From NCBI GenBank assembly GCA_964466335.1, contig CAYXSD010000002.1, forward strand, positions 33,238 to 97,237: 64,000 nt of DNA, given 5' to 3'. How positions within the stretch are numbered: the first letter of the stretch is position 1; each line of letters opens with the position of its first letter. Origin of the DNA: an uncultured Spirochaetales bacterium (GTDB lineage: Bacteria > Spirochaetota > Spirochaetia > SPDA01 > CAYXSD01). Positions 1 through 64,000 of this stretch are shown here, piece after piece. A program made the translations under genes and the position numbers. The notes beneath the pieces are model-generated. The model saw only the letters and a list, made by a program, of their open reading frames with translations. It was not told where the DNA came from and did no database searches.

Positions 1-414
1 TTTTTGAGAAGAGAGATATTCCGAAAAGGTTCCAAAATCGCTGAATTCCTTCGAGGCCGCGGTAGGGATATTGTAAGATTTCATAAAATCCTTTGAGAAA
101 GCCTTACTTGATTCCAGTTGGGCCGCCTCTCTGTGCGGACCTACCGTAGAAATTCCTTCTTCCCGAAGTGCGTCTGCCAAACCTTCCGCTAAGGGATCTT
201 CCGGACCAATGAAAGCGAAGTTTACCTGTTTTTCTCGACAGTAACGAATAACCTCTTCAGGATTGTGTATGTCCAGGTCTGGATTGTTTTCTCCTATTGC
301 TGCGGTTCCGGCGTTTCCCGGGGCTATGAATAAACCAGATAGGCGCTTACTTTTAGTGAATTTCCACGCAATAGTGTGCTCCCTTCCGCCGGAGCCTATT
401 ACAAGTACTTTCAA
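1..414 (-). CDS. purD: Phosphoribosylamine--glycine ligase, N-terminal part only (gene continues beyond the window start)
   Basis: Not in the ORF table because it has a TTG start. Reverse-complement translation from 414 gives LKVLVIGSGGREHTIAWK...FIAPGNAGTA...IGPEDPLAEGLADALREEGISTVGPHREAAQLESSKAFSKDFMKSYNIPTA, which is a classic PurD N-terminus. A GGAGGGG RBS lies 7 nt upstream of the TTG. It sits in a pur gene row with purN, purM and purF. Confidence 0.75.
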   Translation of the reverse strand, partial: MKVLVIGSGGREHTIAWKFTKSKRLSGLFIAPGNAGTAAIGENNPDLDIHNPEEVIRYCREKQVNFAFIGPEDPLAEGLADALREEGISTVGPHREAAQLESSKAFSKDFMKSYNIPTAASKEFSDFGTFSEYLSSQK

Positions 415-496
415 ACTTCCCCTCCTATAGACATGTAAAACATGAGAGACATGTGAGGTCCTTTCAAAATGATTTTTGAAAATAGATGATGTACCA

Positions 497-1075
497 CTAC
501 TCCTCCTCTCCAATGGAATCAAGTATATCCATTATAACCTTAGGGTAGTAGGTATGTTCAAGACGATGAATCATCTCTTCGATCTCTTCCAGGGGTTCCT
601 CTCCTCTCCGCTCAAAACTCTTCTGGAGGATGATAGGACCTGTGTCGAGCCCTGAGTCTACATAGTGAATAGTAATTCCTAATTCCCGATCTTCCGAAGC
701 ATAACTTTTCTCAATTCCCCTTTTTCCCGGGAATCGGGGGAGAAGAGAGGGATGAATATTGATAATTTTCCCCGGATATGCTTTTAGGAAATGGGGAGTG
801 AGTAGTTTCATAAAACCGGCAAGGACGATGAGCTGAGGAGAATACTTTTGAAGTATAGAGAGGATTTCCTCCTCCGCCTCTTCTCTTTGACGGCCCCTAT
901 ACGAAACATAGTATGCCGGAATGGCAAACTCTCTCGCCCGTTCGAGTACAGGGGCCCTCTCATCATTACAGATAAGGCAGCAAATGTGGTGGGGCCTCCC
1001 CTGAACTGTCTCGGCGATCCGTTGAAAGTTGCTTCCTCGGCCCGAGGCGAATACGGCGCATTCTGCCATTCTCAT
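497..1075 (-). CDS. purN: Phosphoribosylglycinamide formyltransferase
   Basis: 192 aa. The N-terminus (AVFASGRGSNFQ) and the overall Formyl_trans_N fold motifs fit PurN. Its start overlaps the purM stop by 4 nt. Confidence 0.8.
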   Translation of the reverse strand: MRMAECAVFASGRGSNFQRIAETVQGRPHHICCLICNDERAPVLERAREFAIPAYYVSYRGRQREEAEEEILSILQKYSPQLIVLAGFMKLLTPHFLKAYPGKIINIHPSLLPRFPGKRGIEKSYASEDRELGITIHYVDSGLDTGPIILQKSFERRGEEPLEEIEEMIHRLEHTYYPKVIMDILDSIGEEE

Positions 1076-2058
1076 TCTCCTTTTGCCCGTGTTTCTGTAG
1101 AACGATTTTCAACCCTCCCGATCTGGAAAAGACGGATCCCCTCTTCTTCCGCCACTGTAAAGAGGGAGTGTTTGTCTTCCTCTTTTGTTATTAGGGCCAA
1201 GCCGATTCCCATATTAAAAACTCGGCGCATCTCCTCTTCTTCGATTCCTCCCAGGTCACGTATAGCCTTGAAAATAGAGGGGAGTTCCCAATCCCACGTA
1301 AAGGAAGCGCTATGCTCCTTCGACAGGAGACGATGGACATTTCCGAATAACCCGCCGCCGGTAATATGGGCCGCTCCGCGGACCCAGCCATGTTGGAAGA
1401 GGGTCTTCCACTCACGGTAGTAAATCCTTGTTGGTGTAAGGAGTTTTCTGCGGAGGTCTTTCTCCTCCTTTGGAATCGCCTTGCGGGCAAGGGAGAGCCC
1501 GTTGGAGTGGATACCTGAAGAAGGAATTCCTAAAATGGGATCTCCCGCTGCAATAGCTTCTTTTTTAGGCAGAATTTCTCCCTTTTCCGCAATGCCCACA
1601 CAGAATCCGGCAAGGTCGAAATCTTCCTCGCTGTATACATCGGGCATTTCCGCGGTTTCACCGCCTGTTAAAGTGCATTGGGCAATTTCACATCCTTCCA
1701 CAATTCCTTTTACCAGATCTTGGAGGACCTTCTCTCTAAGGCTGCCGCAGGCGAGATAGTCTAAAAAGGATATGGGAGAGCAGTTGCATACCAGAAGATC
1801 GTTTACGCACATGGCCACCAAATCTATTCCTAAGGTATTGTAGGTCTCCATTTCTTTGGCCAAGAGCACCTTTGTACCCACTCCGTCCGTAGTGGAGAGG
1901 AGGACCGGTTCGCTGTACCGGGAGAGGGGGAGTTCTACACCGCCGGCGAAGCCTCCCAAACCGGAGGAGACCCATTTTGACGGAAGAGAACCTATAAAAC
2001 GGGCAAACCGGTCTCCTTTTTCTATGTCAACACCTGCTTCTCGGTATGATTTTGCCAT
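1072..2058 (-). CDS. purM: Phosphoribosylformylglycinamidine cyclo-ligase (AIR synthetase)
   Basis: 328 aa. It begins MAKSYREAGVDIEKGDRF and carries AIRS N- and C-domain motifs. It is translationally coupled to purN. Confidence 0.85.
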   Translation of the reverse strand: MAKSYREAGVDIEKGDRFARFIGSLPSKWVSSGLGGFAGGVELPLSRYSEPVLLSTTDGVGTKVLLAKEMETYNTLGIDLVAMCVNDLLVCNCSPISFLDYLACGSLREKVLQDLVKGIVEGCEIAQCTLTGGETAEMPDVYSEEDFDLAGFCVGIAEKGEILPKKEAIAAGDPILGIPSSGIHSNGLSLARKAIPKEEKDLRRKLLTPTRIYYREWKTLFQHGWVRGAAHITGGGLFGNVHRLLSKEHSASFTWDWELPSIFKAIRDLGGIEEEEMRRVFNMGIGLALITKEEDKHSLFTVAEEEGIRLFQIGRVENRSTETRAKGE

Positions 2059-2119
2059 AAAGAGCTCCTTTTACTTCTTCTCATCCCCGTTTTAAGCTTC
2101 TTGTTAATTGAGCTTCTCG

Positions 2120-3529
2120 TTACTTCTCTATCTTTTTGGGGTCCACCGGATAGTCTCCGCTGAAACAGGCAAAACAGTAATCATGCGGATGTGCAACGCA
2201 TTCCTTCAGTTTTTTAAGGGGGATGAATTTCACCGAATCTGCCCCAATAAAGCGGGCAATCTCGTCCGGGGACATTCTGTTAGATATAAGTTCCTCCCGA
2301 GTGGGAATATCTATTCCGTAGTAACAGGGATTGGTAATTTCCGGGGAGGACAACCGGAGGTGTACCTCCTTAGCTCCGGCTTCTTTTATTAAACGGACTA
2401 AGATACGGCTGGTGGTGCCCCGAACGAGGGAATCGTCTACCAGGATTACCCGCTTTCCCCGAATGGCCTCCTTAACCGGATGGAGTTTCATCCGAACTGC
2501 CAATTCCCTTTGGGCGGTGGTAGGAAGGATGAAAGAACGCCCGGCATAGTGGTTTCGGGTAAGGCTCATATCGAAGGGGATCCCCGAACGCTCGGCATAC
2601 CCTAAGGCCGCGATATTTCCGGAATCGGGTACAGGGACAACTACATCGCCGTCAAAAGAATCGCAATCCGCTAAGGCGGCACCTATTTTCTTTCTCATAA
2701 GGTGAACAGAAGTGTTAAAAACCTTTGAATCGGGTCTGGCGAAGTAGATGAGTTCAAAGACACATTGGCTCTTTCTCTTCGCGGATACCGGAGGAGGTAA
2801 TCGGTCGGACTTCATCCCTTCCCTATTAATGCGGATTATCTCCCCTGCTTCAACCTCTCGGTAGGTGTCGGTTTGGAGGATGTCTAAGGCGCAGGTTTCA
2901 GAAGCAGCCATGACCATCCCATCCTTCTCTCCGATATAGAGGGGGCGAAATCCCCAGGGGTCTCTCATAACGAGAAGGTCGGGACCATGGGCCATAACCA
3001 TACTATAGGCGCCCTCGAGCCGTTTTAGTGTATTGACAAGGGCGCTGTAGAAGTCTGTTTGATTTGACCGTGATATCATATGAAGAATGAGTTCGGTATC
3101 CGAGGTGGTCTGAAAGATCGACCCCTCCTCAAAGAGCTCCTGCTTTAGGATTTCCGTGTTGGAAATGTTACCGTTATGGGCAAGGGCGAGGTTTCCTTTG
3201 TTACAGGAAACCACAATAGGTTGGGCGTTTTCTAGTTTATTCCCCCCCCGAGTGGAGTATCTGACATGTCCTATCCCAACAGTAGTGGAGTGACTGTCCT
3301 TGAGGTATCTTGATAAAACCGAGGACACCATACCAAGGTCTTTATAGGCGACCAGGGTGTTTTCCTTTAGATAGGCTATTCCGGCGCTCTCCTGACCACG
3401 ATGCTGCAGAGCAAAGAGGCTGTAGAAGAGGTGCTCCGGAAGGTCTCTAGGTTCCTTCGAGTATATTCCAACTACTCCGCAGTGGTGTCCGGGAGAATCA
3501 ATAAAACTATTCACACCGATGTATATCAC
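2120..3529 (-). CDS. purF: Amidophosphoribosyltransferase
   Basis: 469 aa. The N-terminal CGVVGIY after Met marks an Ntn glutaminase domain, and a C-terminal PRTase motif (VILVDDSLVRGTTS) follows. A C-terminal Cys cluster suggests an Fe-S-type PurF. Confidence 0.85.
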   Translation of the reverse strand: MIYIGVNSFIDSPGHHCGVVGIYSKEPRDLPEHLFYSLFALQHRGQESAGIAYLKENTLVAYKDLGMVSSVLSRYLKDSHSTTVGIGHVRYSTRGGNKLENAQPIVVSCNKGNLALAHNGNISNTEILKQELFEEGSIFQTTSDTELILHMISRSNQTDFYSALVNTLKRLEGAYSMVMAHGPDLLVMRDPWGFRPLYIGEKDGMVMAASETCALDILQTDTYREVEAGEIIRINREGMKSDRLPPPVSAKRKSQCVFELIYFARPDSKVFNTSVHLMRKKIGAALADCDSFDGDVVVPVPDSGNIAALGYAERSGIPFDMSLTRNHYAGRSFILPTTAQRELAVRMKLHPVKEAIRGKRVILVDDSLVRGTTSRILVRLIKEAGAKEVHLRLSSPEITNPCYYGIDIPTREELISNRMSPDEIARFIGADSVKFIPLKKLKECVAHPHDYCFACFSGDYPVDPKKIEK

Positions 3530-3622
3530 CTCAGGTGTCTAAGGTCAAGTATTAACGGAGGCTGCGTCAAGGCGGAGGCCGCAGCGGAGTCGGTGCAGCG
3601 TAAAATTGGTTTTTCTAAAATG

Positions 3623-5368
3623 TTAGCGGGAACCGCCTGTGGCCATATCCCGCTCCAGCTTGTCCGCCTCTTCGGAGGCAAGGACCGGTCCTCCCGGCTG
3701 TGTCCTGGATTTTATAAAAACGAGGGGATCTCTTAACATACTATCTTCGTGGATTTCGAAATGTACATGTGGTCCGGTGCTGTAACCGGTGTTTCCCGAA
3801 AGGCCGATGGGTTCTCCCTTTTCTACCCAGTCCCCAAGGGAAACAAGGTGCTTGCTAAAGTGACCGTATCTGGTAAGAAGATTATTCTCATGTTCGATAA
3901 TTACCATCTTGCCCAGTCTATTGCTATACCCTGAGAAGATTACTGTACCCGCTTCATAGGCATGCACAGGAGTGCCAATGGGTATGCCAATATCAATTCC
4001 ATTGTGAAAGCGCCCCCATCTTGGACCGAAGAGGGAAGTAATAATCCCTATATCCGGTGGAAGGATTTGGGAGGAAATAAGGATATCATCGGGGGTCCGG
4101 TGGGTACCCCGGGTAACTACTGCTGTACGAGGCGTTTCTAATAGGCTCGTTTCTAGTATTTCCTCATCCAAAATTCTGCCATTTTCCGTTCTTACCCGTT
4201 CAACCACTTTTTCACTTCCGTGCTTTCCTGAAGTCTCAACAATGTATTCTGTCCGATAGAGGTCTTCATCGAATTGTATTATGGTTTTAAATGGGATGTA
4301 GCGTTTATACTCCCGGTTGTAGGTTGCCTGGAGTGTAAAAAAGGGTTTTGGGACAATGAGATTTAATACGTCTCCGGGGTAGATATAGTCAGGATCAATA
4401 TCTGGATTGGCTTTTATCATCTCTGCCATGGACATCTCGTATTTTCTGGAGATACCCCATATTGTTTCTCCGGTTTGGACGGTGTAGGTCTTCTCTTCCC
4501 TGGTCCCCTTTAGAAGGTAGAATAACGCCTCCTCAACACTGAGAATATTATCCGCGGCGGTAAGTCCCGGAACAATCTTAGGTTCTTCTTTGAAAGAGTG
4601 GGACACTGAAAGAATAATGGTCCCTTCTTTCTCCTCAGGCAGGTAGGTTTCAGCAATGGCATCGATTACCTTCTCCGCCTCTTCCAGAGAGGAGAGGGAG
4701 ATTAAAGGCCGTACTTCATTACAGATTTGAAATCCCCACCCGTAGCCGCCTAAATGTATCCTTAGGGCCTCTTTTGCCGCCTCCAGATTGAAGGGAAATC
4801 GTTCTGAGATAATTTCCCGCTCATAAAGGGTTACCGCGGATTGGAGGGTTCCGGTGTTTTGCAGCCAGGGGATATCTTTATCCAATTCATCGATAAGGAG
4901 GTGAAAAACCTCTTGGGAAGGCAGGGTGCAGAGGGTTTTTTCTTGGAAGGACACATCCACCACTTGCAGAGTCTGCGGTTTTTTCGGTTCCGGTTTGATA
5001 ACGATAGAGCTAAGAGCCGAAAGAAAAACCAGACTGAGGAGAATGTGCAGAGTAAAGGTAATAAAGAAAAAGAGATACCCCCTTTTCTGTCTCAACCTAT
5101 TGCCTATAGGCTTTATCGATTGTAAAGCTATTGCAAGCTGCGCAACCGTGTTAAAAATAGTCCGCCATGGGAGTATGGGTTTCCTGCCCGCGGCCCTTTT
5201 CCAGAAGAGGGATATTTTTCTTCGAGCCTCTGTTACGAGGAGTTTCAGGCGGAGAAAAGCGGCTTGAATGTTCGTGTGCAGATGTTTTCCCTGAAAGAGG
5301 AACCATCTTTTCAAGAATGGTCGAAAATGAAGGTTTTTTTTAATGAAAGAAAGAAATCTATCGACCAT
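3623..5368 (-). CDS. Membrane-anchored M23 family metallopeptidase with a LysM domain
   Basis: 581 aa. It has an N-terminal TM segment and a LysM motif (YTVQTGETIWGISRKY...GDVLNLIVP). The C-terminal M23 motifs are HNGIDIG...GNTGYSTGPHVHFEI. Confidence 0.75.
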   Translation of the reverse strand: MVDRFLSFIKKNLHFRPFLKRWFLFQGKHLHTNIQAAFLRLKLLVTEARRKISLFWKRAAGRKPILPWRTIFNTVAQLAIALQSIKPIGNRLRQKRGYLFFFITFTLHILLSLVFLSALSSIVIKPEPKKPQTLQVVDVSFQEKTLCTLPSQEVFHLLIDELDKDIPWLQNTGTLQSAVTLYEREIISERFPFNLEAAKEALRIHLGGYGWGFQICNEVRPLISLSSLEEAEKVIDAIAETYLPEEKEGTIILSVSHSFKEEPKIVPGLTAADNILSVEEALFYLLKGTREEKTYTVQTGETIWGISRKYEMSMAEMIKANPDIDPDYIYPGDVLNLIVPKPFFTLQATYNREYKRYIPFKTIIQFDEDLYRTEYIVETSGKHGSEKVVERVRTENGRILDEEILETSLLETPRTAVVTRGTHRTPDDILISSQILPPDIGIITSLFGPRWGRFHNGIDIGIPIGTPVHAYEAGTVIFSGYSNRLGKMVIIEHENNLLTRYGHFSKHLVSLGDWVEKGEPIGLSGNTGYSTGPHVHFEIHEDSMLRDPLVFIKSRTQPGGPVLASEEADKLERDMATGGSR

Positions 5369-5421
5369 AGTAAGCTCTTATAGATAAAGCATATCCGAAG
5401 TCTCTCTTGTAAGTCAAGAAA

Positions 5422-5457
5422 GCGCATATATAAAAACGTACGTTTTTATATATGCGC
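5422..5457. promoter_or_regulatory. Perfect 36-bp palindrome (GCGCATATATAAAAACGT|ACGTTTTTATATATGCGC)
   Basis: Seen directly in the sequence. It lies in the 148-bp gap between the zwf stop (5517) and the peptidase start (5368). It could be a bidirectional hairpin terminator for zwf or an operator for the peptidase gene. Confidence 0.5.
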
Positions 5458-5516
5458 AGCAAGACTTGGAGACCTAAGTAGTTTCTCCATGCCTCTTCAT
5501 GCTACTTAAGGCAATT

Positions 5517-6884
5517 CTAAGAACAGGATGCCTGGTAATTATCAAAATCTATCCAATCAACGTTGAGGCAGGAGTCCGGGACGCTCCCTTGGGGATAGGT
5601 CCCGCAGTCCGCTGTATCCAGTGCCGGGGCGATTTTTTTCCAGGCAAGTTCCGTTTCTTCCGAGCTTACGAAAAGGGTTTGGTCTCCCCGAAGCGCGTCA
5701 AGGAGGAGTTTTTGGTAAGCCTCTGGAATTTCTTCTTGAAAGGAGCTGCGGTAACAGAAATTCATCTGTGTAGTGGTAATGCCCATATCACTTCCAGGAA
5801 TTTTAGAAGATAGATCAACAATGATTCCTTCTGCCGGTTGAATTCTGAAGAGGATGATGTTGGGATTTAGCTTGTCTTCCTTATTAAAGAGAATTCGTGG
5901 AATTTTCTTAAAGCGTATCCCTATTTCCGTCCCCTTTCTTGGAAGGGCTTTCCCTGTCCTTATGTACACGGGCATTCCCGACCAAGTGTAGTTATTAATG
6001 TAGAGTTTTAGTTCAGCGTAGGTTTCGGTATTAGATTCCGGGTCCACCCCTTCAGTGTCCCGGTATCCCTCGTATTGGAGCCGCGTGGAAGAGTGGAGTT
6101 CCACTGCTCTCAGAAGGTTTTTTTTCTGCACCCTAATATCCTCTGCTTCCAAACTGACTGGAGGGTCCATAGTAACCAAAGCTAACATCTGAAGAAGATG
6201 GTTTTGCACCATGTCCCGTATTATTCCTGTTTTATCAAAATATTGACTCCTCTTTCCCACTCCCTCATCTTCAAAACCATTAATCTGGATGGATTCTATG
6301 TAGTTACTATTCCAAACAGGGTGAAACATAAGGTTGCCGAAGCGAAACACCAAAATATTTTGGACAGCCTCTTTCGCTAAATAGTGGTCTATCCGGTAGA
6401 GTTGACTTTCATCATAGTAGGTGAGGAGGGTTTTGTTTAGTTCCCGGGCAGATTCATAGTCTCTACCAAAGGGTTTTTCAATAATAAGGTTCGAATCTTC
6501 ACGAAATCCCTCATTGTAGATTTCTTTCGTTACCCCGGCATAGACCGAGGGGGGAAGGGCGAAAAAGAATATAAAACGATCAAAATTTCCAAGAGTCGTA
6601 ACGAATTTTCTTAGGCCTTGGATGTATCGATGATAGTGGAGAAAGGCCTTAAAATCCTTTCCAATACTGAACTTGCTGCGAAATTCCTCCGTACTGAAAT
6701 CACTTCGGCCTGAGCCTATAATAGCGACGGTGTCATCTATTTCGCCCTTTTTATAAAGGGTGTGTAAGGCGGGGATGAGTTTTTTTTCGGTAAGGTCTCC
6801 TGATGCTCCTAAAATAATAATAGCAGTGTTCTGTATCGGTTTCTTCATAGTTTCAAGCGTAATAGATTGGGTATGGGAAGGCAA
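5517..6884 (-). CDS. zwf: Glucose-6-phosphate 1-dehydrogenase
   Basis: 455 aa. The N-terminal Rossmann motif is IILGASGDLTEKKLIPAL and the active-site region is RIDHYLAKE. The G6PD C-domain is present. Confidence 0.85.
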   Translation of the reverse strand: MPSHTQSITLETMKKPIQNTAIIILGASGDLTEKKLIPALHTLYKKGEIDDTVAIIGSGRSDFSTEEFRSKFSIGKDFKAFLHYHRYIQGLRKFVTTLGNFDRFIFFFALPPSVYAGVTKEIYNEGFREDSNLIIEKPFGRDYESARELNKTLLTYYDESQLYRIDHYLAKEAVQNILVFRFGNLMFHPVWNSNYIESIQINGFEDEGVGKRSQYFDKTGIIRDMVQNHLLQMLALVTMDPPVSLEAEDIRVQKKNLLRAVELHSSTRLQYEGYRDTEGVDPESNTETYAELKLYINNYTWSGMPVYIRTGKALPRKGTEIGIRFKKIPRILFNKEDKLNPNIILFRIQPAEGIIVDLSSKIPGSDMGITTTQMNFCYRSSFQEEIPEAYQKLLLDALRGDQTLFVSSEETELAWKKIAPALDTADCGTYPQGSVPDSCLNVDWIDFDNYQASCS

Positions 6885-6976
6885 TAGCTAAAAATTGAAT
6901 AATCGAATAAGGTATTGACAGATAAAGAATTATTTGATAACGTCATGCTTCATAATGTTACAGGGGAGGTATTTCA

Positions 6977-7243
6977 TTGCCCACAAGTGTCAATGCCGCT
7001 AAACGAATGCGGCAGAACGAAAAACATCGGTTAAGGAATCGAAAAATAAAGAGCAGCCTTCGTACGGAAATTCGCAGATACCTGGAAGAGGTGCACAATA
7101 AAAATGCGGAAGCTGCCTCTACCCAGTATAAGATAGTCTCCGGCCTTTTAGATAAGGCAGCTGGTAAAGGTGTAATCCATAAAAATTTTGCGGCCCGAAA
7201 GAAATCGAGACTGCAAAAAAAACTCAATCATATAGAGGGTTAA
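6977..7243 (+). CDS. rpsT: 30S ribosomal protein S20
   Basis: 88 aa, basic, with AAKRMRQNEKHRLRNRK characteristic of S20. It has a TTG start and a GGGGAGG RBS 7 nt upstream. Confidence 0.85.
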   Translation: MPTSVNAAKRMRQNEKHRLRNRKIKSSLRTEIRRYLEEVHNKNAEAASTQYKIVSGLLDKAAGKGVIHKNFAARKKSRLQKKLNHIEG

Positions 7244-7353
7244 AAAGCCTAAAGCCTATTAAATAGCTTGCACTTACTATTGGCCGAGGTTCTTGCAGCA
7301 TTACAAAGGGAAAGGCCTCATTGTGGGGTAGAACTTTTTTAAAGGGGAGTTTA

Positions 7354-7677
7354 GTGAGCAAGGATAAACTCACCAAAGCGAAGATAATTGAACATATTTA
7401 CGAGAACATGGATTCTCAGACGAAGATTTCCCGTAAAGATATTCACAGTGTGCTAGATTGTTTTTTTAATGAGGTAGTAGGAGCATTAACCCAGGACAAG
7501 ATTATTGAACTTAGGGGCTTTGGGACCTTTGAAGTGCGCACCCGCAAGGGAAGGAAACGGGCCCGGAACCCAAAAACCGGCGAAATACTACCTGTGAATA
7601 CTCATGGTGTTGCCGCTTTCAGACCGGGTCGGGATTTGAAGAACCTCGTCTGGTCTGTTCGCGAACCTTCTCAATAG
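7354..7677 (+). CDS. HU/IHF family DNA-binding protein
   Basis: The ELRGFGTFEVRTRKGRKRARNPKTGE...VAAFRPGRDLK arm motif is typical of HU/IHF. The likely start is the GTG at 7354 after a GGGGAG RBS. The longer ORF from 7321 is probably an over-extension. Confidence 0.7.
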   Translation: MSKDKLTKAKIIEHIYENMDSQTKISRKDIHSVLDCFFNEVVGALTQDKIIELRGFGTFEVRTRKGRKRARNPKTGEILPVNTHGVAAFRPGRDLKNLVWSVREPSQ

Positions 7678-7685
7678 GGTCAGAT

Positions 7686-9314
7686 ATGAAAAAGACGGTA
7701 ACGCCTCTTAAAAATCCGAAAAAAGGGATTTTTCTCCGAGGTGTGCTGATTGAATTAGCCCTTCTTATCTCTGCCGCTCTCCTCTTTTCTCTGGCATTTC
7801 CCAATTATCTTTCCTCTTGGGGTTTTTTCCCGCTGGGGTTTATCTGTTTCATCCCCCTGGTCCCCCTTATACACCGGTCCGGTTGGGTGCGGGTGTGTAT
7901 CTATGGGTTTCTCTACGGTCTTTTTTCATATAGTCTCTTTAACTTCTGGCTTTTAAAATTCCATCCCCTGGCTATTTTTATCGTCCCCGTGATATACGCT
8001 TTTTATTTTCTCCTTCTCTTTCCCGTCTTCAAACTGGCGGATACCCTGTTTCCCCGCTGGGGATATATTGTTCAGTGCGTTATCTGGTTGGGGTATGAAT
8101 ACCTTAAAACTCGAGGATTTCTTGGATACTCATACGGCATCATTGGGTACTCCCAGTACCTCTTTCTTCCCCTGGTTAGATTCTCCACTTTGACCGGGAT
8201 CTGGGGGGTTAGTCTTATTACCCTTTATCCCTCTTTTTTTCTTGGATACGCCTGGAAGGCGGGATACTTCAAGAAAGGCGTTTCCGGTTTGGGGGAGTTT
8301 CTAAAGAGGCATCGGGCGGAATGGATACTATACGGGGTGGTTTTTATCGGGGTTTTAGGCTACGGAATTGCCTCAAAGGCCGACCTGGAAGGGGTAGAAA
8401 CCCGCAAAATGGCGCTTATTCAACACAATGTGGACCCCTGGAAGAGCGATTATGAAGCCTCGCTCAATCTTTTAACTGAATTGAGCAGCCAGGCCATGAA
8501 AGAGAATCCGGACATGGTGGTGTGGTCGGAAACCGCCTTTGTTCCCTCTATCGAGTATCATTCTAAACACCGATACAACAGAGAGATGTACGACTTGGTA
8601 CTCAGTTTAAAGGAGTTTCTATCGGAGCAACCGGTCCCATACGTTCTGGGAAACGACGATGGTCAACAGCGGCGAATTGGAGGAGATGAACGAATAGATT
8701 ACAATGCCGTTTTTCTCTACGATGGAGGGTTTGTGGAGAAATATTGGAAGATCCATCTTGTACCCTTCACCGAGAACTTCCCCTATCAGGACATTCTCCC
8801 CGGTATTTATAACGCCTTGAGGGCAACAGATACCCATTTCTGGGAAAAGGGTTCGGAATATACCGTTTTTGAGGCGGCCGGAATTAAATTCTCTACACCT
8901 ATTTGCTTTGAAGATACCTTTGGCTACCTTTCTCGGAAATTTGTCCGTCGGGGCGCGGAGGTAATAGTAAATCTTACTAACGATTCTTGGTCCTATTCCA
9001 CTGCTTCCATGATGCAGCACATGGCAATGTCTGTGTTTCGGGCCACGGAGAATAAGCGCTCTGTTGTTAGGTCCACGAACGGTGGTTTGACTTGTATTAT
9101 CTCTCCTAACGGAAAAATCCTCTACCGACTCCCAACCTTTACTGAGGGGTATCTGGTGGGAGATGTTCCCATCTATACAGAGGAGGACACCTTGTATACT
9201 CGCTTCGGAGATTATTTTGGAGCAGCGGCCCTCTTTATCGCCCTGGGACTTCTCCTTTTTGGTATTATCCGTTGGTCCGTAAATAACAAGTTTGCAATTA
9301 GGAAAGTAGAATAA
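7686..9314 (+). CDS. lnt: Apolipoprotein N-acyltransferase
   Basis: 542 aa with a multi-TM N-terminal half. The C-terminal CN-hydrolase domain carries an E/K/C triad in VVWSETAF, KIHLVPFTE and STPICFEDTF. Confidence 0.8.
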   Translation: MKKTVTPLKNPKKGIFLRGVLIELALLISAALLFSLAFPNYLSSWGFFPLGFICFIPLVPLIHRSGWVRVCIYGFLYGLFSYSLFNFWLLKFHPLAIFIVPVIYAFYFLLLFPVFKLADTLFPRWGYIVQCVIWLGYEYLKTRGFLGYSYGIIGYSQYLFLPLVRFSTLTGIWGVSLITLYPSFFLGYAWKAGYFKKGVSGLGEFLKRHRAEWILYGVVFIGVLGYGIASKADLEGVETRKMALIQHNVDPWKSDYEASLNLLTELSSQAMKENPDMVVWSETAFVPSIEYHSKHRYNREMYDLVLSLKEFLSEQPVPYVLGNDDGQQRRIGGDERIDYNAVFLYDGGFVEKYWKIHLVPFTENFPYQDILPGIYNALRATDTHFWEKGSEYTVFEAAGIKFSTPICFEDTFGYLSRKFVRRGAEVIVNLTNDSWSYSTASMMQHMAMSVFRATENKRSVVRSTNGGLTCIISPNGKILYRLPTFTEGYLVGDVPIYTEEDTLYTRFGDYFGAAALFIALGLLLFGIIRWSVNNKFAIRKVE

Positions 9315-9372
9315 TGTACCTACTGCTATATGCTGAATTGACAAGAAGTCGGATGTATAGGAAAATAAGCAC

Positions 9373-10119
9373 ATGGGGACGGAAATGGACAGTAAAACAA
9401 CTATTCTTATTGTAGATGATGAGCCCATAAACCTTGATTTTTTTGATGTAATGCTCACAAAACTAGGGTTTCAGGTTGAAATGGCGGAGGACGGGGAAGA
9501 GGCCTTGGAGAAGGTCCAGCTCCATAGGCCGGATCTCATTATTTTGGACAATATCATGCCCAAACTCTCCGGGTGGGAAGTTACCAGGATCCTGAAGAAC
9601 CACGAAGGATATAAAGAATACCGAAATGTTCCCATTATCATGTTTTCCGCCATGGACGATGTGAAAGATAAAGTGGAGGGATTTGACCTCGGCGTGGAGG
9701 ATTATATAACAAAGCCTTTCAACTTTTCTGAGGTGCTTGCAAGGATCCGGGCGGTCCTTCGAAATCAGGAGCTCTATAACCAGGTCCTTCAGCGGGAACG
9801 ACGTATTGCAATTGCTGAATCTCTTAATAATTCGCTTATGTATTTTACGCGGCATCTGAAGCAGCCGGTGGAAGCCCTGATTGAGCAGGCGAAGGTAGTG
9901 GAGGCTAAGGACCCGAAAAAGGTGGAGGAGTTCTCGGTTTTTGTTATTCAGGAATGTGAAGAGGTGTTAACAGGTTTAGGGGCCCTAGAGGATGAGATTG
10001 CCGAACTACAGAATAAGGATGAAAAAGAGAAGCAGTATCAGGTCCTTCTGGAAGAATTAGAAGAGAAATTTCAAAAAAAATTCGAAGCCTTGAATGAACA
10101 TTCCGACTGTAAGGGGTAA
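9373..10119 (+). CDS. Response regulator with a receiver domain and a C-terminal coiled-coil, no DNA-binding output domain
   Basis: REC motifs are present: DD at the N-terminus, the phospho-acceptor Asp in ILDNIMP, and S/T and K in FSAMDD and TKPF. The C-terminal 110 aa are coiled-coil-like. Confidence 0.7.
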   Translation: MGTEMDSKTTILIVDDEPINLDFFDVMLTKLGFQVEMAEDGEEALEKVQLHRPDLIILDNIMPKLSGWEVTRILKNHEGYKEYRNVPIIMFSAMDDVKDKVEGFDLGVEDYITKPFNFSEVLARIRAVLRNQELYNQVLQRERRIAIAESLNNSLMYFTRHLKQPVEALIEQAKVVEAKDPKKVEEFSVFVIQECEEVLTGLGALEDEIAELQNKDEKEKQYQVLLEELEEKFQKKFEALNEHSDCKG

Positions 10120-10123
10120 AACA

Positions 10124-10345
10124 ATGGTTACAGAGCAAAAAAAGGAAACTCTTAAGTGGTTTGCCGAGGGAAGAAAGAAATATAAACTGATGCAGTTTGA
10201 AGAAGCCAAAAAGTATTTTGCCCAGGCCCTTAAGGTCGATCCCGAAGACGGTCCTTCCGAGGTATATTTTGAACGGTGCAACATGTACATAGAGAACCCG
10301 CCGCCGGAAGATTGGGACGGGGTCTTTGTAATGACATCTAAATAA
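10124..10345 (+). CDS. Small TPR-like hypothetical protein
   Basis: 74 aa from the ATG at 10124, with an AAGGGG RBS. The 10094 start would overlap the upstream gene. It contains a TPR-like helix pair (FEEAKKYFAQALKVDPED). Confidence 0.4.
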   Translation: MVTEQKKETLKWFAEGRKKYKLMQFEEAKKYFAQALKVDPEDGPSEVYFERCNMYIENPPPEDWDGVFVMTSK

Positions 10346-10428
10346 CAGGGGAAGTATCCTCTTTTATCTGCCTTTGACGGAACCAAGGGGCAGCGTATAC
10401 TATAAATAGTGCAAAAAATGTAGATAAA

Positions 10429-10842
10429 ATGGCAAAAAATCTAGAAAACAAGACAAAAATTAAAGTAGCTACTACCCTAGGAAAAGAAACAATGTTTAAA
10501 GGTTCCATGAGATTTACCGAATCCCTTAAAATAGACGGTAGATTTGAAGGAGACATTCAATCTAACGGCTTTTTATATGTGGAGGAGGGGGCTGTAGTTA
10601 AGGCGGATATAAAGGTAGGGTCTATCGTTATTGGTGGAATTATCCATGGGAATGTGGAAGCCACAGAAAAGCTGGAGATGCTCGCCACCGGACAGGTCTT
10701 TGGAAATGTGCGTACTTCAAAACTCCGAATTGCCGATGGAGTGCTTTTCGAGGGAAAATGCGAAATGATAAAAGAGGCGGAGGACATAAATATTTTTTCT
10801 TCGCCCCGGGAACGAATCAAAAATGCAGTGGAAACTCTGTAA
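10429..10842 (+). CDS. Bactofilin (polymer-forming cytoskeletal protein)
   Basis: 137 aa with beta-helical repeats: GRFEGDIQSNGFLYVEEGAVVKADIKVGSIVIGGIIHGNVEATEKLEM. Confidence 0.75.
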   Translation: MAKNLENKTKIKVATTLGKETMFKGSMRFTESLKIDGRFEGDIQSNGFLYVEEGAVVKADIKVGSIVIGGIIHGNVEATEKLEMLATGQVFGNVRTSKLRIADGVLFEGKCEMIKEAEDINIFSSPRERIKNAVETL

Positions 10843-10921
10843 TGTTCTATACATTGAGGCTCTTTAAAATTACCTACTTTTTGGAAGCAGCTGAATTGAG
10901 AATGATAATACGTGCTGAACA

Positions 10922-11653
10922 GTGAAACACCATTTTTCTCTCTATTTGCAATCTCCGGCTGAGGTGAAAGGGTTTATCCGAGGTCCCGGGAAGCTCAAAA
11001 GAGGCGAATTGGAGTTTTCCCTTCGGGTGAATAAGTATTATATTTGTCTAGAGGCCGTTGGGAAAGGGTCTAAAGAGGAACAAACACCCTCGACGTTGCT
11101 GGACGAATTAAGGGAACATTTCGGAGGTCCAAATGTTGTATCCGGGGATATATCAGCCCGGGATTTGCTCTTTCAAGCGTTAAGGGACTTCCGCTATTCA
11201 ATAGTTTGTGCTGAATCTTGTACCGGGGGTGCTTTGGGTAAGCGGATAACCTCTGCTGCCGGTAGTTCGGAGGTGTTTTGGGGTTCTCTGGTTACCTACT
11301 CGGAGGCCGCAAAGACGAAAATAGTAAAAGTACCCCGGGAAATCATTGAAAAGCATGGCGCAGTGTCCTTGGAATGTGTACGTGCCATGGTAAAAGGGGC
11401 CATAGACGTTTCCGGAGCAGATGTTGCTCTCGGTGTTTCAGGGATAGCCGGTCCGGGAGGAGGCTCCGCAAGAAAACCGAGAGGAACAGTGTGGATCGGT
11501 GTAGCGGGCAGAGAGAGAGATTTTCAGGGATTTCATTTCCTTTTTTCCGGAGATCGGAAAGAGGTAAGAAGAAAAACAGTCATTGCCGGGCTACTCTACT
11601 GCTATTGGTACATCCTTAAGCCGTCAATGCTTAAAGAAAGCGATTCTATGTAG
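10922..11653 (+). CDS. CinA C-terminal domain protein (PncC-like nicotinamide-nucleotide amidohydrolase)
   Basis: The CinA_C motifs are SIVCAESCTGGALGKRIT...VSGIAGPGGGS. There is an N-terminal extension of about 80 aa, so the start codon is uncertain. Confidence 0.65.
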   Translation: MKHHFSLYLQSPAEVKGFIRGPGKLKRGELEFSLRVNKYYICLEAVGKGSKEEQTPSTLLDELREHFGGPNVVSGDISARDLLFQALRDFRYSIVCAESCTGGALGKRITSAAGSSEVFWGSLVTYSEAAKTKIVKVPREIIEKHGAVSLECVRAMVKGAIDVSGADVALGVSGIAGPGGGSARKPRGTVWIGVAGRERDFQGFHFLFSGDRKEVRRKTVIAGLLYCYWYILKPSMLKESDSM

Positions 11654-11669
11654 AATTGCTGTGGAACTC

Positions 11670-11698
11670 TTGACAGCTGATAATAAAGGACATATAGT
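11670..11698 (+). promoter_or_regulatory. Sigma-70-like promoter for rho (TTGACA, 17-nt spacer, TATAGT)
   Basis: Read directly from the sequence. It leaves a leader of about 115 nt before the rho ATG at 11814. Long rho leaders are typical of autoregulation. Confidence 0.55.
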
Positions 11699-11813
11699 TA
11701 TTGTGCTGCATTCGAACAACATTAATAAAATCAAATCCGCGACTTTTCTAAGGGCACATATCAAACAGGGAACAGTTTGTACAAGCAAATTTACATATAT
11801 CGGAGTTACATGA

Positions 11814-13547
11814 ATGGCGATTATTCGAAAGAAGCGAAGAAATCCTGATGAAACAGTCCAGGAGGAACTCGATTTTCCACATATGGACAACAGCACAGAA
11901 AAAAAAGAGAGAAATGCAGGAATACAGGAGGATACCGGAATGGAAGAATCTCCGGAAGTAAGGGGAGAAGATCGGCAAGATGGGGCCCGGATCCAAGAAG
12001 GGGAGAAGGCGCAGTACCCTGAAAAACCGGTAAAAAAAGGAAGAAAAAAGAAAATCAGGGTAGAACTTATAAAGGAACCCGCAGAAGAAGGGGTTAACGA
12101 AAAAGAAGAGAAAGAGAACAAGGACGACAAAGAGGAGGAGAAGGCGATGGGAAAAGATGAGAAAAATGAAGGGACCTCCTCTAATACTTCTACTTCTTCG
12201 AACAACGGCAACGGAAAAAGGTCTTCGAGAAATTCCCGTAAAAGGCGTAATACCCAGGAAGATCCCAATAATAAGATGAGCATTAATGAGCTTACCAGAG
12301 AGCAGATTCCTGAGCTGAGGGAGCTTGCGGAAAAAATGGGAAAAAGTGCTGAGGAACTGATTTCTCTGAAAAAACAGGACCTTATCTTCCAGATTTTGAA
12401 GATCCATACTAAAAACAACGGTGTCATTTATGCCTATGGTTCTCTGGAGATCCTTCCCGACGGCTACGGATTTTTGCGGTCCCCCCAGAATAGTTATCTT
12501 CCGGGTTCAGATGATATCTACATCTCTCCTTCCCAGATTCGGCTTTTCAATTTGAAGACCGGAGACACTGTGTATGGTCAGATTCGGCCCCCTAAGGAAG
12601 GAGAACGGTTCTTTGCCATGCTGAGGGTGGAGAAAGTCAATTTTGACGATCCGACCTCTGCACAGATGAGGATTCCCTTTGATAATCTCACACCCTTGTA
12701 TCCGGAGGTGAGGCTTAATATGGAGACAGGGGACGGTAATATTTCTACCAGAATGATAAATCTCTTCTGTCCTATCGGGAAAGGTCAGCGCGGTCTTATA
12801 GTAAGCCCCCCTCGGACAGGAAAAACCATTCTCTTACAGGAGGTGGCGAACGCCATTACGGCAAACCATTCCGAGGTTTCACTCATTGTTCTTCTTATAG
12901 ATGAACGACCGGAAGAGGTAACGGACATGCGGCGTAATGTCAAAGGAGAGGTAATAGCCTCGACTTTTGACGAACAAGCGACTCGCCATGTTCAGGTAGC
13001 GGAAATGGTTATTGAGAAGGCAAAACGGATGGTGGAACACAAGAAGGACGTGGTAATCCTCTTAGATTCTATTACCCGATTGGCCCGTGCTTATAACCAG
13101 ACGGTCCCTACTTCCGGCAAAATCCTCTCCGGAGGGGTCGATTCCAACGCACTCCACAAGCCGAAACGTTTTTTTGGAGCAGCTCGAAACATCGAGGAGG
13201 GGGGGAGTCTCACTATTGTAGCAACTGCCCTTATTGAAACGGGAAGCAGAATGGACGAGGTCATATTCGAAGAGTTCAAAGGGACTGGCAATATGGAAAT
13301 CAATTTAGACCGTAAGCTTTCAGACCGGAGGCTCTTCCCGGCAATCAATATTAAACGTTCGGGTACCCGGAAAGAGGAACTTCTCCTCACCGAAGAGGAG
13401 TTGAATAAGATGTGGGTCTTAAGAAAGGTCATCAACCCCATGGACGATGTGGAGATTATTGAGTTGCTTATTGACAGAATAAAGAAAACCAAGAATAATA
13501 AGGCTTTCCTGCAGTCCATGAATACTTCTGGTTCTGCGGATATGTAG
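11814..13547 (+). CDS. rho: Transcription termination factor Rho with a K/E-rich N-terminal insertion domain
   Basis: 577 aa. RNA-binding OB-domain motifs and a RecA-like ATPase ([29 protein letters not shown]) are present. The first 160 aa or so are low-complexity K/E/N-rich. Confidence 0.9.
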
Positions 13548-13619
13548 GGACAGGGAAGAGAATTAACAGGAAAGAGAATCAAAGAAAAGAGAATAGAGCG
13601 ATTTTATAGGGATAAACAT

Positions 13620-13823
13620 ATGAAAAAGGAAATACATCCGGGATATACCTTGACAAAAATTACCTGCGCCTGCGGCAATGTAATTGAAACACGTTCTACC
13701 GCAAAGGATATGGAAGTGGAAATTTGTTCCAATTGCCATCCCTTTTATACCGGTAAACAGAAATTAGTTGACACAGCCGGACGGGTTGAACGATTTAAGA
13801 GAAAATACGGTATTAAAGAGTAG
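13620..13823 (+). CDS. rpmE: 50S ribosomal protein L31
   Basis: 67 aa, beginning [10 protein letters not shown], with the CxxC...CxxC zinc ribbon of L31 type A. Confidence 0.85.
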
Positions 13824-14196
13824 TAATCTCGTACCTTCACTTCGGAAAAAGCAAATTCTTTCAATCTCTTTTATAAAAGTGCTTGCACTATTCTGTATTT
13901 TTTTTATACTTTTTGCAGGAGACCTAGGGAGAATCTTTATGAAAAGGGACCCCATATTTTTGAGACCGGGGGTATAAAGTGCTTTCCGGTAAGGCCCCTG
14001 TGTTAGTACATTAAAGAGATAATGTAATGACCTATGGTCAAAACAATGGTTTTAAACTGCCTTCTTCCCTGAAAGGAAATCTATGAAATATGGCAGTTTT
14101 AGGCCTCCGCCCATTGCGAAACGGCCATTTTCGACCGTTTCCGCAGTCGGCTTTAATACAACACCATTATACGGGGTAATATCCCTGGAGACGTAG

Positions 14197-15348
14197 ATGG
14201 ACGATATTGTTTCCCTCCACCGAGAAGAGTACGGTGTGAAGCCTGAAGTAATCGCGGAAGCGCCGGGAATTGTAAATATAATGGGCGAGCACACCGACTA
14301 CAATGAAGGGTTTGTGCTTCAAGCTGCTCTGGATAAAAAGATACGAGTTGCTGTTTCAAAGAGAAAGGACAACTCTCTTCGTTTTTACGATTCTGTGTTA
14401 GAGGAACGGAAGCGGACAACCATAACCAACCTGAAATATAAACGGGAAGACCGCTGGGCAAATTACTGTAAAGGCATTTTGGAGGGACTTTTAAAAAGAA
14501 ACTGCGCCATCAAGGGTATGGATTTTACCATTCAAGGAGATATCCCCCAGCGCATTGGCCTCGGCTCATCCTCCGCGCTCACCACCGCCTCTGCCTTGGC
14601 TTTGCGGAAGCTCTACAACTTTCGTATTAAAGACATGGAAATCATAAGTTTGGCCCTGGAGGCGGAACGGAAATTCTTAAAAGTGGACACCGAAATAAGC
14701 GACCATTTTACGTCCTTCGTGGCCACAAAAAACACATTTCTCTTTCTGGACCTTAGAGATATGTCCTACGAACAGGTAGCATTTAAATCTCGGGAGGCAG
14801 TAATTGTTATAACCGTGTCTAATGTTCCGGAGGTCTCCATTACCAGCGAACTGAAGCAGAGAAAAAAGGAGTGCCGGGAATGTGTGGATATCCTCAGCAA
14901 AAACAGTAAGCCCGGCACGGCCCTAAGGGACTACTCCTCGGAGGAGCTTTCGAATAGTATGGGAGCTATTCCGGAAAACATACGAAGAATATGCACCCAC
15001 GTAGTAGAGGAGAACCACCGGGTGTTGGAGACCCTTATGACCCTCCGTGACGAAGACATTCCCGGGCTGGGGAAGCTATTGAACCGGTCCCATGAAAGTC
15101 TGCGGGACAATTATGAAGTATCATGTCCCGAGCTGGACTGGTTGGTAAAACGGGCTTGTGAGTTGGATGGTGTGTACGGAGCGCGTATGACCGGCTCCGG
15201 TTTTGGCGGTTGTACCATAACACTAATCCGTAAAGATTCTCTGGAACTGTACAAGGAAAAATTGCTTGAATACGAGCGGATCTTCGGGTTTACTCCCGAG
15301 CTTTTGGAGTGTAACCCGTCCCAGGGCGCAAGAATCGTCTATTTCTAG
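14197..15348 (+). CDS. galK: Galactokinase (GHMP kinase family)
   Basis: The galactokinase signature is APGIVNIMGEHTDYNEGFVLQAA. The GHMP ATP motif is PQRIGLGSSSAL and the C-terminus carries MTGSGFGGC. Confidence 0.8.
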   Translation: MDDIVSLHREEYGVKPEVIAEAPGIVNIMGEHTDYNEGFVLQAALDKKIRVAVSKRKDNSLRFYDSVLEERKRTTITNLKYKREDRWANYCKGILEGLLKRNCAIKGMDFTIQGDIPQRIGLGSSSALTTASALALRKLYNFRIKDMEIISLALEAERKFLKVDTEISDHFTSFVATKNTFLFLDLRDMSYEQVAFKSREAVIVITVSNVPEVSITSELKQRKKECRECVDILSKNSKPGTALRDYSSEELSNSMGAIPENIRRICTHVVEENHRVLETLMTLRDEDIPGLGKLLNRSHESLRDNYEVSCPELDWLVKRACELDGVYGARMTGSGFGGCTITLIRKDSLELYKEKLLEYERIFGFTPELLECNPSQGARIVYF

Positions 15349-15372
15349 CCTTTACAGCGGAGGGAGGCGAAC

Positions 15373-16044
15373 GTGAAAGTGAGCAAGGAAAGAGGGAAGA
15401 AGCTCTACGAATCGAAACGCTACGAAAAGGCCATAGAGGAGTTACTTGCTCTGGATGAAGACCCCTCTGAGGACCCTGAGCTTAGTTATTACCTTGGTCT
15501 CTGTTACACTAAGTTGGAGCGTTGGGATGAGGCCCTGCTTTACCTTGAACAGGTGGTAACAAACGCGCCAAACATACTACTTATCTATCAAAGTCGTCTG
15601 ATCTTAAGCTATATTTACACTATTACCGGAAGATTACAGCTGGCAAAGTTCGAATTGGATGAACTCATGAAATCCGGATTCGAGAGTGTTCAGGTGTACT
15701 CTGTAATGGGGTATGTCCTCTATGAGCAGGGTGAGCCGGAAGAAGCAATCAATAACTTCAAAAAGGCCCTGGAAATGGATATGGGGAATGCCAATGCCCT
15801 CAACTCTATTGGCTATATTATGGCAGAGGAAGAAATGAATCCTCCTAAGTCTCTGGAGCTCTGTAAACGGGCCGTGGATAAAAAACCGAATAATCCGGCT
15901 TATCTCGATTCTTTAGGATGGGCTTTCTACAAAAATAAACGTTTCGAGGAAGCCCGAGGATATCTAAGGAAAGCCCTTAATTTGGCAAACGGACATAAAG
16001 TGATTGCCTCTCATCTGAAAGAGGTGCTAGAAAAAAAGGATTAA
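15373..16044 (+). CDS. TPR repeat protein
   Basis: 223 aa with several TPR-like helix pairs (AIEELLAL, YLGLCYTKLERWDEA, AINNFKKALEMD, ARGYLRKALNL). Confidence 0.6.
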   Translation: MKVSKERGKKLYESKRYEKAIEELLALDEDPSEDPELSYYLGLCYTKLERWDEALLYLEQVVTNAPNILLIYQSRLILSYIYTITGRLQLAKFELDELMKSGFESVQVYSVMGYVLYEQGEPEEAINNFKKALEMDMGNANALNSIGYIMAEEEMNPPKSLELCKRAVDKKPNNPAYLDSLGWAFYKNKRFEEARGYLRKALNLANGHKVIASHLKEVLEKKD

Positions 16045-16290
16045 TATTTCTACTCTCTATAGCCGATAATGTGAAATGGAGACTAGGCTATGAATGTGGA
16101 AATACCGGTTATCGGTCAAGAACAGTACATTCAACATCATCCTCAAAAAACTCAATCCACACTGATCGAAAGTAGGGACATTAAAGCCATACTCTATCTC
16201 GGAATTCGAGGGGAAATATCTCTTCCTATCGAAAAACATGAGGTAGATATTTTGGCGTAATGTGTATATACTTTTAGCTCAGTAGGTGCT

Positions 16291-18333
16291 ATGCGCGGTC
16301 GTGGATTTCTTCTTTTCATTTGTACGCTTATTTCAATTTCTTTTTTCTCAATACAATTGTCCTACGCCCAAGAAATAGATATGGACGCTGTTAAGGCAGA
16401 TGAGGAATTCCGTTGGGGGGTGGATGCCTTCCACAGTGGACTATTCAACAAGGCGGTCCTCTCCTTTGAAAAATCTCTTTCCCTCAAACCGGATAATCCT
16501 CTGACTCGGGAATGGTTGGGGAGGGCATATTTCAGGTCAGGGTTTGTGGAACCTGCTCTTACCCTCTGGAAAGGACTGATAGAAGAGGGACGAGCGACGG
16601 GGGTTATTCAGAATCGTGTGGAGATCCTGGAAGCCAGAAGAGGTCTGGTGGATGAGGTTACCGGGAAGGAAAAACGTTACATAAAGGCCCATGGAATTAC
16701 CGGTATCGAGGGTGAGATCACTCTCTTCAGGCGTCCTGCTTCTCTCTCTTTGGGGGGAGATGGATTCACCTATGTGGCCGCCTTCGGTTCTAATGAGGTC
16801 CTCCAGATGGATGTAAACGGCGGTATACAACGGAGATTCCGCGGCGGGTTCGACGGGTTCGATCATCCCTTCGATGTGCGTAAGACAGAGGGCGACCGTT
16901 ACTATATAAGCGAATTTGAAGGAGACAGGGTAGCGGTAACGGACGCTAATGGATTTGTGCGCTTTCACATCGGCGGGACCGGGACCGGAGATGGAAAACT
17001 CCTGGGACCGCAGTACCTCGCCCTGGATGATAGTGGATACCTCTATGTTACCGATTGGGGTAATAGAAGGGTCTGCAAGTACGACGATGAGGGCAACTTC
17101 ATCCTCAGCTTCAGAGGCAGGCCGGGGAGCGAGCAATTTTTGGGGCCCAGCGGTGTACTCGTGTTGAATAATAGGGTCTACGTTGCGGATTCTTTGCGGA
17201 AACATATTCAGGTTTTTGATGAAAGCGGAAACTATCTGGACACTCTGGGGGAGGGAATGTTCCACGGACCTGAGGGTCTGGCCATGTACGCGGAAGGAAT
17301 GCTTCTAGTGGCGGATACGGACCGGGTAGTCTCTTTCGACCCGAGGAAGGAGGTGGTAACCACTCTCTATAGCTCTGGAGAAGGGGATTCGAAGATAATG
17401 AAAGCGGAGCTCCACGATAATGGTGAATTAATTGTGAGTAACTTTAATAATAATAGTGTAAGCATCCTCACCGGGGTTTCAGATATGTATTCGGGCTTTT
17501 CCGTTCAAATCGACAGTGTACTATCAGAGGACTTTCCCCTTATCAAGGCGGCGGTGAATGTGAAAGATCGCTTCGGATCTCCCATTACTGGTTTGCGAAG
17601 TGTCAATTTCAGGCTTACGGAGTTTGGTCAATCAGTTGAAGAATACGAGTTTTTAGGAGCAGTGGGAGCATCAAATACAGCGGACATTACAATCCTCTTA
17701 GATAAATCCCCGCGGATGGCTCGATATATCTTAGACGGAAGAGAAGCGGTTGCTTCTATCATTGAAAGCGGCGGGGAGGGCCTTCTTTCTCGGGTGGTGT
17801 CTGCTGGAGAGAATCCAGTAAAGGAATCCTCAGTTTCGGGGGCTGCATCGGAAAAGATCGCGTCGGTAAACGAGACAGGGCTCTCCCCCGACTGGTCCTT
17901 CGATCGCGGACTTAGGTTTGCCGCTACGGAGCTTGTTCCCATAAAGAACAAGAGGGCTGTAGTATTCGTTACCCCCGGGACCTTGGGAGATACAGGATTT
18001 ACTACCTATGGACTTTTGGAAACTGCTGAGTATTTGAAGAACAACGGAATAACATTTTACTGTGTCACCCTAACTGCAGGGGAAATTGACGACGAACTCG
18101 AATACCTCTGCAGGAAGACCGGCGGGGCTGCGTACTATCTCTACAATCCTAAAGGAATTTCTCCATTGGTGGAGGGAATTTTGGACCAACCTTCAGGACT
18201 CTACCTCTTCCAGTATGTCTCCGGAAGGGAAACGGATTTTGGGCGGAGGTATCTGGAGATAGAGGCTGAAGCAGCGCTTTTCAACCGAAGCGGGAGGGAT
18301 GAGGCAGGCTACTTCGCGCCTCTGGAATTCTAA
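16291..18333 (+). CDS. Secreted NHL-repeat (beta-propeller) protein with an N-terminal TPR-like region and a C-terminal vWA-like domain
   Basis: Signal peptide MRGRGFLLFICTLISISFFSIQLSYAQ. NHL-like repeats include YVTDWGNRRVCKYDDEGNF and VYVADSLRKHIQVFDESGNY. The C-terminus (ITILLDKSP...AVVFVTPGTLGD) resembles a vWA/MIDAS region. Confidence 0.55.
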   Translation: MRGRGFLLFICTLISISFFSIQLSYAQEIDMDAVKADEEFRWGVDAFHSGLFNKAVLSFEKSLSLKPDNPLTREWLGRAYFRSGFVEPALTLWKGLIEEGRATGVIQNRVEILEARRGLVDEVTGKEKRYIKAHGITGIEGEITLFRRPASLSLGGDGFTYVAAFGSNEVLQMDVNGGIQRRFRGGFDGFDHPFDVRKTEGDRYYISEFEGDRVAVTDANGFVRFHIGGTGTGDGKLLGPQYLALDDSGYLYVTDWGNRRVCKYDDEGNFILSFRGRPGSEQFLGPSGVLVLNNRVYVADSLRKHIQVFDESGNYLDTLGEGMFHGPEGLAMYAEGMLLVADTDRVVSFDPRKEVVTTLYSSGEGDSKIMKAELHDNGELIVSNFNNNSVSILTGVSDMYSGFSVQIDSVLSEDFPLIKAAVNVKDRFGSPITGLRSVNFRLTEFGQSVEEYEFLGAVGASNTADITILLDKSPRMARYILDGREAVASIIESGGEGLLSRVVSAGENPVKESSVSGAASEKIASVNETGLSPDWSFDRGLRFAATELVPIKNKRAVVFVTPGTLGDTGFTTYGLLETAEYLKNNGITFYCVTLTAGEIDDELEYLCRKTGGAAYYLYNPKGISPLVEGILDQPSGLYLFQYVSGRETDFGRRYLEIEAEAALFNRSGRDEAGYFAPLEF

Positions 18334-18358
18334 GGGCGCGCTCTATCTAAGAAGGATG

Positions 18359-18727
18359 AAATTCAAACGAACCGGAATTGCCGGGATTCAACGTTTTCTC
18401 CGTCGTCGTCGTTGGAGGAAAAGGAAGAGGTGGGACAGCTACTGTAATAGATGTGGTATCTGTTGTTATGAAAAAAAGTGGGACCATCGTGGAAGAATGT
18501 ACATTGATTTTAATATCCCTTGCCGTTTTCTAGATAAAGAGAAGAATATATGTACCGTATTCCCTAGGAGGTTCAGTCTATGTGCCGACTGTTCCAGGGT
18601 GACCCTCTTTCATGCCCTTTTCGCGAGTTATCTTCCCCCCTCCTGCGGATACGTTACGCGATTTAGAAAACTGCGGCTATGTTCCAGGCCGTCTCTTTTT
18701 CGTCAAAAACAAAGTAGTAACCTCTAA
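18359..18727 (+). CDS. YkgJ/UPF0153-family putative Fe-S or zinc cluster protein
   Basis: CNRCGICCYEK plus downstream Cys (CxxCxxCC pattern). A start at 18359 (ATG after AAGAAGG) avoids overlap with the upstream gene. The 3' end overlaps the convergent lipoprotein gene by 65 nt, so boundaries are uncertain. Confidence 0.45.
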   Translation, partial: KFKRTGIAGIQRFLRRRRWRKRKRWDSYCNRCGICCYEKKWDHRGRMYIDFNIPCRFLDKEKNICTVFPRRFSLCADCSRVTLFHALFASYLPPSCGYVTRFRKLRLCSRPSLFRQKQSSNL

Positions 18728-19772
18728 AGGATTTCCAAAAGGGTATACTGTCCTCATCTGTGTCGCCCTTCAAGGTAACATACACCTTAAATATCCTCCC
18801 TGAAGGGTGGCTGTAGTCTTCAGCTGGGTCAATTTCCATGGAAACACTTACATCTCCTAGAGCAGTAACATCGTACTCTTCATAGTAGCCGAGAAATGTC
18901 ATGGCCAGTTCCTCTCTGCTTACGTAGGCGCCGAGAGGGACATTGTGGAAGGGATCGGTAAAGTATCCGGCGGCCTTGCCCGGACGTTTGTGAAGAAAAT
19001 GGTCTAGACAGGAGAGAAAGGCGTCTCCGATATACCGTTCAGGAAAGAGCACTACCTCACTTTTCTCCGGCAGCGCCCCGGCTGCAAAGATCAACCAGCT
19101 TGAGGCGTCGGGACGAAAGAAGAATTCTTGCCTTAATGAGTCTACGTTAATTGACTCATTAAGTCCTATTTCCGGTACATCTGTAATCTCCACAGAACCT
19201 TTCCAGAGATAGTCCGAAAGTTTCGAGATTTCAATGGTTTCTAAACGGATAAGATCACTGGGAGGCATTTTGTCAATAGGATACGCGTCAAATATGGTCG
19301 TTAGATATCCCTCTATTTCCTTTTCGGATACCCAGTCATCGATTGCATCTATGTAGACAGAAGAATCCAATACTTTTTTCATAACCTCAATATCTTCGGT
19401 AATGAAAGCCCTCAAAAAACGCGAGAACTGGTAAAGCACAAGGTTTTGATCGGGAGCGACGGAAGGCGGAGTCTTAGGGTAGCTTGGTTTCCAGCTTGTT
19501 TGGACCGATGTGGGGCGTTTTTGGGTCCTTTGCGGTTCACCAATGGCAGATGGGGTTAACCCTGGATAAATCTTATATGCCATATCAATAAAATCTTGGC
19601 CCTTTTTTGTTTTCCCTACCTGCTTATACTGTTCCCCAGCCATATAGTATGCTTCGGCCAGCTCTTTTCTCGATTCCTGGGAAAGGTCTGTATAGAATTC
19701 AGCCCATCCAAGACTTAATGCAAAACAGCTTACAAGAAGTATGGATATAATTAATGTGAATAATCGTTTCAA
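18663..19772 (-). CDS. Hypothetical lipoprotein
   Basis: N-terminal signal with a lipobox (ILLVSC). A TPR-like helix follows, and there is no recognisable catalytic motif. Confidence 0.5.
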   Translation of the reverse strand: MKRLFTLIISILLVSCFALSLGWAEFYTDLSQESRKELAEAYYMAGEQYKQVGKTKKGQDFIDMAYKIYPGLTPSAIGEPQRTQKRPTSVQTSWKPSYPKTPPSVAPDQNLVLYQFSRFLRAFITEDIEVMKKVLDSSVYIDAIDDWVSEKEIEGYLTTIFDAYPIDKMPPSDLIRLETIEISKLSDYLWKGSVEITDVPEIGLNESINVDSLRQEFFFRPDASSWLIFAAGALPEKSEVVLFPERYIGDAFLSCLDHFLHKRPGKAAGYFTDPFHNVPLGAYVSREELAMTFLGYYEEYDVTALGDVSVSMEIDPAEDYSHPSGRIFKVYVTLKGDTDEDSIPFWKSFRGYYFVFDEKETAWNIAAVF

Positions 19773-19849
19773 AGGTCACCTCCCGGTAGAGTACTACCCA
19801 TTCCTTATCTATAATAGTAGAGCAGCTTTTAAGAAAAATCAATAACAGC

Positions 19850-20074
19850 AATTCTAAAAGGTGAATTCTTTCAGACTTCACCTTTTAGAATTTGCCTCAA
19901 ACCCTTTGAATAATAAACAAATTCAAGGAAATTGAATACCAATTCTATTATGAAAGTAGGACTTTCATAATAGAATTGCTCAATCAATAAAGCAAACCCC
20001 AATACTACAAATTTGATAGAAATTTCATAAAAAGTCAAATCACAGCAGCAATTCTCATCTCTATATCTGAGAAT
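19850..20074. promoter_or_regulatory. Cluster of three palindromes sharing AATTCT...AGAATT termini in the divergent intergenic region
   Basis: IR1 spans 19850..19892 with 16-bp arms (AATTCTAAAAGGTGAA and TTCACCTTTTAGAATT) and an 11-nt loop. IR2 spans 19941..19977 with perfect 17-bp arms and a 3-nt loop. IR3 spans 20051..20074 (ATTCTCA-N10-TGAGAAT). All were read directly from the sequence. Confidence 0.5.
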
Positions 20075-20119
20075 GGGAACCAAAGAAAAGAAGTCCTTCA
20101 AAGAGAAGCCCTTCAAAGG

Positions 20120-20148
20120 TTGACTTCTCTTCGATATTTCAGTATAAT
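20120..20148 (+). promoter_or_regulatory. Near-consensus sigma-70 promoter for nadA (TTGACT, 17-nt spacer, TATAAT)
   Basis: Read directly from the sequence. It lies 30 nt upstream of the nadA ATG at 20178. Confidence 0.6.
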
Positions 20149-20177
20149 CTTCACAAAACTACTAGGAATTGTGAAGT

Positions 20178-21116
20178 ATGTATAAGGAAAAGAACAGCAG
20201 CGGGAATACAGAAGAGATTCTTAAGAACATTAATATGTTAAGAAAAGAAAAAAACGCAGTTATACTTGCCCATAGTTACCAGCCATTGGATGTACAGCAT
20301 GTGGCGGACTACATCGGGGACTCCCTTGGGCTCTGTATACAAGCCGGACAGACGGAAGCGGAGGTAATTGTCTTCTGCGGGGTCCACTTTATGGCGGAAA
20401 GCGCGAAGATCCTCAACCCAAAGAAGACGGTACTGCTACCGGTGAAAGAAGCCGGATGTCCCATGGCGGATATGGCCTCCGGCGGGGCCCTTCGGGAATT
20501 GAAGGCGAAACACCCTAAGGCGATGGTGGTCTGCTATGTAAACAGTACCGCTGAAGTAAAGGCGGAAAGCGATATCTGTTGTACTTCCTCTAACGCGGTG
20601 GAGATCATCCGGAGTATACCCCGGGACCGGGAGATTATTTTTGTTCCGGACCGGCATCTTGGGGAATTTGCTGCGGCCCAGGCAGAGCGTGATGTAGTCC
20701 TCTGGGACGGATACTGTCCGGTCCATCAGCGTATTACGGGAGATGACATCCAACGGGTCAAGGAAAAACATCCTGACGCGATAGTTATGGTGCATCCGGA
20801 ATGCTCTCGGGAAGTGCGAGAAATGGCAGATTATGTTGGGAGTACAACCAATATCTACAATAAGGCCGCCTCCAGCGCGGAACAGACGTTTATCATCGGT
20901 ACGGAAGAGGGAATAGTGCGGAGGATGCGGGAAGAGCTTCCCAATAAACTCTTCCTCTTACCGGACACGCCAGTGATATGCGCTGATATGAAGAAAATTT
21001 CCCTTCTGGATGTGGCGGAATCTCTAAGAAAAAATGAACCGGAAATCCGATTAGACCCCCAGATTGCCGCAAGGGCCTTAGATCCGGTAAAACGGATGCT
21101 GGAAAAGCGAGGGTAG
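20178..21116 (+). CDS. nadA: Quinolinate synthase A
   Basis: 312 aa. Conserved NadA tripartite repeats (ILAHSYQ, FCGVHFMAESAKIL, MVHPEC) and Fe-S Cys residues are present. Confidence 0.85.
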   Translation: MYKEKNSSGNTEEILKNINMLRKEKNAVILAHSYQPLDVQHVADYIGDSLGLCIQAGQTEAEVIVFCGVHFMAESAKILNPKKTVLLPVKEAGCPMADMASGGALRELKAKHPKAMVVCYVNSTAEVKAESDICCTSSNAVEIIRSIPRDREIIFVPDRHLGEFAAAQAERDVVLWDGYCPVHQRITGDDIQRVKEKHPDAIVMVHPECSREVREMADYVGSTTNIYNKAASSAEQTFIIGTEEGIVRRMREELPNKLFLLPDTPVICADMKKISLLDVAESLRKNEPEIRLDPQIAARALDPVKRMLEKRG

Positions 21117-21123
21117 GTGAAGA

Positions 21124-21570
21124 ATGTTCGAGGTGCCCAGTAGAGTACGGTATGCCTTGAGGGCCCTCACCGATATAGGGGAGGGTAAGAACGAGAAGGT
21201 ATCCATTCAAGAGATATCGAAGAACCAGGGAATATCCAAAAAATATCTTGAGAATATCTTCCACCAGCTGAAAAATGCGGGTATCCTATCCAGTGTCAGG
21301 GGACCAAATGGGGGATACCGTTTAGCGAAGGACCCGGAAAAGATCAGCATTTATGATATCGTTGAGGCCCTTGAAGGACCCGTGGATATGGTCCACTGTC
21401 TCGACAATGAGGGAAACTGTTCCCGGGTAAATACGTGCCCCAGCAGGTCCTTTTGGGGCGATCTGAGAAGAATAAACAGGGATTTTCTGTCCCACCAGAC
21501 TCTGGAAATGCTTGTTCAGATAAAGGAAGGAAAAGATGGAAGAAGGTATGAATCGGGTGTATCTGGATAA
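21124..21570 (+). CDS. Rrf2 family transcriptional regulator (IscR/NsrR-like), likely Fe-S-binding
   Basis: Winged HTH (ISKNQGISKKYLENIFHQLKNAGILSSVRGPNGGYRL). A three-Cys cluster (CLDNEGNCSRVNTC) is present as in cluster-binding Rrf2 proteins. The gene lies upstream of nifS/nifU. Confidence 0.75.
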   Translation: MFEVPSRVRYALRALTDIGEGKNEKVSIQEISKNQGISKKYLENIFHQLKNAGILSSVRGPNGGYRLAKDPEKISIYDIVEALEGPVDMVHCLDNEGNCSRVNTCPSRSFWGDLRRINRDFLSHQTLEMLVQIKEGKDGRRYESGVSG

Positions 21571-22732
21571 TAACGCCACCACTCCCTTGGACACGGAAGT
21601 GAAAGAAGCCCTTCGGGAAGCACTTGAACTCTACGCTAACGGGTCCAGCATGCACGAAGATGGACGTAAAGTAGGGGTTGCAATAGAGGCCGCCCGGGAG
21701 AAACTGGCACGATTGATAAACGCAGAGCCGGAAGAGATTGTTTTTACCTCCGGGGGTTCCGAATCGAATAATTCGATTTTTCATCTTCTCCGGTTTGAAA
21801 AAGACAAAGGCGGATTAGGAGCAAAAGGTTCTCTAACTTCCAAACGCCGAGTGGTCTCTTCCGTTATAGAGCATCCCAGTGTTCTCGGTCCTTTGGCGCA
21901 ATTGGAAAAAGAAGGGTTTCCCGTAACCTTGCTGCCGGTGGATAGGTACGGGCTCGTAGATCCAGCGTCCCTGGAGGAGGTCCTCAATGACGAGGTTGCC
22001 TTGGTTTCAATCATGCTTGCCAATAATGAAATCGGCACCATCCAGCCATTAGAAAAAATTTCAGAAATTGTCCATTCCCGGGGTATTCCACTCCATACAG
22101 ATGCTGTTCAAGGGCTTGGAAAGATGGAAGTGGACGCGAAGAAGCTATCTGTGGATTATCTTAGCTGTTCAGCCCATAAACTCTACGGCCCCAAGGGGGT
22201 GGGGTGTCTTTACATACGGAAGGGAAGTCCCTTTACTCCCTACCTTCTTGGCGGGCATCAGGAAGATGGCCGGCGTGCAGGGACATACAACAGCACCGGA
22301 ATTATAGGCTTCGGGAAGGCTGCTGAGAAAGCGGAAAGAGATATGCAAAAGGACGCTAAAAGGCTCTCGAAGCTTCGGGACCGTTTGGAGGAGAGAATAA
22401 TAAAGACGGTCCCGGATGTGACGGTTAACGGCCATCCGAAACAGCGGCTGCCCAATACCACAAATATAAGTTTCGCCGGTGCCGAGGGCGAATCCATTCT
22501 GCTCTATCTCGATTTAGCGGGTATTGATGTTTCCACGGGTTCTGCTTGCGCCACAGGCTCCTTAGATCCCTCCCATGTTCTTATGGCCACCAATATTGAT
22601 CCGGAGTATGCCCACGGGTCTATCCGTTTCAGTCTTGGGAGAATGACCACAGAGGAGGAAATTGATAGGGTCCTTAGGGTCCTGCCGGAGATTATAGGTA
22701 AAATTAGAAAGATGTCTACTCGTTATACATAA
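21536..22732 (+). CDS. nifS: Cysteine desulfurase (NifS/IscS, class V aminotransferase)
   Basis: PLP Lys motif SAHKLYGPKGVG and active-site Cys in GSACATGS. The start overlaps the Rrf2 stop. Confidence 0.85.
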   Translation: MEEGMNRVYLDNNATTPLDTEVKEALREALELYANGSSMHEDGRKVGVAIEAAREKLARLINAEPEEIVFTSGGSESNNSIFHLLRFEKDKGGLGAKGSLTSKRRVVSSVIEHPSVLGPLAQLEKEGFPVTLLPVDRYGLVDPASLEEVLNDEVALVSIMLANNEIGTIQPLEKISEIVHSRGIPLHTDAVQGLGKMEVDAKKLSVDYLSCSAHKLYGPKGVGCLYIRKGSPFTPYLLGGHQEDGRRAGTYNSTGIIGFGKAAEKAERDMQKDAKRLSKLRDRLEERIIKTVPDVTVNGHPKQRLPNTTNISFAGAEGESILLYLDLAGIDVSTGSACATGSLDPSHVLMATNIDPEYAHGSIRFSLGRMTTEEEIDRVLRVLPEIIGKIRKMSTRYT

Positions 22733-22795
22733 TAGCCCTCGTTCTTTTTAGAGGAGACTAGAGTAAAGGAAAGAAAGCTTAACGGAGGAGAAAGA

Positions 22796-23413
22796 ATGAA
22801 ACAAACATCCTGGACATACTCGGAAGTGGTAAAGGACCATTTTATGAACCCGAGAAATATTTTAGATAATGAAGATGAATATCCCGCCGACGGCAGGGGA
22901 GAGGTGGGAAACATACAGTGCGGAGATCAAATGCTGGTGGTAATACAGGTGGAGGATGATAGGATCGTTGATTGCAGATGGAAGACGTACGGCTGCGCCA
23001 GCGCCATAGCTTCTACATCCATCCTCTCCGAAATGGTTATAGGAAAGACCCTTTCCGAAGCCTACAAGATAGGTCCTAAGGATATCATTAGCGGTTTGGA
23101 AGGTCTCCCGGCTAACAAGATCCATTGCTCAGTCTTAGGCGACAAGGCGCTGCGGGCGGCCATTGAGGATTACTACCGCAGGACCGGACGGGAGGAGATG
23201 ATTCCCGAAGAGGAAGTACAGACGGTCTGCGAATGTCTGAAGGTTACCGACAAGGACATCGAGAAGGCGGTGAAAGAGGAGGGGGTGCGCACCTGGGAGG
23301 AATTGCAGAGTGTCACCAAAATTGGCACTGGCTGCGGTAGTTGCCAAGAGGAAGGGGAGGAGCTCCTTCATCAGTATGTACATCTTTACGGAGGTAATGA
23401 GAACGGGCAATGA
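22796..23413 (+). CDS. nifU: NifU-like Fe-S scaffold protein with an IscU-type N-domain and a BFD-like [2Fe-2S] domain, no Nfu C-domain
   Basis: IscU Cys residues are found in GDQMLV, YGCASAIA and HCSV. The BFD-like CxC...CGSC motif is VCECLKV...GTGCGSC. Confidence 0.75.
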   Translation: MKQTSWTYSEVVKDHFMNPRNILDNEDEYPADGRGEVGNIQCGDQMLVVIQVEDDRIVDCRWKTYGCASAIASTSILSEMVIGKTLSEAYKIGPKDIISGLEGLPANKIHCSVLGDKALRAAIEDYYRRTGREEMIPEEEVQTVCECLKVTDKDIEKAVKEEGVRTWEELQSVTKIGTGCGSCQEEGEELLHQYVHLYGGNENGQ

Positions 23414-23419
23414 GCAAAG

Positions 23420-25537
23420 CTATCGGCTTTGCATTTCCGGGGGAGCGCGGCGGACAATGAACTCCTTCTTCGGTGAAACAGCGGATATCTTTGCGTGCTG
23501 CACTGCCTTTTCGTGAAAGTACTCCTGAGCGCGGACACGTTTTTTTCCTTTTTCCGGTGTTCTTCGTTTGTAAGAACCGTCGCTCTGAAGAACAGATGCC
23601 TTAGAGTTATCGGAGAAATAGACGTTGAGACTTTCAATGAGTCTCTGTTTTAGTGTTGGGTTTTCAATGGGAAACATAAGCTCTACCCTTCTCTCCAAGT
23701 TTCTGGGCATCCAGTCCGCGGAGGAGAGGAACACTTCCGTCTGCCCCCCGTTATGGAAGTAGAAAATTCTGCTGTGTTCCAAATACCTGTCGATAATACT
23801 TACCACGGAAATGTTTTTACTTAATCCGGAAACCCCGGGGACCAGCATACAAATCCCGCGGACATTAAGGGTAATCTGGATTCCCGCGTTGGATGCTCGG
23901 TAAAGGGCTTCTATTACCTGTGGGTCGGCAAGGGAGTTCATTTTTGCCATTATCCGACCGGGGGCATCGGGAAGGTTTTTCTCGATTTCCCTCTCAATGA
24001 GACTTAACAGTCTCGTTTTCAGGTTGCTTGGTGCCATAACCAGCTTCTGCAGGTTCGGGATGGAGGAATAGCCGGTAATGGCGTTGAAAAAGAGGACTGT
24101 ATCAAAGGTTATCTTCTCATTTGTGGTAAGAAAGCCGAAATCGGTGTAGAGTTTTGCAGTGGAATCATTGTAATTGCCTGTACCGAGATGAACATATCGT
24201 CGAACTCCCTCAGGTTCTCTTCGAACAATGAGGGTTGACTTAGAGTGGACCTTTAAATGCGCGATTCCGTATACAACAATCACCCCTGCTCTTTCCAATT
24301 GATACGCCCAGTGTATATTTCTTTCCTCATCGAAACGGGCCTTCAATTCAACTACAGCGGTGACTTGTTTCCCGTTTTTCGCGGCTTTCCCTAAGGCCTT
24401 TATAATGGGACTATCTCCGCTTGTCCTGTAGAGTGTCATCTTTATGGCGATAACATCTGGATCATCGGCGGCTTTATTAATAAGGTCCACCACCGGAGTA
24501 AAGGATTCGTAAGGATGATGGAGAAGAATATCCTGATGCTTTAGATTCTCCCATATGGACATGTCTTCCTCAATGGCCGGAGTGGGCTGGGGTTTCCAAT
24601 CCTCATAGCGTAATTCGTCGAAGCCTTTGGTGAAGGCGAGATCCATAATTCCCTTTAAGTCCAGTGGGCCTGTAATAAGGTAGACCCAGGAAGAATCAAT
24701 GGCAAGACGATTAAGGATGAGGTTCTTTAGCTTTTCACTGTGCCTGCTTATCTCCAAGCGAATGGGATAACTGTACTGCCGATTTACAATAACCTCCTCC
24801 ATCGCTTCCAAATAATCTTCGTCTCTTTCTTCATCTACGCTAAGGTCGGCGTCTCTGGTAACTCGGAAGAGAAGGTATTCCTTAATTGCGTATCCGGGAA
24901 AGAGTTTCGCCCCGTTTGAAACAATAATGTCCTCCAATAGAGTAAAACAGCTGTTTTTTTCCTCTGCCGGAAGCCACCAAATCCTATCTAGAGAAGGAGG
25001 TATCTGGACCATAGTGTAAAGAGGCCCCGTTTTTTCATTTTCCGGTTTCAAAGGAACCAGCTCAAACAGAACATGGAGTCTTAGAGATGTGGTAAAAGGA
25101 AAATCATTTCCCTCTTCTATTCTTACAGGAGTAAGGGTGTGAAAAATGTCGCGGTTAAAGATATCTTTAATAAAGATGGTCTGGGATTCTGAATAACTGT
25201 TCGAATCCCGATAGTTGAGTCTGTTTTTCGCGAGTTCGGTAAGCAGTACGTTGTTAAAATAATCGTACTGCTTGGCAATTATATCTCTAACACGCTTTTC
25301 AATTTCCTCAAGCTGGGTCGAAGGGGCCATTCCCGAAGGACAATGGACATGGTCCCCCTTTCGCATTTGTCTTCGAACTGTTGCCACTCGTACCATAAAG
25401 AACTCGTCGAAATTGGCGCTAACAATAGAGAGGAACTTCAGGCGCTCCAAGGGCGGGTTGATGGGATCAATTCCCTGCCATAATACTCTTCTGTTAAATT
25501 CGATCCAACTCAACTCTCTGTTAAAAAATTCAGCCAT
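23420..25537 (-). CDS. ppk: Polyphosphate kinase 1
   Basis: 705 aa. It begins MAEFFNRELSWIEFNRRVL and carries the PLD-like tandem C-domains of PPK1. Confidence 0.9.
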   Translation of the reverse strand: MAEFFNRELSWIEFNRRVLWQGIDPINPPLERLKFLSIVSANFDEFFMVRVATVRRQMRKGDHVHCPSGMAPSTQLEEIEKRVRDIIAKQYDYFNNVLLTELAKNRLNYRDSNSYSESQTIFIKDIFNRDIFHTLTPVRIEEGNDFPFTTSLRLHVLFELVPLKPENEKTGPLYTMVQIPPSLDRIWWLPAEEKNSCFTLLEDIIVSNGAKLFPGYAIKEYLLFRVTRDADLSVDEERDEDYLEAMEEVIVNRQYSYPIRLEISRHSEKLKNLILNRLAIDSSWVYLITGPLDLKGIMDLAFTKGFDELRYEDWKPQPTPAIEEDMSIWENLKHQDILLHHPYESFTPVVDLINKAADDPDVIAIKMTLYRTSGDSPIIKALGKAAKNGKQVTAVVELKARFDEERNIHWAYQLERAGVIVVYGIAHLKVHSKSTLIVRREPEGVRRYVHLGTGNYNDSTAKLYTDFGFLTTNEKITFDTVLFFNAITGYSSIPNLQKLVMAPSNLKTRLLSLIEREIEKNLPDAPGRIMAKMNSLADPQVIEALYRASNAGIQITLNVRGICMLVPGVSGLSKNISVVSIIDRYLEHSRIFYFHNGGQTEVFLSSADWMPRNLERRVELMFPIENPTLKQRLIESLNVYFSDNSKASVLQSDGSYKRRTPEKGKKRVRAQEYFHEKAVQHAKISAVSPKKEFIVRRAPPEMQSR

Positions 25538-27057
25538 TACACTATTACCACCTTCAGTCCGTATACTTCTTCAAAAAGGTTTCCTTTATAATCCAGTGCC
25601 ATCCGTTCCAGAGATATGTCCCCCTGATACTCGCAGTTTAGCACTACTTCCGTTTCTCTCTGCTCAATGGTAAATTCGCTAATTCGCTGTGAGTGTGCCC
25701 TGTCCAGGGCGTCAGCGACCCTAAGGAGAGCGGCAAGCTTCATGACGAGGACCCTCTCTTTTCGAGAGAGGGAGATGTAGCTCCTATGGGAGGGTTGCGG
25801 CAGGGATTTCCGATGATATCGAAGAACGTTGGAAACAATGATAATATCGTCCCGGTGAAGCCCGAAAATTTCAGAGTTGGAAACGAGGTATTGACTGTGC
25901 TTATGATGGCCGCTGGTATTTACGAATGAACCTATATCGTGGAGGATCGCTGAAATATGGAGCAGAAGCCGCGCGTGCTGGTCTAGTCCGTGTTCCTCCA
26001 TAAGGGAATCGAAGAGACTAAGGGAAAGTTTGGTTACATGGTTCGCGTGTTCCTCGTCGTAGTGGTATTTTCTTCCCAATCCCTTGGCAGAGGCAACCAC
26101 CTGGGAGACAAAATTCTGTTTTGTTACCGGGTCCGGGCCGGAGGCTACACTGAGAAGGACCCCCTCTCTAATACTTACGCTGGGGACAATGAGCCGCTCT
26201 GCCGAAGTCCTTTCGAGAAAGAGAAAGTATATAAACAGTCCGGGAAGGAGCATCTCCGCGTCGGTGTAGGGAATTTGAAGTTCCTGCACTATCTGGTCCA
26301 AGGTCCAATTCTGAAGCTGATGAACAAATGCGGCAAAATCCTCTTTTTCTATAATGGAATAATTCTCGTGTATAACCCTTCCTATTTGCTGTGCGGCGAT
26401 TCTGGCATCCCCCCCTACCGCAATAAAGTATTTTAGGCCTAACATCTTCACCTCAGTTTCCAACATCTCGCACATTGTATTGACGCGTTCGTGGAGGAAC
26501 CGCTGGAGGTTATAATTCTGGCCGGAGGTGGAAGTTATCTGCTGGTCCATGCGAACAGTACCAATGTTTAAAGAGTGGGCGGCAGCCATTTTTCCCCGAT
26601 GGAGGACCATGACTTCGGTGCTGCCGCCGCCTACCTCAATAATTATTGAGTTTGACCGGGAGATGCTCCCCTTTAGTTCTTGGATTGCCCACTGGACCGC
26701 CATATAGGTGAGACGGTTTTCCTCAATTCCTTCGGCTATTGAGATTTTCAATCCTGTTTTCACCGCTACTCTGTCTATGAAATTGTCCCGGTTTCTTGCC
26801 TCCCGAATGGCGCTTGTTGCAATTACCTGGATGTTTTCTTCCTCGATTTGCCATCCCTTAAGGATTTCCCGAAATCCGCCTAGAATTTGCAGGGACTGCA
26901 TCATGGAATTCCGACTGATCTTGCCGTTTACAAATACGTCCCTTCCCAGCGAAACCGGTTTTTCTGCCCGGTCAACGATACGCCAACTCCCCTCCGAAAA
27001 AATTTCAGCTACAACCATCCTGATTGCTGTGGATCCAATATCGATAACTGCCGTCAT
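25537..27057 (-). CDS. ppx: Exopolyphosphatase / guanosine pentaphosphate phosphohydrolase (Ppx/GppA) with a C-terminal HD domain
   Basis: The N-terminal actin-like ATPase fold begins IDIGSTAIRMVVAE. The C-terminal HD motif is HDIGSF...H. The start overlaps the ppk stop by 1 nt. Confidence 0.8.
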   Translation of the reverse strand: MTAVIDIGSTAIRMVVAEIFSEGSWRIVDRAEKPVSLGRDVFVNGKISRNSMMQSLQILGGFREILKGWQIEEENIQVIATSAIREARNRDNFIDRVAVKTGLKISIAEGIEENRLTYMAVQWAIQELKGSISRSNSIIIEVGGGSTEVMVLHRGKMAAAHSLNIGTVRMDQQITSTSGQNYNLQRFLHERVNTMCEMLETEVKMLGLKYFIAVGGDARIAAQQIGRVIHENYSIIEKEDFAAFVHQLQNWTLDQIVQELQIPYTDAEMLLPGLFIYFLFLERTSAERLIVPSVSIREGVLLSVASGPDPVTKQNFVSQVVASAKGLGRKYHYDEEHANHVTKLSLSLFDSLMEEHGLDQHARLLLHISAILHDIGSFVNTSGHHKHSQYLVSNSEIFGLHRDDIIIVSNVLRYHRKSLPQPSHRSYISLSRKERVLVMKLAALLRVADALDRAHSQRISEFTIEQRETEVVLNCEYQGDISLERMALDYKGNLFEEVYGLKVVIV

Positions 27058-28019
27058 TTTAGGGTCTCCTCCAGGGCAATGCCCGCCGCACCGAGGACAG
27101 CAGCGTCGTCGCCAAGCTCCGCCGGTTTGACCTCCACTCCTTCTACAAGAGCGGCCATGGCATGGTGCTTCATAGATTCCCTCGCCCTGCTTATGAAATA
27201 ATCCCCCAATTTCTCAACCAGCCCTCCACCCAGGATAATAAGCTCGGGATTAAAAATATTAACGCAGTTGGCCATACCGATCCCAAGAAAATAGGCGGCC
27301 CGATCAATCACCTCCACCACTGGACGTTCATCTTTTTCCAGGGCCTTCTCGTAGACCCTGCTTTTATAGTTTTTAAAATCCGTACTCGCTTCTTTAAGCG
27401 TAAAAGGGGCCTTCCCTGAGGAGGTGAGAGCGATTGTTTCCTTCGTTATGGCGGTCCGGCTGGCCAAGGATTCTAAACAGCCCTGTTGACCGCATCCACA
27501 GCGGGGGCCCTCGGTTTGAATAATCATATGACCAATTTCTCCGGCATTTCCCGAGGCACCACGGTAAAGACGCCCGTTGAGAATGATCCCTCCACCGATA
27601 CCGGTACCGGGAAACAGGGCAATTACGTGGTTATATCCCCGGGCGGCTCCGCTTATGAACTCGCCGTAGGTACCCGCGTTTACGTCGTTTTCCAGAAAGA
27701 TGGGGAAGGGGAAATGGTTTTTCAGCATGGAGACGAGAGGAAAATCGACGAACCCCAGGTTTGGGGTCTTGACGAGAGTGCCCGTTCTTAGGTCAATAGG
27801 GCCGGGAACGGCGAGACAAACCCCGCCGCATTCGGATTTCTTTACGCCCCCTTTTTTGAGCGTTTCTGTTATGGTCTCAACAATCCCTTGAGCTACCGCT
27901 TCTTGGCCCTTCTCGGCCTTTGTTTTCTCTTTAATCTTCTCAACAATGTTGCCTTCATACACCAGGGCGCTCAACATTTTTGTTCCGCCCAAATCGAAGC
28001 CTATAACAGGTGTTCCCAC
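27054..28019 (-). CDS. ROK family glucokinase
   Basis: N-terminal IGFDLGGTK and the ROK zinc motif CGCGQQGCLE. The stop overlaps the ppx start (ATGA). Confidence 0.75.
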   Translation of the reverse strand: MGTPVIGFDLGGTKMLSALVYEGNIVEKIKEKTKAEKGQEAVAQGIVETITETLKKGGVKKSECGGVCLAVPGPIDLRTGTLVKTPNLGFVDFPLVSMLKNHFPFPIFLENDVNAGTYGEFISGAARGYNHVIALFPGTGIGGGIILNGRLYRGASGNAGEIGHMIIQTEGPRCGCGQQGCLESLASRTAITKETIALTSSGKAPFTLKEASTDFKNYKSRVYEKALEKDERPVVEVIDRAAYFLGIGMANCVNIFNPELIILGGGLVEKLGDYFISRARESMKHHAMAALVEGVEVKPAELGDDAAVLGAAGIALEETLK

Positions 28020-28188
28020 TTTTTTCTCCCTCTATAGGTCAATACTAATACGGGGGTGGTGAAAAATCAATGAATCCTTTTTTTGTGTTAGAGCAACATT
28101 GAAACTCTGAAACACGGAGGAATACTATGAAGGAAATACTATGAAGGAAATTCTTGAAAAAGTAAGGAAAAATTCGTAGTATTACACT

Positions 28189-28512
28189 ATGGCAAATGGG
28201 CCTGGATTGGACAGCGGCATAGATGAATCTGTTTTGGAAGAAGTAGAGGAGGAGTTGAAGGAACCGGACATGTACCGGGTCCTGCTCCATAACGACCACT
28301 ATACCACTATGGATTTCGTGGTGGAGATCCTCCAGAAGGTGTTTCATAAATCGATAATAGAGGCTACCAAGATCATGCTGGATGTCCATAAAAAGGGAAT
28401 GGGAAATGTGGGGGTGTACACCTACGACATTGCCGCTACTAAAGTAGCCCAGGTCCGTCGGTTGGCAAAAAGCCGAGAATTCCCTCTAAAGTGCACCATG
28501 GAGAAAGCATGA
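28189..28512 (+). CDS. clpS: ATP-dependent Clp protease adaptor ClpS
   Basis: 107 aa with the ClpS core PDMYRVLLHNDHYTTMDFVVEIL. It lies upstream of clpA. Confidence 0.85.
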   Translation: MANGPGLDSGIDESVLEEVEEELKEPDMYRVLLHNDHYTTMDFVVEILQKVFHKSIIEATKIMLDVHKKGMGNVGVYTYDIAATKVAQVRRLAKSREFPLKCTMEKA

Positions 28513-30848
28513 AAATACAGGATGATGTCCAAGCGGTATTAAACGCCGCTTACATGGACGCCCGAGACAGAAAACATGAATACCTTACCCCTGAGCATAT
28601 TCTTTTTGCGGCTCTTCACTTTGAGGAGACCCGGGAGATTGTGGAGGCTGCCGACGCGGACCCGGACAAGCTTCTAAAGGAGATAGAAGGACACCTCTCC
28701 GAGAAGGTCCCGGTAATTAAAAAGGGAGAACCGGTTCAAACTTTGGGGTTTCAGGAGGTTATTGAGAGGGCTGTAATCCACACTCAGTCCGCCCAAAAGG
28801 GCGAGGTGGATATGGGTGATGTACTGGTATCTATCCTGGATTCTGATCAATCCCACGCTTCTTATTTTATGAAAAAACTTGGTATTACCCGGCTCCGCCT
28901 TTTAGAGGCCATCTCCCATGAAGTGAAGAAAAGAGACGGGCAAGAACCGGTGCCAGCGGAAGGACCTGAAGCAGAGGAAGCAGAGAATGCTGATGGATTG
29001 GAAAAAGAGGGAAGAAAGAAAAAGGACAAGTACCTGGAGTCTTTTACCATAAACCTTACACAACGCGCCAGGGAGGGAAAGTTGGAACCCCTTATCGGAA
29101 GGGAAAACATCTTGGAACGAATTGTCCAAGTCCTCTGCAGAAGGATGAAAAACAATCCTGTCTTGGTTGGAGACCCCGGTGTTGGAAAAACCGCGATGGC
29201 GGAGGGTCTGGCCCAGAGGATCGCCGACGGCAAGGTCCCCGGGCTTTTGAAAGATTTCTCTCTTTATGCCCTGGATATGGGAAGCATGGTAGCCGGCACC
29301 CGTTTTAGGGGTGATTTTGAGGAACGGATGAAGCGGGTTTTAGGAGAGCTGGAGAAGAAGGAAAAGGTCGTTCTCTTTATAGACGAAATTCACACTGTAA
29401 TCGGCGCGGGAGCGGTAAGCGGCGGGGCTATGGACGCTTCCAACCTTCTGAAGCCGGCCCTCGCAACGGGAAAGCTTCGGTGTATCGGTTCTACCACCTA
29501 CGATGAGCTGAAGAAGTTTTTTGAAAAGGACAGGGCACTCTCCCGTCGATTTCAGAAAATAGAGATACCCGAGACCAATCGGGAGGAAACGGTAGCGATT
29601 CTTCAGGGACTGAAGGAACGTTACGAGGAATACCACAACGTCTTTTTTTCCAATGAAGCGGTGGAAACAACGGTAGACCTCTCTATTCAGTATATCAATG
29701 ATAGATTTCTCCCGGACAAAGCCATCGATGTAATGGATGAAGCGGGGGCCTATATAAGAATCCTTAATTTTCGTGAGGACAAGGAAGAGAGCGAACAAGT
29801 ACCCGTGGAAGCGGAGGTCATTGAGTCGGTGGTCTCAAAGATGGCCAATGTTCCGGTGAAGTCGGTAACGGTGAACGAGAAAGACCGTCTTAAGAGCTTG
29901 GAAGAAGATTTAAGGCGATACGTATACGGCCAGGATGAAGCCGTAAAAGAAGTGACTTCGGCGGTGAAGCGCTCCAGGGCCGGATTTAGAGAGCCGGACA
30001 AACCGGTGGCAAGTTTTCTCTTCGTTGGACCGACCGGAGTGGGAAAAACGGAGTTGGCCCGCCAGCTGGCCTCTACCTTGGATGTGGCCCTGCATCGGTT
30101 CGATATGAGTGAGTACCAGGAAAAGCACACCGTTGCCCGCCTTATCGGTTCCCCGCCGGGCTATGTCGGGTACGAGGAGGGAGGGCTCTTGACCGACACT
30201 ATTCGTAAAACTCCCCACGCTGTTCTCCTTCTCGACGAAATCGAAAAGGCACATCAGGATGTGTACAATGTTCTCCTCCAGATGATGGATTATGCAACCG
30301 TGACAGATAATACCGGAAGAAAGGCGGATTTTAGAAACGTTATTATTATTATGACCTCCAATGCCGGGGCCAGGGACCTTGGGAAAGCGATGATAGGTTT
30401 CGGTGATACTACTATTTCCGCGGACGGTGTTCAGCGGGAGGTGGAACGGATTTTTTCTCCCGAGTTTAGAAATCGCTTGGATAAAATTGTTGCTTTTTCC
30501 AGGTTGAACAATGAAATCGTCCTTCAGATTGTGGCTAAAGAGATCAGGGCCTTTCAGATGCAGTTGGCCGAGAAGGGAGTCTCTCTGGAGGTCACCCCTG
30601 CTATGCGTCAGTGGCTTGCCGAGGAGGGATATTCTTCTGAGTTCGGTGCTCGGAACGTCTCCCGGCTCATTCAGGACAAGGTCAAGTCCTACTTCGTAGA
30701 TGCCGTTCTTTTCGGTGAGCTGAGCAACGGCGGAAGTGCTCGGGTGGATGTAAAAGACGGCGAGGTCATATTCGAGACCGAAGGAAAATCCCGGACCGAG
30801 GAAAAACCGGAACGTACTAAGGAAGCCGAATCACCAGAGGCGGAATAA
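28491..30848 (+). CDS. clpA: ATP-dependent Clp protease ATP-binding subunit ClpA
   Basis: Clp N-domain followed by two AAA+ modules (GDPGVGKTA and GPTGVGKTE Walker A; LDEIEKAH sensor). The true start may be M at 28509. Confidence 0.85.
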   Translation: MHHGESMKIQDDVQAVLNAAYMDARDRKHEYLTPEHILFAALHFEETREIVEAADADPDKLLKEIEGHLSEKVPVIKKGEPVQTLGFQEVIERAVIHTQSAQKGEVDMGDVLVSILDSDQSHASYFMKKLGITRLRLLEAISHEVKKRDGQEPVPAEGPEAEEAENADGLEKEGRKKKDKYLESFTINLTQRAREGKLEPLIGRENILERIVQVLCRRMKNNPVLVGDPGVGKTAMAEGLAQRIADGKVPGLLKDFSLYALDMGSMVAGTRFRGDFEERMKRVLGELEKKEKVVLFIDEIHTVIGAGAVSGGAMDASNLLKPALATGKLRCIGSTTYDELKKFFEKDRALSRRFQKIEIPETNREETVAILQGLKERYEEYHNVFFSNEAVETTVDLSIQYINDRFLPDKAIDVMDEAGAYIRILNFREDKEESEQVPVEAEVIESVVSKMANVPVKSVTVNEKDRLKSLEEDLRRYVYGQDEAVKEVTSAVKRSRAGFREPDKPVASFLFVGPTGVGKTELARQLASTLDVALHRFDMSEYQEKHTVARLIGSPPGYVGYEEGGLLTDTIRKTPHAVLLLDEIEKAHQDVYNVLLQMMDYATVTDNTGRKADFRNVIIIMTSNAGARDLGKAMIGFGDTTISADGVQREVERIFSPEFRNRLDKIVAFSRLNNEIVLQIVAKEIRAFQMQLAEKGVSLEVTPAMRQWLAEEGYSSEFGARNVSRLIQDKVKSYFVDAVLFGELSNGGSARVDVKDGEVIFETEGKSRTEEKPERTKEAESPEAE

Positions 30849-30855
30849 ATCCCCC

Positions 30856-31596
30856 ATGGACCCATTTTTTCTTCCCCCTCAATTCCCCTATTTAGATCTT
30901 AACGAAGGTTTCCCCTTTCCCCATTACTCGAAAAGCAGCCCCGAAGGAATTCTGGTGGTGGGGGGGAACACCAGTCCGGGTATGCTCCTCTCCGCCTACA
31001 GTCAGGGGATCTTCCCTTGGTATTCCCCTGGTCAGCCCATCCTATGGTGGTCGCCGGACCCGCGGTTTGTTCTTTTCCCCGGGGAACTCCACATTCCCAA
31101 GAGAATGAAGAGGAGTATGGGCCAACGGCCTTTTCGCGTTACTATGGATATGGATTTCCGCGGGGTCATTCGTTCCTGTGCTGAAACCCCGAGACAGCAC
31201 GAAACGGGGACCTGGATCACCGAAGAGATGATAGAGGGGTACATTCGTTTCCATGAGCTGGGCTACGCCCACAGTGTGGAGGCCTGGAGCGAGGAGGAAC
31301 TGGTCGGCGGTGTATACGGGGTCTCCTTAGGGAGGTGTTTTTTTGGTGAGTCTATGTTTACCCGGAAATCCAACGCGTCGAAAATTGCCCTTTTTACACT
31401 GGTGGAAGTGCTTGAGAATGAGGGGTTTCATATAGTGGACTGTCAGGTTTATACGGAAAATTTGGAACGTTTCGGCGCCAGGGATATCTCCCGGCCGCGA
31501 TTCTATGAGCATTTGGCCGTGGGTATGCAGGGTGAAACCCTAAGAGGTAAATGGAACTACAATTTCGAAACTAAGCGCATCAGTATCGGCCGATGA
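30856..31596 (+). CDS. aat: Leucyl/phenylalanyl-tRNA--protein transferase
   Basis: The Aat motifs are GIFPWYSPGQPILWWSPDPR and GESMFTR. It forms a classic clpS-clpA-aat N-end-rule cluster. Confidence 0.8.
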   Translation: MDPFFLPPQFPYLDLNEGFPFPHYSKSSPEGILVVGGNTSPGMLLSAYSQGIFPWYSPGQPILWWSPDPRFVLFPGELHIPKRMKRSMGQRPFRVTMDMDFRGVIRSCAETPRQHETGTWITEEMIEGYIRFHELGYAHSVEAWSEEELVGGVYGVSLGRCFFGESMFTRKSNASKIALFTLVEVLENEGFHIVDCQVYTENLERFGARDISRPRFYEHLAVGMQGETLRGKWNYNFETKRISIGR

Positions 31597-32717
31597 ATGG
31601 AGACCGCATTCTCCGGACAGAGTTCCTGACAGCAGAAACAGCGTATACATCCCTTTAGATCTACCTCCGGCCGATTGTTAACCATGCTAATAACCCCCGC
31701 CGGGCAGTCTCTCGCACAGACACCGCAGCCGATGCAGGTATCGTGGTGGAAAACCGGCTTCGGCCGAAGCAGGGAATTAACAATTTTCCCCGCCCGTTTT
31801 CCTCCGAGCATGTTGATCGAGTTCGACGGAGGCATTGTGTAGTTGTTCTGAACATAGGAGCTCAGGGGTTCACCCACAATGTGGAGGGACTCCGGGGAGC
31901 TTTTAGCGAGCCCCCGATCTTCCGCCAACCGGATGGAAGGTACATTGGATGGGTCCATCCCCATAATGGCGGCGGCGGCCACATCTAAGTGAAAAGGGCT
32001 TGGTGAAGCAAGGACCACTCCCACCTCCCGGGGCTCTCCCCCGGAGGGTCCCGCGCCCTCCATCCCGATAATGCCGTCCATAAAGGAGAGAACCGGAGGC
32101 GCCGCCAGGCAGATATCGATGAGGGCGTCGGAAAAATCCTCTACCCGCTGCATTTTAAAGTGATACTCCGCCTTTTGTACCCCCGGCACCACACCAAACA
32201 TATTTTTCACCGCCCCGGTCATTGTGGTAAGCGAGTGGGTCTTGAGTTTGGCAACGGATATGATTTTATCAGCTTCCCTTGCAAAGGATGCCATAGTAAG
32301 CTGTTTTAAGGCCCGGGCTTTCTCATTTTTCACCTCTTCCATCTCTGTGTTGAAGTTCAGTTCAGCCCCTGTCTCCTCGGCTACGGCAGTTATTCCGCAG
32401 CCGTTGTATACGAGTTTGAGCATGTTCTTGCTGAAAGGACCTCCCGGGCTGTCCCCTAAAATGACTCGAGCGCCGTATTCAATCAACACTTCTGCCAGTA
32501 CCTTTACAAAGGTCGGGTGGGTGGTGACCGCGGCTTCCGGCTTCTTTCTCATTAATAAATTGAGTTTTAAGAGGACCTTCTCTCCCGGTTTTATGTATTG
32601 CTCTATTCCGCCAAGGTTGGTAAAACTCTTTTCTACAGCACTTCTAAGTTGGTACTCCTCATAGGCGGGACATCCTTCAAGGGAGACTACAGGGCCCTGG
32701 GTGGTTTGTTTTTTCAT
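31557..32717 (-). CDS. DUF362-domain protein with a C-terminal 2x[4Fe-4S] ferredoxin domain
   Basis: The C-terminus carries CIGCGVCARDCP and CIRCFCCQELCP. The N-terminal 300 aa have a DUF362-like architecture. Confidence 0.5.
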   Translation of the reverse strand: MKKQTTQGPVVSLEGCPAYEEYQLRSAVEKSFTNLGGIEQYIKPGEKVLLKLNLLMRKKPEAAVTTHPTFVKVLAEVLIEYGARVILGDSPGGPFSKNMLKLVYNGCGITAVAEETGAELNFNTEMEEVKNEKARALKQLTMASFAREADKIISVAKLKTHSLTTMTGAVKNMFGVVPGVQKAEYHFKMQRVEDFSDALIDICLAAPPVLSFMDGIIGMEGAGPSGGEPREVGVVLASPSPFHLDVAAAAIMGMDPSNVPSIRLAEDRGLAKSSPESLHIVGEPLSSYVQNNYTMPPSNSINMLGGKRAGKIVNSLLRPKPVFHHDTCIGCGVCARDCPAGVISMVNNRPEVDLKGCIRCFCCQELCPENAVSIHRPILMRLVSKL

Positions 32718-32818
32718 ATGCTTTTTATTCTCCTTTCCTTTCCATAGCGGGGGGTATGAGGGGCCCGCTTGACGGTTCGGCCAAGTATTATAGTTAGTCT
32801 AATCTAATATAGTCTAAT

Positions 32819-34480
32819 CTAGTACTTAAACCAGCTGTCTCCGATGAATTCCCTCAGAATAGAGTCATCCGGAACGTACTTCGCCGGGATCGGATTGAAG
32901 TTGTTGAGGAAGTCCATCAGCCTCACCGCCTCGGTGTACTCCTGGTTATAGGGTTTTACCGATTTCAAAAGCGGCTCGGCATAGACTTGGAGCACCGCCA
33001 GCTCGTAATCCAGGGCAGAGTTGAAAGCGGAATCCGCGTTGTTCTGAAAGGGGAAGATGTTCTTCTTTTCTCCCCTCCGAACGGAGGCCCACATAGAGAG
33101 AGTGTTTAAAGCGGTGTGTCCTCGAAAATTGTAGTCCCGTACCATTCGTCTTAGAAGCCGGTTGTCCGTAGTGGGGATCCGGTTCTGGTCGTCCAGGTTC
33201 AGTTGGGTCAAAGCGGAAACGTAGATCTTGTACTTTTTTTCCTCCGGTACTTGGGGAGTCAGACTGGGATTGAGACCGTGAATGCCCTCAAGCAGGAGGA
33301 TAGATCGATTGCCCATTTTTAGGGGTTTCCCTTCGCCAATCCTGGTACCTGTAATGAAATCAAAACTGGGAATGTACACTTCCTCGCCCTGAAAGAGGGC
33401 CATAAGGTGCTTATTGAGGAGGTCCACATCAATGGCTTTTATATTCTCAAAGTCATAATCTCCGTTTTCATCTCTCGGCGTTAGGTTTCGGGTAACGAAG
33501 TAGTCGTCCAATGAAATCACCACAGGGTTGAACCCGATTACCCGAAGCTGAATGGCCAGCTTTTTTGTAAAGGTTGTTTTCCCGGAGGAGGAAGGCCCGG
33601 CAATGAGCACCACCCCCAGGGTGCCTTTCCTGGTAAGGATTTTATCGGCGATCTCCGCGATTTTCTTGTTGTGAAGGGCCTCGGCCACGCGAATAAATTC
33701 TCTCAGTTTCGGTGTGCGGCTTATCTCATTGAGCTTTCCCGCGGAGTTGAGGTTAAGGATCTTTCCCCAGGCCTTGTACTCCTGGTATACCGAAAAGAGG
33801 ACCGGGTTGTCTTCGAAGGGTTTTACATGGTAGGGAGACTGCTTTTCCGGGTAGCGGAGGAGGAACCCCGGCGGATACTCGATAATTTCGTAGGTGGATA
33901 GGGTCCCTGTGGAGGGCACCAGGGGGCCATGGGCGATATCGAGGAAGTCATTACACTGATAGGTGGGAATTCTACTTTCATTTCGGTGTTTCAGCAGGAG
34001 GGCGGTGTCTATGTGCCGGCTCTTTTCAAAGTAATCTAGGGCTTCCTGGTAGGAAATAACTTTTCGTTGGATGGGAATATCCGATTCTACCAATCTTCCC
34101 ATCTCTTCCTTAAGGAGTTGAATGTCTTCGCTGCTTGCGCCGGTGCTGTCATCAAAGTAGAAATAATATCCATCCCCTAATGAGTGTCCTATAATAAGCC
34201 GCCTCTCGGGGAAGACCTTTTTCGCGACCATAGAGACGAGAAAGCTCAACGATCTTCGGTAAATTCCCGCCCCCTGATCACTGTTTAAAAGGACTGGTTT
34301 TACAGTACAATTTATCTCTACCTTGTAGGTTATACTGGTAAGGTTGTAGTCCACTAGGGCACCCACAATGGGATAAGGGGGGTCTTGGAATTCCTTATCT
34401 TTAAGGATGTCCTTTACTCGGGTGCCGTAGGGGTATGCCTTTTTTTTGCCTGAAGGGAGGGTTACGGTAACATTGTTCAT
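32819..34480 (-). CDS. TGS-domain / uridine kinase (PRK/Udk family) fusion protein
   Basis: The N-terminal TGS-like beta-grasp begins MNNVTVTLPSGKKKAYPYGTRV. The Walker A motif is GPSSSGKTTFTKKLA, followed by ISLDDYF as in uridine/cytidine kinases. Confidence 0.6.
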   Translation of the reverse strand: MNNVTVTLPSGKKKAYPYGTRVKDILKDKEFQDPPYPIVGALVDYNLTSITYKVEINCTVKPVLLNSDQGAGIYRRSLSFLVSMVAKKVFPERRLIIGHSLGDGYYFYFDDSTGASSEDIQLLKEEMGRLVESDIPIQRKVISYQEALDYFEKSRHIDTALLLKHRNESRIPTYQCNDFLDIAHGPLVPSTGTLSTYEIIEYPPGFLLRYPEKQSPYHVKPFEDNPVLFSVYQEYKAWGKILNLNSAGKLNEISRTPKLREFIRVAEALHNKKIAEIADKILTRKGTLGVVLIAGPSSSGKTTFTKKLAIQLRVIGFNPVVISLDDYFVTRNLTPRDENGDYDFENIKAIDVDLLNKHLMALFQGEEVYIPSFDFITGTRIGEGKPLKMGNRSILLLEGIHGLNPSLTPQVPEEKKYKIYVSALTQLNLDDQNRIPTTDNRLLRRMVRDYNFRGHTALNTLSMWASVRRGEKKNIFPFQNNADSAFNSALDYELAVLQVYAEPLLKSVKPYNQEYTEAVRLMDFLNNFNPIPAKYVPDDSILREFIGDSWFKY

Positions 34481-34515
34481 AGTGTTCTCTCGTTATTGTT
34501 AGATTCTTTGAAGAC

Positions 34516-35685
34516 TTACTTTCCGCTTAGTTCTTGAATTTCCTTCTGTGTAAGGGGCCTGGCAATCTCGATCTCCCCGCCCTTTTGTGTATGGAGAATC
34601 GGTCTTTCTCGTATTAAGGCCCCCTTTTCGTCCATGAGGAGCCGTACGGTCGGATGTCTGGGGTCTTCTGAATTTGTCTCGGTTACCACGGCACGACTTC
34701 CGTTGGAGAGAAGGACGTAGGTCCCAAGGGGATAGAGACTCAGGGTAAAAACCAAAATCCTTATAATCTGTTCATCGAATTGGTGTCCAGTGTTTTTTAG
34801 GAGGTCCATAATTCCTGTATGTCCGTCTGAGGCCTCTCTGTAGGGACGATCGGAAACAATAGCCACATAGCTTCCCGCCACGGCAATGAGTTTTGCGTAA
34901 AAGGATATCTTTTCATTGGCGATTCCCCGAGGGTATCCGGAGCCATCGATCTTTTCTTGATGCTCTAACACGGCCCTGCAGACATTCATGGGGAACCCAA
35001 GACCCTTTAGGATCCTAAAACCCAAAATTGGATAGGCGGTAATGGCCTTCCTCTCCTGCGCTGTGAGGGCGTTTCCGCTCTGATATATTTGAGGAGGAAT
35101 TCTCAGCATTCCGATCTTGTGAAGGATGCCTGCAATACCAATTTCGATTTGTTTAAAGAGGGGGATTTTCATTACCTCACTGAGAATCAGGACCATAAAG
35201 GTGGTCTTTATCGATTGGGATGTCAGGTAGGATTCGGTATCTGTTTTAAGGTCATTGAAACGGAGGAAGTATTTTTTGTTTTCCTTCAATTTAGCTATGA
35301 TCTCTTTAATCTTGTCGGCAATTTCATCGATCTTACAGTCATTTTTCTGGATGTACCGATCAAAAACAGTGGAAAGCCAGGCGCATGTATCCTGGTAAAA
35401 CCGGATTGACTCGTCTCTCTTTTTCTGTTCCTCGATACCGCTCTCCAGGGTGGCGGTCCCTTCACCTGAATCTTCCGCATCCATGGCAGGGATGGGGCCC
35501 TCCGGAGGTTCCTCAGATGGGGTCCCGTCGCTTAATACCTTGGGTATGTCCCACTCCTGAAGGCGTTTTTTTAGCTCTTCTGTGACGGGAATATCCGGGG
35601 AGAGGAGGATGTATTTATCATCCAAATAGACAGGTTGGTCGATATAGTAGCCTTCCGGCAGGTTTTGTACGCTGATTTCTTTCAT
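34516..35685 (-). CDS. HD-GYP domain protein (putative c-di-GMP phosphodiesterase)
   Basis: HD motif (GILHKIG...H) and a GYP motif in HQEKIDGSGYPRG. Confidence 0.7.
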   Translation of the reverse strand: MKEISVQNLPEGYYIDQPVYLDDKYILLSPDIPVTEELKKRLQEWDIPKVLSDGTPSEEPPEGPIPAMDAEDSGEGTATLESGIEEQKKRDESIRFYQDTCAWLSTVFDRYIQKNDCKIDEIADKIKEIIAKLKENKKYFLRFNDLKTDTESYLTSQSIKTTFMVLILSEVMKIPLFKQIEIGIAGILHKIGMLRIPPQIYQSGNALTAQERKAITAYPILGFRILKGLGFPMNVCRAVLEHQEKIDGSGYPRGIANEKISFYAKLIAVAGSYVAIVSDRPYREASDGHTGIMDLLKNTGHQFDEQIIRILVFTLSLYPLGTYVLLSNGSRAVVTETNSEDPRHPTVRLLMDEKGALIRERPILHTQKGGEIEIARPLTQKEIQELSGK

Positions 35686-35768
35686 TAGATAAATCGTTGA
35701 CCTCTTAGTTTAAATAAAATACACTTCTTATACAGCCGCTTTCAAGATTACCCGAACCAATTTAAAAA

Positions 35769-36677
35769 TTGGTTGATTTGAAAGCGGCCCTACCTATTAT
35801 TATAGGAGAATTAGGTGTGAAATTTAAGACTATTTTCATTTTGTTTAATGTGGTTATCCTCATCTCCTTTCTTTTCATCTATTTAATGCCCCTTTTCATG
35901 CTGGGCTGGGAGTTTACCACAATCTTCTGGCAAAAGAATTGGGTGCTTCCTGTTATTTTCATTATAGTTCTTATTGGACTAAATGTCTATTTCGCCTATA
36001 ACAGAAAACTCTTTCAGCTCTTGGAGAAGGAAGATTGGGTGGGATTGTTGGAATACCTGGAGGAGGAGATCTATCAGAAACAGCGAATAACAAAACAGAA
36101 GGTCCGAGTTCTTATAAACGCCACTTTAGTACTCTCCAAACCCTACGAGATCTATCGTTTAGAAACCTTTCTTCAGGATAAAAAACCCCAATATCGAAGG
36201 GATTTTGCCCTCTCTTTGGGGGTGCCCTATCTACTGGAGAACAACCCTCAAAAGATGGAGCTCTTCTTTAAGGAATTTCTGGACCTCTCCGGAGTCGAGG
36301 GGCTCTGGGTCCGCTGGGATTACGGATTTGCCCTTCTTCTGGGTGGGAAACGAGAGGAATCCCGCAAAGAACTTATGAAGGTCTCAGAGAGAGCTAAAGA
36401 GCCTGTCCTTCTTACTCTTACCGGCTATCTATTAGAGTCCTTTGCAGAGGAGAGTGAGGAGGCTGTGGAACGGGTAAGGAGCATCCGGGACCGGGTAAAG
36501 AAAGGGTATACGAAGTGCCGCTTTGAGAAGGAGATTGAAAAGAGCAAGGCCAACGTACAGGCGGTAATCCTTATTCGACTGATTCAGGATGCTACTAAGT
36601 GGCTCTACGGCGAGGAGACTGAGGAGACAGAAATACCTTTAGAAGAGGCCAGTGGCGGGGAACTTACCCAAGAATAA
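35769..36677 (+). CDS. Hypothetical membrane protein with two N-terminal TM helices and a cytoplasmic alpha-helical domain
   Basis: Hydrophobic N-terminus and a charged, helical C-terminus. No recognisable motif. Confidence 0.4.
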   Translation: MVDLKAALPIIIGELGVKFKTIFILFNVVILISFLFIYLMPLFMLGWEFTTIFWQKNWVLPVIFIIVLIGLNVYFAYNRKLFQLLEKEDWVGLLEYLEEEIYQKQRITKQKVRVLINATLVLSKPYEIYRLETFLQDKKPQYRRDFALSLGVPYLLENNPQKMELFFKEFLDLSGVEGLWVRWDYGFALLLGGKREESRKELMKVSERAKEPVLLTLTGYLLESFAEESEEAVERVRSIRDRVKKGYTKCRFEKEIEKSKANVQAVILIRLIQDATKWLYGEETEETEIPLEEASGGELTQE

Positions 36678-36811
36678 AACCGGCAGGGGAGTATCTCCTA
36701 AGGGAGTATCTCCTATGAGGGTTATGGAAAAAAGTGCTTTCCTTTTGGTTGTAAAATCACTCTTTTTTCGTAATACTATCTAGGGTGGCTTTATCTGCGT
36801 AGGAGGCAGAC

Positions 36812-38131
36812 ATGTTTAAAATAGTATTCTCGGTTCTTGTTGTACTTTCCGCGGTCCTTTCGCTTTTTATCTATCCCTGGGTCCTCTCAATTACCACCGT
36901 TGTACTGGGAGGACTCTTAGTAATGCTCCATATCTGGGAGGCGATAGATAAGAGAGGTCCTTCGAGTATTCCTGGGGGGGAAGAGGAGAGTGAAACCGGG
37001 ATAACGGTGTATGAAGCTAATGAGGAACAGGAAGCATTGAAGCAGGAGATTTCCAAGTTGGAGGAACAGCTTGAGGCGAAAGACAATTTTCAAGGTAATG
37101 CTTTCCTCGGGTTTAAACGCTTCGCTTTTTCCATACCCATTGTAGAAAAACTAGGTGAAATTATTATTAAAAAGAGTGAGAATTCCACTGTAGAAGTGAC
37201 TAACTCCATCTTTTCCATAGCTGAGCAGAGTAAGGAGGTTGGGCAAAACATAGAGGATATGCTGAACAGACTCACCAGCGGCAGCACGGGACTTCAGAAT
37301 GTCACCGATGAGCTTATGGAAGGGGTCAAGAACTTTCAGGACCTTATAGGCAGGTTTAAATCCATTAGCCGAAGCTACCATGAGGATATGGGAGTAATTG
37401 AAGAGACGGTGGGACAGATTAACAATTTCACCGAGGATATTACCGATTTGGCAGACCAGACCAGTATTTTGGCAATTAATGCATCTATTGAAGCTGCCAG
37501 GGTTGGAGAGAAGGGGAAGGGATTCGCTGTTATTGCGGGGGAGGTCCAGGAACTATCGAGAAAATCAAAGAATATTGCCGATCAGATCAACGATAGGATC
37601 AAAGAAACGGCAGTTACCGTAGATGAATCCTTTACCAAACAATCGGAACACATTCAAAGTGCCATACAGGTAATGGAAGAGTCTCAGAGTTCCCTGCATA
37701 GAGTTTCGGAGATTATCCTAAAGCAGACACAGACCGTAACGGATTCCACCAAAGAGACGGAGAAGCTGTCAGGCACTGTCACGGAGAGCCTTAATAAGGT
37801 GATTACCTCTCTCCAGTTCCAGGACATTATTCGCCAGGTCACAGAACATATTATGGAAGTCCTGAAAGAGGCGGAAAGGAATTGTGAAAAAACCTTTCAG
37901 GGTTTACAATTAGAGAACACCCTGGATTCTGAAATGGTAAAAGAGGAAGTAAGAAAACAAGCATCCTCCTACTTTTCAGTGAAGGAGGAGTGGGAAGCTC
38001 TGGATATGGGAATTGATGAAGATCAGACGCAGGGGACCCAGGAAAGGGAGGACGAGGAATCGGGGATCGAGGAATTGGAAACGGAGGAATCGAAAAGGAA
38101 GGACCTCCAAGGAGATGTTACGTTATTTTAA
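36812..38131 (+). CDS. Methyl-accepting chemotaxis protein with an N-terminal TM hairpin and no periplasmic sensor domain
   Basis: The MCP signalling-domain core is ADQTSILAINASIEAARVGEKGKGFAVIAGEVQELS. A short TM hairpin occupies residues 1-45. Confidence 0.8.
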   Translation: MFKIVFSVLVVLSAVLSLFIYPWVLSITTVVLGGLLVMLHIWEAIDKRGPSSIPGGEEESETGITVYEANEEQEALKQEISKLEEQLEAKDNFQGNAFLGFKRFAFSIPIVEKLGEIIIKKSENSTVEVTNSIFSIAEQSKEVGQNIEDMLNRLTSGSTGLQNVTDELMEGVKNFQDLIGRFKSISRSYHEDMGVIEETVGQINNFTEDITDLADQTSILAINASIEAARVGEKGKGFAVIAGEVQELSRKSKNIADQINDRIKETAVTVDESFTKQSEHIQSAIQVMEESQSSLHRVSEIILKQTQTVTDSTKETEKLSGTVTESLNKVITSLQFQDIIRQVTEHIMEVLKEAERNCEKTFQGLQLENTLDSEMVKEEVRKQASSYFSVKEEWEALDMGIDEDQTQGTQEREDEESGIEELETEESKRKDLQGDVTLF

Positions 38132-38230
38132 CTTCAATGCCGATGGCAGAGGTAATAAGAATAAAACGTGAGGTTCTTGCAAAATTGCTTAATTTTGAAA
38201 GCGGCTGACGTGAAAGAAGAGGAGCTATAA

Positions 38231-38596
38231 ATGAGTAAGAAAGTAATGTGTGTTGATGACAGTTCTACCATACGAATGCTTGTAAAAAAAGCCCTGGAAC
38301 CGGAAGGATTCGAAATCGTTGAAGCTGAAAACGGTCAGGACGGGTTGGACAAGCTCTCCGGTCAGGATATTAGTGTTTTTATCGTCGATGTAAACATGCC
38401 GGTGATGGACGGATTTGACTTTGTAAAGGAAATTCGCGGAAAGAGCGATTTCGCCTCCACGCCCATTGTGTTTCTTACTACTGAAAGCTCGGCCCAAAAG
38501 AAACAGATGGGAAAGGAACTTGGTGTGAATGGATGGATAGTCAAACCCTTCGACCCTCCCTCGCTGGTGAAGGTTGTCAACATGTTGGTTGGCTGA
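38231..38596 (+). CDS. cheY: Chemotaxis response regulator CheY
   Basis: 121 aa single REC domain (DD, D in IVDVNMP, T in LTTE, K in VKPF). It sits immediately upstream of cheA. Confidence 0.8.
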   Translation: MSKKVMCVDDSSTIRMLVKKALEPEGFEIVEAENGQDGLDKLSGQDISVFIVDVNMPVMDGFDFVKEIRGKSDFASTPIVFLTTESSAQKKQMGKELGVNGWIVKPFDPPSLVKVVNMLVG

Positions 38597-38616
38597 GGGG
38601 TATAGGCTGAAAAGCA

Positions 38617-41193
38617 ATGAATGAACAGGTAGAACAACTCTATACAGCCTTGAAAGATTTCACCCCTGGTGATCTGGTGGGAACAATAGAGATACAGGAA
38701 CAAATACAGACTATCCTTCAGGAGGCACCCCTCTCGCCTCAGCAGAAGGACCTGATAAAGAAAACCGATTCCTATCTCCAGGCAATGATAAAGAATGGAG
38801 CTGAAGAAGACGCTCTAAAAAAGATAGAAGGTATTGTCCAGGAGATGGAATCCCTCTTTAGTCCTCCCGCACCCAAGGAGGAGAAGGCCTCTGAAAAGGA
38901 GGAGCAGCAGGCGGTGGACGAGAGTGACCTGGAGGTCCTCTCTTCTTTCATGCTGGAGTCCAGAGACCATCTGGAAAATATCGAGGAAAAGATCCTCAAC
39001 CTGGAGAATGGGGAGGAACCCGATCTAGTAAATGATATTTTCCGTTCCATGCACACTATAAAGGGGGTGGCCTCATTTATAGGGCTTCATAAAATAAAAT
39101 CCCTCAGTCATTCCATGGAATCTGTTCTGGACAAACTCCGGGACAATGAAATAGAGATAAGTACGGACTTGGTGGACCTTCTTCTCTCCGGAGTTGATCT
39201 GCTCAATAAGATGCTTGCTGAACTGGACATACTCTCCCAGAAGGTACGATCTGAACCTGGAACTGTTAAAACCCTGGATTCCTCTCTGGATATCGAAGAG
39301 GTTGTCGGCCAGTTGGACACCATCTTTTACAAGGCAGAAGAGGGGGAGAGCTCCGTAGCCTTAGGCGAGGACGGTCAGGAACTTTTTACCCCGGAGATGC
39401 TGGAAAAATTTGTAGCGGAATCCTCGGACCTTCTCGATGCGGCAGAGGAGGCGGTCCTCGAACTGGAAAAGACACCGGAGGACCTTAGCCACATCGACAA
39501 TGCCTTTAGAAATATCCATACCATTAAAGGAAACGCCGGTTTCTTCGGCTATTCCTCCATAGAACGGCTCAGTATGGATATTGAGTCGGTAATGGACACG
39601 TTGCGAAAAAGAGAGAAGAAGGTAGAGCAGAATGTTATTACCGTCATTCTTGAAAGCATAGATGCCGTAAGGAAGGCATTACAGCATATCGGTCAACCTG
39701 AAGAAGCCGGCACGGAAACAGCGGAAGTGGAAGGCGAAGAAGGCATTACCGCTGAAACAGGCGCACCGGCAGCGGAGACCGGTGCCGTGTCAGCGAAGAA
39801 GAAGGCCCAAATAGATACTGATTATAGACCTTTAGGAGAGACCCTGGTGGAGATGGGGACTGTTAGTGAAGAAATGGTAGAAAAAGCCCTGCAGCGCCAG
39901 CAGAGACGGCTGGGAGAAATTTTGGTGGACCAGGGAGCGGTAAGCAAGGAAGATTTAACCTCCGCTTTAGCACAGCAGGGGAAGAAAAAGCCTGGTGAGG
40001 CAGATCAGTTTACCAATTACAAAACCACCCGCAAGGACATCCGGGTAGATACAGAGAAGTTGGATAGGCTCTTCGATCTTATGGGTGAGCTTATTACCTC
40101 CGAGGCTATGGTAATAGATAATCCGGATTTAGAAAATCACGATTTTGAAGGATTCAATACAGCAACGAACAACCTTTCAAAAATTACCAGAGAGATGCAG
40201 GAAATTACCATGACCATCCGGATGATTCCCCTGGAAGGACTCTTTAACAAGATGAGACGGCTTACCAGAGATCTCTCAAGGAAATTCGAAAAAAAGATCA
40301 ACTTGCATATACACGGCGCGGAAACCGAGATGGATAGGAATGTTATGGAAGAGATATCCGATCCTCTCGTTCATATTATTCGAAACTCCATTGACCATGG
40401 CATTGAACCACCCAAGACAAGAGAGGAGCGCGGGAAAGAAGAAGCGGGCAATATTTGGCTTTCCGCGAAATACGAGGGAAATGAGATCTGGATTACCATT
40501 CAGGATGATGGAGGAGGCCTGAAAAAAGAGAAGATACTTAAAAAGGCAGAGACCCAGGGAATCTTGAAGAGCGATCCCGCTTCCATGTCGGATAAGGAGA
40601 TCTGGAACCTCATTTTCGAACCTGGATTTTCTACGGCGGACAAGGTGTCCGAAATTTCCGGCAGGGGAGTGGGAATGGATGTGGTGAAGCGAAACATCGA
40701 GAAGCTTCGGGGAAAGATCGACATATCTTCGGAAGAAGCAAAGGGTACCGCGATCATCTTGAGAATCCCTCTAACATTGGCAATCATAGACGGAATTTCG
40801 CTAAAAGTAGGAAAACAACTCTTTGCTCTCCCCATAAACGATGTTATCGAGTTCTATAAAGCCGCGGCGGACCAGATTACAAAGACAGACAAGCAGGCTG
40901 AGGTCCTCACCCTGAGAAAGGAAATCCTTCCAGTGGTAAAGCTATTTAATGTCTACAGTTTGAAAACGGAAGTTACCTCAGTTTCTGAGGGTATTATGAT
41001 TGTAGCTTTTGCTGATGGTAAAAAGGCGGCCCTGATGGCGGATGAAATTGTTGGGTACCAACAGTTGGTGGTGAAGGCTCTGCCGGAGTACATGGGAGAT
41101 ATGAACGCCATATCCGGTTGCAGCATTATGGGCAACGGAGATGTCAATCTCATCATCGACACCAATGCTCTTGTGCAGCAGGTATTGGGATAA
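38617..41193 (+). CDS. cheA: Chemotaxis histidine kinase CheA with two tandem HPt (P1) domains
   Basis: Two HPt motifs are present: FRSMHTIKGVASFIG and FRNIHTIKGNAGFFG. A dimerisation domain follows. The HATPase_c motif is GNIWLSAKYEGNEIWITIQDDGGGL, and a C-terminal CheW-like P5 domain completes the protein. Confidence 0.85.
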   Translation: MNEQVEQLYTALKDFTPGDLVGTIEIQEQIQTILQEAPLSPQQKDLIKKTDSYLQAMIKNGAEEDALKKIEGIVQEMESLFSPPAPKEEKASEKEEQQAVDESDLEVLSSFMLESRDHLENIEEKILNLENGEEPDLVNDIFRSMHTIKGVASFIGLHKIKSLSHSMESVLDKLRDNEIEISTDLVDLLLSGVDLLNKMLAELDILSQKVRSEPGTVKTLDSSLDIEEVVGQLDTIFYKAEEGESSVALGEDGQELFTPEMLEKFVAESSDLLDAAEEAVLELEKTPEDLSHIDNAFRNIHTIKGNAGFFGYSSIERLSMDIESVMDTLRKREKKVEQNVITVILESIDAVRKALQHIGQPEEAGTETAEVEGEEGITAETGAPAAETGAVSAKKKAQIDTDYRPLGETLVEMGTVSEEMVEKALQRQQRRLGEILVDQGAVSKEDLTSALAQQGKKKPGEADQFTNYKTTRKDIRVDTEKLDRLFDLMGELITSEAMVIDNPDLENHDFEGFNTATNNLSKITREMQEITMTIRMIPLEGLFNKMRRLTRDLSRKFEKKINLHIHGAETEMDRNVMEEISDPLVHIIRNSIDHGIEPPKTREERGKEEAGNIWLSAKYEGNEIWITIQDDGGGLKKEKILKKAETQGILKSDPASMSDKEIWNLIFEPGFSTADKVSEISGRGVGMDVVKRNIEKLRGKIDISSEEAKGTAIILRIPLTLAIIDGISLKVGKQLFALPINDVIEFYKAAADQITKTDKQAEVLTLRKEILPVVKLFNVYSLKTEVTSVSEGIMIVAFADGKKAALMADEIVGYQQLVVKALPEYMGDMNAISGCSIMGNGDVNLIIDTNALVQQVLG

Positions 41194-41251
41194 ATTAAGA
41201 ATTACTCGGGATAGAATTGATTTCTTTCCCCGGGATGGCTATTTTCTGGGT

Positions 41252-44170
41252 ATGAAAAGACTGAACAGTAAAAGGATTCTCATAGTATTTACCATAACGG
41301 TGACTATCTTTTTCTCCACCGGGACTTCCACACTTTTTGCCGGAGGGAGACCGGAACCAGGTCTTTCCGCCCTCTCTTTTTCACAGAGTGGGTCTTCTTC
41401 GGAGGAGAGGGACAGACAGGAGAGTTTAGAACAGAAGATCCCCTTCCACTCCGACGTGGTAAAGGGTACCCTCGATAATGGTCTTACCTACTATGTACGA
41501 AACAACAATAAACCCCAGGGAAGACTGTTTCTTCGTTTGGTAATCGATGCCGGATCTATCCTGGAGAGGGATGGCCAGCGGGGTTTGGCCCATTTTACCG
41601 AACACATGGCCTTTAACGGAACAAAGAATTTCGAGAAAAAAGAACTTATCGATTACCTTGAATCGCTTGGTATGCGTTTTGGGCCGGATGTTAACGCTTA
41701 TACCGGATTCGATGAGACTGTGTATATGATCCAGGTCCCTGTGGATGAAGAGGGGGCGGTGGAAAATGCATTCCAGGTAATTAAGGATTGGGCAAGGGAC
41801 ATCAGTTTCGATGAAGAGGAGATCGAAAAGGAGCGGGGGGTCATTATTGAGGAGTGGCGTCAGGGGAGAGGAGCAGCAGCCCGTATGCGGGACAGTTACT
41901 TTCCCATTCTGTTTAAAAACTCCCGTTACGCGGAGCGGCTTCCCATCGGAAAAATGGATGTTATAAAAAATTTTGAGCCTGCCCTGTTGAAAGATTTTTA
42001 CAATACATGGTATCGCCCCAATCTAATGGCGGTGATGGTGGTAGGAGATCTCGGGTCCCGGGGATTAAATGGGATGGAGAATACAATAAGACAAACTTTT
42101 TCCTCCATTACGCTTCAGGAAACTGTAAAAGAACGACCTTACTACGAGGTCCCCGACCACAATGAAACATACTACGCCTTAGTCCAGGACCCGGAAACCC
42201 CAAATACCATTGTGCAGATTCTCTACAAGCACGATGTGAAGGCCCAAACTACCTATGGGGAATATCGCCGGGGAATGCTGATACGGCTGTTTAACTATAT
42301 GTTGAATCGACGACTCATGGAAAGGACAAAAGAGGAGGACCCGCCCTTTCTCTACGGATTTGCCGGCATGGGAAGGATGGTGAGAACAAAGTCGGTTTTC
42401 TCTCTCGGCGCTATGACTCCCGAGGGAGGAACTTTAAGGGGCTTGGAAGCTCTATCGGAAGAGGCGGAAAGGGCATTCCGTTTTGGGTTTACTCAAGGGG
42501 AATTGGAGAGGGGAAAGAAAGCACTCCTAAGTGCCGTGGAAGGTGCCTATAAGGACAGGGAAAACACCGAATCAATATCCCTGGCAAAGGAGTACACGAG
42601 AAATTATCTGGAAAATGAACCGGTGCCTGGAATTGAATGGGAGTATCGGTTCTATCAGAAATACCTCCCCCAGGTCAATCTCAAGGAGGTTGCCAAGCTT
42701 GGCACCTCCCTTATAACTGAGGAGAACAGAGTAGTTTTGGTGATGGGGCCTCAGAAAGAAGGATTTAAGCTTCCAACAGAGAAGGAATGTGCCTCAGTCT
42801 TGAAAGATGTGGAGGACCGGAAGATTCAACCCTATAAGGAAGACGACTCTCAAGGGGCCCTTCTACATGAAAAACCGGTTTCCTCAGCGGTGGTAAAGGA
42901 GAAAAGCTATCCAGAGATCGGTGTAACTGAATGGCAGCTGGAAAATGGAGCGACGGTTATTGTTAAATCTACCGATTTTAAGAATGATGAAATCCTCTTT
43001 TCAGCCTTTAGCCCCGGCGGAACTTCCGTGGTAGAGAAAGAGGAGTATATTTCTGCCGATCTCTCTCCCGGGCTGATAGAGGAGAGTGGTTTAAACGGCT
43101 TCAATGCCCTTGAATTGGAACGAAAGCTCAGTGGCGAGCGGGTTTCCTTGAATTCTTATATCTCAGGATTAACCGAGGGGTTTTCCGGAAAGGCCGCACC
43201 GGAGGACCTGGAAGTTCTCCTGTCCCTTCTCTATCTTCATTTTACCGATCCAAGAGAGGACAGGTCTGCTTTTAGAAACTATAAAAACAGATTAGTGGAA
43301 CTGATTAAGAATAGAAAGTCCCAACCGCAAACCGTCTTTCAGGACACCCTCAACGCCCTTCTAAGCGGAGACCATTACAGAAGCCGCCCCCTTAATGAAG
43401 AACGGCTTAAGGAATTTGAATTCGATAAAGCGTACAGCCTGTACAGAGATCGGTTCTCCGACGCTTCGGATTTTACCTTTTTCTTCGTAGGGAACCTGAA
43501 TCTCCATATCCTGCGTCCTTTAGTGGAACGTTATATCGGCGGCTTGCCTTCGGAACAGAGGAAAGAGCAGTGGAGAGATTTGGATATTGATCCCCCACAG
43601 GGTATCCTAAAGGAAACCATAGAGAAGGGAATAGAACCTAAAAGTCGGGTAGCGGTGGTTTTTCATGGGGAGCGAAAGTGGGCGAGAGAGGAGTCCTTTA
43701 CCCTTTCCGCTTTGGCGGAGGTTCTGGAAATTCGACTTCGGGAGGTTATCCGGGAGGAAGAGGGGGGGACCTACCATGTAGCCTCCCAGTCTTCTTTTTC
43801 GAAGTATCCTCAGGGGAGCTACTTTCTCTCTCTATCGTTTTCCTGCGATCCATCGCGGGTAGAAGAGTTAAAATCCAGGCTTTTTTCAACTCTGAGCTCT
43901 CTTAAGGAAAATGGACCTAATGGTACTATTCTGGAAAAGGTACGCGCCGCTTTTTCCCGGACCTTGGAGGAAAACCAGCGGAAAAACTCATATTGGCTTG
44001 GAGAATTGGAAAGGGCTTACCTTTACGATTTGTCTCCCGAGTCTCTTCTTGAGCGGAAGGAGTTTATTCAAGATCTCAGTGTGGATACAATAAAAAATGC
44101 CGCGGCTGAATATATACATATGGACCGTTATGTAGAGTTGGTCCTCTACCCGGAGAAAAAGGAAGAATAG
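41252..44170 (+). CDS. Secreted M16 family zinc peptidase with fused active and inactive halves (pitrilysin-like)
   Basis: The inverzincin motif HFTEHMAFNGT lies in the first half. A signal peptide follows M at 41252. The ORF-table start at 41141 overlaps cheA and is probably an over-extension. Confidence 0.7.
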   Translation: MKRLNSKRILIVFTITVTIFFSTGTSTLFAGGRPEPGLSALSFSQSGSSSEERDRQESLEQKIPFHSDVVKGTLDNGLTYYVRNNNKPQGRLFLRLVIDAGSILERDGQRGLAHFTEHMAFNGTKNFEKKELIDYLESLGMRFGPDVNAYTGFDETVYMIQVPVDEEGAVENAFQVIKDWARDISFDEEEIEKERGVIIEEWRQGRGAAARMRDSYFPILFKNSRYAERLPIGKMDVIKNFEPALLKDFYNTWYRPNLMAVMVVGDLGSRGLNGMENTIRQTFSSITLQETVKERPYYEVPDHNETYYALVQDPETPNTIVQILYKHDVKAQTTYGEYRRGMLIRLFNYMLNRRLMERTKEEDPPFLYGFAGMGRMVRTKSVFSLGAMTPEGGTLRGLEALSEEAERAFRFGFTQGELERGKKALLSAVEGAYKDRENTESISLAKEYTRNYLENEPVPGIEWEYRFYQKYLPQVNLKEVAKLGTSLITEENRVVLVMGPQKEGFKLPTEKECASVLKDVEDRKIQPYKEDDSQGALLHEKPVSSAVVKEKSYPEIGVTEWQLENGATVIVKSTDFKNDEILFSAFSPGGTSVVEKEEYISADLSPGLIEESGLNGFNALELERKLSGERVSLNSYISGLTEGFSGKAAPEDLEVLLSLLYLHFTDPREDRSAFRNYKNRLVELIKNRKSQPQTVFQDTLNALLSGDHYRSRPLNEERLKEFEFDKAYSLYRDRFSDASDFTFFFVGNLNLHILRPLVERYIGGLPSEQRKEQWRDLDIDPPQGILKETIEKGIEPKSRVAVVFHGERKWAREESFTLSALAEVLEIRLREVIREEEGGTYHVASQSSFSKYPQGSYFLSLSFSCDPSRVEELKSRLFSTLSSLKENGPNGTILEKVRAAFSRTLEENQRKNSYWLGELERAYLYDLSPESLLERKEFIQDLSVDTIKNAAAEYIHMDRYVELVLYPEKKEE

Positions 44171-44239
44171 AGGGTCTTTTACCAAGGATGGCAATTAGAA
44201 TGAGGCATTGTTGGGAATTCTGTACAACCTATAGTATTA

Positions 44240-46114
44240 ATGGTATATCTATGGTCAATGGCTAAAACAACATCAGCTAAGACAAAAACTGCTAGTAAAG
44301 CAAGCCCAAAAAAGTCATCGACAAAAACTGCTTCCAACGAATACGATGAGAGCAAAATAAAGACTTTAAGCTCTCTGGAGCATATTCGCCTGCGTACGGG
44401 AATGTACATTGGACGGCTGGGGGACGGCACCAATTTCGATGACGGGATCTATGTCCTTCTAAAGGAAGTAATCGATAACAGTATCGACGAATTCATAATG
44501 GGGCATGGTAAACAGATCCATGTCCAGGTTTCGGGAGATCTGGTAAAGGTAAGGGATTTTGGCAGGGGAATCCCCCTGGGGAAGGTTATTGAATGTGTTT
44601 CCATTATCAATACCGGGGCAAAGTACAACGACGATGTTTTCCAGTTTAGCGTAGGACTTAACGGTGTGGGTACAAAGGCGGTAAACGCCCTTTCTTCTAA
44701 GTTCCGAATCTTGAGTTTCCGGGATGGAAAGTACTTTGAATCGGTATTCCAGCAAGGCACCTTGAAGTCGAAACGAAACGGGAGGACATCTAAAGAGAAG
44801 GACGGGACCTACGTGGAGTTCCAGCCGGACCCGGAGATTTTTGGAGAATTTTCTTTTAATCCCGAGTTCATAGAACAGCGCCTCTGGAACTATGCGTACT
44901 TAAACAGCGGTTTAATCCTCTACTTCAACAAGCAGAAAATTGTTTCCCAAAACGGCCTTTACGATCTTCTCTACTCCGAGGTGGGAGATGATACCATTTA
45001 CGATATCGGTTTCTGCCGTCGGGAGCATCTGGAGTTTTCCTTTACCCATACCAGGAACTACGGAGAGTCCTACTTTTCCTTTGTAAACGGCCAGTTTACC
45101 AGCGACGGCGGGACCCACTTAAGCGCCTTTAAGGAGGGAATCCTTAAAGGAATCAATGAGTTCTTTAAGAAAAATTACGCCGCTATGGACGTTCGCGAAG
45201 GAATTGCCGGGGCCATTTCGGTTAAGCTGAAATCCCCCATCTTTGAAAGCCAGACGAAAAACAAATTGGGAAACACGGAGATCAGAAGTTGGATTGTTCA
45301 GGAAGTCCGTTCAGGGTTTGTCGATTTTTTGCACAAGAACAAAGAGGCTGCAAAGAAGCTGGAAGACAAGATAATTAACAACGAAAAGCTTAGGAAAGAA
45401 CTCAACGCGGTGAAGAAGGAGGCTAGGGAGGCAGCGAAAAAGATAGCAATAAAAATTCCCAACCTTAAGGACTGCAAATACCATCTCGGGGATAAAGACG
45501 GCGAGAATAGTATGATCTTTATAACCGAAGGCCAATCCGCCTCGGGGTCCATGGTCTCCAGCAGAGATGTCTACACTCAGGCGATCTTTTCATTACGGGG
45601 GAAGCCGCAAAACGTTTATGGAAAAAAACTCTCAGCCCTCTACAAGAACGAAGAGCTCTACAATATGATGATGGCCCTAGGGATCGAGAATGAAATTGAA
45701 AACCTCCGATACGGAAAGATCATTATTGCCACCGACGCGGATCATGACGGGTTTCACATCCGTAATCTCCTGCTTACCTTTTTCCTTAACTATTTCGAAG
45801 AGCTGGTCCTCGCCGGACGGATCTACATTCTGGAAACACCCCTGTTCAGGGTGCGGAACAAAAAGGAGACACGCTACTGTTACAACATTACCGAGCGGAA
45901 CGAGGCGGTAGAAGCCCTTTCCTCTCCTGAGGTAACTCGATTCAAGGGGCTCGGGGAAATATCCCCGAAAGAGTTCGGACAGTTCATTGGGGAAGATATG
46001 AGGCTTGTAGAGGTGAACGTGCGGTCTATTAAGCGAATGCAAAATACTCTGGAATTTTTCATGGGAAGAAACACTCCAGAGAGGCGAGAGTTTATTATGG
46101 AGAACCTTATCTAA
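44240..46114 (+). CDS. parE: Type IIA topoisomerase ATPase subunit, probably topoisomerase IV subunit B (ParE), with a Lys/Ser/Thr-rich N-terminal tail
   Basis: GHKL and transducer motifs (LRTGMYIG, DNSIDE) and a Toprim motif (ITEGQSASGS, DADHDG) are present. At 624 aa it is short, as in spirochaete ParE. Confidence 0.65.
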   Translation: MVYLWSMAKTTSAKTKTASKASPKKSSTKTASNEYDESKIKTLSSLEHIRLRTGMYIGRLGDGTNFDDGIYVLLKEVIDNSIDEFIMGHGKQIHVQVSGDLVKVRDFGRGIPLGKVIECVSIINTGAKYNDDVFQFSVGLNGVGTKAVNALSSKFRILSFRDGKYFESVFQQGTLKSKRNGRTSKEKDGTYVEFQPDPEIFGEFSFNPEFIEQRLWNYAYLNSGLILYFNKQKIVSQNGLYDLLYSEVGDDTIYDIGFCRREHLEFSFTHTRNYGESYFSFVNGQFTSDGGTHLSAFKEGILKGINEFFKKNYAAMDVREGIAGAISVKLKSPIFESQTKNKLGNTEIRSWIVQEVRSGFVDFLHKNKEAAKKLEDKIINNEKLRKELNAVKKEAREAAKKIAIKIPNLKDCKYHLGDKDGENSMIFITEGQSASGSMVSSRDVYTQAIFSLRGKPQNVYGKKLSALYKNEELYNMMMALGIENEIENLRYGKIIIATDADHDGFHIRNLLLTFFLNYFEELVLAGRIYILETPLFRVRNKKETRYCYNITERNEAVEALSSPEVTRFKGLGEISPKEFGQFIGEDMRLVEVNVRSIKRMQNTLEFFMGRNTPERREFIMENLI

Positions 46115-46115
46115 C

Positions 46116-48173
46116 ATGGCTTACGCGAAAAAACTCTTTCATACAAATTTTATAGAGTACGCCTCCTATGTTATTAAAGACCGGGCCATCCCCCATGTGG
46201 ATGACGGACTTAAACCGGTACAGCGGAGGATCCTTCATACACTCTTCGAGGTGGACGATGGAAAGTTTCACAAGGTAGCAAACGTGGTGGGGCATTGCAT
46301 GAAGTACCATCCCCACGGGGACGCATCCATATTTTCCGCCTTGGTGGTAGTAGCGAATAAGGAGTACTTTATTGACAAACAGGGAAACTTCGGAAATATA
46401 CTCACCGGAGACCAGCCCTCCGCGGCACGATATATCGAATGTCGTGTAAAACCTCTTGCGAAAACAGTACTGTACAATCCGGAGCTCACCGAATTTGACG
46501 CCTCCTACGACGGAAGGAATAAGGAACCTGTTACCTTTCCGGCAAAGATTCCGGTGGTCCTTATTCAAGGAGCGGAGGGGATCGCGGTAGGCATGTCCAC
46601 CCGGATCCTTCCCCACAACTTTAACGAGGTCCTAAACGCCATGATCGCGGCCTTAAAGGGAGAAGAATTTACCCTCTATCCAGATTTTGCTTCCGGAGGG
46701 TCACTGGATGTTTCGGAATACAAGGACGGGATGGGGAAGGTCCTGGTAAGAGCAAAACTGGACACATCAGATGAAAAACGAATTGTTATCCGGGAAGTCC
46801 CCTATAGTACCACAACAGAGAGCCTTATTAACTCCATTGAGGCGGCGGCGAAAAAGAATAAAATTAGGATAGCGGAGATAAACGACTATACCTCGGATGA
46901 AGTGGAAATTGAGATAAAACTTGCCCGCGGTATTTACTCCCAGGAGGTGGTGGACGCGCTTTACGCCTTTACCGACTGTGAGGTTTCCATATCGGTGAAT
47001 CTCCTGGTAATAAAAGAGACCAAACCCACATCCATGACGGTAACGGAGGTGGTGGAATATCACGCGGACCGACTGATGGAGATCCTTAAAAAGGAACTCC
47101 GTTTGGAGGAGGGACACCTCAAGGACAAACTCCATGCCCGCACCTTAGAGCGGATCTTTGTTGAAGAGAGAATTTACAAAGCCATCGAGGAGATGGACAC
47201 TCAGGAAAAGGTCCACAAGGCTGTTCTGGAGGGGTTTAAGCCCTTTGAAAAGGAGATCAAGAGGGAGATAACGGAGGAAGATCTGGAGCGGCTTTTAAGA
47301 ATTCCTATAAGACGAATTTCCCTCTACGATATTAATAAAGCTCGAAAGGAAATCGAAGAGATAGAAAATCGGCTAAAGGAAATCCGAAAACACCTAAAAA
47401 ACATCCTCGACTACGCTGTGGGGTTTCTAGGGGAGGTCAAGGAAGTATACGGGGATGCCTACCCGCGGAATACGAAGATCGTCTCTTTCGAGAAGGTCGA
47501 CGCGCGCGAGGCGGCTCAGCGGAACCTGACCCTTCGATACGATGGGCAAACCGGCTATTTGGGGTATGGTCTTAGCGGCGGAAAGGCCCTCTTTGAGGTT
47601 TCTCCCTACGACAGGGTGCTGGTTATCCGGAAAAACGGTATCTACTCGGTGATAGACGTACCGGAGAAACTCTTTGTAGATCGGGGTATGCTCTCCTGCG
47701 GATTAGCGGACAAGGAGAATCTGGATAAAACGATTTTTACGGTGGTCTACTTGGAAAAGGATACGAAGTTTCTCTATCTGAAGCGATGTAAGATCGAACA
47801 GTTTATTTTGGACAAGACATACCCCATTATCCCGGACCCTGAAAAATCAAAGATAGTTAAACTTACAACCCAGCAGAATATCGACTTAGAGGTGACGTAT
47901 AAGCCAAAGCCTCGAATCAAGGTATTGGAGGAGCGGTTTCATCTTCCCGATTTTATGATAAAGGGAGTAAAAGCCCAGGGGGTGAGGCTCTCTACCAAAG
48001 AAGTGGAGTCTGTTACTATCCAGTCTCCCAGAACAAAATCCTCTTCCCAAAGGCCATCGGAAAAGAAGGGAAGCAGCAGGGGAAAGTCCGGCAGCACCAA
48101 GTCCTGGGGCAGCAAGTCCGGCAGCACCAGGCCGAGGTCGAGTCGCAGCAAAAAGAAGAGCAAAGAGAAATAG
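46116..48173 (+). CDS. parC: Type IIA topoisomerase subunit A, probably ParC, with a reduced C-terminal domain and a basic S/K/R-rich tail
   Basis: The N-terminus reads DGLKPVQRRILHTLF. The active-site region around AARYIECRV includes the catalytic Tyr. It is only 685 aa and ends in a roughly 50-aa basic low-complexity tail. Confidence 0.65.
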   Translation: MAYAKKLFHTNFIEYASYVIKDRAIPHVDDGLKPVQRRILHTLFEVDDGKFHKVANVVGHCMKYHPHGDASIFSALVVVANKEYFIDKQGNFGNILTGDQPSAARYIECRVKPLAKTVLYNPELTEFDASYDGRNKEPVTFPAKIPVVLIQGAEGIAVGMSTRILPHNFNEVLNAMIAALKGEEFTLYPDFASGGSLDVSEYKDGMGKVLVRAKLDTSDEKRIVIREVPYSTTTESLINSIEAAAKKNKIRIAEINDYTSDEVEIEIKLARGIYSQEVVDALYAFTDCEVSISVNLLVIKETKPTSMTVTEVVEYHADRLMEILKKELRLEEGHLKDKLHARTLERIFVEERIYKAIEEMDTQEKVHKAVLEGFKPFEKEIKREITEEDLERLLRIPIRRISLYDINKARKEIEEIENRLKEIRKHLKNILDYAVGFLGEVKEVYGDAYPRNTKIVSFEKVDAREAAQRNLTLRYDGQTGYLGYGLSGGKALFEVSPYDRVLVIRKNGIYSVIDVPEKLFVDRGMLSCGLADKENLDKTIFTVVYLEKDTKFLYLKRCKIEQFILDKTYPIIPDPEKSKIVKLTTQQNIDLEVTYKPKPRIKVLEERFHLPDFMIKGVKAQGVRLSTKEVESVTIQSPRTKSSSQRPSEKKGSSRGKSGSTKSWGSKSGSTRPRSSRSKKKSKEK

Positions 48174-48190
48174 AGTAATAAAGGTGGTGT

Positions 48191-49084
48191 ATGAGCGTTG
48201 GCGGAATGGTAGTAACCGATATGGATGGTACGCTATTAGACGGCTCCTCCCGGTTAGGAGAGAGAGCTCGTGAAACGCTGGCCTTCTGTAAGGAGGAAGG
48301 AATCCTCCGTGCCGTTGCAACGGGAAGGAACCTCTACTCTGCCAGGAAGGTAATGGACCTTCGTTTTCCCGTGGATTACCTTATTTTCTCCTCCGGAGCG
48401 GGAATCATCCGCTGGGAGGACCAGCAGTTGATACACTCCGTCTCTCTGGAAGGAAAAGAAGTGGAGGAGATTTACTCTGTTCTTAGAGCGATAGGGCATG
48501 ATTTTATGGTCCATCATGCAGTACCGGAAAACCATCGGTTCTTTTATAGTAGGGCTGAAGAACGAAAATTTGAGGAGAATGATGATTTTTTCCGCAGGGT
48601 AGGGCATTACGCGGAATTTGCCTCTCCCCTGGATACCTTGGGACCTCCTAATGAAACAAGGCTCCCCCCTTCAGCAAGTCAATTCCTTGCTGTCTGTCCG
48701 CCTAAGGGGGACGGCAGGTACGATATGGACTACGAGAAACTTGTAGAAACCATACAAGAACACCTACCGAAATATACCGTAATCCGTACGACCTCACCTA
48801 TGGACCATGCATCACTATGGATCGAAATCTTTCCGGGGAAGGTTTCCAAAGGGCATGGGGCGGAATGGCTCCGTAATCTCCGGGGAATTGAAAAACATGC
48901 AACCCTGGGAATTGGAAACGACTATAACGATCTTCACCTTTTAGAGTGGGCCGCGACAGCCTATGTGGTGAAAAACGCACCGGCATCTCTTAAGGACCAG
49001 TATTCCGTAGTTGCTTCTAACGAGGAGGATGGTTTCGCCGATGCCGTTTCCCGCTGGCTGGTTGGGATGAAAAAGGACGGATGA
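48191..49084 (+). CDS. HAD superfamily hydrolase (Cof-like, subfamily IIB)
   Basis: N-terminal DxD motif VVTDMDGTLLD and C-terminal GIGNDYNDLHLLEWA. Confidence 0.65.
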   Translation: MSVGGMVVTDMDGTLLDGSSRLGERARETLAFCKEEGILRAVATGRNLYSARKVMDLRFPVDYLIFSSGAGIIRWEDQQLIHSVSLEGKEVEEIYSVLRAIGHDFMVHHAVPENHRFFYSRAEERKFEENDDFFRRVGHYAEFASPLDTLGPPNETRLPPSASQFLAVCPPKGDGRYDMDYEKLVETIQEHLPKYTVIRTTSPMDHASLWIEIFPGKVSKGHGAEWLRNLRGIEKHATLGIGNDYNDLHLLEWAATAYVVKNAPASLKDQYSVVASNEEDGFADAVSRWLVGMKKDG

Positions 49085-49132
49085 AAAACGAGTAATTGAC
49101 AGATTTCATAGGCGGGATTAATATAAAAATCC

Positions 49133-51124
49133 ATGGAGTATAAAAGCGAGGTACTCGCGTTACTAAAATTGTACACGAAGCGTAATCGGAGTGCTAATCT
49201 CAATTTTACTGATTTTCTCGAATTTGTTGGAAAGTATGTTCAACAATACGCACAAAAACGACCGAAACTCGCCGCCCTTAAAGAAAACACCTCCCTGCAG
49301 GTAACGGTGGAATTGGAAGAGATGGCCACTCAAGGCATCTGCACCCTTACGTACGATGATAAGGGGAAGCTCTCCTCTCTCCATTTTCCCGGCTATTTCA
49401 AGTCGGTGGTGGAGCAATACTATGTAACAATGAAGGAAGACCCGGAAATGCTCTTTCCCGATGAGGAAAGGTTGAAGTTGGAGGTCCCGGGGGATTTGAA
49501 GACGGTATTAGACGTCAAAAACGATTTTCTCAACTTTCTTGGTTCCATGTCTTTGGACGATGAGAACAAAGTAATAAAAATTACCTTCCCGGAAGATTTG
49601 AAATCCATGATTATTACGCTTCCGGTAATGCGGGAAATGCTGCTTCAGCTCTGTGTAAAGAAAATGTCCCTCTTTTTTAACAAACAGAAAAATTTAAATT
49701 ACTACAGGAACAGACTCTATTCAGTGTTTGGAAATAAGAATATTACTGTTCAGGACCTCATTACCGGAATCGTTCAGGACCAGTCCAGGGTATACGATAC
49801 CTTTCGTTCCCCCAACGATTTTCAGTTTCGATTTTGGACAACCCTTTCAAATTTGATTATTAAAGATTACAAAGATAAAGCCAATAAACTCGAGGAGGAA
49901 CATGAGATTTGCCAGGCCTGTTACCTTTTGGGGTTCTACTGCGTATATTTTAGAAAGATGGAACAGAAGGAGAAGGAGGCGGAGGGGAGTTTAAGGGAAG
50001 TGGAGCGCCTCTTTCGAAAGGAGCCGTTCCTCTACACTCTTTCCGATATATACGGGTGCAAGGACAGTAAAGGCCTGCCCGTATTAAAGAACGTTTCAAG
50101 AGAGAGGATCGACACCTTTATATCGGAGAGGAGCTCAAAACAGGAGAAGGACAAACTTCCGGAAATTGTAAGGCTTAGGACCCCGGATAAAAAAGAATAC
50201 TATGTGAGAAAAGAAGCACTCTTAGGTATATTTGTCAATCGCCGAAAAGAAATGATCCAGAAGCTTAAAAGTAAATTCCTTCAGCGATGGGTAGGGGTCC
50301 TAAAGGAACACTCCACCTTAAAGGAGATGAAGGAGGAGAGGGCCTTTACGCAGAGCATCGATCAGGCCGTTAAAGAAGAGGACCCCATATTCTACAGTAT
50401 GCTCAATTTTAGTCTCCTTTTTCTGCTTAAAGATGAGGTAAATACCAGCTACAGTGTGGACCAGGAGTTGGAACAGGTCTTGGATCTTAAGAAACAGGAC
50501 CTCGTTTCCATCCCTCAGCTTTTTCAGCTTAACCGGGAGAAGCTCTATGCTGAAGCAAGGTCCCATCTCCCCTTTATGGAAACATTGCCCGTTATTGGGG
50601 GAATCGTAGTCTTTTTGAAAAGACTCTTTGGAGGGGGCAAAAAAAAGGGAAAGAAAGGTAAGACAGGTCCTTCAGAGAAAAATGGAACTGTCTCAGCTTT
50701 TGGCGGGAATGTAATTATGGGGGAAGGAAAGCCTATGGGAGGGGGAGAAAAAGGTACTGTTAATGTTAGGGCGACGGCAAAGAAGAACCGGGCGGAATAC
50801 ACAAAGCGTGTAGCCGAATTAAAGGTACATTTCGTAGGCAAGTCGACTCCCTTGGATCAGAGGCTTCAAGAACTCATTGACAAGTGGAACCATTTGATCG
50901 ATCCCACTGCCCGAGAGCATCTCGTGGAGGATGTCAACTCAGCGGTAAGGGCGTTTTTAAGAAGGAACAACTGGGGTTCCTCCAGCCGCACTCCTTCGGT
51001 GGAGGAGATCCAGAAAATGGCAATGAGATTGGCAGAAGACAGCATGTTTACCCAGATAAAGCGGAAAGATCCATTTTGGCGTTACCTTGAGGTGTACATT
51101 GTGAGGGTACTCTCAGAAAAATAG
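49133..51124 (+). CDS. Hypothetical protein, 663 aa, one internal hydrophobic segment followed by a Gly/Lys-rich stretch
   Basis: A long ORF with coding-like composition and no motif I can recognise. Confidence 0.4.
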   Translation: MEYKSEVLALLKLYTKRNRSANLNFTDFLEFVGKYVQQYAQKRPKLAALKENTSLQVTVELEEMATQGICTLTYDDKGKLSSLHFPGYFKSVVEQYYVTMKEDPEMLFPDEERLKLEVPGDLKTVLDVKNDFLNFLGSMSLDDENKVIKITFPEDLKSMIITLPVMREMLLQLCVKKMSLFFNKQKNLNYYRNRLYSVFGNKNITVQDLITGIVQDQSRVYDTFRSPNDFQFRFWTTLSNLIIKDYKDKANKLEEEHEICQACYLLGFYCVYFRKMEQKEKEAEGSLREVERLFRKEPFLYTLSDIYGCKDSKGLPVLKNVSRERIDTFISERSSKQEKDKLPEIVRLRTPDKKEYYVRKEALLGIFVNRRKEMIQKLKSKFLQRWVGVLKEHSTLKEMKEERAFTQSIDQAVKEEDPIFYSMLNFSLLFLLKDEVNTSYSVDQELEQVLDLKKQDLVSIPQLFQLNREKLYAEARSHLPFMETLPVIGGIVVFLKRLFGGGKKKGKKGKTGPSEKNGTVSAFGGNVIMGEGKPMGGGEKGTVNVRATAKKNRAEYTKRVAELKVHFVGKSTPLDQRLQELIDKWNHLIDPTAREHLVEDVNSAVRAFLRRNNWGSSSRTPSVEEIQKMAMRLAEDSMFTQIKRKDPFWRYLEVYIVRVLSEK

Positions 51125-51149
51125 GAGTTGTTCGAATAAAAAATCTGGA

Positions 51150-51716
51150 TTATTCTACTTTTCTATTTATTAAGTGAAGAAATTCTTGACGAGTAGTAAG
51201 ACTGCGCTTGAAGTTTCCCAGCACCGAGGAGGTGGTCATTACGGAATTCTGCTTCTCCACCCCCCGCATCATCATACAGAGATGGCGGCATTCCATAACA
51301 ACCCCTACTCCTTGGGCATCGGCCGTTTTTAGCACCGTCTCCGCGATTTCCGCGGTAAGGCGTTCCTGGATCTGCAGGCGCCTGCTGTACATATCAACAA
51401 TCCGAGCGATCTTTGAGACCCCTAACACCTGGTTTTCCGCAATGTACCCTATATGACACCTTCCGTAGAAGGGCAGCATATGGTGTTCACAGAGACTGTA
51501 CACCTCAATGTCCCGCACAATGATCATGTTGTTGGCTTCCGATTCAAAGACGGCGTCGTTTACAATATCATCTAGGTCCATCCTGTAACCGCTGGTAAGA
51601 AAATTCCAGGCTTTAGCCACCCTGTCGGGCGTGTTCTGAAGACCCTCCCTCTTAGGATCTTCGCCAAGTTCAATCAAAAGTTCGCGGATCAGTCTTTTTA
51701 CCTTTTCATGGTCCAT
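51150..51716 (-). CDS. folE: GTP cyclohydrolase I
   Basis: 188 aa with the FolE active-site region [18 protein letters not shown]. Confidence 0.85.
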
Positions 51717-51855
51717 AATGCTTCCTCTGTTTTTTGTCTCTGTTCCTTATGTGAGGGCTGTCCCCGTTAAGATGGAGAGAAATTGTATTCTGTCCTTATC
51801 CGATCGTAAAGTAAGAATAATCGGTACCCGGGATCAACCAATAATGCCTGCCGTG

Positions 51856-54546
51856 TTAGGCTTTTTCGACCTTCACTGCACAGACCTTGAACTCCGGTAT
51901 CTTCGCAATCGGGTCCAAGGCGTCATTGGTGAGGATGTTCGCGGCAGCCTCCTTGAAGTGGAACGCCATAAAGACGGAGCCCGGTCTCGATCGCTTTGTT
52001 ACCACCGCCCGGGCGGTAACGGTACCGCGGCGGGAGGAGATTCGTGCGTTTTCCCCATCTGATATTGCCAAGGCTTCCGCGTCGACGGGGTGAATTTCTA
52101 CAAACCCGTCGGGCCTTACTTCATCCAGTCCCTCTGACCTTCTTGACATAGTACCGGTGTGGAAGTGATAGAGGATTCTCCCTGTGGTGAGAGCATAGGG
52201 ATACTCCTCGTCGGGAAGTTCCGCCGGATCGATGAAGTCCACAGCACTAAACAGCCCCTTCCCTCTGGCAAAAGCGTCCTTATGGAGGTAGGGAGTGCCC
52301 GGGTGGTCCTTTGTGGGGCAGGGCCACTGGAGGCCCATCCTTTCAATCCGTTTGTGTGTTATTCCGCCGTAGATCGGCATAACCGAGTTAATTTCCTCCA
52401 TGATGTGACTGGTACTGTCGTAGCGCATAGGATACCCCATTCTGCTGCTCACATCGCAGAGAATTTCCCAGTCCAGGCGTGCTTCTCCCGGGGCGGGCCG
52501 AATCTCCCGAAGGAGTTGGACCCTTCGTTCAGTGTTGGTAAAGGTTCCGTCCTTTTCGGCAAAACTCGCGGCGGGGAGTACTACATCAGCATACTCAGCT
52601 GTATCAGAGAGAAAGATATCCTGAACAACAATGAACTCCATTGCCTCCAGGTCCTTCTTGACCCTGTTTATGTTGGGATCGCTTAGGAAGGGGTTTTCAC
52701 CCATGATATACATACCTCGTATGGAGCCGTCCTCTGCTCCATGAAGCATCTCTACCACCGTCAATCCCAGATCGGGCGAGAGCGAAGTCTTCCAGGCCTC
52801 CTCGAATTTCTTTTGAAGCATTTCGTCCGTGACCTTCTGGTATCCCGGATACACATTGGGAAGGGCCCCTAAGTCGCAGGCCCCCTGAACGTTGTTCTGG
52901 CCCCTTAAAGGATTCACCCCGGTGTGTTTTTTCCCAATATTCCCGGTGAGCATCGCTAAGTTAGCCAGACTCAAGACATTGTCCGTGCCCGTGGTGTGTT
53001 GGGTAATCCCCATGCTGTAAACGATAGAGGCGGTCCCGGCGGTCGCGTACATCCTAGCCGCTTTTACAATGTCCTCCGCCGGTACACCGCTAATCTCCGA
53101 GGCACGTTTCGGTTCGTACTTCAGAACAACTTCGCGGAACTGTTCATAGTTTTCCGTCCTCTCGGCGATAAACTCCTCATCCGCCAATCCCTCGTTGATG
53201 ATAACATTCATGATGCCGTTAAAAAGGGCAACATCAGTTCCCGATTTATGCCTCAACCAAAGGTCGGCGAAAGGGACCAGCCCGATCCGTCTGGGGTCCG
53301 CTACTATGAGGTTCCCCCCGTTTTTCTCCACTGCTGCTTTAATGTCCAAGGCAATAATGGGATGGGCCTCGGTAGTGTTGGACCCTGTAACCAAAATACA
53401 GTCGGCGTTCCTCAGTTCCGCCATGGAGTTGGTCATTGCGCCGGAGCCGAAGGCCCTGGCGAGACCGGTAACGGTGGAAGAGTGGCAGAGTCTGGCGCAG
53501 TGGTCCACATTGTTCGTGCCGATACAGGCGCGGATGAATTTCTGAAAAATGTAGTTTTCTTCGTTGGTGCACTTCGCGCTGGAAAGTCCGCCAATGGCGT
53601 TGGGGCCGTATTTTTCCTTGATCTTGGTAAGATTTTCCGCCGTGTAGCTTAAAGCCTCTTCCCAGGATGTTTCCTCGAAGGATCCGTTTCGTTTTATCAG
53701 GGGCTTCGTTAACCGTTCCGGATGATCGATGAATTCGGTACCGAATTTACCCTTCACACAGAGGTTCCCGTTATTGACAGTGTTTTTGTCCGGGGTGGTA
53801 ACCTTAACCAGTTTGTTCTCTTTGGTGTGCATCTCCAGGGTACAGCCGCAACCGCAGTAGGGGCAGATCGTTTTTTCGCTTGTAAGTTCCCACTCTCTCC
53901 CCTTACCGATACGGTTTTTCTCAATAAGCGCACCAACGGGGCAAACGCTTATACAACGTCCGCAGGAAACACAGGTGGTATCTTGGAGTTTTCGGTCGAA
54001 AGCAGTGGCAATGGTAGCGGGAAATCCCCGGGCTCCGATGTTTATAGCCCGATCGAATTGGACTTCATTGCAGACATAAACGCAGCGACCGCAGAGGATA
54101 CACTTGTCGTAATCCCGGACAATAAAGGGATCATCATCTCTGATACCCCTTTCATTTCGTTCACCCTCGAAGGAGGGGCGGGTAATACCGAATTCGTAGG
54201 CGTACTTTTCCAGGAGACAGGTACCGCTTTTTTCACAGGTAATGCAGTCCACCTTGTGGTCCGAGAGGATCAACTCCAGGTTGAAGCGTCTCGCGTTACG
54301 GACGCGTTCCGTATCTGTATGTACCACCATTCCCTCGGCGGCCGCGTGAGAACAGGATGCGGCGAGGGACCTCATTCCTTCTACCTCTACCACACAAAGG
54401 CGGCAGGAGCTCATGGGGGGGAGGTCTTCACCGTAACAGAGGTGGGGTATTTCCACACCGGCCTTTTTAGCTGCCCAGTAGAGGGTCACTCCATTCTGTA
54501 CTGAAATTTTCTTTCCGTCTATTGTTAATGTAATATTGCTGCTCAT
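51856..54546 (-). CDS. fdhA: Molybdopterin-containing formate dehydrogenase alpha subunit (FdsA/FdhA type, NuoG-like N-terminus fused to a MopB catalytic domain), Cys-type
   Basis: N-terminal plant-type [2Fe-2S] motif. A His-Cys3 [4Fe-4S] motif (HKVDCITCEKSGTC), two CxxCxxCxxxCP ferredoxin motifs and the MopB cluster CPYCGCGC follow. CARLCHSST aligns to the FdhF RVUHGPS active site with Cys in place of Sec. There is no in-frame TGA. Confidence 0.6.
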   Translation of the reverse strand: MSSNITLTIDGKKISVQNGVTLYWAAKKAGVEIPHLCYGEDLPPMSSCRLCVVEVEGMRSLAASCSHAAAEGMVVHTDTERVRNARRFNLELILSDHKVDCITCEKSGTCLLEKYAYEFGITRPSFEGERNERGIRDDDPFIVRDYDKCILCGRCVYVCNEVQFDRAINIGARGFPATIATAFDRKLQDTTCVSCGRCISVCPVGALIEKNRIGKGREWELTSEKTICPYCGCGCTLEMHTKENKLVKVTTPDKNTVNNGNLCVKGKFGTEFIDHPERLTKPLIKRNGSFEETSWEEALSYTAENLTKIKEKYGPNAIGGLSSAKCTNEENYIFQKFIRACIGTNNVDHCARLCHSSTVTGLARAFGSGAMTNSMAELRNADCILVTGSNTTEAHPIIALDIKAAVEKNGGNLIVADPRRIGLVPFADLWLRHKSGTDVALFNGIMNVIINEGLADEEFIAERTENYEQFREVVLKYEPKRASEISGVPAEDIVKAARMYATAGTASIVYSMGITQHTTGTDNVLSLANLAMLTGNIGKKHTGVNPLRGQNNVQGACDLGALPNVYPGYQKVTDEMLQKKFEEAWKTSLSPDLGLTVVEMLHGAEDGSIRGMYIMGENPFLSDPNINRVKKDLEAMEFIVVQDIFLSDTAEYADVVLPAASFAEKDGTFTNTERRVQLLREIRPAPGEARLDWEILCDVSSRMGYPMRYDSTSHIMEEINSVMPIYGGITHKRIERMGLQWPCPTKDHPGTPYLHKDAFARGKGLFSAVDFIDPAELPDEEYPYALTTGRILYHFHTGTMSRRSEGLDEVRPDGFVEIHPVDAEALAISDGENARISSRRGTVTARAVVTKRSRPGSVFMAFHFKEAAANILTNDALDPIAKIPEFKVCAVKVEKA

Positions 54547-54572
54547 GGTAACTTCCTTTTAACCTACTAGGA

Positions 54573-56366
54573 TCATGAAACTTTAATGGCATCGAAGCGG
54601 CATGTGCTTAGACACATTCCACACTTAATACACTTATCCTGATCAATGACATGGACCTGCTTCGCCTCCCCGCTGATTGCGTCGACGGGACAGGCCTTAA
54701 AACAGGCATGACATCCGGTACAGTTCTCTTCAACTACGGTGTACTGGATGAGGTTTTTACAGACCCCCGCGGGACAGCGTTTTTCTTTGATATGCGCGTC
54801 ATACTCATGACGGAAATACTTCAATGTGGTGAGCACAGGATTTGGGGCGGTCTGCCCAAGGGCACAGAGGGCGGAGTCCTTAATAGCGTAGGCGGCGTTT
54901 TCCAGGATCTCGATGTCTTTTTCCGTTCCCCGTCCTTCGCAGATTGCCGTTAAGGTTTCCAGCATGCGTTTGGTACCGATCCTGCAGGGGACACATTTTC
55001 CGCAGGACTCCTCCTGGGTAAAGGAAAGAAAGTAACGGGCCACCTCTACCATGCATGTGGTTTCGTCCATAACGATCATTCCGCCTGAGCCCATAATACA
55101 ACCGGCTTTTATAAGCGACTCGAAATCTACGGTGATGTCCAAAAGAGATTCGGGAATACAGCCCCCGGAGGGCCCCCCGGTCTGGACAGCCTTAAATTTT
55201 TTGCCGTTAGGAATACCGCCGCCAATGTCGTAGATAATCTCCTTCAAGGTTATTCCCATGGGGACCTCTACCAAACCGGTATTGTTGACTTTTCCCACTA
55301 GTGAAAAAACTTTGGTGCCTTTACTGGTTTCTGTTCCGATGGATGAGAACATCTCAGCTCCGTGGTGAATGATTCGCGGAACATTGGCGAAGGTTTCTAC
55401 ATTATTGATATTAGTGGGTTTTCCCATATAACCGGCTTGGGCGGGGTAGGGCGGTTTTACCCGCGGCTGGGGCAGTCGGCCTTCCAGGGAGTTAATAAGG
55501 GAGGTTTCCTCTCCGCACACGAAAGCCCCCGCTCCGCGATGGACAGAGAGATCAAAGTTGAAACCGCTTCCGAGGATGTCCTCTCCTAAGAGACCGTAAT
55601 CCCTCGCCTGGTCAATGGCTAAAAGGACCCTCTTCAATGCCAGGGGATATTCGTTTCTAATATAGATAAATCCCTCATGAGCACCAATAGCCCTGGCCCC
55701 GATAATCATTCCTTCTAAGACCGCATGGGGATCGGATTCCACGATGGACCGGTCCATAAAGGCACCGGGGTCCCCCTCGTCGGCGTTACAAATAATATAC
55801 TTCTCTTCGCCTGGCTGGTCTTTACAGATCTTCCACTTTCTTCCAGTGGGAAACCCGGCCCCGCCCCGGCCTCGGAGGCCCGAGTTAAGTATTTCCTCTA
55901 CTATATCATCCGGAGTCATCTGGGTAAGTGCTTTTGCCAGGGCTTTGTAGCCCTCGCGGCCTATGTACTCGTCGATACTTTCAGGGTCGACAATCCCCCG
56001 GTTTGCCAGGGCGATAAGGCGCTGTTTCTTGAAGAAACCGATATCGCTCATTTTGGGGATCGGGGCTTCCTCCTTGGAAGGAGTGTACATGAGTTTTGGA
56101 ACAGGCCTCCCTTTTAGGAAATGTTCTTCCACCAAATAGGGGATGACCTCCTCAGTGAGGAGTTGATAGAAAATTCCATCCGGCTGGACTACCACAATAG
56201 GACCGTTGGCGCAGAAACCGTTACAGCCGGTAGTAACCACTTGGATTTCATTTTCCAATTTATGCTTTTTTAGTTCTTTTTCCAGGGTCTCTTTGATCTC
56301 AAAGGCGCCGTTGGAAACACAACCGGTACCAGTGCAGACCATTAGGTTCATTCTATAACGTGCCAT
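54573..56366 (-). CDS. NuoF-like NAD(P)H-binding flavoprotein subunit (HydB/HndC/FdhB type) with an N-terminal [2Fe-2S] and C-terminal 2x[4Fe-4S]
   Basis: GRGGAGFPTGRKW supplies the FMN/NADH motifs and ESCGKCVPCRIG the [4Fe-4S]. The N-terminal thioredoxin-like Cys motif is MVCTGTGC...GCNGFC. The C-terminus carries CTGCHACFKACP and CIKCGMCLSTC. Confidence 0.8.
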   Translation of the reverse strand: MARYRMNLMVCTGTGCVSNGAFEIKETLEKELKKHKLENEIQVVTTGCNGFCANGPIVVVQPDGIFYQLLTEEVIPYLVEEHFLKGRPVPKLMYTPSKEEAPIPKMSDIGFFKKQRLIALANRGIVDPESIDEYIGREGYKALAKALTQMTPDDIVEEILNSGLRGRGGAGFPTGRKWKICKDQPGEEKYIICNADEGDPGAFMDRSIVESDPHAVLEGMIIGARAIGAHEGFIYIRNEYPLALKRVLLAIDQARDYGLLGEDILGSGFNFDLSVHRGAGAFVCGEETSLINSLEGRLPQPRVKPPYPAQAGYMGKPTNINNVETFANVPRIIHHGAEMFSSIGTETSKGTKVFSLVGKVNNTGLVEVPMGITLKEIIYDIGGGIPNGKKFKAVQTGGPSGGCIPESLLDITVDFESLIKAGCIMGSGGMIVMDETTCMVEVARYFLSFTQEESCGKCVPCRIGTKRMLETLTAICEGRGTEKDIEILENAAYAIKDSALCALGQTAPNPVLTTLKYFRHEYDAHIKEKRCPAGVCKNLIQYTVVEENCTGCHACFKACPVDAISGEAKQVHVIDQDKCIKCGMCLSTCRFDAIKVS

Positions 56367-56746
56367 TACGATATCCTTTCGCTTCCGATTGCCAGCGCGT
56401 AGTCTTCAACGATTTCTCCGCCCAATACATGTCCGGAGAAGATTTTCTTTACCTTATCGCTGTTTAAATCGATGTATTTTACCGGGGCGGAACCTTGAAT
56501 TTCAATAGTTGCCATAGGTTCTTTGCTGCAAAGCCCGGCACATCCGGAAGTGGTAAGAATAATGTCCTTGGCGTCCACATTCTCGATTTCATTCATAAAG
56601 GTGGTAAGGATTTCCCTCGCTCCCGAGGCAATGCCGCAGGTCCCCATGTGGACTGTAATCTTTACTCTTCCAGCTCCCTCGCGAAGCTGGGTGGTCGATC
56701 TCATATTCTGGCTTATTTTGTCCAGGTCTTCCGGTTTTAGCTTCAT
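56366..56746 (-). CDS. Small HndB/HydD-like thioredoxin-fold ferredoxin-like subunit
   Basis: 126 aa, translationally coupled (ATGA overlap) to the nuoF-like gene. Only three Cys are present (TCGIASG, SGCAGLC). The assignment rests on size and position. Confidence 0.45.
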   Translation of the reverse strand: MKLKPEDLDKISQNMRSTTQLREGAGRVKITVHMGTCGIASGAREILTTFMNEIENVDAKDIILTTSGCAGLCSKEPMATIEIQGSAPVKYIDLNSDKVKKIFSGHVLGGEIVEDYALAIGSERIS

Positions 56747-56750
56747 ACCA

Positions 56751-57194
56751 TTACTCCTTTTCCTCTTTATTGGTGTCCCTTGTATTCCTATATCTATAGA
56801 TAAACGAAATCTCCGGATGTGTGAACTCCATTACCCGGATTGTTTCGGCTAAATCCCCCATCGGTTTGCGGTCCGGGTGGCTCCACTTGAAAGTCGCTAT
56901 GAGGCGGGTCCCGCCACCTGTTTTGGATTCTACAACAAGTTTGCCTTCGGCGTCACGTGCCGATTGGGCCAATAGGGGGACCCCCAACCCGATTCGCTTG
57001 TTTTCCTTGGAGCTAAAGAAGGGATCGGTTACATTTTTCATTGTGGTCTCGTCCATACCTTCACCGTCGTCTATTATCTCCAATTTGAGGATGTCCGTTT
57101 CCTGGTCCTCTGTAACATCGATGGTGATGTTCTCCGCCCCGGCCCGGATCGAATTATCCACAATGTCCAGAATATGCAATGATATGTCCTCCAT
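56751..57194 (-). CDS. Stand-alone GHKL (histidine-kinase-like) ATPase domain protein
   Basis: 147 aa with HATPase_c N-, G1- and G2-box-like motifs (LDIVDNSIRAG, IIDDGEGMD, GLGVPL). There is no HisKA or DHp domain. Confidence 0.65.
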   Translation of the reverse strand: MEDISLHILDIVDNSIRAGAENITIDVTEDQETDILKLEIIDDGEGMDETTMKNVTDPFFSSKENKRIGLGVPLLAQSARDAEGKLVVESKTGGGTRLIATFKWSHPDRKPMGDLAETIRVMEFTHPEISFIYRYRNTRDTNKEEKE

Positions 57195-57202
57195 ACCTCT
57201 CC

Positions 57203-57949
57203 CTAAAACTGAATTGATGAAAGGATTCTCCTTCCTTCTTGTTCTTTCACCGCTAATTGAAGTTCTCGGACCGTTGGGGTTTTCAGGAGGAACTCCGTTT
57301 TTGTCGTTCCGATGTCTCTTGGCTCATGGGCATCGGAGAAGGTGACAAAGGGGAAGCCCAGCCCCTTAAACTGGAAGGGGGAATGGTTATAGTTTCTCGA
57401 AAGTTCCAAGGCGTCCAAGGCCGTGTCCTCCGGGATAATACCCAACTGGCTTATGATTCCGTAGGCCTCCCTGTCAATATGGGATGCAATAGCGATTCCG
57501 CCGAATTCGTGAATTTTGGTAACGATTGTTTCAAGTTCTAAATCTGTTGCTCCAATAAGAAGATGTTCGTTCAATCCCGTTATGTAATCCTCATGGTCTA
57601 CGATGTACTGAGGCCCGAAAATGTCAGGATTGTTATCGCCGGGAAGATGAGAATAAATAATCCTCTGCATTTCTTCCAAGCCTTCTGCATGATCGAAATC
57701 AAAGATCCCGAGGAGATGTATTTCAGACTGAGTGGTTATCTCCATTCCACCTAGCACGGTCAGGGACGTTCCCTCCGCCGCCCTCCGTACTGCCTGCCAG
57801 TTCTCCGAGGCATTGTGGTCGCAGATGGCAATGGCCTGAAGTCCAGCTTTCAGAGCAGCGGCTACAATAGTGGTGGGGACACTTTTAGAGGCGCCGCAGG
57901 GGGAAAGGCAGGTGTGAATGTGCAAGTCCATGGAGAACCTCTTAAGCAT
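57203..57949 (-). CDS. PHP-domain phosphoesterase
   Basis: MDLHIHTCLSPCG...AICDHN is the PHP metal-binding His motif. The start is set at M(LKRF) at 57949. The ORF-table start at 57997 overlaps the upstream gene by 56 nt. Confidence 0.6.
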   Translation of the reverse strand: MLKRFSMDLHIHTCLSPCGASKSVPTTIVAAALKAGLQAIAICDHNASENWQAVRRAAEGTSLTVLGGMEITTQSEIHLLGIFDFDHAEGLEEMQRIIYSHLPGDNNPDIFGPQYIVDHEDYITGLNEHLLIGATDLELETIVTKIHEFGGIAIASHIDREAYGIISQLGIIPEDTALDALELSRNYNHSPFQFKGLGFPFVTFSDAHEPRDIGTTKTEFLLKTPTVRELQLAVKEQEGRRILSSIQF

Positions 57950-58292
57950 CCTTCTGTCCGGGGAGCCCGGCTTTGTAGAGCCTTCCTGCCATCTCAAAGG
58001 CCGGGAGCCGGCTTACCAGTAGGGGCATCTTTTCCGATTTTGCCTTTTCCAGGGTCGCCTCTTCCGGCCTTCTGCCTCCAATAAGAACGATCCCGCTGAG
58101 TTCCTTCATTAGGGCTACAGCGACAATATTAATATGGATCTGCAGAGTAATCCAAAGATCGTCTTTTTGGGCGTTGCCTATGACGTCGCTTAAAAGATCG
58201 CTGGCGTATCCGCATCGCACTTCCCGATCGAGATCGGATTCACCGGACAGTACTTCCAGATCGAATTGTTCCACGATATCACTCAGTTTCAT
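57942..58292 (-). CDS. DRTGG-domain protein
   Basis: 116 aa. It resembles the DRTGG domain seen with CBS domains and phosphotransacetylase N-termini (LLSDVIGN...IVLIGGRRP...LLVSRL). It overlaps the CBS/GHKL gene by 4 nt. Confidence 0.5.
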   Translation of the reverse strand: MKLSDIVEQFDLEVLSGESDLDREVRCGYASDLLSDVIGNAQKDDLWITLQIHINIVAVALMKELSGIVLIGGRRPEEATLEKAKSEKMPLLVSRLPAFEMAGRLYKAGLPGQKDA

Positions 58293-59209
58293 GGTCCCTC
58301 CAGGGGAATTGTGCTCCTTAGGGTGGTCCCCTCTCCTACCATAGAGGTAATGGAGAATTCTTCGGAGTTTTTCTTGATGTTTGGCAAACCCATTCCTGCT
58401 CCGAACCCCAATTCCCTAATCCAGTCCGGTGCAGTGGAGTATCCCGGCATCATTACCTTTTCTATATCCTCAATACCGGGGCCCTTGTCGGTTATTTCTA
58501 TCAGAATCTTTTCCTTGTCGAGCTTTGCTTTAATTTTTCCTCCTCCCCCGTAGAGTATACAGTTCATCTCCGCCTCGTAAAACACTATGGACGCTCGAGT
58601 TACAATGTCGGGATGGATATTCAGATAGGAGAGATTTTTGCGGAATTTACTGGAAATTTCTCCTCCCACTTCGATCTTTCCCCCGGGTACGGAGTAAGAG
58701 AAGGAGAGTTCTGTGTGGTCCGAGACTACTTCATGAAAGAAGTGGAATTTGCTGAAATCTTCCATTTCTTTCTGATAGAAATCGATATCCAAGGCCTTTA
58801 ATAGGCAGATAATAACATCGAATTTGGTAATAACCCCAATAAGCAACCCGGTTTCTCGTTCTATTACCGGAAATTCATAGAACCGGTACTGTTCGAAATG
58901 TCTGATGGCTTCTACCAGGGGTTCATCGTCGAAGAGGGTCACCACATCCTTTGACATCCGGTGGGTCACCTCCACTTCTTCCTTCCCGTTCTGAAGCCAG
59001 TTAATGTAGTCTTCTACACTGATGATCCCTATGAGGTGTTTATCCTCAATCACCGGTGCGGCGGTGATCTTTTGGCTCCGCAGTATAGACCGGACCTCGC
59101 TCATTTTGGTGTCCTTGGAAATGGTGCAAACATCCAGCTCCACAGCGTCCCGTAATTTTAATTCGTAAAACAATTCCTGGACCTTGTGGATATGCTGTAG
59201 ACGCTTCAT
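58289..59209 (-). CDS. CBS-pair plus GHKL ATPase domain protein
   Basis: Two CBS-like motifs in the N-terminal half (ITAAPVIEDKHLIGIISVEDY, EFPVIERETGLLIGVITKFD). A C-terminal HATPase_c follows (ITDKGPGIED...GFGAGMGLPN...GEGTTL). Confidence 0.65.
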   Translation of the reverse strand: MKRLQHIHKVQELFYELKLRDAVELDVCTISKDTKMSEVRSILRSQKITAAPVIEDKHLIGIISVEDYINWLQNGKEEVEVTHRMSKDVVTLFDDEPLVEAIRHFEQYRFYEFPVIERETGLLIGVITKFDVIICLLKALDIDFYQKEMEDFSKFHFFHEVVSDHTELSFSYSVPGGKIEVGGEISSKFRKNLSYLNIHPDIVTRASIVFYEAEMNCILYGGGGKIKAKLDKEKILIEITDKGPGIEDIEKVMMPGYSTAPDWIRELGFGAGMGLPNIKKNSEEFSITSMVGEGTTLRSTIPLEGP

Positions 59210-59592
59210 GGAGTGCTGCTATAGTCCTTATTTCCGGTACAACCGACCATGCCGGCGCAGTAGAGCCTTCCACAGGCATCGAAAAGAGAGTAATCCGTTC
59301 TTATAAGGGGGACCTGGTTTTTCGTTGCCAATTCCATTGTTTCTTTGGGCGGGACCTTCCCGAAGACAAAACAGACAGCCGCAATTTCTACCATCTCCGC
59401 GGTCCTAATTGTTTGCGGATTGGTCAGTCCTGTAAGAAGGAGGGATTTTCGTTTGCTACTGGAGAGTATATCACTCATTAAATCGGAGGCATTAACGGAG
59501 GAAATAGGATGGGTAAGCCAGTTGTTGTCTATTAGTACCTCGGCGTCTAAAATCTCAAGGATGTTTTCCCAACTAAAGGACCTCTGCTGCAT
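59206..59592 (-). CDS. DRTGG-domain protein (second copy)
   Basis: 128 aa and similar to the 57942..58292 product (LMSDILSS...LLLTGLTNPQ...PLIRTDY). It overlaps the downstream gene by 4 nt. Confidence 0.5.
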   Translation of the reverse strand: MQQRSFSWENILEILDAEVLIDNNWLTHPISSVNASDLMSDILSSSKRKSLLLTGLTNPQTIRTAEMVEIAAVCFVFGKVPPKETMELATKNQVPLIRTDYSLFDACGRLYCAGMVGCTGNKDYSSTP

Positions 59593-59598
59593 AGGCTG

Positions 59599-60051
59599 TT
59601 AATCCTTATACTGTTTGAGGAGTCTTGAGACCTTTTTGGGATCGAGTTTTCCATGATACTCCCCGTCTATTACGGCCAGCGGCCCCAGGGCGCAGGCGCC
59701 CACGCAGTTGACTGTTTCCAGGGTAAATTTCCCGTCCTCTGTTGTCTCTCCCGCTTTAATTCCCAGGTTCCGTTCAATTTCTTCCACTACCTGAGCGGCC
59801 CCCCGAACGTGACAGGCCGTACCTACGCAGACAGCACAGTAGTGTTCTCCCATAGGTTCTAATCTCAGGGAAGCATAAAAAGTACAGAGGCTGTAGAGCT
59901 TGCTTAGAGGGACCTTCGTTTCCTCGGAGACTGTTTCGAGTTTGTCCTCCGGGATATATCCGTATTCCGAGGACATGTCCTGAAGAAGACCAATAAGCGA
60001 TGTTTTTCCAGATGTATAACCCTCTATAATTGTGTCAAGTGTGTCCGCCAT
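59599..60051 (-). CDS. NuoE-like thioredoxin-fold [2Fe-2S] subunit (HydC/HoxE/FdhG type)
   Basis: The Cys pattern is CAVCVGTAC...C(x4)C in VNCVGACALGP. A GGAGGA RBS lies 9 nt upstream of the ATG. It is the first gene of the operon. Confidence 0.75.
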   Translation of the reverse strand: MADTLDTIIEGYTSGKTSLIGLLQDMSSEYGYIPEDKLETVSEETKVPLSKLYSLCTFYASLRLEPMGEHYCAVCVGTACHVRGAAQVVEEIERNLGIKAGETTEDGKFTLETVNCVGACALGPLAVIDGEYHGKLDPKKVSRLLKQYKD

Positions 60052-60102
60052 TCTGCCTTATCCTCCATATGTAGTGATTAGCCTAAGGGCTAGACTCCAA
60101 TT

Positions 60103-60157
60103 TGTCAAGTTTCATTTTCTTTTCAGTCTCTTTCAAAATTAACCAATTTTGAAAGAG
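60103..60157 (-). promoter_or_regulatory. Putative promoter and upstream palindrome of the formate dehydrogenase operon
   Basis: On the minus strand there is a TTGACA (60103..60108) with a weak -10 (TAGGCT) 17 nt downstream. A perfect 13-bp inverted repeat, CTCTTTCAAAATT-N4-AATTTTGAAAGAG, spans 60128..60157 and is centred near -62. Confidence 0.35.
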
Positions 60158-60178
60158 GCTGATCCGCAAAGATAATAT

Positions 60179-61444
60179 TTATTTTTTTACCACCGGTTTT
60201 AAGTAGGCGCTCCAGTAACTCATTCCAACGAATAGTCCTCCTCCAATGATATTGCCTAGGGTCACGGGTATAAGATTGGCCGCTATGAAACTTCCCCAGT
60301 TTAATGCCCCGGCATCGTAGGCCGCCGGTGCGGCAACACCACCTAGGGTCTTAAGGATAATTCCCATGGGGATGAAGTACATATTGGCAATGCTGTGTTC
60401 AAAACCAATGGCTACGAAGGCCATAACAGGGAAGATCATAGCAAAGATCTTTCCAACCACCTGCCTTGAGGCAAGTGCCATCCACACGGCAAGGCAGACC
60501 AACCAGTTACATCCGATGGCCCGCGTGAGGGCTTCCACAAAGGAGAGAGATACCTTTCCGTAGGCAATATTCATAGCGGAGGCAGCTATGGCGTTTCCCC
60601 CGGTTTCCCAGAGTCCTGAAAAGAAGTAGAGCATGACGATAAATATCGACCCTATAAAGTTGGCCACATACACCACGCCCCAACGGGCTGCCATCTTTCC
60701 CAAAGTGATTTCTCCGGTCATGACACTGGAAATCATGAGGTTGTTTCCAGTAAAGAGTTCCGCTCCCGCAATGACCACGAGAATTAGTCCTAAACTGAAG
60801 ACGCTTCCACTCATGAACTTGGTAAATCCTGTCCCGAAATGGGAAGCCATGTCGAAGGTCACTGTGGTTGCCAGTACCCCCGCGAAGGCAATATAAGCCC
60901 CGGCAAGGACGGCAAGTACGAAAACGGACATCCAAGGGGAGGTAGTTTTACCGACTCCCACTTTTTGGGCTACCGTTTCGGCGATGGTTTTAGGAGAGTT
61001 GTCCTCCAGAGAGGGGGTGGGAAAGGAGACGGAACCGATCATGGATTTGGCCCGGTCTAGTTCTTTTTTCTCGTTTTCTATCTTCTTCTTTTGGGCCTTT
61101 TGTACCGCCTGGGTAATCTCCACCGGTGAAAAGGGCTTAGCAATGAAGTCTAAGGCGCCCCGCTTCATAGCCTCTGTCGCCCGGTCCACCGAGGGATAGC
61201 CGCTTATCATTACCACTGTTGATTCGGGAGAGCGGGTTTCAATTTCGGTAACCACATCCATGCCGTTAAATTCGGGCATCTGCCAATCGCAGAGAATAAC
61301 ATCGTAGAACGACTCCCCAATGAGTTTTAAGCCCTCCGTTGGGCTAGTGGTCGTAACGACTTCAAAGCCTTCGGCAGTAAAAATTTTGGAACATGAATCC
61401 AGCACTACCTGTTCGTCGTCGATAATCAACATCTTTTCTTTCAT
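60179..61444 (-). CDS. Response-regulator receiver domain fused to a formate/nitrite transporter (FocA/NirC family) channel
   Basis: The canonical REC motifs at residues 1-120 are DD, the acceptor Asp in ILCDWQMP, S in VMISGY and K in AKPF. Residues 170-421 carry FNT signatures (GAELFTGNN, GFEHSIANM, NLIPVTLGNIIGGGLFVG) and six hydrophobic helices. Confidence 0.8.
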   Translation of the reverse strand: MKEKMLIIDDEQVVLDSCSKIFTAEGFEVVTTTSPTEGLKLIGESFYDVILCDWQMPEFNGMDVVTEIETRSPESTVVMISGYPSVDRATEAMKRGALDFIAKPFSPVEITQAVQKAQKKKIENEKKELDRAKSMIGSVSFPTPSLEDNSPKTIAETVAQKVGVGKTTSPWMSVFVLAVLAGAYIAFAGVLATTVTFDMASHFGTGFTKFMSGSVFSLGLILVVIAGAELFTGNNLMISSVMTGEITLGKMAARWGVVYVANFIGSIFIVMLYFFSGLWETGGNAIAASAMNIAYGKVSLSFVEALTRAIGCNWLVCLAVWMALASRQVVGKIFAMIFPVMAFVAIGFEHSIANMYFIPMGIILKTLGGVAAPAAYDAGALNWGSFIAANLIPVTLGNIIGGGLFVGMSYWSAYLKPVVKK

Positions 61445-61540
61445 TTTTTGCTCCTCTTTGCTATCCCTGTAGTGTATGGTACAACCCTGCTTTTTCGGGC
61501 ATGGGTTATAAACTGATGTCCGTTTTGTCTTATTGCAGTG

Positions 61541-62164
61541 TTACCAAATTTCGGCGCTTAACTTCTGATTAAACCAGCGGCGCTGAACATCCGATAGAGG
61601 ACCTGTGTAACTTTCAATCCACTTCTGGTCCCCCGTTAGAAGGGCAAGCTTCTCTTGGGTGGTAAGATCATAGGGATCGAGGGCATCCACCTTTTTAGAG
61701 AATATTTCCTCTTCAAATATCGGGTCGGTGCCGAGCCGATCGAGGATGGAGAGGACTTCATCCTTATGTACCAGACCCTGCTTTTCCTGGGGTGTATCAG
61801 TTATTTTTGCTGTTGCCTTTTCAATTCTGGATAAAAGATCATCCGGGGAGAATGGTTTTTCTACGTAATCGGCGGCGCCCAACTTCATAGACTGCACTGC
61901 CGTATCAACGGAGGAGTACCCGGTAATAATTATGACCGGCAAGCCCGGCTTTTCCTTCTTAATTTCCCTAAGCACCTTCATACCACCGATTTCGGGCATA
62001 CGGATGTCCGAGAGCACCAAAGAGAATTCTTCCTTCAGCACCTGCTTAAGACCCTCCTTAGGGCTAAGAGAGGTGTGGACTTCGAAATCTCTCGATGTGA
62101 GGATCTTTTTTACACTGTCCAGAATAATCTGATCGTCATCTATTACCATTATTTTTCTAGCCAA
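61541..62164 (-). CDS. Response regulator with a receiver domain and an 85-aa C-terminal domain of unknown type
   Basis: The REC motifs are DDD, D in LSDIRMP, T in IITGY and K in EKPF. This REC is closely similar to that of the REC-FNT fusion. The C-terminal domain has no recognisable motif. Confidence 0.7.
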   Translation of the reverse strand: MARKIMVIDDDQIILDSVKKILTSRDFEVHTSLSPKEGLKQVLKEEFSLVLSDIRMPEIGGMKVLREIKKEKPGLPVIIITGYSSVDTAVQSMKLGAADYVEKPFSPDDLLSRIEKATAKITDTPQEKQGLVHKDEVLSILDRLGTDPIFEEEIFSKKVDALDPYDLTTQEKLALLTGDQKWIESYTGPLSDVQRRWFNQKLSAEIW

Positions 62165-62178
62165 GGATATATCCCTCC

Positions 62179-62556
62179 TTATGTATTTGTGTTTTCTTTG
62201 TGATTGTTAAGAATGTTATTGATAGCGTTTATTAGTTCTTCGGGAGTAAAGGGTTTTGGAATGTATTTCTCCGCTCCCGTGGACAAGCTGTGTCGAATGG
62301 TCTCTTCTGTGGAATAACCGCTTATTACCAATATGGGGATATGGGGAAAACGTTTCTTGCAGATAGAAATCAAATAGAGCCCGTCCTTTTCCGGCATTTT
62401 TATGTCCGCAATAATTAAACCTATTGAATGGTTCTCTAAGTTTTCCAGGGCCTCATCCACCGAGGAGGTGTAAAGGGATTCGAATTCAGTGTCCCGGAGG
62501 ATTCTCTTACAGCTTTCGATTACAATGGGATCATCATCGACAATAAGAATTTTCAT
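62179..62556 (-). CDS. Stand-alone receiver domain protein (CheY-like single-domain response regulator)
   Basis: 125 aa. The REC motifs are DDD, D in IADIKMP, S in ISGY and K in PKPF. Confidence 0.75.
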   Translation of the reverse strand: MKILIVDDDPIVIESCKRILRDTEFESLYTSSVDEALENLENHSIGLIIADIKMPEKDGLYLISICKKRFPHIPILVISGYSTEETIRHSLSTGAEKYIPKPFTPEELINAINNILNNHKENTNT

Positions 62557-64000
62557 GTAGTATCATCCTCCAAGGGCAGCCAGATGGTGAAGGTGCTTCC
62601 CTCTCCGACTTGACTCTTTACGTGAATGGATCCTCCGTGTCTTTCTATTATACCATAGGAAACGGACAAACCAAGGCCCGTACCTTTTCCAACTTCCTTG
62701 GTGGTAAAGAAAGGATCAAAGAGTTTTTTTAGATTTTCCTCCGGAATTCCGCATCCTGTATCGGCAATGGTTATTTCTATACCCCGCTTACTCTCCTTCT
62801 CGGTCGAAACGGCGATCCCGGTTCTTACATTAATATGCCCACCGTTGTCTACACTGTCTATTGCGTTAATGAGAACGTTGATTAGTACCGATTGAATTTG
62901 GTTTCTGTCCAGGGTTCGGGTGGGAAGGTTTTCTTTTAGATCGAAGCAGAGGATAGCCCCCTTCACCAGGGCCTGATTCTCGATAAGGGATATAGTGTCT
63001 CTAATAAGTTCGTTTATGTCCGTTTCCACTGGGGTAATTTCGGTTTGTCTTGAAAAGTCGAGTAACCCTTTTACAATATCCCGGACTCTCTCGGTAGCTT
63101 TGGAAATAGTCCGAAGGTCCTCCACAACATCTTCGGGAAGGTCTTCCCGTTTTAAAAGCATGTGGGTAAAGGTAAGCACTCCGGTTAAAGGGTTGTTTAT
63201 CTCGTGAGCTACCCCCGCTGCCAGTCTTCCCACACTGGCCTGCTTCTCCGACTGAAGAAGTTTTATTTCGCTTACCTCCCGCTGTCTGCGGTCCCTCTCC
63301 CGCAGGGAGGTTAGCATTTCCATAAAGGTCCGCTGGAGTATTCCAATTTCATCCTTGGAAATAGGGGCAATTTTGGGACTGAGGTCTCCCTCTGAAACCC
63401 GATGACTTGCCTCAATAAGCTGGTGCATAGGATGTAAGAGTTTTTTCCCCAAAAGAAAGGCGAAAGTTCCCGCTATGACCATTCCCGCCAGGGTTATAAG
63501 GAGGAAGAGTATGAAGGTGTTTTCCCGGATGTCTTGGTATTTCTCTTCGGTTATGCCGACATTGAGCATTCCCACACGCTTGTTGAAGATGTCGTATATA
63601 GGCTCATAGGCAGTGAGGAACCACCCGCTTACTACAAAAGCTCTTCCGCTCCAACGTTCACCCTGGAGAAGAACACTGTTTCGTACCTCCTTGGAGGCTC
63701 GCGTTCCGACTGCCCTGTGTCCTTCCCAGGCAAGGACATTGGTGGATATTCTGATGTCCTCTAAAAAGATGGTGGAATTTCCTACACTCTCTCCTCTATA
63801 GGTTTCTCCTCGGAAGACCGTCTCCTTCACCCTGTCTACTATAGAGTTGTCCTTATTAATAAGGACCCCGCCGTAGAGTATACCCACAAAAGTCTGGTCC
63901 TTGTAGAGAGGAACTGCAGAGGAGATGGTCATGCCCCTGGTTTCCCGGTCCTTATCGGAGGGCTCGGATCTTGGTGTATCTTTAACTTCTATGGCTGCTT
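62553..64000 (-). CDS. Membrane sensor histidine kinase, N-terminus beyond the window end, with extracytoplasmic sensor, TM, HAMP, HisKA and HATPase_c
   Basis: The HisKA H-box is [13 protein letters not shown]. The HATPase_c motifs include DTGCGIPEE and [12 protein letters not shown] helix and HAMP-like linker precede them, and the sensor region is Cache-like. The reading frame probably continues past 63932 to the window edge. Confidence 0.75.

Follow-up and report, generated by a model that had tools for sequence, protein, structure and literature searches.

A Probable Type 1 Fdh-Bfu Formate Dehydrogenase Operon, Predicted to Be Electron-Bifurcating, in an Uncultured Spirochaetales Bacterium

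Introduction

Bifurcating formate dehydrogenases have been purified from Gottschalkia (Clostridium) acidurici (HylABC-Fdh) and from C. autoethanogenum (Hyt-Fdh; Wang et al., 2013, cited in PMC9304861). As far as the available portion of the latter source describes them, these enzymes couple formate/CO2 to NAD(P) and ferredoxin via a HydBC-type core and carry the pterin site on a separate Fdh subunit (Type 3 and Type 2, respectively), and the G. acidurici enzyme contains tungsten and selenium. The same portion predicts a Type 1 Fdh-Bfu, exemplified by Carboxydothermus hydrogenoformans, in which the BfuBC core is joined by a BfuA that has a pterin domain in place of the H-cluster beside the A5 cluster (Schut et al., 2022), and it names Firmicutes, Proteobacteria, Chloroflexi and Archaea as hosts of Fdh-Bfu enzymes. 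It further states that non-bifurcating homologues lack the B2-B5 sites and that, of 1558 BfuB sequences, all but 8 retain the B2 His; Losey et al. drew a matching distinction between bifurcating and non-bifurcating enzymes (PMC7311640). Our search of the literature and of solved structures yielded no purified or solved Type 1 Fdh-Bfu.

The NAD+-dependent FdsABG formate dehydrogenases (6tg9/6tga, from Rhodobacter capsulatus, PMC8965080; 9wxb; 6vw7) have NuoF- and NuoE-like partners, and the R. capsulatus enzyme does not bifurcate according to Schut et al. (PMC9304861). Operons of the bifurcating HydABC(D,E)/HndABCD hydrogenases (A. woodii, A. mobile, T. kivui and T. maritima; [FeFe] and [NiFe]) also carry a small GHKL ATPase and a thioredoxin-like HydD/HndB gene. 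Here we describe an operon within a window of 64,000 nt (the whole stretch of DNA that was analysed) from an uncultured Spirochaetales bacterium. It likely encodes a soluble three-subunit formate dehydrogenase/CO2 reductase of the BfuABC (HydABC-type) family, Type 1 Fdh-Bfu. The design was already named and predicted in the available part of PMC9304861, and the operon is a member of it whose host, in contrast to those named there, belongs to the Spirochaetota. It also differs from the predicted Type 1 systems in embedding five accessory genes and hndB, and in adjoining a two-component system with a receiver-FocA fusion.

Results

The nine genes are tightly packed, with intergenic gaps of -8 to +26 nt, and each ORF is intact at the coordinates given in Table 1. 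The operon and gene order put forward in the initial annotation were thus recovered, with matching Pfam domains. A JGI contig with 99.91% identity (20 mismatches in 22,145 nt) has the same order, as do two further assemblies at about 98.3-98.6% identity and relatives whose FdhA is 76% and 85% identical; this repetition across near-identical contigs and relatives rules out an assembly artefact, and four independent assemblies show the operon without interruption. For the PHP gene, the most likely start is ATG 57949 (as called in locus L001) rather than TTG 57997, the start in the ORF list. The intergenic signals upstream of nuoE are putative, and a consensus scan of this region found sites no more numerous than in shuffled sequence. 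Among the operon genes we identified neither a ferredoxin gene nor an fdsD-like gene. As for mobA and fdhD, a MobA-domain gene lies just past the window end in the near-identical contigs, and the two genes are adjacent in locus L003. A GTP cyclohydrolase I gene is located directly downstream of the operon.

Table 1. Coordinates and predicted sites of the operon and its upstream neighbors.
Feature	Position	Strand	Size (aa)	Evidence or residues
Operon, in the order NuoE-like, DRTGG, CBS-GHKL ATPase, DRTGG, PHP, GHKL ATPase, HndB-like, NuoF-like, FdhA	51856-60051	(-)		
FdhA	51856..54546	(-)	896	HydA/NuoG-like Fe-S N-terminus fused to Mo/W-bis-PGD formate dehydrogenase domain
FdhA [2Fe-2S] ligands				Cys37/48/51/65
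FdhA N-terminal [4Fe-4S] ligands				His97/Cys101/104/110
FdhA two ferredoxin-type clusters				Cys149-159 and Cys192-202
FdhA catalytic-domain [4Fe-4S]				Cys228/231/235/263
FdhA catalytic residues				Lys265, Cys354-His355, Arg548
FdhA Cys354 codon	53485-53487	(-)		TGC; metal-ligand position, Sec (TGA) in other members
NuoF-like flavoprotein (BfuB/HydB type)	54573..56366	(-)	597	Pfam
NuoF-like N-terminal [2Fe-2S] domain				Cys11, 16, 48, 52
NuoF-like FMN/NAD(P) site and [4Fe-4S] site				[4Fe-4S] ligands Cys455, 458, 461, 501
NuoF-like Zn/B2 site				Cys438, Cys476, His525, Cys531, Cys536
NuoF-like C-terminal 2x[4Fe-4S] domain				eight Cys, 549 to 589
HndB/HydD-like thioredoxin-fold protein	56366..56746	(-)	126	three-Cys and His33 site
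Stand-alone GHKL (HATPase_c) ATPase	56751..57194	(-)	147	PF02518 53.8 bits
PHP-family metal-dependent phosphoesterase	57203..57949	(-)	248	PF02811 33.9, PHP_C 23.2 bits
DRTGG small protein 2	57942..58292	(-)	116	PF07085 26.6 bits, cutoff 25.2 exceeded
CBS pair with SpoIIAB-like GHKL ATPase or kinase	58289..59209	(-)	306	CBS 70.4, HATPase_c 35.5 bits
DRTGG/PucR-like small protein 1	59206..59592	(-)	128	ASDLMSD motif conserved
NuoE-like (BfuC/HydC type)	59599..60051	(-)	150	PF01257 157.9 bits
NuoE-like [2Fe-2S] site				Cys75, 80, 116, 120
TTGACA-17 nt-TAGGCT (putative)	60080-60108	(-)		after inverted repeat, upstream of nuoE
Perfect 12-bp inverted repeat	60146-60157 and 60128-60139	(-)		upstream of nuoE, read from sequence
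Receiver domain fused to FocA-type formate channel	60179..61444	(-)	421	Response_reg 95.9, Form_Nir_trans 264 bits
Two-component genes beside channel	61541..64000	(-)		Pfam
Receiver with unassigned C-terminal 90 aa	61541-62164	(-)		Pfam
Receiver-only protein	62179-62556	(-)		Pfam
Cache/HAMP/HisKA/HATPase sensor kinase	62553 to past window end	(-)	648 in full	

The catalytic subunit had been described as a fusion of an Fe-S N-terminus to a molybdopterin domain, and this is borne out by its Pfam domains (Fer2_4, NADH-G_4Fe-4S_3, Fer4_Nqo3, Molybdop_Fe4S4, Molybdopterin and Molydop_binding) and by the presence of all five Fe-S ligand sets; of 120 homologues, 118-120 share each ligand and active-site residue. 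In the PDB alignment, Cys354, His355 and Arg548 are in register with Cys386, His387 and Arg587 of an FdsA-type enzyme, and this triad, the accepted catalytic signature of formate dehydrogenases (PMC8965080), is the same in all of 120 close homologues, as is Lys265, which also aligns with its FdsA counterpart. Against TIGR01591, the curated model for formate dehydrogenases, FdhA scored 894.5 bits (cutoff 666.25), whereas the next family, the NasC nitrate reductase model, gave 576.7 bits (cutoff 1100), NuoG gave 367 (cutoff 470), and NapA scored strongly yet below its threshold. The molybdopterin domain matched chains deposited as HDCR FdhF and F420-dependent formate dehydrogenase with 739-765 bits, and FdhA matched FdsA, over the full length, with 749-754 bits. 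The N-terminal 220 aa scored higher against bifurcating HydA (209.6, 185.9, and 178.6 bits), their closest likeness, than against FdsA (163.5 and 156.6). The curated equivalog and the in-register active site support the prediction that FdhA is a formate dehydrogenase. It is, as proposed, of the Cys type, with Cys354 in a CARLCHSS motif and the terminal TAA as the sole in-frame stop. In distant metagenome relatives the fdhA ORFs break at about residue 352-374, as TGA/Sec variants would.

The NuoF-like subunit contains the additional domains that had been taken to mark HydB-type flavoproteins, as Pfam detected 2Fe-2S_thioredx at the N-terminus, followed by Complex1_51K, NADH_4Fe-4S and, at the C-terminus, a Fer4 dicluster. 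It aligned end to end with HydB of A. woodii (852 bits, residues 1-594) and A. mobile (833.6 bits), and scored 676-852 bits against B subunits of bifurcating enzymes. In contrast, FdsB gave 355-410 bits and matched the central flavoprotein only (residues about 101-522), with neither the N-terminal thioredoxin-like nor the C-terminal ferredoxin domain. The best PDB matches of the NuoE-like subunit were HydC of T. kivui (154.8 bits) and A. mobile (143.8) and NfnC (136), within a range of 116-155 bits for C subunits of bifurcating enzymes, compared with 72-83 for FdsG and 88-93 for complex I NuoE. The top scores of NuoF, NuoE and the FdhA N-terminus were therefore all to solved electron-bifurcating enzymes, above FdsABG or complex I. 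With the B2 ligands defined as in PMC9304861, these two subunits have the full set of bifurcating BfuBC cofactor sites. In known cases the extra clusters are necessary for bifurcation, though not necessarily sufficient.

The HndB-like protein has exactly three cysteines, as had been noted (Cys37, 69, and 73), which are invariant in its family; His33 is present in 45 of 55 members. Its Pfam match to a thioredoxin-like [2Fe-2S] fold was weak (23.2 bits, cutoff 24.8), and its best PDB matches were the B-subunit N-terminal domains of 8oh5, 9n5u, and 9bov, whose aligned segments also have three Cys. The corresponding site of C. saccharolyticus NfnB is occupied by Zn (PMC11829005). The five "signalling" genes of the initial annotation do lie between nuoE and hndB; rather than a local interruption, they form, together with hndB, a conserved companion of the enzyme core, found with NuoE/NuoF in 54 or more of 80 genome loci, which span many phyla and have varied catalytic partners. 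DRTGG protein 1, conserved over 61 sequences, scored below cutoff with both PF07085 (23.0 bits) and PF07905 (24.9 bits), and its gene always adjoins the CBS-HATPase gene. In an AF2 model of the CBS-HATPase protein (mean pLDDT 79), the N-terminal half has structural matches among adenine-nucleotide-binding CBS pairs, and the C-terminal half fits best onto the SpoIIAB anti-sigma factor/Ser kinase (1til_E, TM 0.79 on target); across 68 sequences, the ATP-lid motifs YEAEMN, D.GPGI, and ELGFGAGMG.PN show conservation of 95% or more. DRTGG protein 2 bears a weak likeness to the HPr kinase N-terminal domain. The PHP protein, best matched in the PDB by 3e0f ("putative metal-dependent phosphoesterase"), has intact metal-ligand motifs and an HxHTxLSPC segment conserved in 46 sequences, and is fused to the next HATPase in several Planctomycetota loci. 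This stand-alone GHKL ATPase is without a HisKA domain, retains conserved N, G1, and G2 boxes, and occupies the hydE/hisK position of hydrogenase operons (A. woodii: hydA1, hydB, hydD, hydE, hydC).

The receiver-FocA gene lies 127 nt upstream of the operon. Its product exceeded the TIGR00790 cutoff (249.7 vs. 232.3 bits), and has receiver residues Asp53, Ser81, and Lys103 and pore motifs AELFTGN and FEHSIANM. The fusion is rare, with both halves matched in 5 of the best 150 representatives from a library of 1.84 billion proteins. The four-gene set of Cache kinase, two receiver proteins and receiver-FocA adjoins fdhA in three different arrangements, and NuoEF-FdhA loci of other lineages (L098, L102, L104, and L123) likewise have a linked FocA gene. 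Judging from domain content and neighborhood, the Cache kinase probably gates the channel through phosphorylation. FocA channels conduct both ways. An extracytoplasmic Cache sensor beside the channel suits uptake induced by the substrate no less than it does export.

Discussion

We consider the operon likely to encode a Type 1 Fdh-Bfu. The predicted cofactor sites of this type are all present, when likened to the published description of the C. hydrogenoformans example (PMC9304861), and the pterin domain is fused to BfuA, unlike in the G. acidurici and C. autoethanogenum enzymes, and has Cys. The presence of all B2-B5 sites counts for a bifurcating-type core. Of the earlier proposal of bifurcation, the HydB-type architecture stands at the level of sequence, while bifurcation itself we infer, and ferredoxin coupling is predicted from homology of the BC core. 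It is unlikely, by comparison, that the operon encodes a plain NAD(P)+-dependent FdsABG-like enzyme in which the extra Fe-S domains are structural or vestigial and ferredoxin plays no part. FdhA does share the fused FdsA architecture and its Cys-His/Arg site, two homologues carry the JGI name "formate dehydrogenase (NADP+) alpha subunit", and non-bifurcating NADH-dependent enzymes built from homologous subunits exist (PMC7311640). However, bifurcating enzymes give the B and C subunits about double the scores obtained with FdsB/FdsG, and the ligands of the sites reported missing in non-bifurcating homologues (PMC9304861) are all kept, both in this operon and in relatives. The name given by JGI comes from automatic orthology assignment, and the characterised Moorella NADP-dependent formate dehydrogenase has a different, SfrB-type beta subunit (PMC13040438). 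Far more improbable still is a molybdopterin domain that acts on another substrate, such as nitrate, or is a redox-inactive NuoG-like remnant. The MopB families are related, and Stn/Nfn-type BfuA carry a degenerate Fdh-like domain (8oh5_C, 9bov_A; PMC11829005), but only the formate dehydrogenase equivalog passed its cutoff, the Cys-His, Arg and Molydop_binding elements are intact and invariant, and the matches to HDCR FdhF and F420-dependent chains are strong.

As a Type 1 Fdh-Bfu, the enzyme would oxidise formate at the Cys-ligated Mo- or W-bis-pyranopterin site of FdhA. By analogy with solved Bfu enzymes, the electrons may pass through the FdhA clusters, whose N-terminal module is of the type that feeds the flavoprotein in bifurcating hydrogenases, to the flavoprotein's own [4Fe-4S] cluster and FMN, where two electron pairs would be split, one reducing NAD(P)+ at FMN and the other, of low potential, reaching ferredoxin via the NuoE [2Fe-2S] and C-terminal 2x[4Fe-4S] clusters. 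The overall reaction would be reversible: 2 formate + NAD(P)+ + Fd(ox) <-> 2 CO2 + NAD(P)H + Fd(red).

Regarding direction, the locus had been read as a unit for formate import and oxidation (or CO2 reduction). The adjacent receiver-FocA channel is there, but the case for import and oxidation is no stronger than that for CO2 reduction and export of formate, and we lean slightly toward the confurcating direction in low-formate anoxic sediments or digesters. CO2 reduction would then serve as an electron sink, with formate leaving via the channel and a switch to oxidation once formate is abundant. Two observations count for formate production: formate-generating genes of uncultured Spirochaetota are expressed in methanogenic reactors (PMC7382037), and acyl-CoA dehydrogenase and ETF genes adjoin nuoF-fdhA in locus L002. 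A dedicated uptake/oxidation unit is somewhat less probable. In it, the Cache kinase would sense external formate, the receiver-FocA channel would open, and oxidation would supply NADH and reduced ferredoxin, e.g., for C1 or folate metabolism. It would fit the periplasmic-type sensor kinase and channel that travel with fdhA, the GTP cyclohydrolase I gene, and the genes near fdhA in L003 for SHMT, ThyA, folE2, a Prismane-family (CODH or hybrid-cluster) protein and a CooC-like ATPase. This alternative differs from the favored reading in physiological direction alone, and the two-way conduction of FocA channels counts against it. Moreover, micromolar formate makes ferredoxin-coupled oxidation unfavourable by our own estimate (potentials from PMC13040438), and formate production is reported for related Spirochaetota (PMC7382037).

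Compared with the HydABC/HndABCD systems, whose B and C subunits match those described here closely and over the full length, the catalytic domain here is a formate dehydrogenase rather than an H-cluster or NiFe module, and four additional genes are inserted (DRTGG, CBS-kinase, DRTGG, and PHP). Domain content and gene neighborhood suggest that the accessory set most likely acts on the BfuBC core after translation, in its regulation or maturation, and that the CBS protein is a putative adenine-nucleotide-sensing SpoIIAB-like kinase; a kinase/phosphatase cycle may be hypothesized. The modeled C-terminal half of this protein resembles SpoIIAB/RsbW, with ATP-binding motifs intact, and a phosphoesterase gene is present in the block here too. 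In place of a STAS partner, PP2C phosphatase or sigma factor, however, the block has the DRTGG proteins and the PHP enzyme. As for the HndB-like protein, it probably serves as a fourth, loosely attached subunit (BfuD/HydD).

Organization and integrity of the operon

Nine intact minus-strand ORFs extend from 60051 down to 51856, with intergenic gaps of -8 to +26 nt. The gene order and domain content of the initial annotation (nuoE-like, five signaling genes, hndB-like, nuoF-like, fdhA) agreed with Pfam and NCBIfam assignments. An interruption of the operon, named there as grounds for abandoning it, was not found: all nine ORFs are intact, and the gene order is the same in a near-identical JGI metagenome contig (L001; 99.91% identity, with 20 mismatches in an ungapped alignment of 22,145 nt). 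An NCBI MAG contig and an ENA assembly contig are ~98.3-98.6% identical to the window. Because these near-identical contigs match the window, the arrangement is not an assembly artefact. Those homologues that bear names come from Spirochaetota MAGs. An exact database look-up of the window FdhA returned no record, and a JGI protein (P0001) has 100% BLASTP identity to it.

Promoter and terminator scans were uninformative, returning sites no more frequent than in shuffled sequence; the transcription unit is proposed from gene spacing. By eye, we located an inverted repeat and a TTGACA-containing element between the channel gene and nuoE, which could be a candidate terminator, or operator, plus promoter. 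An Rfam scan of positions 50500-64000 gave no match at E<=1, and thus no Moco/Wco riboswitch was detected.

Coordinates of features in the window and in related loci
Feature	Sequence	Position	Strand	Length or remark
NuoE-like (BfuC)	window	59599-60051	-	150 aa
DRTGG/PucR-like (DRTGG 1)	window	59206-59592	-	128 aa
CBS pair + GHKL ATPase (CBS-GHKL)	window	58289-59209	-	306 aa
Second DRTGG protein (DRTGG 2)	window	57942-58292	-	116 aa
PHP phosphoesterase	window	57203-57949	-	248 aa
Stand-alone GHKL ATPase	window	56751-57194	-	147 aa
HndB-like thioredoxin-fold protein	window	56366-56746	-	126 aa
NuoF-like (BfuB)	window	54573-56366	-	597 aa
FdhA (BfuA)	window	51856-54546	-	896 aa
TTGACA-17 nt-TAGGCT element	window	60080-60108	-	after the inverted repeat
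Perfect 12-bp inverted repeat, CTCTTTCAAAAT-N6-ATTTTGAAAGAG	window	60128-60157	-	between channel gene and nuoE
Receiver-FocA fusion	window	60179-61444	-	canonical Asp53, Ser81, Lys103
Two-component cluster	window	61541-64000	-	Cache/HAMP/HisKA/HATPase sensor kinase (cut by window end), receiver-only protein, receiver + 90-aa C-terminus without family
GTP cyclohydrolase I (folE)	window	51150-51716	-	139 nt downstream of fdhA
663-aa ORF	window	49133-51124	+	convergent with operon region; no significant Pfam match
MobA-domain protein	L167	6627-7766	-	379 aa; just past the window's 64000 end
MobA-domain protein	L168	6626-7765	-	379 aa; just past the window's 64000 end
BfuA-type partner, other phyla	L012	9284-12535
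BfuA-type partner, other phyla	L005	12443-15697
BfuA-type partner, other phyla	L023	17004-19088
BfuA-type partner, other phyla	L032	15362-18955
BfuA-type partner, other phyla	L076	6769-9621
PHP + small GHKL ATPase fusion, Planctomycetota	L014	11331-12509		fusions 388-489 aa
PHP + small GHKL ATPase fusion, Planctomycetota	L021	4310-5779
PHP + small GHKL ATPase fusion, Planctomycetota	L025	11296-12486
PHP + small GHKL ATPase fusion, Planctomycetota	L030	11337-12569
PHP + small GHKL ATPase fusion, Planctomycetota	L055	11340-12506
PHP + small GHKL ATPase fusion, Planctomycetota	L065	11255-12562

Formate dehydrogenase signatures of the catalytic subunit

FdhA scored 894.5 bits against the formate dehydrogenase alpha equivalog TIGR01591 (cutoff 666.25), and the other MopB families stayed below their own cutoffs (NasC, 576.7 against 1100; NuoG, 367 against 470; NapA, 344.9 against 904), which places the MopB domain with formate dehydrogenases, as first annotated, and not with another clade. 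Cys354-His355 and Arg548 aligned with Cys386-His387 and Arg587 of the FdsA-type chain 9wxb_B, which we take to be the active-site numbering of the R. capsulatus enzyme. The catalytic triad that the initial annotation had singled out for checking is thus in register with 9wxb_B, and it is invariant in 120 of the 120 best homologues. A Cys-His-Arg triad is the accepted catalytic signature of formate dehydrogenases (PMC8965080). The reported use of Cys in place of Sec, with no TGA, was borne out by a TGC codon for Cys354 (53485-53487) in a frame that has no internal stop. Among distant metagenome relatives of FdhA, ORFs break at approximately residue 352-374, as a TGA/Sec codon would give, so the wider family includes both Cys and Sec forms. 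The metagenome scan with FdhA that exposed these Sec-type split ORFs, along with further NuoEF/FocA linkages, returned relatives at 42-63% identity only, the close clade being absent.

The NuoG/HydA-like Fe-S N-terminus described as fused to the molybdopterin domain was found with all of its ligand sets. These comprise a [2Fe-2S] site (Cys37, 48, 51, and 65), a His-ligated [4Fe-4S] site (His97, Cys101, 104, and 110), and two ferredoxin-type clusters (Cys149-159 and Cys192-202). The MopB [4Fe-4S] ligands (Cys228, 231, 235, and 263) are followed by Lys265 (CVKGKF), and all of these are present in 120/120 best homologues; from FdhF and FdsA structures, Lys265 is presumably the Lys between the proximal cluster and the pterin. 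All five ligand sets are complete, their residues being kept in 118-120 of the 120 best homologues. FdhA is predicted to carry out formate oxidation or CO2 reduction with a Mo or W bis-PGD cofactor, a prediction that draws indirect support from a MobA-domain gene beside the locus in near-identical contigs.

A bifurcating-type core

We compared the three enzyme subunits with the HydABC-type bifurcating family BfuABC, using the cofactor-site names A1-A5, B1-B5, and C1. Residues 1-594 of the NuoF-like protein aligned with HydB of A. woodii (852 bits) and with NiFe-HydB of A. mobile (833.6 bits), and scores of 676-756 bits were obtained with HydB of T. maritima and of T. kivui and with the B subunits of 8oh5, 9bov, and 9n5u (Stn/Nfn-type) and of 9mqx. 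The non-bifurcating FdsB and complex I NuoF matched the central part alone (~101-530; FdsB ends at ~522) at 355-410 bits. The FMN/NAD(H) region and B1 were recognized by Complex1_51K (159.6 bits), NADH_4Fe-4S (115.5 bits), and a GRGGAGFPTG motif, with Cys455, 458, 461, and 501 for the [4Fe-4S] cluster by the FMN. This full-length HydB alignment contains both of the extra elements that had been ascribed to a HydB-type flavoprotein, an N-terminal thioredoxin-like [2Fe-2S] domain (B5; 2Fe-2S_thioredx, residues 5-80, with Cys11, 16, 48, and 52) and a C-terminal Fer4 dicluster with eight Cys (B3 and B4; residues 543-596). The B2 ligands Cys438, Cys476, His525, Cys531, and Cys536 are numbered identically to those of A. 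mobile HydB. In the treatment of cofactor sites by Schut et al. (PMC9304861), B2-B5 are absent from non-bifurcating homologues and, among 1558 BfuB sequences, just 8 are without the B2 His; in structures published later, B2 is assigned as a Zn site (PMC11829005).

The NuoE-like protein has the C1 [2Fe-2S] ligands (Cys75, 80, 116, and 120), and its top PDB matches were all Bfu C subunits (116-155 bits; FdsG and complex I NuoE gave 72-93). Residues 1-220 of FdhA matched the N-termini of three solved bifurcating HydA proteins at 209.6, 185.9, and 178.6 bits, FdsA at 163.5 and 156.6 bits, and monomeric CpI-type hydrogenase at ~84 bits. Since the B subunit, the C subunit, and the FdhA N-terminus agree, the operon combines a BfuBC core with a BfuA that has a formate dehydrogenase catalytic domain; by sequence, the enzyme is assigned to Type 1 Fdh-Bfu of Schut et al. 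(2022), in which the pterin domain is fused within BfuA. By analogy with characterized members, we predict coupling of formate to both NAD(P) and ferredoxin. Following the solved hydrogenase and Nfn members, electrons would leave the pterin, run along the clusters from A5 to A1, and reach B1 and FMN, where NAD(P)+ would be reduced, and low-potential electrons would exit to ferredoxin via C1 and B3/B4.

Relationship to known formate dehydrogenases

Schut et al. (2022; PMC9304861) illustrate Type 1 Fdh-Bfu with C. hydrogenoformans and put the number of Fdh-type sequences at 82. Our literature searches found no purified Type 1 Fdh-Bfu, and no Fdh-Bfu structure was found in the PDB. In the published descriptions of the purified bifurcating formate dehydrogenases of G. 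acidurici (HylABC-Fdh) and C. autoethanogenum (Hyt-Fdh), the pterin is on a separate subunit, whereas here it is fused. The best full-length PDB matches to FdhA were FdsA-type enzymes. The beta subunit of FdsABG-type enzymes has FMN and one [4Fe-4S] cluster and no B2-B5, while that of the window has the additional N- and C-terminal domains and B2 ligands and scores 676-852 bits against Bfu B subunits, compared with 355-410 against FdsB; we therefore rejected membership in the FdsABG type. Three other enzymes or organisms were considered as the closest relative and set aside: the NADP-dependent FDH of Moorella thermoacetica contains a beta subunit of the SfrB type, Thermococcus onnurineus Fdh3 is without NuoEF-type subunits, and the Tepidanaerobacter acetatoxydans genome is without any FDH.

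The operon adds a new Cys-type member, from a spirochaete, to a predicted class; our literature searches found no biochemical test of that class. Overall, the observation in the initial annotation is confirmed and its interpretation is supported: this is a well-founded annotation and a good candidate for expression, and in itself no surprise. For acetogens, syntrophs, and fermenters, interconverting formate and CO2 in a reaction coupled to both NAD(P)H and ferredoxin is a key means of saving energy, and this chemistry is also relevant to biocatalytic CO2 reduction. The Type 1 fusion represents the simplest possible bifurcating formate dehydrogenase, having three subunits, Cys for Sec, and no separate Fdh subunit. 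As it is Cys-type and Sec-free, the operon would be a practical choice for expression in a heterologous host and for cryo-EM. The less ordinary elements, partly beyond the emphasis of the initial annotation, are a conserved six-gene set and a phosphorylation-ready formate channel.

A receiver-FocA channel beside the operon

Four same-strand genes lie upstream of the operon. Their products are a sensor kinase, a protein consisting of a receiver alone, a receiver protein whose C-terminal part has no family assignment, and a receiver-FocA fusion. The two-component cluster contains no DNA-binding response regulator. The adjoining channel had been noted initially, and its membership in the FNT family was confirmed by the model TIGR00790 (249.7 bits, cutoff 232.3); the score for the FocA equivalog fell below cutoff (242 against 290.1). 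The AELFTGN and FEHSIANM motifs, which we take from FocA structures to be the pore motifs, are intact. The fusion is rare, with both halves matched by 5 of the 150 best-scoring proteins (P0241-P0245) among 1.84 billion cluster representatives. Our literature search found no description of receiver-FocA fusions. Other lineages have plain FocA genes on the flanks of NuoEF-FdhA loci.

The four-gene set is located upstream of the operon in the window, in L001, in contigs from two further assemblies (L167 and L168), and in the clade relative L003, and downstream of fdhA in another relative, L164. Its retention beside fdhA in different positions argues for a functional link with the operon. The two-component system may have the channel itself, and not transcription, as its output.

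Neighboring genes and physiological direction

Genes for FdhD and MobA, suggested for follow-up elsewhere in the genome, were absent from the window (tblastn with L003 FdhD and MobA), and a MobA-domain gene was found just past the window end in near-identical contigs, divergently upstream of the sensor kinase gene. In its 379-aa product, residues 190-374 resemble MobA-like guanylyltransferase below curated cutoffs, and the N-terminal 190 aa match no family. At the same place L003 has fdhD and a MobA-like gene. Also near fdhA in L003 are genes for a type IB GTP cyclohydrolase, SHMT, and thymidylate synthase, and together with folE beside fdhA in the window these hint at a folate/C1 link. Pfam scans of 20 other large window ORFs revealed housekeeping genes only.

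The enzyme class is reversible, and the locus was initially described as a unit for formate import and oxidation, or for CO2 reduction. We lean slightly to the latter part of that description, judging CO2 reduction with formate export to be a little better than an even bet. Confurcating hydrogenases of fermenters provide an analogy for formate production; we estimate that, with formate at micromolar levels, the CO2/formate couple has a less negative potential than the average of NADH and ferredoxin (potentials from PMC13040438); expression of formate-generating genes has been reported for uncultured Spirochaetota of methanogenic reactors (PMC7382037); and in one locus (L002) acyl-CoA dehydrogenase and ETF genes adjoin nuoF-fdhA. 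Formate uptake and oxidation, to which we give somewhat less than an even chance, is favored by the extracytoplasmic sensor beside the channel and by the C1/folate genes near the operon.

A conserved accessory gene set

The five signaling genes and the HndB-like gene form a set that extends far beyond the spirochaetes. The CBS-GHKL protein has thousands of homologues, and a scan using one genome per species found relatives encoded in at least 589 genomes. Their record titles point to numerous phylum-level groups, among them Planctomycetota, Chloroflexota, Acidobacteriota, Cloacimonadota, Spirochaetota, Gemmatimonadota, Bacteroidota, and Desulfobacterota-type lineages, and further Aerophobetes, Bipolaricaulota, Fidelibacterota, Delongbacteria, TA06, Verrucomicrobiota, Nitrospirota, and Acidimicrobiia. 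We fetched 80 loci and annotated them by matching to the window's own proteins. All five signaling genes and a NuoF homologue were present in 54 of the 80, nearly always with NuoE and the HndB-like protein; another nine had all five genes and no NuoF inside the fetched stretch. At least one of the five was missing in the other 17, many of which are short contigs and some full-length (e.g., L004, L031, and L045). Block order differs among lineages, with DRTGG, CBS-kinase, DRTGG, and PHP remaining together, and in several Planctomycetota loci the PHP protein and the small GHKL ATPase are fused, which suggests that they act together. Within the clade, all nine genes occur as in the window in L166 and L164 (FdhA identity 85 and 76%), only nuoE-hndB-nuoF-fdhA in L165 (75%), and only nuoE-nuoF-fdhA in L003 (71%).

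The catalytic partners beside the set vary, including a ~1083-aa Fer2_4/Fer4/Pyr_redox_2 (HdrA-like) protein, an Nfn/Stn-like 1197-aa protein, a 694-aa [2Fe-2S]-amidohydrolase fusion, a MopB-NuoE fusion, and Sec-type FdhA. An H-cluster motif was absent from most of the large BfuA-like proteins beside the set, and a hydrogenase identity was rejected for these partners, which Pfam assigned as HdrA-like, Nfn-like, or amidohydrolase fusions.

Across the family, both ATPases retain their ATP-binding boxes, PHP retains its metal ligands, and the two DRTGG proteins have a common ASDL(M/L)SD motif. In an AlphaFold model of CBS-GHKL (mean pLDDT 79), the N-terminal half superposes on adenine-nucleotide-binding CBS pairs, including AcuB, MJ0100, and CBSX2, and the best superposition of the C-terminal half is the Ser kinase/anti-sigma factor SpoIIAB (TM 0.79 on target). 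Scores against SpoIIAB-type sequence models were below cutoff (HATPase_c_2, 24.8 against 27.4; TIGR01925, 49.1 against 135). SpoIIAB/RsbW partner switching involves a STAS antagonist and a PP2C phosphatase, whereas the window has DRTGG and PHP proteins in those places, and Pfam found no STAS or PP2C domain in any operon protein; as two of three defining features are absent, we did not class the set as partner switching. No DNA-binding domain was detected by Pfam in any set protein. PDB sequence searches with the DRTGG and PHP proteins gave weak or generic matches only. Literature searches found nothing relevant on DRTGG with hydrogenase and nothing on DRTGG/PHP/GHKL with NuoE/NuoF; for the set, they returned only the HydE/HisK small ATPase and HydD, described as "maturation and/or regulation".

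We infer that the set senses nucleotides and acts post-translationally on the BfuBC core, either regulating it or helping it to mature; a kinase/phosphoesterase cycle on the DRTGG proteins may be involved. A bolder proposal, conceivable but short of probable in our judgment, is that the six genes constitute a uniform control or maturation device that senses adenine nucleotides, and possibly redox state, for BfuBC with any catalytic module, supplemented here by a phospho-gated formate channel. Such a device would respond to energy charge, and the DRTGG proteins would be the targets of a kinase/phosphoesterase cycle that switches the enzyme; it would work alike for formate dehydrogenase, HdrA-like, Nfn-like, or amidohydrolase-fused modules. 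The spirochaete would add a second, rare control layer, in which the formate channel is gated directly by two-component phosphorylation. Conserved beside BfuBC in many phyla, the set merits attention in its own right, as the means by which cells turn bifurcating enzymes on and off may lie there.

The HndB-like protein was correctly described as having only three Cys. Its best sequence matches with structures were the B-subunit N-terminal domains of 8oh5, 9n5u, and 9bov, which also have three Cys there. Cys37, Cys69, and Cys73 are invariant across 55 family members, which marks the three-Cys state as conserved and not as decay. His33, four residues before Cys37 and near the position of the first Cys in HydB, occurs in 45 of the 55. 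The equivalent site in C. saccharolyticus NfnB binds Zn, and other Bfu structures model [2Fe-2S] (PMC11829005).

Divergent loci

In a Spirochaetota MAG (bin100, CP070841.1) the operon looks split, with nuoE-DRTGG-CBS kinase and nothing after at 2.69 Mb (L004 9163-10930), and a truncated nuoF with fdhA at 0.25 Mb beside acyl-CoA dehydrogenase/ETF genes (L002 8469-12694); this is a rearrangement, decay, or misassembly. Another Spirochaetota locus (L063 13113-13727) has the window gene order, ending in a 204-aa BfuA that consists of the N-terminal Fe-S module only, with no catalytic domain, and UbiE-like methyltransferase and prenyltransferase-like genes follow. Directly upstream of nuoE, two clade relatives have a second large BfuA-/HdrA-like cluster. 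It is Nfn/Stn-like in L164 (1-2996), whereas that of L166 (1-4450) is HdrA-like and includes FlpD and Fe-S proteins. In loci of this type, one BfuBC core might serve two catalytic modules.

What the first reader, a model, noticed from the sequence alone, without database searches (positions are those of the whole stretch)
56751..59592. Signalling-type module inside the NuoE/NuoF-formate dehydrogenase operon
Five genes lie between the nuoE-like and hndB/nuoF/fdhA genes. Four are joined by 4-nt overlaps, which implies stoichiometric co-translation. Two encode DRTGG-domain proteins, one a CBS-pair/GHKL-ATPase protein, one a PHP phosphoesterase, and one a stand-alone GHKL ATPase. The overlap with the PHP gene depends on which start codon is chosen. 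CBS pairs usually bind adenine nucleotides. GHKL domains without HisKA act as Ser/Thr kinases or ATP-dependent switches, as in anti-sigma-factor types. PHP domains are phosphoesterases. Similar small GHKL/DRTGG genes occur in NuoE/NuoF-type hydrogenase operons of thermophilic anaerobes, but their function has not been shown experimentally to my knowledge. Here they accompany a formate dehydrogenase rather than a hydrogenase. That argues for a generic, uncharacterised kinase/phosphatase module sensing nucleotide or energy state for NuoE/NuoF-type flavin enzymes, possibly controlling the enzyme post-translationally.
Basis: partly seen in the sequence, partly recalled or inferred. Interest (0 to 1): 0.75.

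Follow-up and report, generated by a model that had tools for sequence, protein, structure and literature searches.

The report
Sensor cassette inside formate dehydrogenase operon
Five small genes inside an operon for an NADH/ferredoxin-linked formate dehydrogenase form a conserved, uncharacterised signalling cassette found in many bacterial phyla, and here a nucleotide-binding CBS sensor sits where related operons carry a hydrogen-sensing, hydrogenase-like domain.

Summary
The five genes and their domains are real: DRTGG, CBS-pair plus SpoIIAB-like GHKL, DRTGG, PHP, and a stand-alone GHKL. They lie between nuoE and hndB-nuoF-fdhA. Only two junctions are 4-nt overlaps. The set is not a local oddity. 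Among 59 genome loci with enough flank, 51 carry all five genes, in more than ten phyla, almost always beside NuoE-HndB-NuoF. The catalytic partner is usually HdrA-like, sometimes a formate dehydrogenase, and rarely a hydrogenase.

The same cassette exists with a HydS-type "sensory" [FeFe]-hydrogenase domain in place of the CBS pair. That version sits mostly beside true bifurcating [FeFe]-hydrogenases. Natural fusions link the components in gene order: DRTGG1-GHKL1, GHKL1-HydS, HydS-DRTGG2 and PHP-GHKL2.

I therefore read the window's module as the CBS (nucleotide-sensing) variant of an uncharacterised signal-transduction cassette serving Bfu-type electron-bifurcating enzymes. The "kinase/phosphatase" mechanism stays unproven, because the PHP protein resembles nucleotide and nucleic-acid phosphoesterases rather than protein phosphatases. 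No paper in the searchable library gives a function. I rate it a new variant of a known but uncharacterised kind, of moderately high interest.

The parts
59206..59592 (-). DRTGG1: 128-aa DRTGG-fold protein, paralogue of DRTGG2
   Evidence: Pfam DRTGG 23.0 bits and PucR 24.9 bits, both below cut-off. hhalign against the DRTGG2 family gives probability 100%, E 2.7e-57, 29% identity. Conserved motifs are DLMSDvL, llTGl.N, fVrGk.P and cGrLy. It is fused to GHKL1 in P0437, with 42% identity.
58289..59209 (-). CBS pair + SpoIIAB-like GHKL ATPase/kinase (GHKL1), 306 aa; the sensor-transmitter
   Evidence: Pfam CBS x2 70.4 bits, HATPase_c 35.5 bits. Invariant GHKL motifs are E212/N216, DxGPGI, GFGAGMG and GxGT. 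The CBS motifs GIISVED and GVITKFD are present. AF2 shows two domains joined by a flexible linker at 146-163. The GHKL half matches SpoIIAB with TM 0.75-0.81. ATGA overlaps at both ends.
57942..58292 (-). DRTGG2: 116-aa DRTGG-fold protein, the most conserved member (60-73% identity across phyla)
   Evidence: Pfam DRTGG 26.6 bits. AF2 pLDDT 95.2. Fold matches are AF1212 (2IOJ, TM 0.81), the CBS-PPase DRTGG domain (3L2B, 0.71) and the HPrK/P N-domain (1KO7). Residues invariant in both CBS- and HydS-type cassettes are D32 L33 L34 S35 V37 T49 Q51 H53 N55.
57203..57949 (-). PHP metal-dependent phosphoesterase, 248 aa (242 aa if it starts at 57931)
   Evidence: Pfam PHP 33.9 bits, PHP_C 23.2 bits. 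Invariant residues are D8 H10 H12, D44 H45 N46, E70, E76 H78, H157 D159 R160 and D206 A207 H208. Nearest solved relatives are 3E0F/3O0F, EndoQ, RNase AM (7UG9), TM0559 and Cv1693. It is fused to GHKL2 in 8 loci, mostly Planctomycetota.
56751..57194 (-). GHKL2: stand-alone 147-aa GHKL ATP-binding domain without a HisKA/DHp domain
   Evidence: Pfam HATPase_c 53.8 bits, HATPase_c_3 40.6 bits. Invariant residues are S5 L6 H7 D10 N14, D42/G44/G46, G69 L70 G71, G95, and a family-specific C-terminal D108 P111 G113. It holds the position of tte0891 in hydC-tte0891-hydD-hydB-hydA and in L085-L087.
59599..60051 (-). NuoE/HndA/BfuC-type [2Fe-2S] subunit
   Evidence: Pfam 2Fe-2S_thioredx 157.9 bits.
56366..56746 (-). 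HndB/BfuD-type small thioredoxin-like [2Fe-2S] protein
   Evidence: Pfam 2Fe-2S_thioredx 23.2 bits, just below cut-off. An orthologous gene is present beside the cassette in most loci.
54573..56366 (-). NuoF/HydB/BfuB-type FMN, NAD(H)-binding subunit with an N-terminal [2Fe-2S] domain and a C-terminal 2x[4Fe-4S]
   Evidence: Pfam. 852 bits over the full length to HydB of a structurally solved bifurcating hydrogenase (7Q4V_B), and strong matches to NiFe-HydB, NfnB and StnB-type chains.
51856..54546 (-). FdhA: BfuA-like N-terminal Fe-S domains fused to a Mo/W-bisPGD formate dehydrogenase catalytic domain (Cys type)
   Evidence: Pfam Molybdopterin 285.9 bits. NCBIfam TIGR01591 Fdh-alpha 894.5 bits against a 666 cut-off. 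The sequence HCARLCHSS contains no in-frame stop.
60179..64000 (-). Upstream two-component genes, possibly functionally linked: REC-FNT fusion (60179-61444), REC + unknown domain (61541-62164), REC (62179-62556), and a Cache-HAMP histidine kinase cut by the window end
   Evidence: Pfam. The kinase is 648 aa in the near-identical contig L081. REC and HK genes recur near the cassette in other loci.

Best explanation
The five genes are the CBS-sensor variant of a widespread five-protein signal-transduction cassette. Its order is DRTGG1, sensor+GHKL1, DRTGG2, PHP, GHKL2. It serves soluble NuoE/HndB/NuoF-based (Bfu-type, electron-bifurcating) redox enzymes, here a formate dehydrogenase.

Proposed working:
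1. The CBS pair binds a cytoplasmic adenine nucleotide (AMP/ADP/ATP, a diadenosine polyphosphate, or a related ligand).
2. Together with the two DRTGG proteins it forms a split version of the CBS-DRTGG-CBS regulatory unit known from CBS-pyrophosphatases.
3. Ligand binding changes the ATP-dependent activity of the attached SpoIIAB-like GHKL1, either serine phosphorylation of a partner or ATP-dependent partner binding.
4. PHP, working with GHKL2, resets the state by hydrolysing a phospho-protein or the nucleotide signal.
5. The output adjusts the activity or assembly of the shared NuoE/HndB/NuoF core rather than transcription.

Shown: the domain identities; conservation of catalytic and ligand-binding motifs; conserved gene order in many phyla; linkage to NuoE/HndB/NuoF; interchange of CBS with a HydS domain; and the gene fusions.

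Inferred: the ligand, the chemistry (phosphotransfer versus ATP-driven clamp), the PHP substrate, and the target.
For: - Domains and motifs are confirmed. The folds are SpoIIAB-like for GHKL1 and DRTGG for DRTGG2.
- The cassette is complete in 51 of 59 adequately flanked genome loci from many phyla, next to NuoE-HndB-NuoF. Junctions are short or overlapping.
- The catalytic partner varies (HdrA-like, FDH, HydA) while the NuoE/HndB/NuoF genes stay constant.
- A sister cassette has the same DRTGG1, DRTGG2, PHP and GHKL2 (35-44% identity, same order). It carries GHKL1 fused or adjacent to a HydS-like H-cluster protein instead of a CBS pair.
- Fusions occur in gene order: DRTGG1-GHKL1 (L089), GHKL1-HydS, HydS-DRTGG2 (L142), PHP-GHKL2.
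- Sensor type tracks enzyme type. HydS cassettes have 13 HydA partners against 7 others. CBS cassettes have 2 HydA partners against 46 others (Fisher p = 2e-7).
- There is precedent for CBS plus DRTGG as an AMP/ATP/ApnA sensor in CBS-PPases (fold match to 3L2B).
- No DNA-binding domain or sigma factor lies within the cassette.
Against: - There is no biochemical evidence at all. No ligand, substrate or target has been tested.
- GHKL1 scores far below the SpoIIAB family cut-off (49 against 135 bits). No STAS-type substrate is present.
- The nearest solved relatives of PHP act on nucleotides or nucleic acids, not on phospho-proteins.
- GHKL2 has an Asp at N-4 and a MutL-like 'ENSxxAGA' motif, which fits an ATPase clamp as well as a kinase.
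- REC, HK or sigma-54 regulator genes sit near many cassettes, and Rex sits near the Firmicute-type one. A transcriptional output is therefore not excluded.
- Reduced sets exist, such as DRTGG1+CBS-GHKL alone beside a [NiFe] hydrogenase operon, or with an orphan NuoE.
- The locus samples are similarity-ranked and not phylogenetically independent, so the Fisher test overstates significance.
Confidence: 0.5

Rival explanations
1. Same sensor cassette, but the output is transcriptional. GHKL1 would act like an anti-sigma or partner-switching kinase, or the cassette would feed into the neighbouring two-component, sigma-54 or Rex regulators. It would control expression of the operon rather than the enzyme itself.
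For: - GHKL1 is closest to the anti-sigma factor SpoIIAB.
- HK and REC genes flank the cassette in the window and in many loci.
- A sigma-54 response regulator lies directly upstream in L082/L083, and Rex lies directly upstream in L085-L087 and L089.
- Genetics on PAS-HydS (hfsB) point to effects on adhE transcript levels.
Against: - The cassette has no sigma factor, STAS protein or DNA-binding domain.
- None of the window's three REC proteins has a DNA-binding output.
- The five genes sit between structural genes with coupled junctions, which is unusual for low-abundance transcription regulators.
- The neighbouring regulators differ between lineages while the cassette and NuoE/HndB/NuoF stay constant.
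Confidence: 0.2
2. There is no protein phosphorylation. PHP would be a nucleotide phosphodiesterase or phosphatase that degrades the small-molecule signal (for example pAp, ApnA or nanoRNA) bound by the CBS and DRTGG proteins. The two GHKL domains would be ATP-driven conformational clamps. On this reading the module is a second-messenger or alarmone receptor with a built-in signal terminator.
For: - The best solved relatives of the PHP profile are the AMP-binding phosphoesterase 3E0F/3O0F, EndoQ, the 5'-3' exoribonuclease 7UG9 and the 3',5'-bisphosphonucleotidase 2YB1. NCBIfam hits agree.
- By secondary-structure position, the invariant DRTGG2 residues (S, D, T, Q, H, N, G, R) lie in loops after beta-strands 2-4, on the usual ligand-binding edge of a Rossmann-like sheet.
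- GHKL2 has MutL-like N-terminal motifs.
- CBS-DRTGG units bind ApnA in CBS-PPases.
Against: - The similarity to nucleotide-acting PHP enzymes is confined mostly to the metal-binding N-terminal ~80 residues or to the C-terminal part.
- HydS-type cassettes keep PHP although their primary signal is presumably H2 or redox state, not a nucleotide.
- GHKL1 keeps the catalytic Glu and Asn of a SpoIIAB-type kinase.
Confidence: 0.2
3. The cassette is an ATP-dependent assembly, maturation or repair system for the flavin/Fe-S core of Bfu enzymes. It would act as a GHKL chaperone-like ATPase plus a metallo-phosphoesterase, not as a regulator.
For: - It is embedded among structural genes.
- The GHKL superfamily includes Hsp90- and MutL-type ATPases, and GHKL2 matches HATPase_c_3.
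- GHKL2 is adjacent to HndB in several arrangements.
Against: - The sensor slot is filled by classic input domains, either a CBS pair or a HydS domain.
- Purified and structurally solved Bfu enzymes closely related to this NuoF exist, and the papers I read mention no such factors. Whether their operons lack the cassette was not tested here.
- The sensor-less, CBS and HydS versions are interchangeable around the same enzymes.
Confidence: 0.07
4. The five genes are functionally unrelated neighbours, or decaying remnants.
For: None beyond the absence of experimental data.
Against: - Order and content are conserved in 51 of 59 loci across many phyla.
- Catalytic motifs are invariant.
- Four kinds of gene fusion link the components.
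Confidence: 0.01

Closest known systems
[quoted passage not shown]
   Same: The same DRTGG1, GHKL1, DRTGG2, PHP and GHKL2 proteins (35-44% identity) occur in the same order next to NuoE-HndB-NuoF. The role is equally undetermined in the literature.
   Different: The window has a CBS pair N-terminal to GHKL1 instead of a HydS H-cluster/Fe-S protein fused or adjacent to it. Its enzyme partner is a formate dehydrogenase rather than an [FeFe]-hydrogenase. That the Tam HydS operon has exactly this cassette is inferred from the paper's wording and from metagenomic loci. I did not check it on that genome.
PAS-HydS / HfsB system with Ser/Thr kinase and PP2C phosphatase (Ruminococcus albus, Thermoanaerobacterium saccharolyticum)
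   Same: A regulatory module attached to bifurcating-hydrogenase metabolism and proposed to signal through an anti-sigma-type kinase. Genetic evidence for a regulatory effect exists.
   Different: The components differ: a PAS domain and a PP2C phosphatase, with no DRTGG, PHP or CBS. The HydDB class also differs (C3, phosphatase-linked).
SpoIIAB-SpoIIAA-SpoIIE / RsbW-RsbV-RsbU partner switching
   Same: GHKL1 has the SpoIIAB fold and catalytic motifs. A small conserved partner protein is encoded on each side and a phosphoesterase gene lies next to it.
   Different: The partners have the DRTGG fold, not STAS. The hydrolase is PHP, not PP2C. No sigma factor is present. The family-model score is well below cut-off.
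Regulatory insert of CBS-pyrophosphatases (CBS-DRTGG-CBS)
   Same: The same two domain types occur together. The DRTGG2 model superposes on the CBS-PPase DRTGG domain (TM 0.71). That unit senses AMP/ADP/ATP and diadenosine polyphosphates.
   Different: Here the domains are separate, translationally coupled polypeptides. They are attached to a GHKL domain, not inserted in a pyrophosphatase.
[quoted passage not shown]
   Same: A small gene sits between the nuoE-like and hndB-like genes, at the position GHKL2 holds in the window and in L085-L087.
   Different: That paper calls Tte0891 only 'hypothetical protein'. Its identity as a GHKL protein is my recollection, not tested here. The four-gene DRTGG1 to PHP part is not described there.
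Electron-bifurcating formate dehydrogenases of the Bfu family (e.g. Clostridium acidurici FdhF2-HylABC; 'Fdh-Bfu' class)
   Same: A NuoE/NuoF-type core plus an FDH catalytic subunit with BfuA-like N-terminal clusters.
   Different: This concerns the enzyme, not the cassette. The papers I could read describe no regulatory cassette for those enzymes.

Membership tests
Pfam DRTGG (PF07085) | HMM score at or above the gathering threshold (25.2 bits) | tested here: met
   DRTGG2 scores 26.6 bits. DRTGG1 scores 23.0 bits, below the cut-off, but it is a full-length paralogue of DRTGG2 (hhalign probability 100%).
Pfam DRTGG (PF07085) | DRTGG fold | tested here: met
   The AF2 model of DRTGG2 (pLDDT 95) matches AF1212/2IOJ at TM 0.81 and the CBS-PPase DRTGG domain 3L2B at 0.71. 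DRTGG1 was not modelled.
CBS pair (Bateman module) | Two tandem CBS motifs carrying the ribose-binding G-h-h-S/T-x-x-D signature | tested here: met
   Pfam CBS, two stretches, 70.4 bits. GIISVED and GVITKFD have G61, D67, G125 and T128 invariant. The fold matches nucleotide-bound CBS pairs. Ligand binding itself was not tested.
GHKL (Bergerat-fold) ATPases | N-box Asn with an acidic residue at N-4, plus the G1 (DxGxG), G2 and G3 boxes | tested here: met
   GHKL1 has E212/N216, DxGPGI, GFGAGMG and GxGT invariant. GHKL2 has D10/N14, D42xG44xG46, G69-L-G71 and G95 invariant.
SpoIIAB/RsbW anti-sigma serine kinases | Family-model score above cut-off | tested here: not met
   TIGR01925 is the best NCBIfam hit for GHKL1 but scores 49.1 bits against a cut-off of 135.
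SpoIIAB/RsbW anti-sigma serine kinases | A cognate STAS-domain antagonist/substrate, a PP2C phosphatase and a target sigma factor encoded nearby | tested here: not met
   None of these occurs in the operon. The flanking small proteins have the DRTGG fold and the hydrolase is PHP.
Two-component sensor histidine kinases | A HisKA/DHp domain with a phospho-acceptor His next to the CA domain | tested here: not met
   GHKL2 is a CA-like domain only. An H-box-like 'SHxDRKP' segment follows it, but H106 is Asn in 2 of 26 relatives.
PHP metal-dependent phosphoesterases | HxH, DH(N), E, H, H and DxH metal ligands | tested here: met
   All are invariant in 22 cassette PHP proteins. Pfam PHP and PHP_C score above their cut-offs.
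PHP-type protein phosphatases (CpsB/YwqE) | Sequence relationship to that subgroup | tested here: not met
   The profile search of the PDB returned 12 chains, all nucleotide, nucleic-acid or histidinol-phosphate enzymes. No CpsB/YwqE entry appeared at E <= 0.01. Activity on phospho-proteins cannot be tested here.
Bfu (HydABC-type) electron-bifurcating enzymes | A BfuB with an N-terminal [2Fe-2S] domain, the FMN/NADH site and a C-terminal 2x[4Fe-4S]; a BfuC; and BfuA-type N-terminal clusters on the catalytic subunit | tested here: met
   Pfam architecture. 852 bits, end to end, to HydB 7Q4V_B.
Bfu (HydABC-type) electron-bifurcating enzymes | Demonstrated coupled reduction of NAD+ and ferredoxin | not testable with these tools
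   This needs enzyme assays.
HydS-type sensory-hydrogenase cassette | DRTGG1, GHKL1, DRTGG2, PHP and GHKL2 in this order next to NuoE/HndB/NuoF | tested here: met
HydS-type sensory-hydrogenase cassette | A HydS (divergent H-cluster domain plus Fe-S) sensor protein | tested here: not met
   The window has a CBS pair in that slot and no Fe_hyd_lg_C domain anywhere in the operon.

The most novel reading that the evidence does not exclude
DRTGG-GHKL-DRTGG-PHP-GHKL is a previously undescribed, phylum-spanning signal-transduction system with a plug-in sensor: a HydS domain for H2, a CBS pair for adenylate or alarmone state, or none. It would gate electron-bifurcating Bfu enzymes post-translationally, through a new kind of partner switch in which DRTGG proteins replace STAS proteins and a PHP enzyme replaces PP2C. 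It would then be both the missing transduction pathway of 'sensory' [FeFe]-hydrogenases and a direct link between cellular energy charge and electron bifurcation.
Probability: 0.3. Interest if true: 0.85.

Novelty: new variant of a known kind. Interest (0 to 1): 0.62.

Why it matters
Bfu-type enzymes (bifurcating hydrogenases, formate dehydrogenases, Nfn/Stn transhydrogenases, HdrA-linked complexes) set the NADH/ferredoxin/H2/formate balance of anaerobes. How their activity is controlled is essentially unknown. Putative sensory [FeFe]-hydrogenases have been characterised spectroscopically, yet the literature asks openly how their signal is passed on.

The comparison made here does three things:
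- It names a concrete, conserved set of four partner proteins for that job.
- It shows that the sensor is modular (HydS, CBS or none).
- It shows that the CBS version serves formate dehydrogenase and HdrA-type complexes in many uncultured phyla.

This turns a vague annotation ('histidine kinase-like ATPase next to the hydrogenase') into testable hypotheses: which nucleotide binds, who phosphorylates or clamps whom, what PHP hydrolyses, and whether the NuoE/HndB/NuoF core is the target. It also matters for engineering H2, formate or ethanol production in anaerobes.

Tried and rejected
- Rfam and tRNA scans of the whole window found nothing.
- The promoter/terminator scan of 51000-64000 found no more sites than shuffled sequence (13 against 13.2 and 18 against 15.3). 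It says nothing about transcript structure.
- Idea: GHKL2 carries its own phospho-acceptor His in the conserved C-terminal 'SHxDRKPLGD', which resembles a HisKA H-box. Rejected as a strict requirement, because H106 is Asn in 2 of 26 relatives while D108, P111 and G113 are invariant.
- Idea: the DRTGG proteins are STAS-like substrates of the SpoIIAB-like kinase by homology. Rejected, because the fold search gives DRTGG and HPrK N-domain folds, not STAS. A functional analogy remains possible.
- PDB hits 9ZNF and 9ZNI ('CBS domain-containing protein' in large complexes) looked promising, but they match the CBS part only.
- Literature searches for DRTGG with hydrogenase or formate dehydrogenase, for histidine kinase-like ATPase with bifurcating hydrogenase, and for CBS domain with bifurcating/NuoF found no functional study. 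The T. kivui genome paper does not mention such genes.
- No full-length relative of the REC-FNT fusion was found in the first 80 (genome) loci.
- An exact look-up of the window's FdhA, meant to identify the source organism, found nothing on record. Taxonomy remains inferred as probably Spirochaetota, from the best hits.
- My first H-cluster regular expressions under-called hydrogenases and were replaced by Pfam and BLAST classification.

Full report
**Observation**

The minus strand of 51.8-64 kb carries one tightly packed gene row. In order it holds:
- a Cache/HAMP histidine kinase, cut by the window end;
- three receiver proteins, one of them fused to a formate/nitrite transporter;
- NuoE (59599-60051);
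- DRTGG1 (59206-59592);
- CBS-CBS-GHKL (58289-59209);
- DRTGG2 (57942-58292);
- PHP (57203-57949);
- a 147-aa stand-alone GHKL domain (56751-57194);
- HndB (56366-56746);
- NuoF (54573-56366);
- an 896-aa formate dehydrogenase alpha subunit with NuoG/HydA-type N-terminal clusters (51856-54546). NCBIfam TIGR01591 scores it at 894 bits against a cut-off of 666.

The NuoF protein aligns end to end with HydB of a solved bifurcating hydrogenase (852 bits). The enzyme is therefore a Bfu-type, HydABC-like formate dehydrogenase.

Only DRTGG1/CBS-GHKL and CBS-GHKL/DRTGG2 are ATGA overlaps. PHP either overlaps DRTGG2 by 8 nt (ATG 57949, MLKRFSMDLH) or follows it after 10 nt (ATG 57931). Homologues beginning M-x4-5-ADLH favour the first. 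The gene caller on a 98%-identical contig chose the second. The remaining junctions are gaps of 4-8 nt.

**Anatomy**

*CBS-GHKL.* It has two canonical CBS motifs (GIISVED, GVITKFD) and invariant Lys and Arg residues. A flexible linker follows (AF2 pLDDT below 50 at 146-163). The GHKL domain has invariant E212/N216, DxGPGI, GFGAGMG and GxGT. By sequence and by fold this GHKL half is nearest to the anti-sigma serine kinase SpoIIAB (TM 0.75-0.81). It scores well below that family's cut-off.

*DRTGG1 and DRTGG2.* They are full-length paralogues (hhalign probability 100%, 29% identity). DRTGG2 is the best-conserved protein of the set, at 60-73% identity across phyla. It models with pLDDT 95 as a DRTGG fold, closest to AF1212, the DRTGG domain of CBS-pyrophosphatase and the N-domain of HPr kinase. 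Its invariant residues (S31/D32/L33/S35/D36/V37, W47/T49/H53/N55, P76) lie, by secondary-structure position, in the loops that follow strands 2-4. D32, L33, L34, S35, V37, T49, Q51, H53 and N55 also persist in the HydS-type cassettes.

*PHP.* It keeps every PHP metal ligand. Its nearest solved relatives are the AMP-binding phosphoesterase 3E0F/3O0F, endonuclease Q, RNase AM, TM0559 and a 3',5'-bisphosphonucleotidase. None of them is a PHP-type protein phosphatase.

*GHKL2.* It has the ATP-binding boxes of a histidine-kinase CA domain (DPFFTT, GLGL) but no DHp domain. It also has a MutL-like N-terminus (SLHILDxxENSxxAGA, with an invariant Asp at N-4) and a family-specific conserved tail.

**Conservation and context**

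The best 80 come from Spirochaetota, Planctomycetota, Chloroflexota, Cloacimonadota, Acidobacteriota, Gemmatimonadota, Desulfobacterota, Bacteroidota, Bipolaricaulota, Aerophobetes, TA06, Delongbacteria and others.

Of 59 loci with at least 600 nt upstream and 2.5 kb downstream, 51 contain all five genes in the same order, nearly always next to NuoE-HndB-NuoF. Junctions are short or overlapping.

Four arrangements occur:
- NuoE-HndB-NuoF-[cassette]-BfuA, the commonest;
- [cassette]-NuoE-HndB-NuoF-BfuA;
- NuoE-[cassette]-HndB-NuoF-FdhA (the window, L060, L081);
- DRTGG1-CBSGHKL-DRTGG2-PHP-NuoE-GHKL2-HndB-NuoF (Chloroflexota).

PHP and GHKL2 are one polypeptide in eight loci, mostly Planctomycetota.

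The catalytic partner varies. Of 45 partner proteins, 27 have an HdrA-like FAD domain, six (plus the window) a molybdopterin FDH domain, and two an H-cluster. The formate dehydrogenase pairing in the window is therefore one of several, and not the commonest.

Reduced sets also exist. DRTGG1+CBS-GHKL stand in front of a sulfhydrogenase-like [NiFe] operon in L042. An orphan NuoE-DRTGG1-CBS-GHKL trio occurs in L001.

**The sister cassette**

An exhaustive profile search of 1.84 billion representative proteins found 279 clusters at E <= 1e-30. Besides full-length CBS-GHKL proteins, the GHKL half alone matched two further groups at 150-186 bits: about 140-aa stand-alone proteins, and many 510-555-aa proteins. 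The latter consist of this GHKL domain, two [4Fe-4S] motifs, a divergent Fe_hyd_lg_C domain and a C-terminal PF04060 Fe-S motif. That is a HydS-like 'sensory' hydrogenase.

Their neighbourhoods reproduce the cassette:
- L082/L083: sigma-54 regulator, a 113-aa protein, GHKL-HydS, a 115-aa protein, PHP, GHKL, NuoE, HndB, NuoF. The two small proteins are DRTGG1 (35% identity) and DRTGG2 (40%). The GHKL domain is 44% and GHKL2 35% identical to the window's proteins.
- L085-L087: Rex, DRTGG1-GHKL1 fusion, HydS, DRTGG2, PHP, NuoE, GHKL2, HndB, NuoF, HydA. The second half of this row has the published order hydC-tte0891-hydD-hydB-hydA.
- L088: separate DRTGG1, GHKL1, HydS and DRTGG2 genes joined by 4-nt overlaps.

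A metagenome scan seeded with a HydS-type DRTGG2 returned 80 further loci. It added a HydS-DRTGG2 fusion (L142). It also added a sensor-less version, with a GHKL1 of about 141-155 aa and no CBS or HydS, which lies next to FDH-type Bfu genes in L109 and L139.

The fusions DRTGG1-GHKL1, GHKL1-HydS, HydS-DRTGG2 and PHP-GHKL2 follow the gene order. This argues for one physical complex.

Over both samples, HydS-type cassettes have an [FeFe] HydA partner in 13 of 20 classifiable loci. CBS-type cassettes have one in 2 of 48 (Fisher p = 2e-7). The loci are not phylogenetically independent, and 18 of the 40 CBS loci with an HdrA-like partner also carry a [NiFe] large-subunit gene. The contrast is therefore with [FeFe]-hydrogenases, not with hydrogen metabolism in general.

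**How it most likely works**

*What is shown.* A conserved five-protein set has intact ATP-binding, metal-binding and CBS motifs. It is tied to the NuoE/HndB/NuoF core whatever the catalytic subunit. The position next to GHKL1 is filled interchangeably by a CBS pair, a HydS protein, or nothing. An exchangeable input domain on a constant transmitter is the hallmark of a signalling system.

*What I infer.* The steps below are inference in decreasing order of confidence.
- The CBS pair binds an adenine nucleotide. The CBS-DRTGG-CBS insert of CBS-pyrophosphatases senses AMP/ADP/ATP, and its response to diadenosine polyphosphates appears to depend on the DRTGG domain.
- The DRTGG proteins are the direct partners of GHKL1.
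- GHKL1 either phosphorylates a partner serine or binds it in an ATP-dependent way, as SpoIIAB does. The invariant Ser35 at a helix N-terminus is the obvious candidate for phosphorylation.
- PHP-GHKL2 resets the system.
- The output is the enzyme core. The cassette has no DNA-binding or sigma component, it sits among structural genes, and GHKL2 is often adjacent to HndB.

The last two steps are the weakest. PHP looks more like a nucleotide or nucleic-acid esterase. GHKL2 may be an ATPase clamp. Regulators (HK/REC, sigma-54 activator, Rex) are frequent neighbours.

The rivals are therefore a transcriptional output, a nucleotide-signal receptor with a built-in hydrolase and no protein phosphorylation, and a maturation system, which is much less likely. 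Chance juxtaposition is excluded.

**Comparison with what is known**

- Land et al. note a histidine kinase-like ATPase beside the PAS-less Tam HydS and ask how the signal is transduced.
- A Hydrogenedentota survey notes HATPase_c domains on group C1 enzymes.
- Kelly et al. carried the 'hypothetical' tte0891 along in a synthetic operon without assigning it a role.
- The Bfu family survey mentions regulatory genes in its figures only.
- The PAS-HydS/HfsB system, with its kinase and PP2C, has genetic support for a regulatory role, but its parts are different.
- No paper in the searchable library couples DRTGG, PHP or CBS proteins to hydrogenases, formate dehydrogenases or bifurcating enzymes.

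The window's module is thus a member of an already glimpsed but uncharacterised kind. It is a new variant of that kind: a CBS sensor in place of HydS, and a formate dehydrogenase as the client. It is not a member of the SpoIIAB, two-component or CpsB families, because their defining features were tested and not met. It may still work like a partner switch.

**Limits**

- ORFs in related loci were called mechanically and labelled by BLAST against the window's proteins.
- Locus samples are ranked by similarity to the query.
- Only single chains could be modelled.
- The library covers open-access papers only.
- That TTE0891 is a GHKL protein, and that Tam HydS lies in exactly this cassette, rest on my memory and on the papers' wording.

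Noticed in passing
window 60179-61444 (-): A receiver (REC) domain is fused to a formate/nitrite transporter (421 aa), directly upstream of the FDH operon. This suggests a phosphorylation-gated formate channel. Its 90%-identity cluster has only 4 members, and the first 80 (genome) loci hold no full-length relative.
   Followed up: partly
window 61541-62164 (-) and 62179-62556 (-): There are two further receiver proteins. One carries an ~85-aa C-terminal domain with no Pfam match. None of the three REC proteins has a DNA-binding output, so the Cache-HAMP kinase (62553 to the window end, 648 aa in L081) may signal to proteins rather than to promoters.
   Followed up: no
window 51150-51716 (-): GTP cyclohydrolase I (folE) lies 139 nt downstream of fdhA on the same strand and may be co-transcribed.
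   Followed up: no
window 49133-51124 (+) and 35769-36677 (+): Long ORFs of 663 aa and 302 aa have no Pfam match at E <= 1e-5.
   Followed up: no
L009 3402-4280 and 9284-12535; L002 4369-7425; L029 13362-16885: Related loci carry unusual Bfu subunit fusions: NuoE with an N-terminal HdrA-like FAD fragment, a ~1080-aa BfuA-HdrA fusion, a ~1020-aa NuoF-GltD fusion, and a ~1175-1200-aa GltD-FDH fusion.
   Followed up: partly
L042 7566-13812; L001 7163-8930: A reduced set, DRTGG1 + CBS-GHKL only, stands in front of a sulfhydrogenase-like [NiFe]-hydrogenase operon (L042). It also occurs as an orphan NuoE-DRTGG1-CBS-GHKL trio in a Spirochaetota genome (L001).
   Followed up: partly
L109, L139 (also L092, L131): A sensor-less version of the cassette has a GHKL1 of ~141-155 aa with neither CBS nor HydS. 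In two cases it lies next to FDH-type Bfu genes.
   Followed up: partly
L142 (ORF of 543 aa upstream of PHP): An apparent HydS-DRTGG2 fusion was seen once. An assembly or frameshift artefact was not excluded.
   Followed up: no
CBS-type loci with an HdrA-like BfuA (e.g. L151, L159, L163): Eighteen of 40 such loci also carry a [NiFe]-hydrogenase large-subunit gene on the same strand. This hints at an Mvh-like hydrogenase working with a NuoEF-HdrA complex.
   Followed up: no
window 38617-41193 (+), 36812-38131 (+), 44240-48173 (+): The chromosomal context is ordinary: CheA, an MCP, topoisomerase IV/gyrase-like subunits and an M16 peptidase. The 64 kb contain no tRNA genes and no Rfam matches.
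   Followed up: yes

Follow-up and report, generated by a model that had tools for sequence, protein, structure and literature searches.

Can the passage of formate across a bacterial membrane be controlled directly by a two-component signal? This question is raised by a gene on the minus strand (60179..61444) of a 64-kb stretch of DNA from an uncultured Spirochaetales bacterium, referred to here as the window, in which a first-pass annotation had noticed a two-component receiver joined to an FNT channel in one open reading frame. In anoxic habitats, formate is one of the main currencies of fermentation and of electron transfer between species, and to our knowledge the control of its membrane passage is understood only for the enterobacterial FocA–PflB system. 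From the sequence comparisons presented below, it seems that the uncultured anaerobes carrying this fusion, here termed REC-FNT, probably control the membrane passage of formate directly via a two-component signal.

The gene appears in the ORF listing of the window as a single uninterrupted, ATG-started ORF of 421 codons plus stop, with a GAGGAG Shine-Dalgarno sequence approximately 6 nt 5′ of the ATG. HMM searches against Pfam bore out the two-domain reading: Response_reg (PF00072) matches aa 6-115 with 95.9 bits against a cutoff of 30.2 (E 2e-27), and Form_Nir_trans (PF01226) matches aa 160-411 with 264 bits against a cutoff of 34.6 (E 1.4e-78). The protein also passes the NCBIfam TIGR00790 ‘fnt’ cutoff (249.7 versus 232.3). 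The order of domains is receiver, linker of approximately 40 aa and full FNT channel; these were the only two domains detected with Pfam and NCBIfam, and AAA+ and HTH_8 domains gave no match. In principle, such an arrangement could result from separate receiver and focA genes being joined via a frameshift or a chimeric contig, as the first-pass annotation had itself cautioned. However, contigs from four different samples and three source collections encode a REC-FNT protein that is 100% identical, which excludes a frameshift or misassembly. Moreover, all 120 best database matches contain both domains at ~420 aa, the linker carries invariant residues, and the fusion is likewise a single ORF in 18 species-level genomes. 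No point in support of an assembly or annotation artefact was found, and we rejected this explanation as vanishingly improbable.

The receiver (aa 1-118; 61091..61444, minus strand) adopts the (β/α)5 fold in the AlphaFold2 (AF2) model, with five successive strand–helix units. Its initial description as complete and canonical was accurate: the D9/D10 acidic pair, the phospho-acceptor D53 (codon checked at 61286-61288), S81, F100, K103 (codon checked at 61136-61138) and P104 are all present. Among 120 REC-FNT members, and likewise in clades sharing 42-47% identity, D9, D10, D53, K103 and P104 do not vary; across the same set position 81 is Ser or Thr and position 100 is Phe or Tyr. Since these residues are kept in the 120 members and the more distant clades, purifying selection acts on the phosphorylation chemistry. 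It could be argued that the domain is a phosphorylation-independent pseudo-receiver, providing only a structural cytoplasmic cap, given that this class is common and that the AF2 model is uninformative on switching. Such domains typically lose catalytic or switch residues, however, whereas in REC-FNT all five catalytic/switch positions show no change or only conservative replacement in each clade examined, and a cognate-type kinase is always adjacent. We consider a pseudo-receiver very unlikely.

The channel half consists of a six-helix FNT core (aa 171-421; 60179..60934, minus strand). It is 42% identical to E. coli FocA (3kcu) over 259 aa, and the AF2 monomer gives the protomer fold a pLDDT that is mostly >90. 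The signatures GAELFTG, GFEHSIANM and GNIIGGG are intact in the translation, as first reported, and the full set of FocA pore residues maps one to one onto REC-FNT: F75 to F216, L79 to L220, L89 to L230, T91 to T232, K156 to K297, N172 to N313, V175 to V316, F202 to F343, E208 to E349, H209 to H350, N213 to N354 and N262 to N398. The central S-loop His (H350, codon 60395-60397), the Ω-loop Thr (T232, codon 60749-60751) and two hydrophobic constrictions are all found, and the loss of pore residues that would have cast doubt on a channel function was not observed. Residues H350, T232, F216, L220, L230, V316 and F343 are invariant in the 120 main-clade members; across divergent clades T232, V316 and F343 are nearly invariant only, and in P0129 T232 is changed to Ala and N354 to Ser. 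The window protein does not reach the cutoffs of the NCBIfam equivalogs for FocA (TIGR04060, 242 versus 290.1; NF008069, 209.8 versus 440). On these sequence comparisons, REC-FNT is FocA-like and is not filed as a FocA equivalog.

How might the receiver communicate with the pore? The first-pass annotation had placed the receiver in the position of the N-terminal gating helix of FocA, but replacement of the helix was rejected on alignment. The FocA-type cytoplasmic N-terminal helix is retained (aa 154-170, TIAETVAQKVGVGKTTSP; 60935..60985, minus strand), with aa 157-170 aligning to E. coli FocA residues 17-30, and the receiver has been added upstream of it. The N-terminus of FNT proteins is cytoplasmic, and fusion of a receiver at this end is therefore topologically compatible. 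The N-helix is the best-conserved segment of REC-FNT (mean entropy 0.56 bits, compared with 0.68 for the TM core) and holds 4 of the 12 fusion-specific invariant positions. Six of these 12 lie in cytoplasmic segments and three more at cytoplasmic helix ends, an enrichment (Fisher p=0.02) that is modest and confounded by the REC-FNT family being one clade. In FocA, translocation requires that PflB binds to the N-terminal helix and is severely disrupted when this helix is removed, control being exerted through regulation of the N-helix from the cytoplasmic side (PMC11841067).

Between the receiver and this helix lies an α5 extension helix plus linker (aa 119-153; 60986..61090, minus strand), delineated from the AF2 model, per-column entropy and PDB alignment. 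Helix α5 runs on as a long charged helix (aa 107-133), and aa 129-168 have pLDDT values below 50. Despite this predicted flexibility, per-column entropy identifies F141, P142, D148 and P151 as invariant. The length and sequence of the linker vary between REC-FNT clades, and a single rigid coupling path is therefore not conserved family-wide. Modelling of the receiver–channel interface had been suggested at the outset; the AF2 monomer, built from a 120-sequence alignment, gave no confident contact between the two domains (pTM 0.57, linker pLDDT <50).

REC-FNT forms part of a conserved cassette in which a Cache-type histidine kinase is followed by a single-domain receiver (REC1), zero to two copies of a second receiver protein (REC-X) and REC-FNT itself. 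The kinase gene of the window (62553..64000, minus strand; Cache_3-Cache_2/sCache_3_3, HAMP, HisKA and HATPase domains in Pfam) is cut by the window end, so that only the C-terminal ~480 aa are contained of a protein that measures 648 aa at full length (locus L001) and in which two TM segments flank a periplasmic sensor of ~290 aa. Orthologues of this kinase adjoin REC-FNT at all loci with upstream DNA (E 1e-100 to 1e-207), and the closest kinase families in NCBIfam are AtoS/ZraS, i.e. NtrB-like. Comparison of the periplasmic region with PDB sequences yielded chemoreceptor ligand-binding domains at a best E of ~0.03, and we therefore draw no inference about the ligand. REC1 (125 aa; 62179..62556, minus strand; identified with Pfam) occurs in each cassette that has upstream DNA, and in the window its gene and that of the kinase share 4 bp. 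The scan of promoters and terminators over 59500-64000 gave counts equal to the shuffled expectation, and operon boundaries are therefore not settable in this way.

REC-X (61541..62164, minus strand), an accessory member of the cassette from a family of ~208 aa, comprises a receiver and a C-terminal domain of ~85 aa; Pfam recognizes only the receiver and gives no match for the C-terminal domain even at E 10. The AF2 model (pLDDT 88) contains helices within 134-205 that make up a conserved helical C-terminal domain, and Foldseek matches to the full model were dominated by the receiver half. An Hpt-like role, raised by the invariant H133, was rejected since no Hpt signal was found. The α1 region is very similar in the three cassette receivers, consistent at the sequence level with one common partner kinase. 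No DNA-binding or enzymatic output domain was recognized in the cassette with Pfam or NCBIfam.

The occurrence of three receivers with one kinase, REC1 being universal and translationally coupled through the 4-bp overlap, could be taken to mean that the channel is the input rather than the output. In such a transceptor or phosphate sink, formate occupancy or flux would alter the conformation of the fused receiver, hence its readiness to take up or lose phosphate, and so tune the amount of phosphate passed to REC1 or REC-X, the real output carriers. In P0281 and P0283 REC1 and REC-X are fused, indicating that the two act together, and the conserved C-terminal domain of REC-X could be an output. 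Transporters are also known to serve as sensors, as in the Amt–kinase fusion Ks-Amt5 and in DctA/DcuB with DcuS. However, REC-X copy number differs between loci and many cassettes have none (L009, L013-15, L017, L019 and L085); since REC1 has no output domain, the channel is the sole effector-like module in loci lacking REC-X. Furthermore, an N-terminal receiver normally regulates the domain behind it, and the full pore is conserved, although sensing would still be compatible with this. We therefore assign a low probability to a channel that acts as an input.

Downstream of REC-FNT and on the same strand is a cluster for a formate dehydrogenase (FDH) of the cytoplasmic NAD(P)/ferredoxin type (51856..60051, minus strand). 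Reading away from REC-FNT, Pfam identifies NuoE-like (59599-60051), DRTGG (59206-59592), CBS-HATPase (58289-59209), second DRTGG (57942-58292), PHP (57203-57997) and HATPase (56751-57194) genes, followed by a small protein of the FDH cluster (56366-56746), NuoF-like (54573-56366) and FdhA with 2Fe-2S/4Fe-4S and molybdopterin domains (51856-54546), all on the minus strand. The neighbourhood is thus as first described: the kinase gene and two receiver genes precede REC-FNT, and a cluster of NuoE/NuoF/FdhA type follows it; no pflB gene was found in the 64-kb window. Linkage of the cassette to FDH is seen at six loci, namely the window, L006-L008, L088 and, at greater distance, L021; in L088, FdhD/MobA genes lie upstream of the cassette. 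It is lacking in approximately nine loci with enough flank, including L009, L014, L015, L018, L019 and L085-L087, and most Desulfobacterota and Acidobacteriota cassettes are without it. Since its linkage is lineage-specific, we rejected the view that FDH is indispensable to the system; the FDH genes are context, outside the conserved cassette. Given the absence of linkage in these nine or so loci, the assignment of formate as substrate rests mainly on the likeness of the pore to FocA.

Could the cargo then be a different small anion or weak acid, for instance nitrite, hydrosulfide, acetate or lactate? Such a change of substrate would fit any regulatory model, and the scores under the FocA equivalog cutoffs point in this direction, as do the CoA-transferases, acetyl-CoA synthetase and 2-hydroxyacid dehydrogenase that flank some cassettes instead of FDH. 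FocA itself passes several fermentation acids. On the other hand, the best solved-structure matches of the channel are FocA proteins (E 3e-54), compared with ~1e-25 for NirC and the hydrosulfide channel, REC-FNT has the same residue as FocA at each constriction and central position, and FDH or FDH-maturation genes surround the cassette in the window, L006-8 and L088. A cargo other than formate seems to us unlikely.

The same neighbourhood bears on the possibility that phosphorylation steers assembly or docking and not the pore, either by recruiting FDH or REC1/REC-X into a metabolon or by changing the stability or localization of the pentamer. The E. coli N-helix works by binding the formate-delivering enzyme PflB, FDH genes adjoin the cassette in several lineages, and the short invariant linker motif is of a kind that often binds partners. 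Yet in most Desulfobacterota and Acidobacteriota loci FDH is not linked to the cassette, and the kinase and REC1 are the only candidate partners that co-vary with it. We judge a role confined to assembly or docking to be improbable.

A survey of the architecture, proposed with the original observation, showed the fusion in 120 or more protein clusters. The species-level MAGs that carry it number at least 18 and belong to five phyla (Spirochaetota, Desulfobacterota, Acidobacteriota, Planctomycetota and Myxococcota), and members from metagenomes exceed 1000. Flanking genes are variable, while the kinase and REC1 lie upstream of the fusion at every locus with upstream DNA in all five phyla. The family is widespread among uncultured sulfate reducers and their relatives, spirochaetes and acidobacteria. 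Database annotation reads ‘formate/nitrite transporter’ only, and the regulatory half is therefore invisible in annotations. The supposition that the fusion had not been described was supported by the full-text literature searched, which contained no paper describing it; a passing table entry in response-regulator classifications may exist.

Taken together, the conserved phospho-residues and the constant company of the kinase and REC1 considerably strengthen the idea that the channel is gated. We favour, with somewhat better than even confidence, a model in which kinase-driven phosphorylation of Asp53 moves the retained N-helix and thereby gates formate flux. REC-FNT would be a response regulator with a membrane channel as its output domain, partnered by the membrane kinase that heads the cassette. 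On perceiving a signal through its periplasmic Cache-type sensor, at a guess external formate or another small acid, the kinase would autophosphorylate and pass the phosphoryl group to Asp53 in the receiver of each protomer of the FNT pentamer. We infer that the receiver switch (S81, F100 and the α4-β5-α5 face) would be relayed through the α5 extension helix and the FP..D..P linker to the N-helix at the cytoplasmic mouth of the pore. There, the built-in receiver would take the role of PflB and open or close the pore or bias its direction. REC1, together with REC-X if present, may compete for the kinase as a phosphate sink or modulator, making the response fast and reversible. Formate traffic to or from cytoplasmic formate dehydrogenase would in this way be switched post-translationally and not by transcription.

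The intact FocA pore, the invariant phospho-residues, the conserved N-helix and the conserved cassette speak for the gating model. Against it, the presumed pentamer of the channel does not match the dimer-based switching that NtrC-type receivers usually show, the AF2 monomer gave no confident receiver–channel contact, and the linker varies between clades.

If the gating model is true, REC-FNT would represent a new class of two-component output, direct channel control. It would also provide a genetically simple, reconstitutable model of gating in formate channels, with D53A/D53E and BeF3- as defined off and on states, and a signal-controlled small-acid valve for synthetic biology. We see an even chance that REC-FNT is the first recognized response regulator with an integral membrane channel as output, acting in seconds on formate permeability and not on transcription, with five receivers per pentamer and with REC1/REC-X as chemotaxis-like phosphate sinks; PflB-dependent gating by the FocA N-helix would then be one case of a general, re-wirable FNT gate.

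Among known systems, REC-FNT shares with E. coli FocA the FNT fold, 42% identity, the same pore residues including T91/H209 and a homologous N-helix. In contrast to FocA–PflB, the regulator would be a covalently attached phospho-switch under a histidine kinase and not a metabolic enzyme, and at loci where an enzyme is linked to REC-FNT it is an FDH of the cytoplasmic NuoEF type. The NtrC1/DctD receivers are among the closest solved structures to the REC-FNT receiver, behind the stand-alone receiver 3jte, and the alignments to them continue across the linker helix, as far as aa 135 for 1zy2, aa 147 for 1ny5 and aa 133 for 1l5y. Judged from these alignments, the likeness to the NtrC family is confined to the receiver and linker helix: REC-FNT is without AAA+ or DNA-binding domains, its output would be an integral membrane pentamer, and the dimer-to-oligomer switching logic of NtrC1/DctD is not directly transferable to five-fold symmetry. 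Other response regulators act outside transcription, CheY on the flagellar switch being one example and multi-CheY phosphate sinks another. By analogy, the cassette resembles CheY systems in its presumed post-translational output, in having several receivers per kinase and in being without a DNA-binding domain. Unlike them, it contains no CheA, CheW or MCP, has a classical transmembrane sensor kinase of the HisKA type, and carries its target fused to the receiver rather than bound by it. Channel folds have been tied to phospho-signalling before: in Ks-Amt5 an ammonium transporter is the sensor and a histidine kinase the output, and in plant PIPs phosphorylation of a loop Ser by eukaryotic kinases gates the aquaporin. 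REC-FNT, an aquaporin-like FNT protein proposed to be gated at its cytoplasmic face, may be seen as analogous, but neither Ks-Amt5 nor the plant aquaporins use an Asp-phosphorylated receiver.

The fusion gene (REC-FNT) lies at 60179-61444 on the minus strand as a single ORF of 421 codons, with an ATG start and the ribosome-binding site GAGGAG immediately 5' of it. Within this uninterrupted frame, Pfam finds both domains proposed in the first-pass annotation, a receiver at residues 6-115 (E 2e-27) and a formate/nitrite transporter (FNT) at residues 160-411 (E 1.4e-78), each far above its curated cutoff, and the three FNT motifs quoted there are all found in the translation. The frameshift or assembly error that had been raised as a concern is ruled out, since a 100% identical protein occurs on contigs from four separate samples (JGI, ENA and Logan data), all metagenomes and two of them from microbial mats. 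The junction is therefore real, and the chance of an artefact is vanishingly small. By every sequence criterion tested, the product belongs to both the FNT and the receiver families. It exceeds the cutoff of the general NCBIfam FNT model and scores high, but below cutoff, with the two FocA equivalog models (242 vs 290 and 209.8 vs 440); it is thus FocA-like, yet no FocA equivalog by NCBIfam cutoffs. We rejected an NtrC-type activator, since AAA+ and HTH domains are absent from the protein.

All phospho-acceptor and signalling residues of the receiver are present, as first claimed: the acidic pair D9/D10, the acceptor D53, S81, F100 and K103-P104. D9, D10, D53, K103 and P104 are invariant in 120 family members (65-75% identity), throughout which position 81 is S or T and position 100 is F or Y, and the pattern is also kept in separate clades with only 42-47% identity. 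Judged from these alignments, such conservation is a signature of selection on phosphorylation chemistry. The same invariance and retention argue against a decayed pseudo-receiver, which the conserved phosphorylation residues do not resemble, and make it very improbable that the receiver is a phosphorylation-independent cap.

The best 120 matches in a collection of 5.8 billion proteins all carry both Pfam domains (416-444 aa), and their sole annotation is 'formate/nitrite transporter'; sequence databases do show the architecture, but under a transporter name only. Among 50%-identity representatives, full-length fusions form only four or five clusters (P0128, P0129, P0131, P0132), besides fragments, which makes this a narrow family at the sequence level. 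At least 18 species in the one-genome-per-species GTDB contigs, all represented by MAGs, encode REC-FNT as a single ORF: four Spirochaetales/Spirochaetaceae, about nine Desulfobacterota ('delta'), three Acidobacteriota, one Planctomycetota and one Myxococcota. Among named relatives, those nearest to the window protein come from uncultured Spirochaetales (74-75%). In keeping with the initial impression of novelty, no description of a receiver-FNT fusion was found in the full text of 7.7 million PMC papers and bioRxiv, although an entry in Galperin's bacterial response-regulator classification tables is possible; it goes unmentioned in an FNT phylogeny paper and in an archaeal two-component census. 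REC-FNT can be viewed as a known channel that carries a new built-in regulator and, just as well, as a response regulator whose output class is new.

The solved structures closest to the channel half are those of E. coli, Salmonella and Vibrio FocA (E 3e-54 to 5e-52), whereas NirC and the hydrosulfide channel reach only about 1e-25. E. coli FocA is 42% identical over 259 aligned residues, and every known FocA pore-lining residue is identical in REC-FNT (F75 to F216, L79 to L220, L89 to L230, T91 to T232, K156 to K297, N172 to N313, V175 to V316, F202 to F343, E208 to E349, H209 to H350, N213 to N354 and N262 to N398). The cargo, a question separate from regulation, might be another small acid or anion, in line with variable flanking genes and the sub-cutoff equivalog scores; the identical pore and linkage to formate dehydrogenase (FDH) in several lineages favour formate and make this unlikely. 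The cluster representative P0129 (420 aa, 48% identical) keeps the receiver residues, and its pore has Ala for Thr (T232/T91) and Ser for N354/N213, which suggests that transport is altered or lost in that branch. Other FNT proteins with long N- or C-terminal extensions were also observed (L048 4174-6519, P0186 of 785 aa, P0158, P0159, P0200, P0183, P0198, P0274, L043, L053 and L068). DUF4389 lies upstream of the FNT domain in one Actinomycetota-type protein, and the extensions of the remainder have no Pfam match. The addition of cytoplasmic modules to FNT channels thus seems to have happened repeatedly.

The alignment begins at FocA residue 17, so the cytoplasmic N-terminal helix of FocA has a counterpart in REC-FNT (residues 157-170). 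The first-pass annotation had the receiver occupying the place of this helix; instead, the helix is kept and the receiver is added upstream. An AlphaFold2 monomer (pLDDT 77.9, pTM 0.57) folds both receiver and channel, the latter mostly above 90, and extends alpha-5 of the receiver as one long charged helix to about residue 133, a region spanned by sequence alignments with the NtrC1 and DctD receiver-plus-linker structures. The model yields no receiver-channel interface of the kind anticipated, since residues 129-168 fall below pLDDT 50. Variability is highest in the helix extension and linker (1.29 bits), where F141, P142, D148 and P151 are nevertheless invariant. The N-helix (residues 154-170) is the most conserved segment of all (0.56 bits vs 0.68 in the TM core). 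When the 120 fusions were set against 96 FocA-like relatives that are not fused, twelve channel positions proved to have residues invariant in the former and rare in the latter. Six are cytoplasmic, four of them in the N-helix (T157, T168, S169, W171) and two in the TM4-5 loop (L324, Q328), and three more lie at cytoplasmic helix ends (V174, R254 and M408). This enrichment (Fisher p=0.02) would be expected if the cytoplasmic face had adapted to the appended module; with all fused proteins in a single clade, it is no more than suggestive.

The kinase/multi-receiver cluster reported beside REC-FNT proved to be part of the true conserved unit, a kinase-REC1-(REC-X)-REC-FNT cassette. An orthologous transmembrane histidine kinase and the single-domain receiver REC1 (62179-62556, minus strand) precede the fusion in every locus with upstream DNA, with zero, one or two copies of REC-X (61541-62164, minus strand; family P0278-P0397, about 208 aa) in between. 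In the window, the genes are tightly spaced: kinase and REC1 overlap by 4 bp, 14 bp separate REC1 from REC-X, 96 bp REC-X from REC-FNT, and 127 bp REC-FNT from the next gene. The kinase gene extends past the window end; the full protein at locus L001 has 648 aa, in which two TM segments flank a periplasmic Cache_3-Cache_2/sCache_3_3 sensor of about 290 aa and are followed by HAMP, HisKA and HATPase domains. Among solved structures, none resembles the sensor closely enough for a ligand to be proposed. The alpha-1 regions of the three cassette receivers are very similar, compatible with one kinase common to all.

REC-X (208 aa) consists of a receiver and a C-terminal domain, helical and about 85 aa long, that has no Pfam match even at E 10, with invariant H133, W182, W197 and W207 and a YDLT..EKLALLTGD..WIE motif. 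Its model is confident (pLDDT 88), and fold-search matches are dominated by the receiver half. REC-X could be a cassette output or modulator. Two metagenomic relatives of 61541-62556, P0281 (330 aa) and P0283 (328 aa), combine two receivers and the REC-X C-terminal domain in what looks like a REC1-REC-X fusion, which suggests that the two act together. Pfam and NCBIfam profiles recognise no DNA-binding or enzymatic domain in the cassette proteins, so the channel is the only always-present effector-like module. That the channel is a sensor or sink of the pathway, with output through REC1/REC-X, seems to us improbable. At L086 (7181-8961) the kinase is called as 368 aa, HAMP-HisKA-HATPase without the Cache sensor, preceded by a Rex-like gene (Put_DNA-bind_N and CoA_binding); this may be a redox-linked variant or a gene-calling truncation. 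At the Desulfobacterota-type L085 (11480-13283), REC-FNT is followed by an additional hybrid kinase (REC-HisKA-HATPase) and a further single receiver, a hint that the phosphorelay is longer in some lineages.

Linkage to FDH held for the window but is not universal. A NuoE/NuoF/FdhA-type enzyme, evidently cytoplasmic, adjoins the cassette here and in Spirochaetales loci L006-L008; it is adjacent in L088, with FdhD and a MobA-like gene upstream, and more distant in L021. It is missing at about nine other loci with enough flank, which carry CoA-transferases, acetyl-CoA synthetase, sugar ABC transporters and other genes. Control by phosphorylation of docking of FDH or other partners, or of assembly, is a minor possibility. 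Between the NuoE-like and NuoF-like genes, five small putative regulatory genes (56751-59592, minus strand; DRTGG, CBS-HATPase, DRTGG, PHP, HATPase) recur in L006 and are possibly a second, separate layer of post-translational FDH control. Elsewhere in the window, a 663-aa ORF (49133-51124, plus strand) between HAD-type hydrolase and GTP cyclohydrolase I genes matches no Pfam family at E 1e-3, and chemotaxis MCP and CheA (Hpt, H-kinase_dim, HATPase, CheW) genes (36812-41193, plus strand) lie some 20 kb away from the cassette and have no apparent connection with it. No PflB-like gene occurs in the window.

Overall, the first interpretation holds up as a well-founded hypothesis once corrected on three points: the N-helix is kept, FDH linkage is not general, and the conserved unit is the whole cassette. 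Transport through the channel is probably regulated by phosphorylation. The sequence data establish the architecture, the residues with their conservation, and the cassette; the steps of the mechanism are inferred. The Cache kinase would sense a periplasmic cue, whereupon Asp53 would be phosphorylated and the switch transmitted to the N-helix by way of the alpha-5 extension and linker, so that the pore might open, close or shift its directional bias; REC1 (and REC-X) may compete as acceptors, making the response sharper and resetting it. In E. coli, binding of PflB to the cytoplasmic N-terminal helix of FocA is essential for bidirectional translocation, and transport is severely disrupted when the helix is removed (PMC11841067). 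By analogy, the most economical reading is that in REC-FNT a FocA-type gate would be worked by a phospho-switch covalently joined to the channel. Dimers are the usual switching unit of NtrC-type receivers, whereas REC-FNT would put five receivers on a pentamer.
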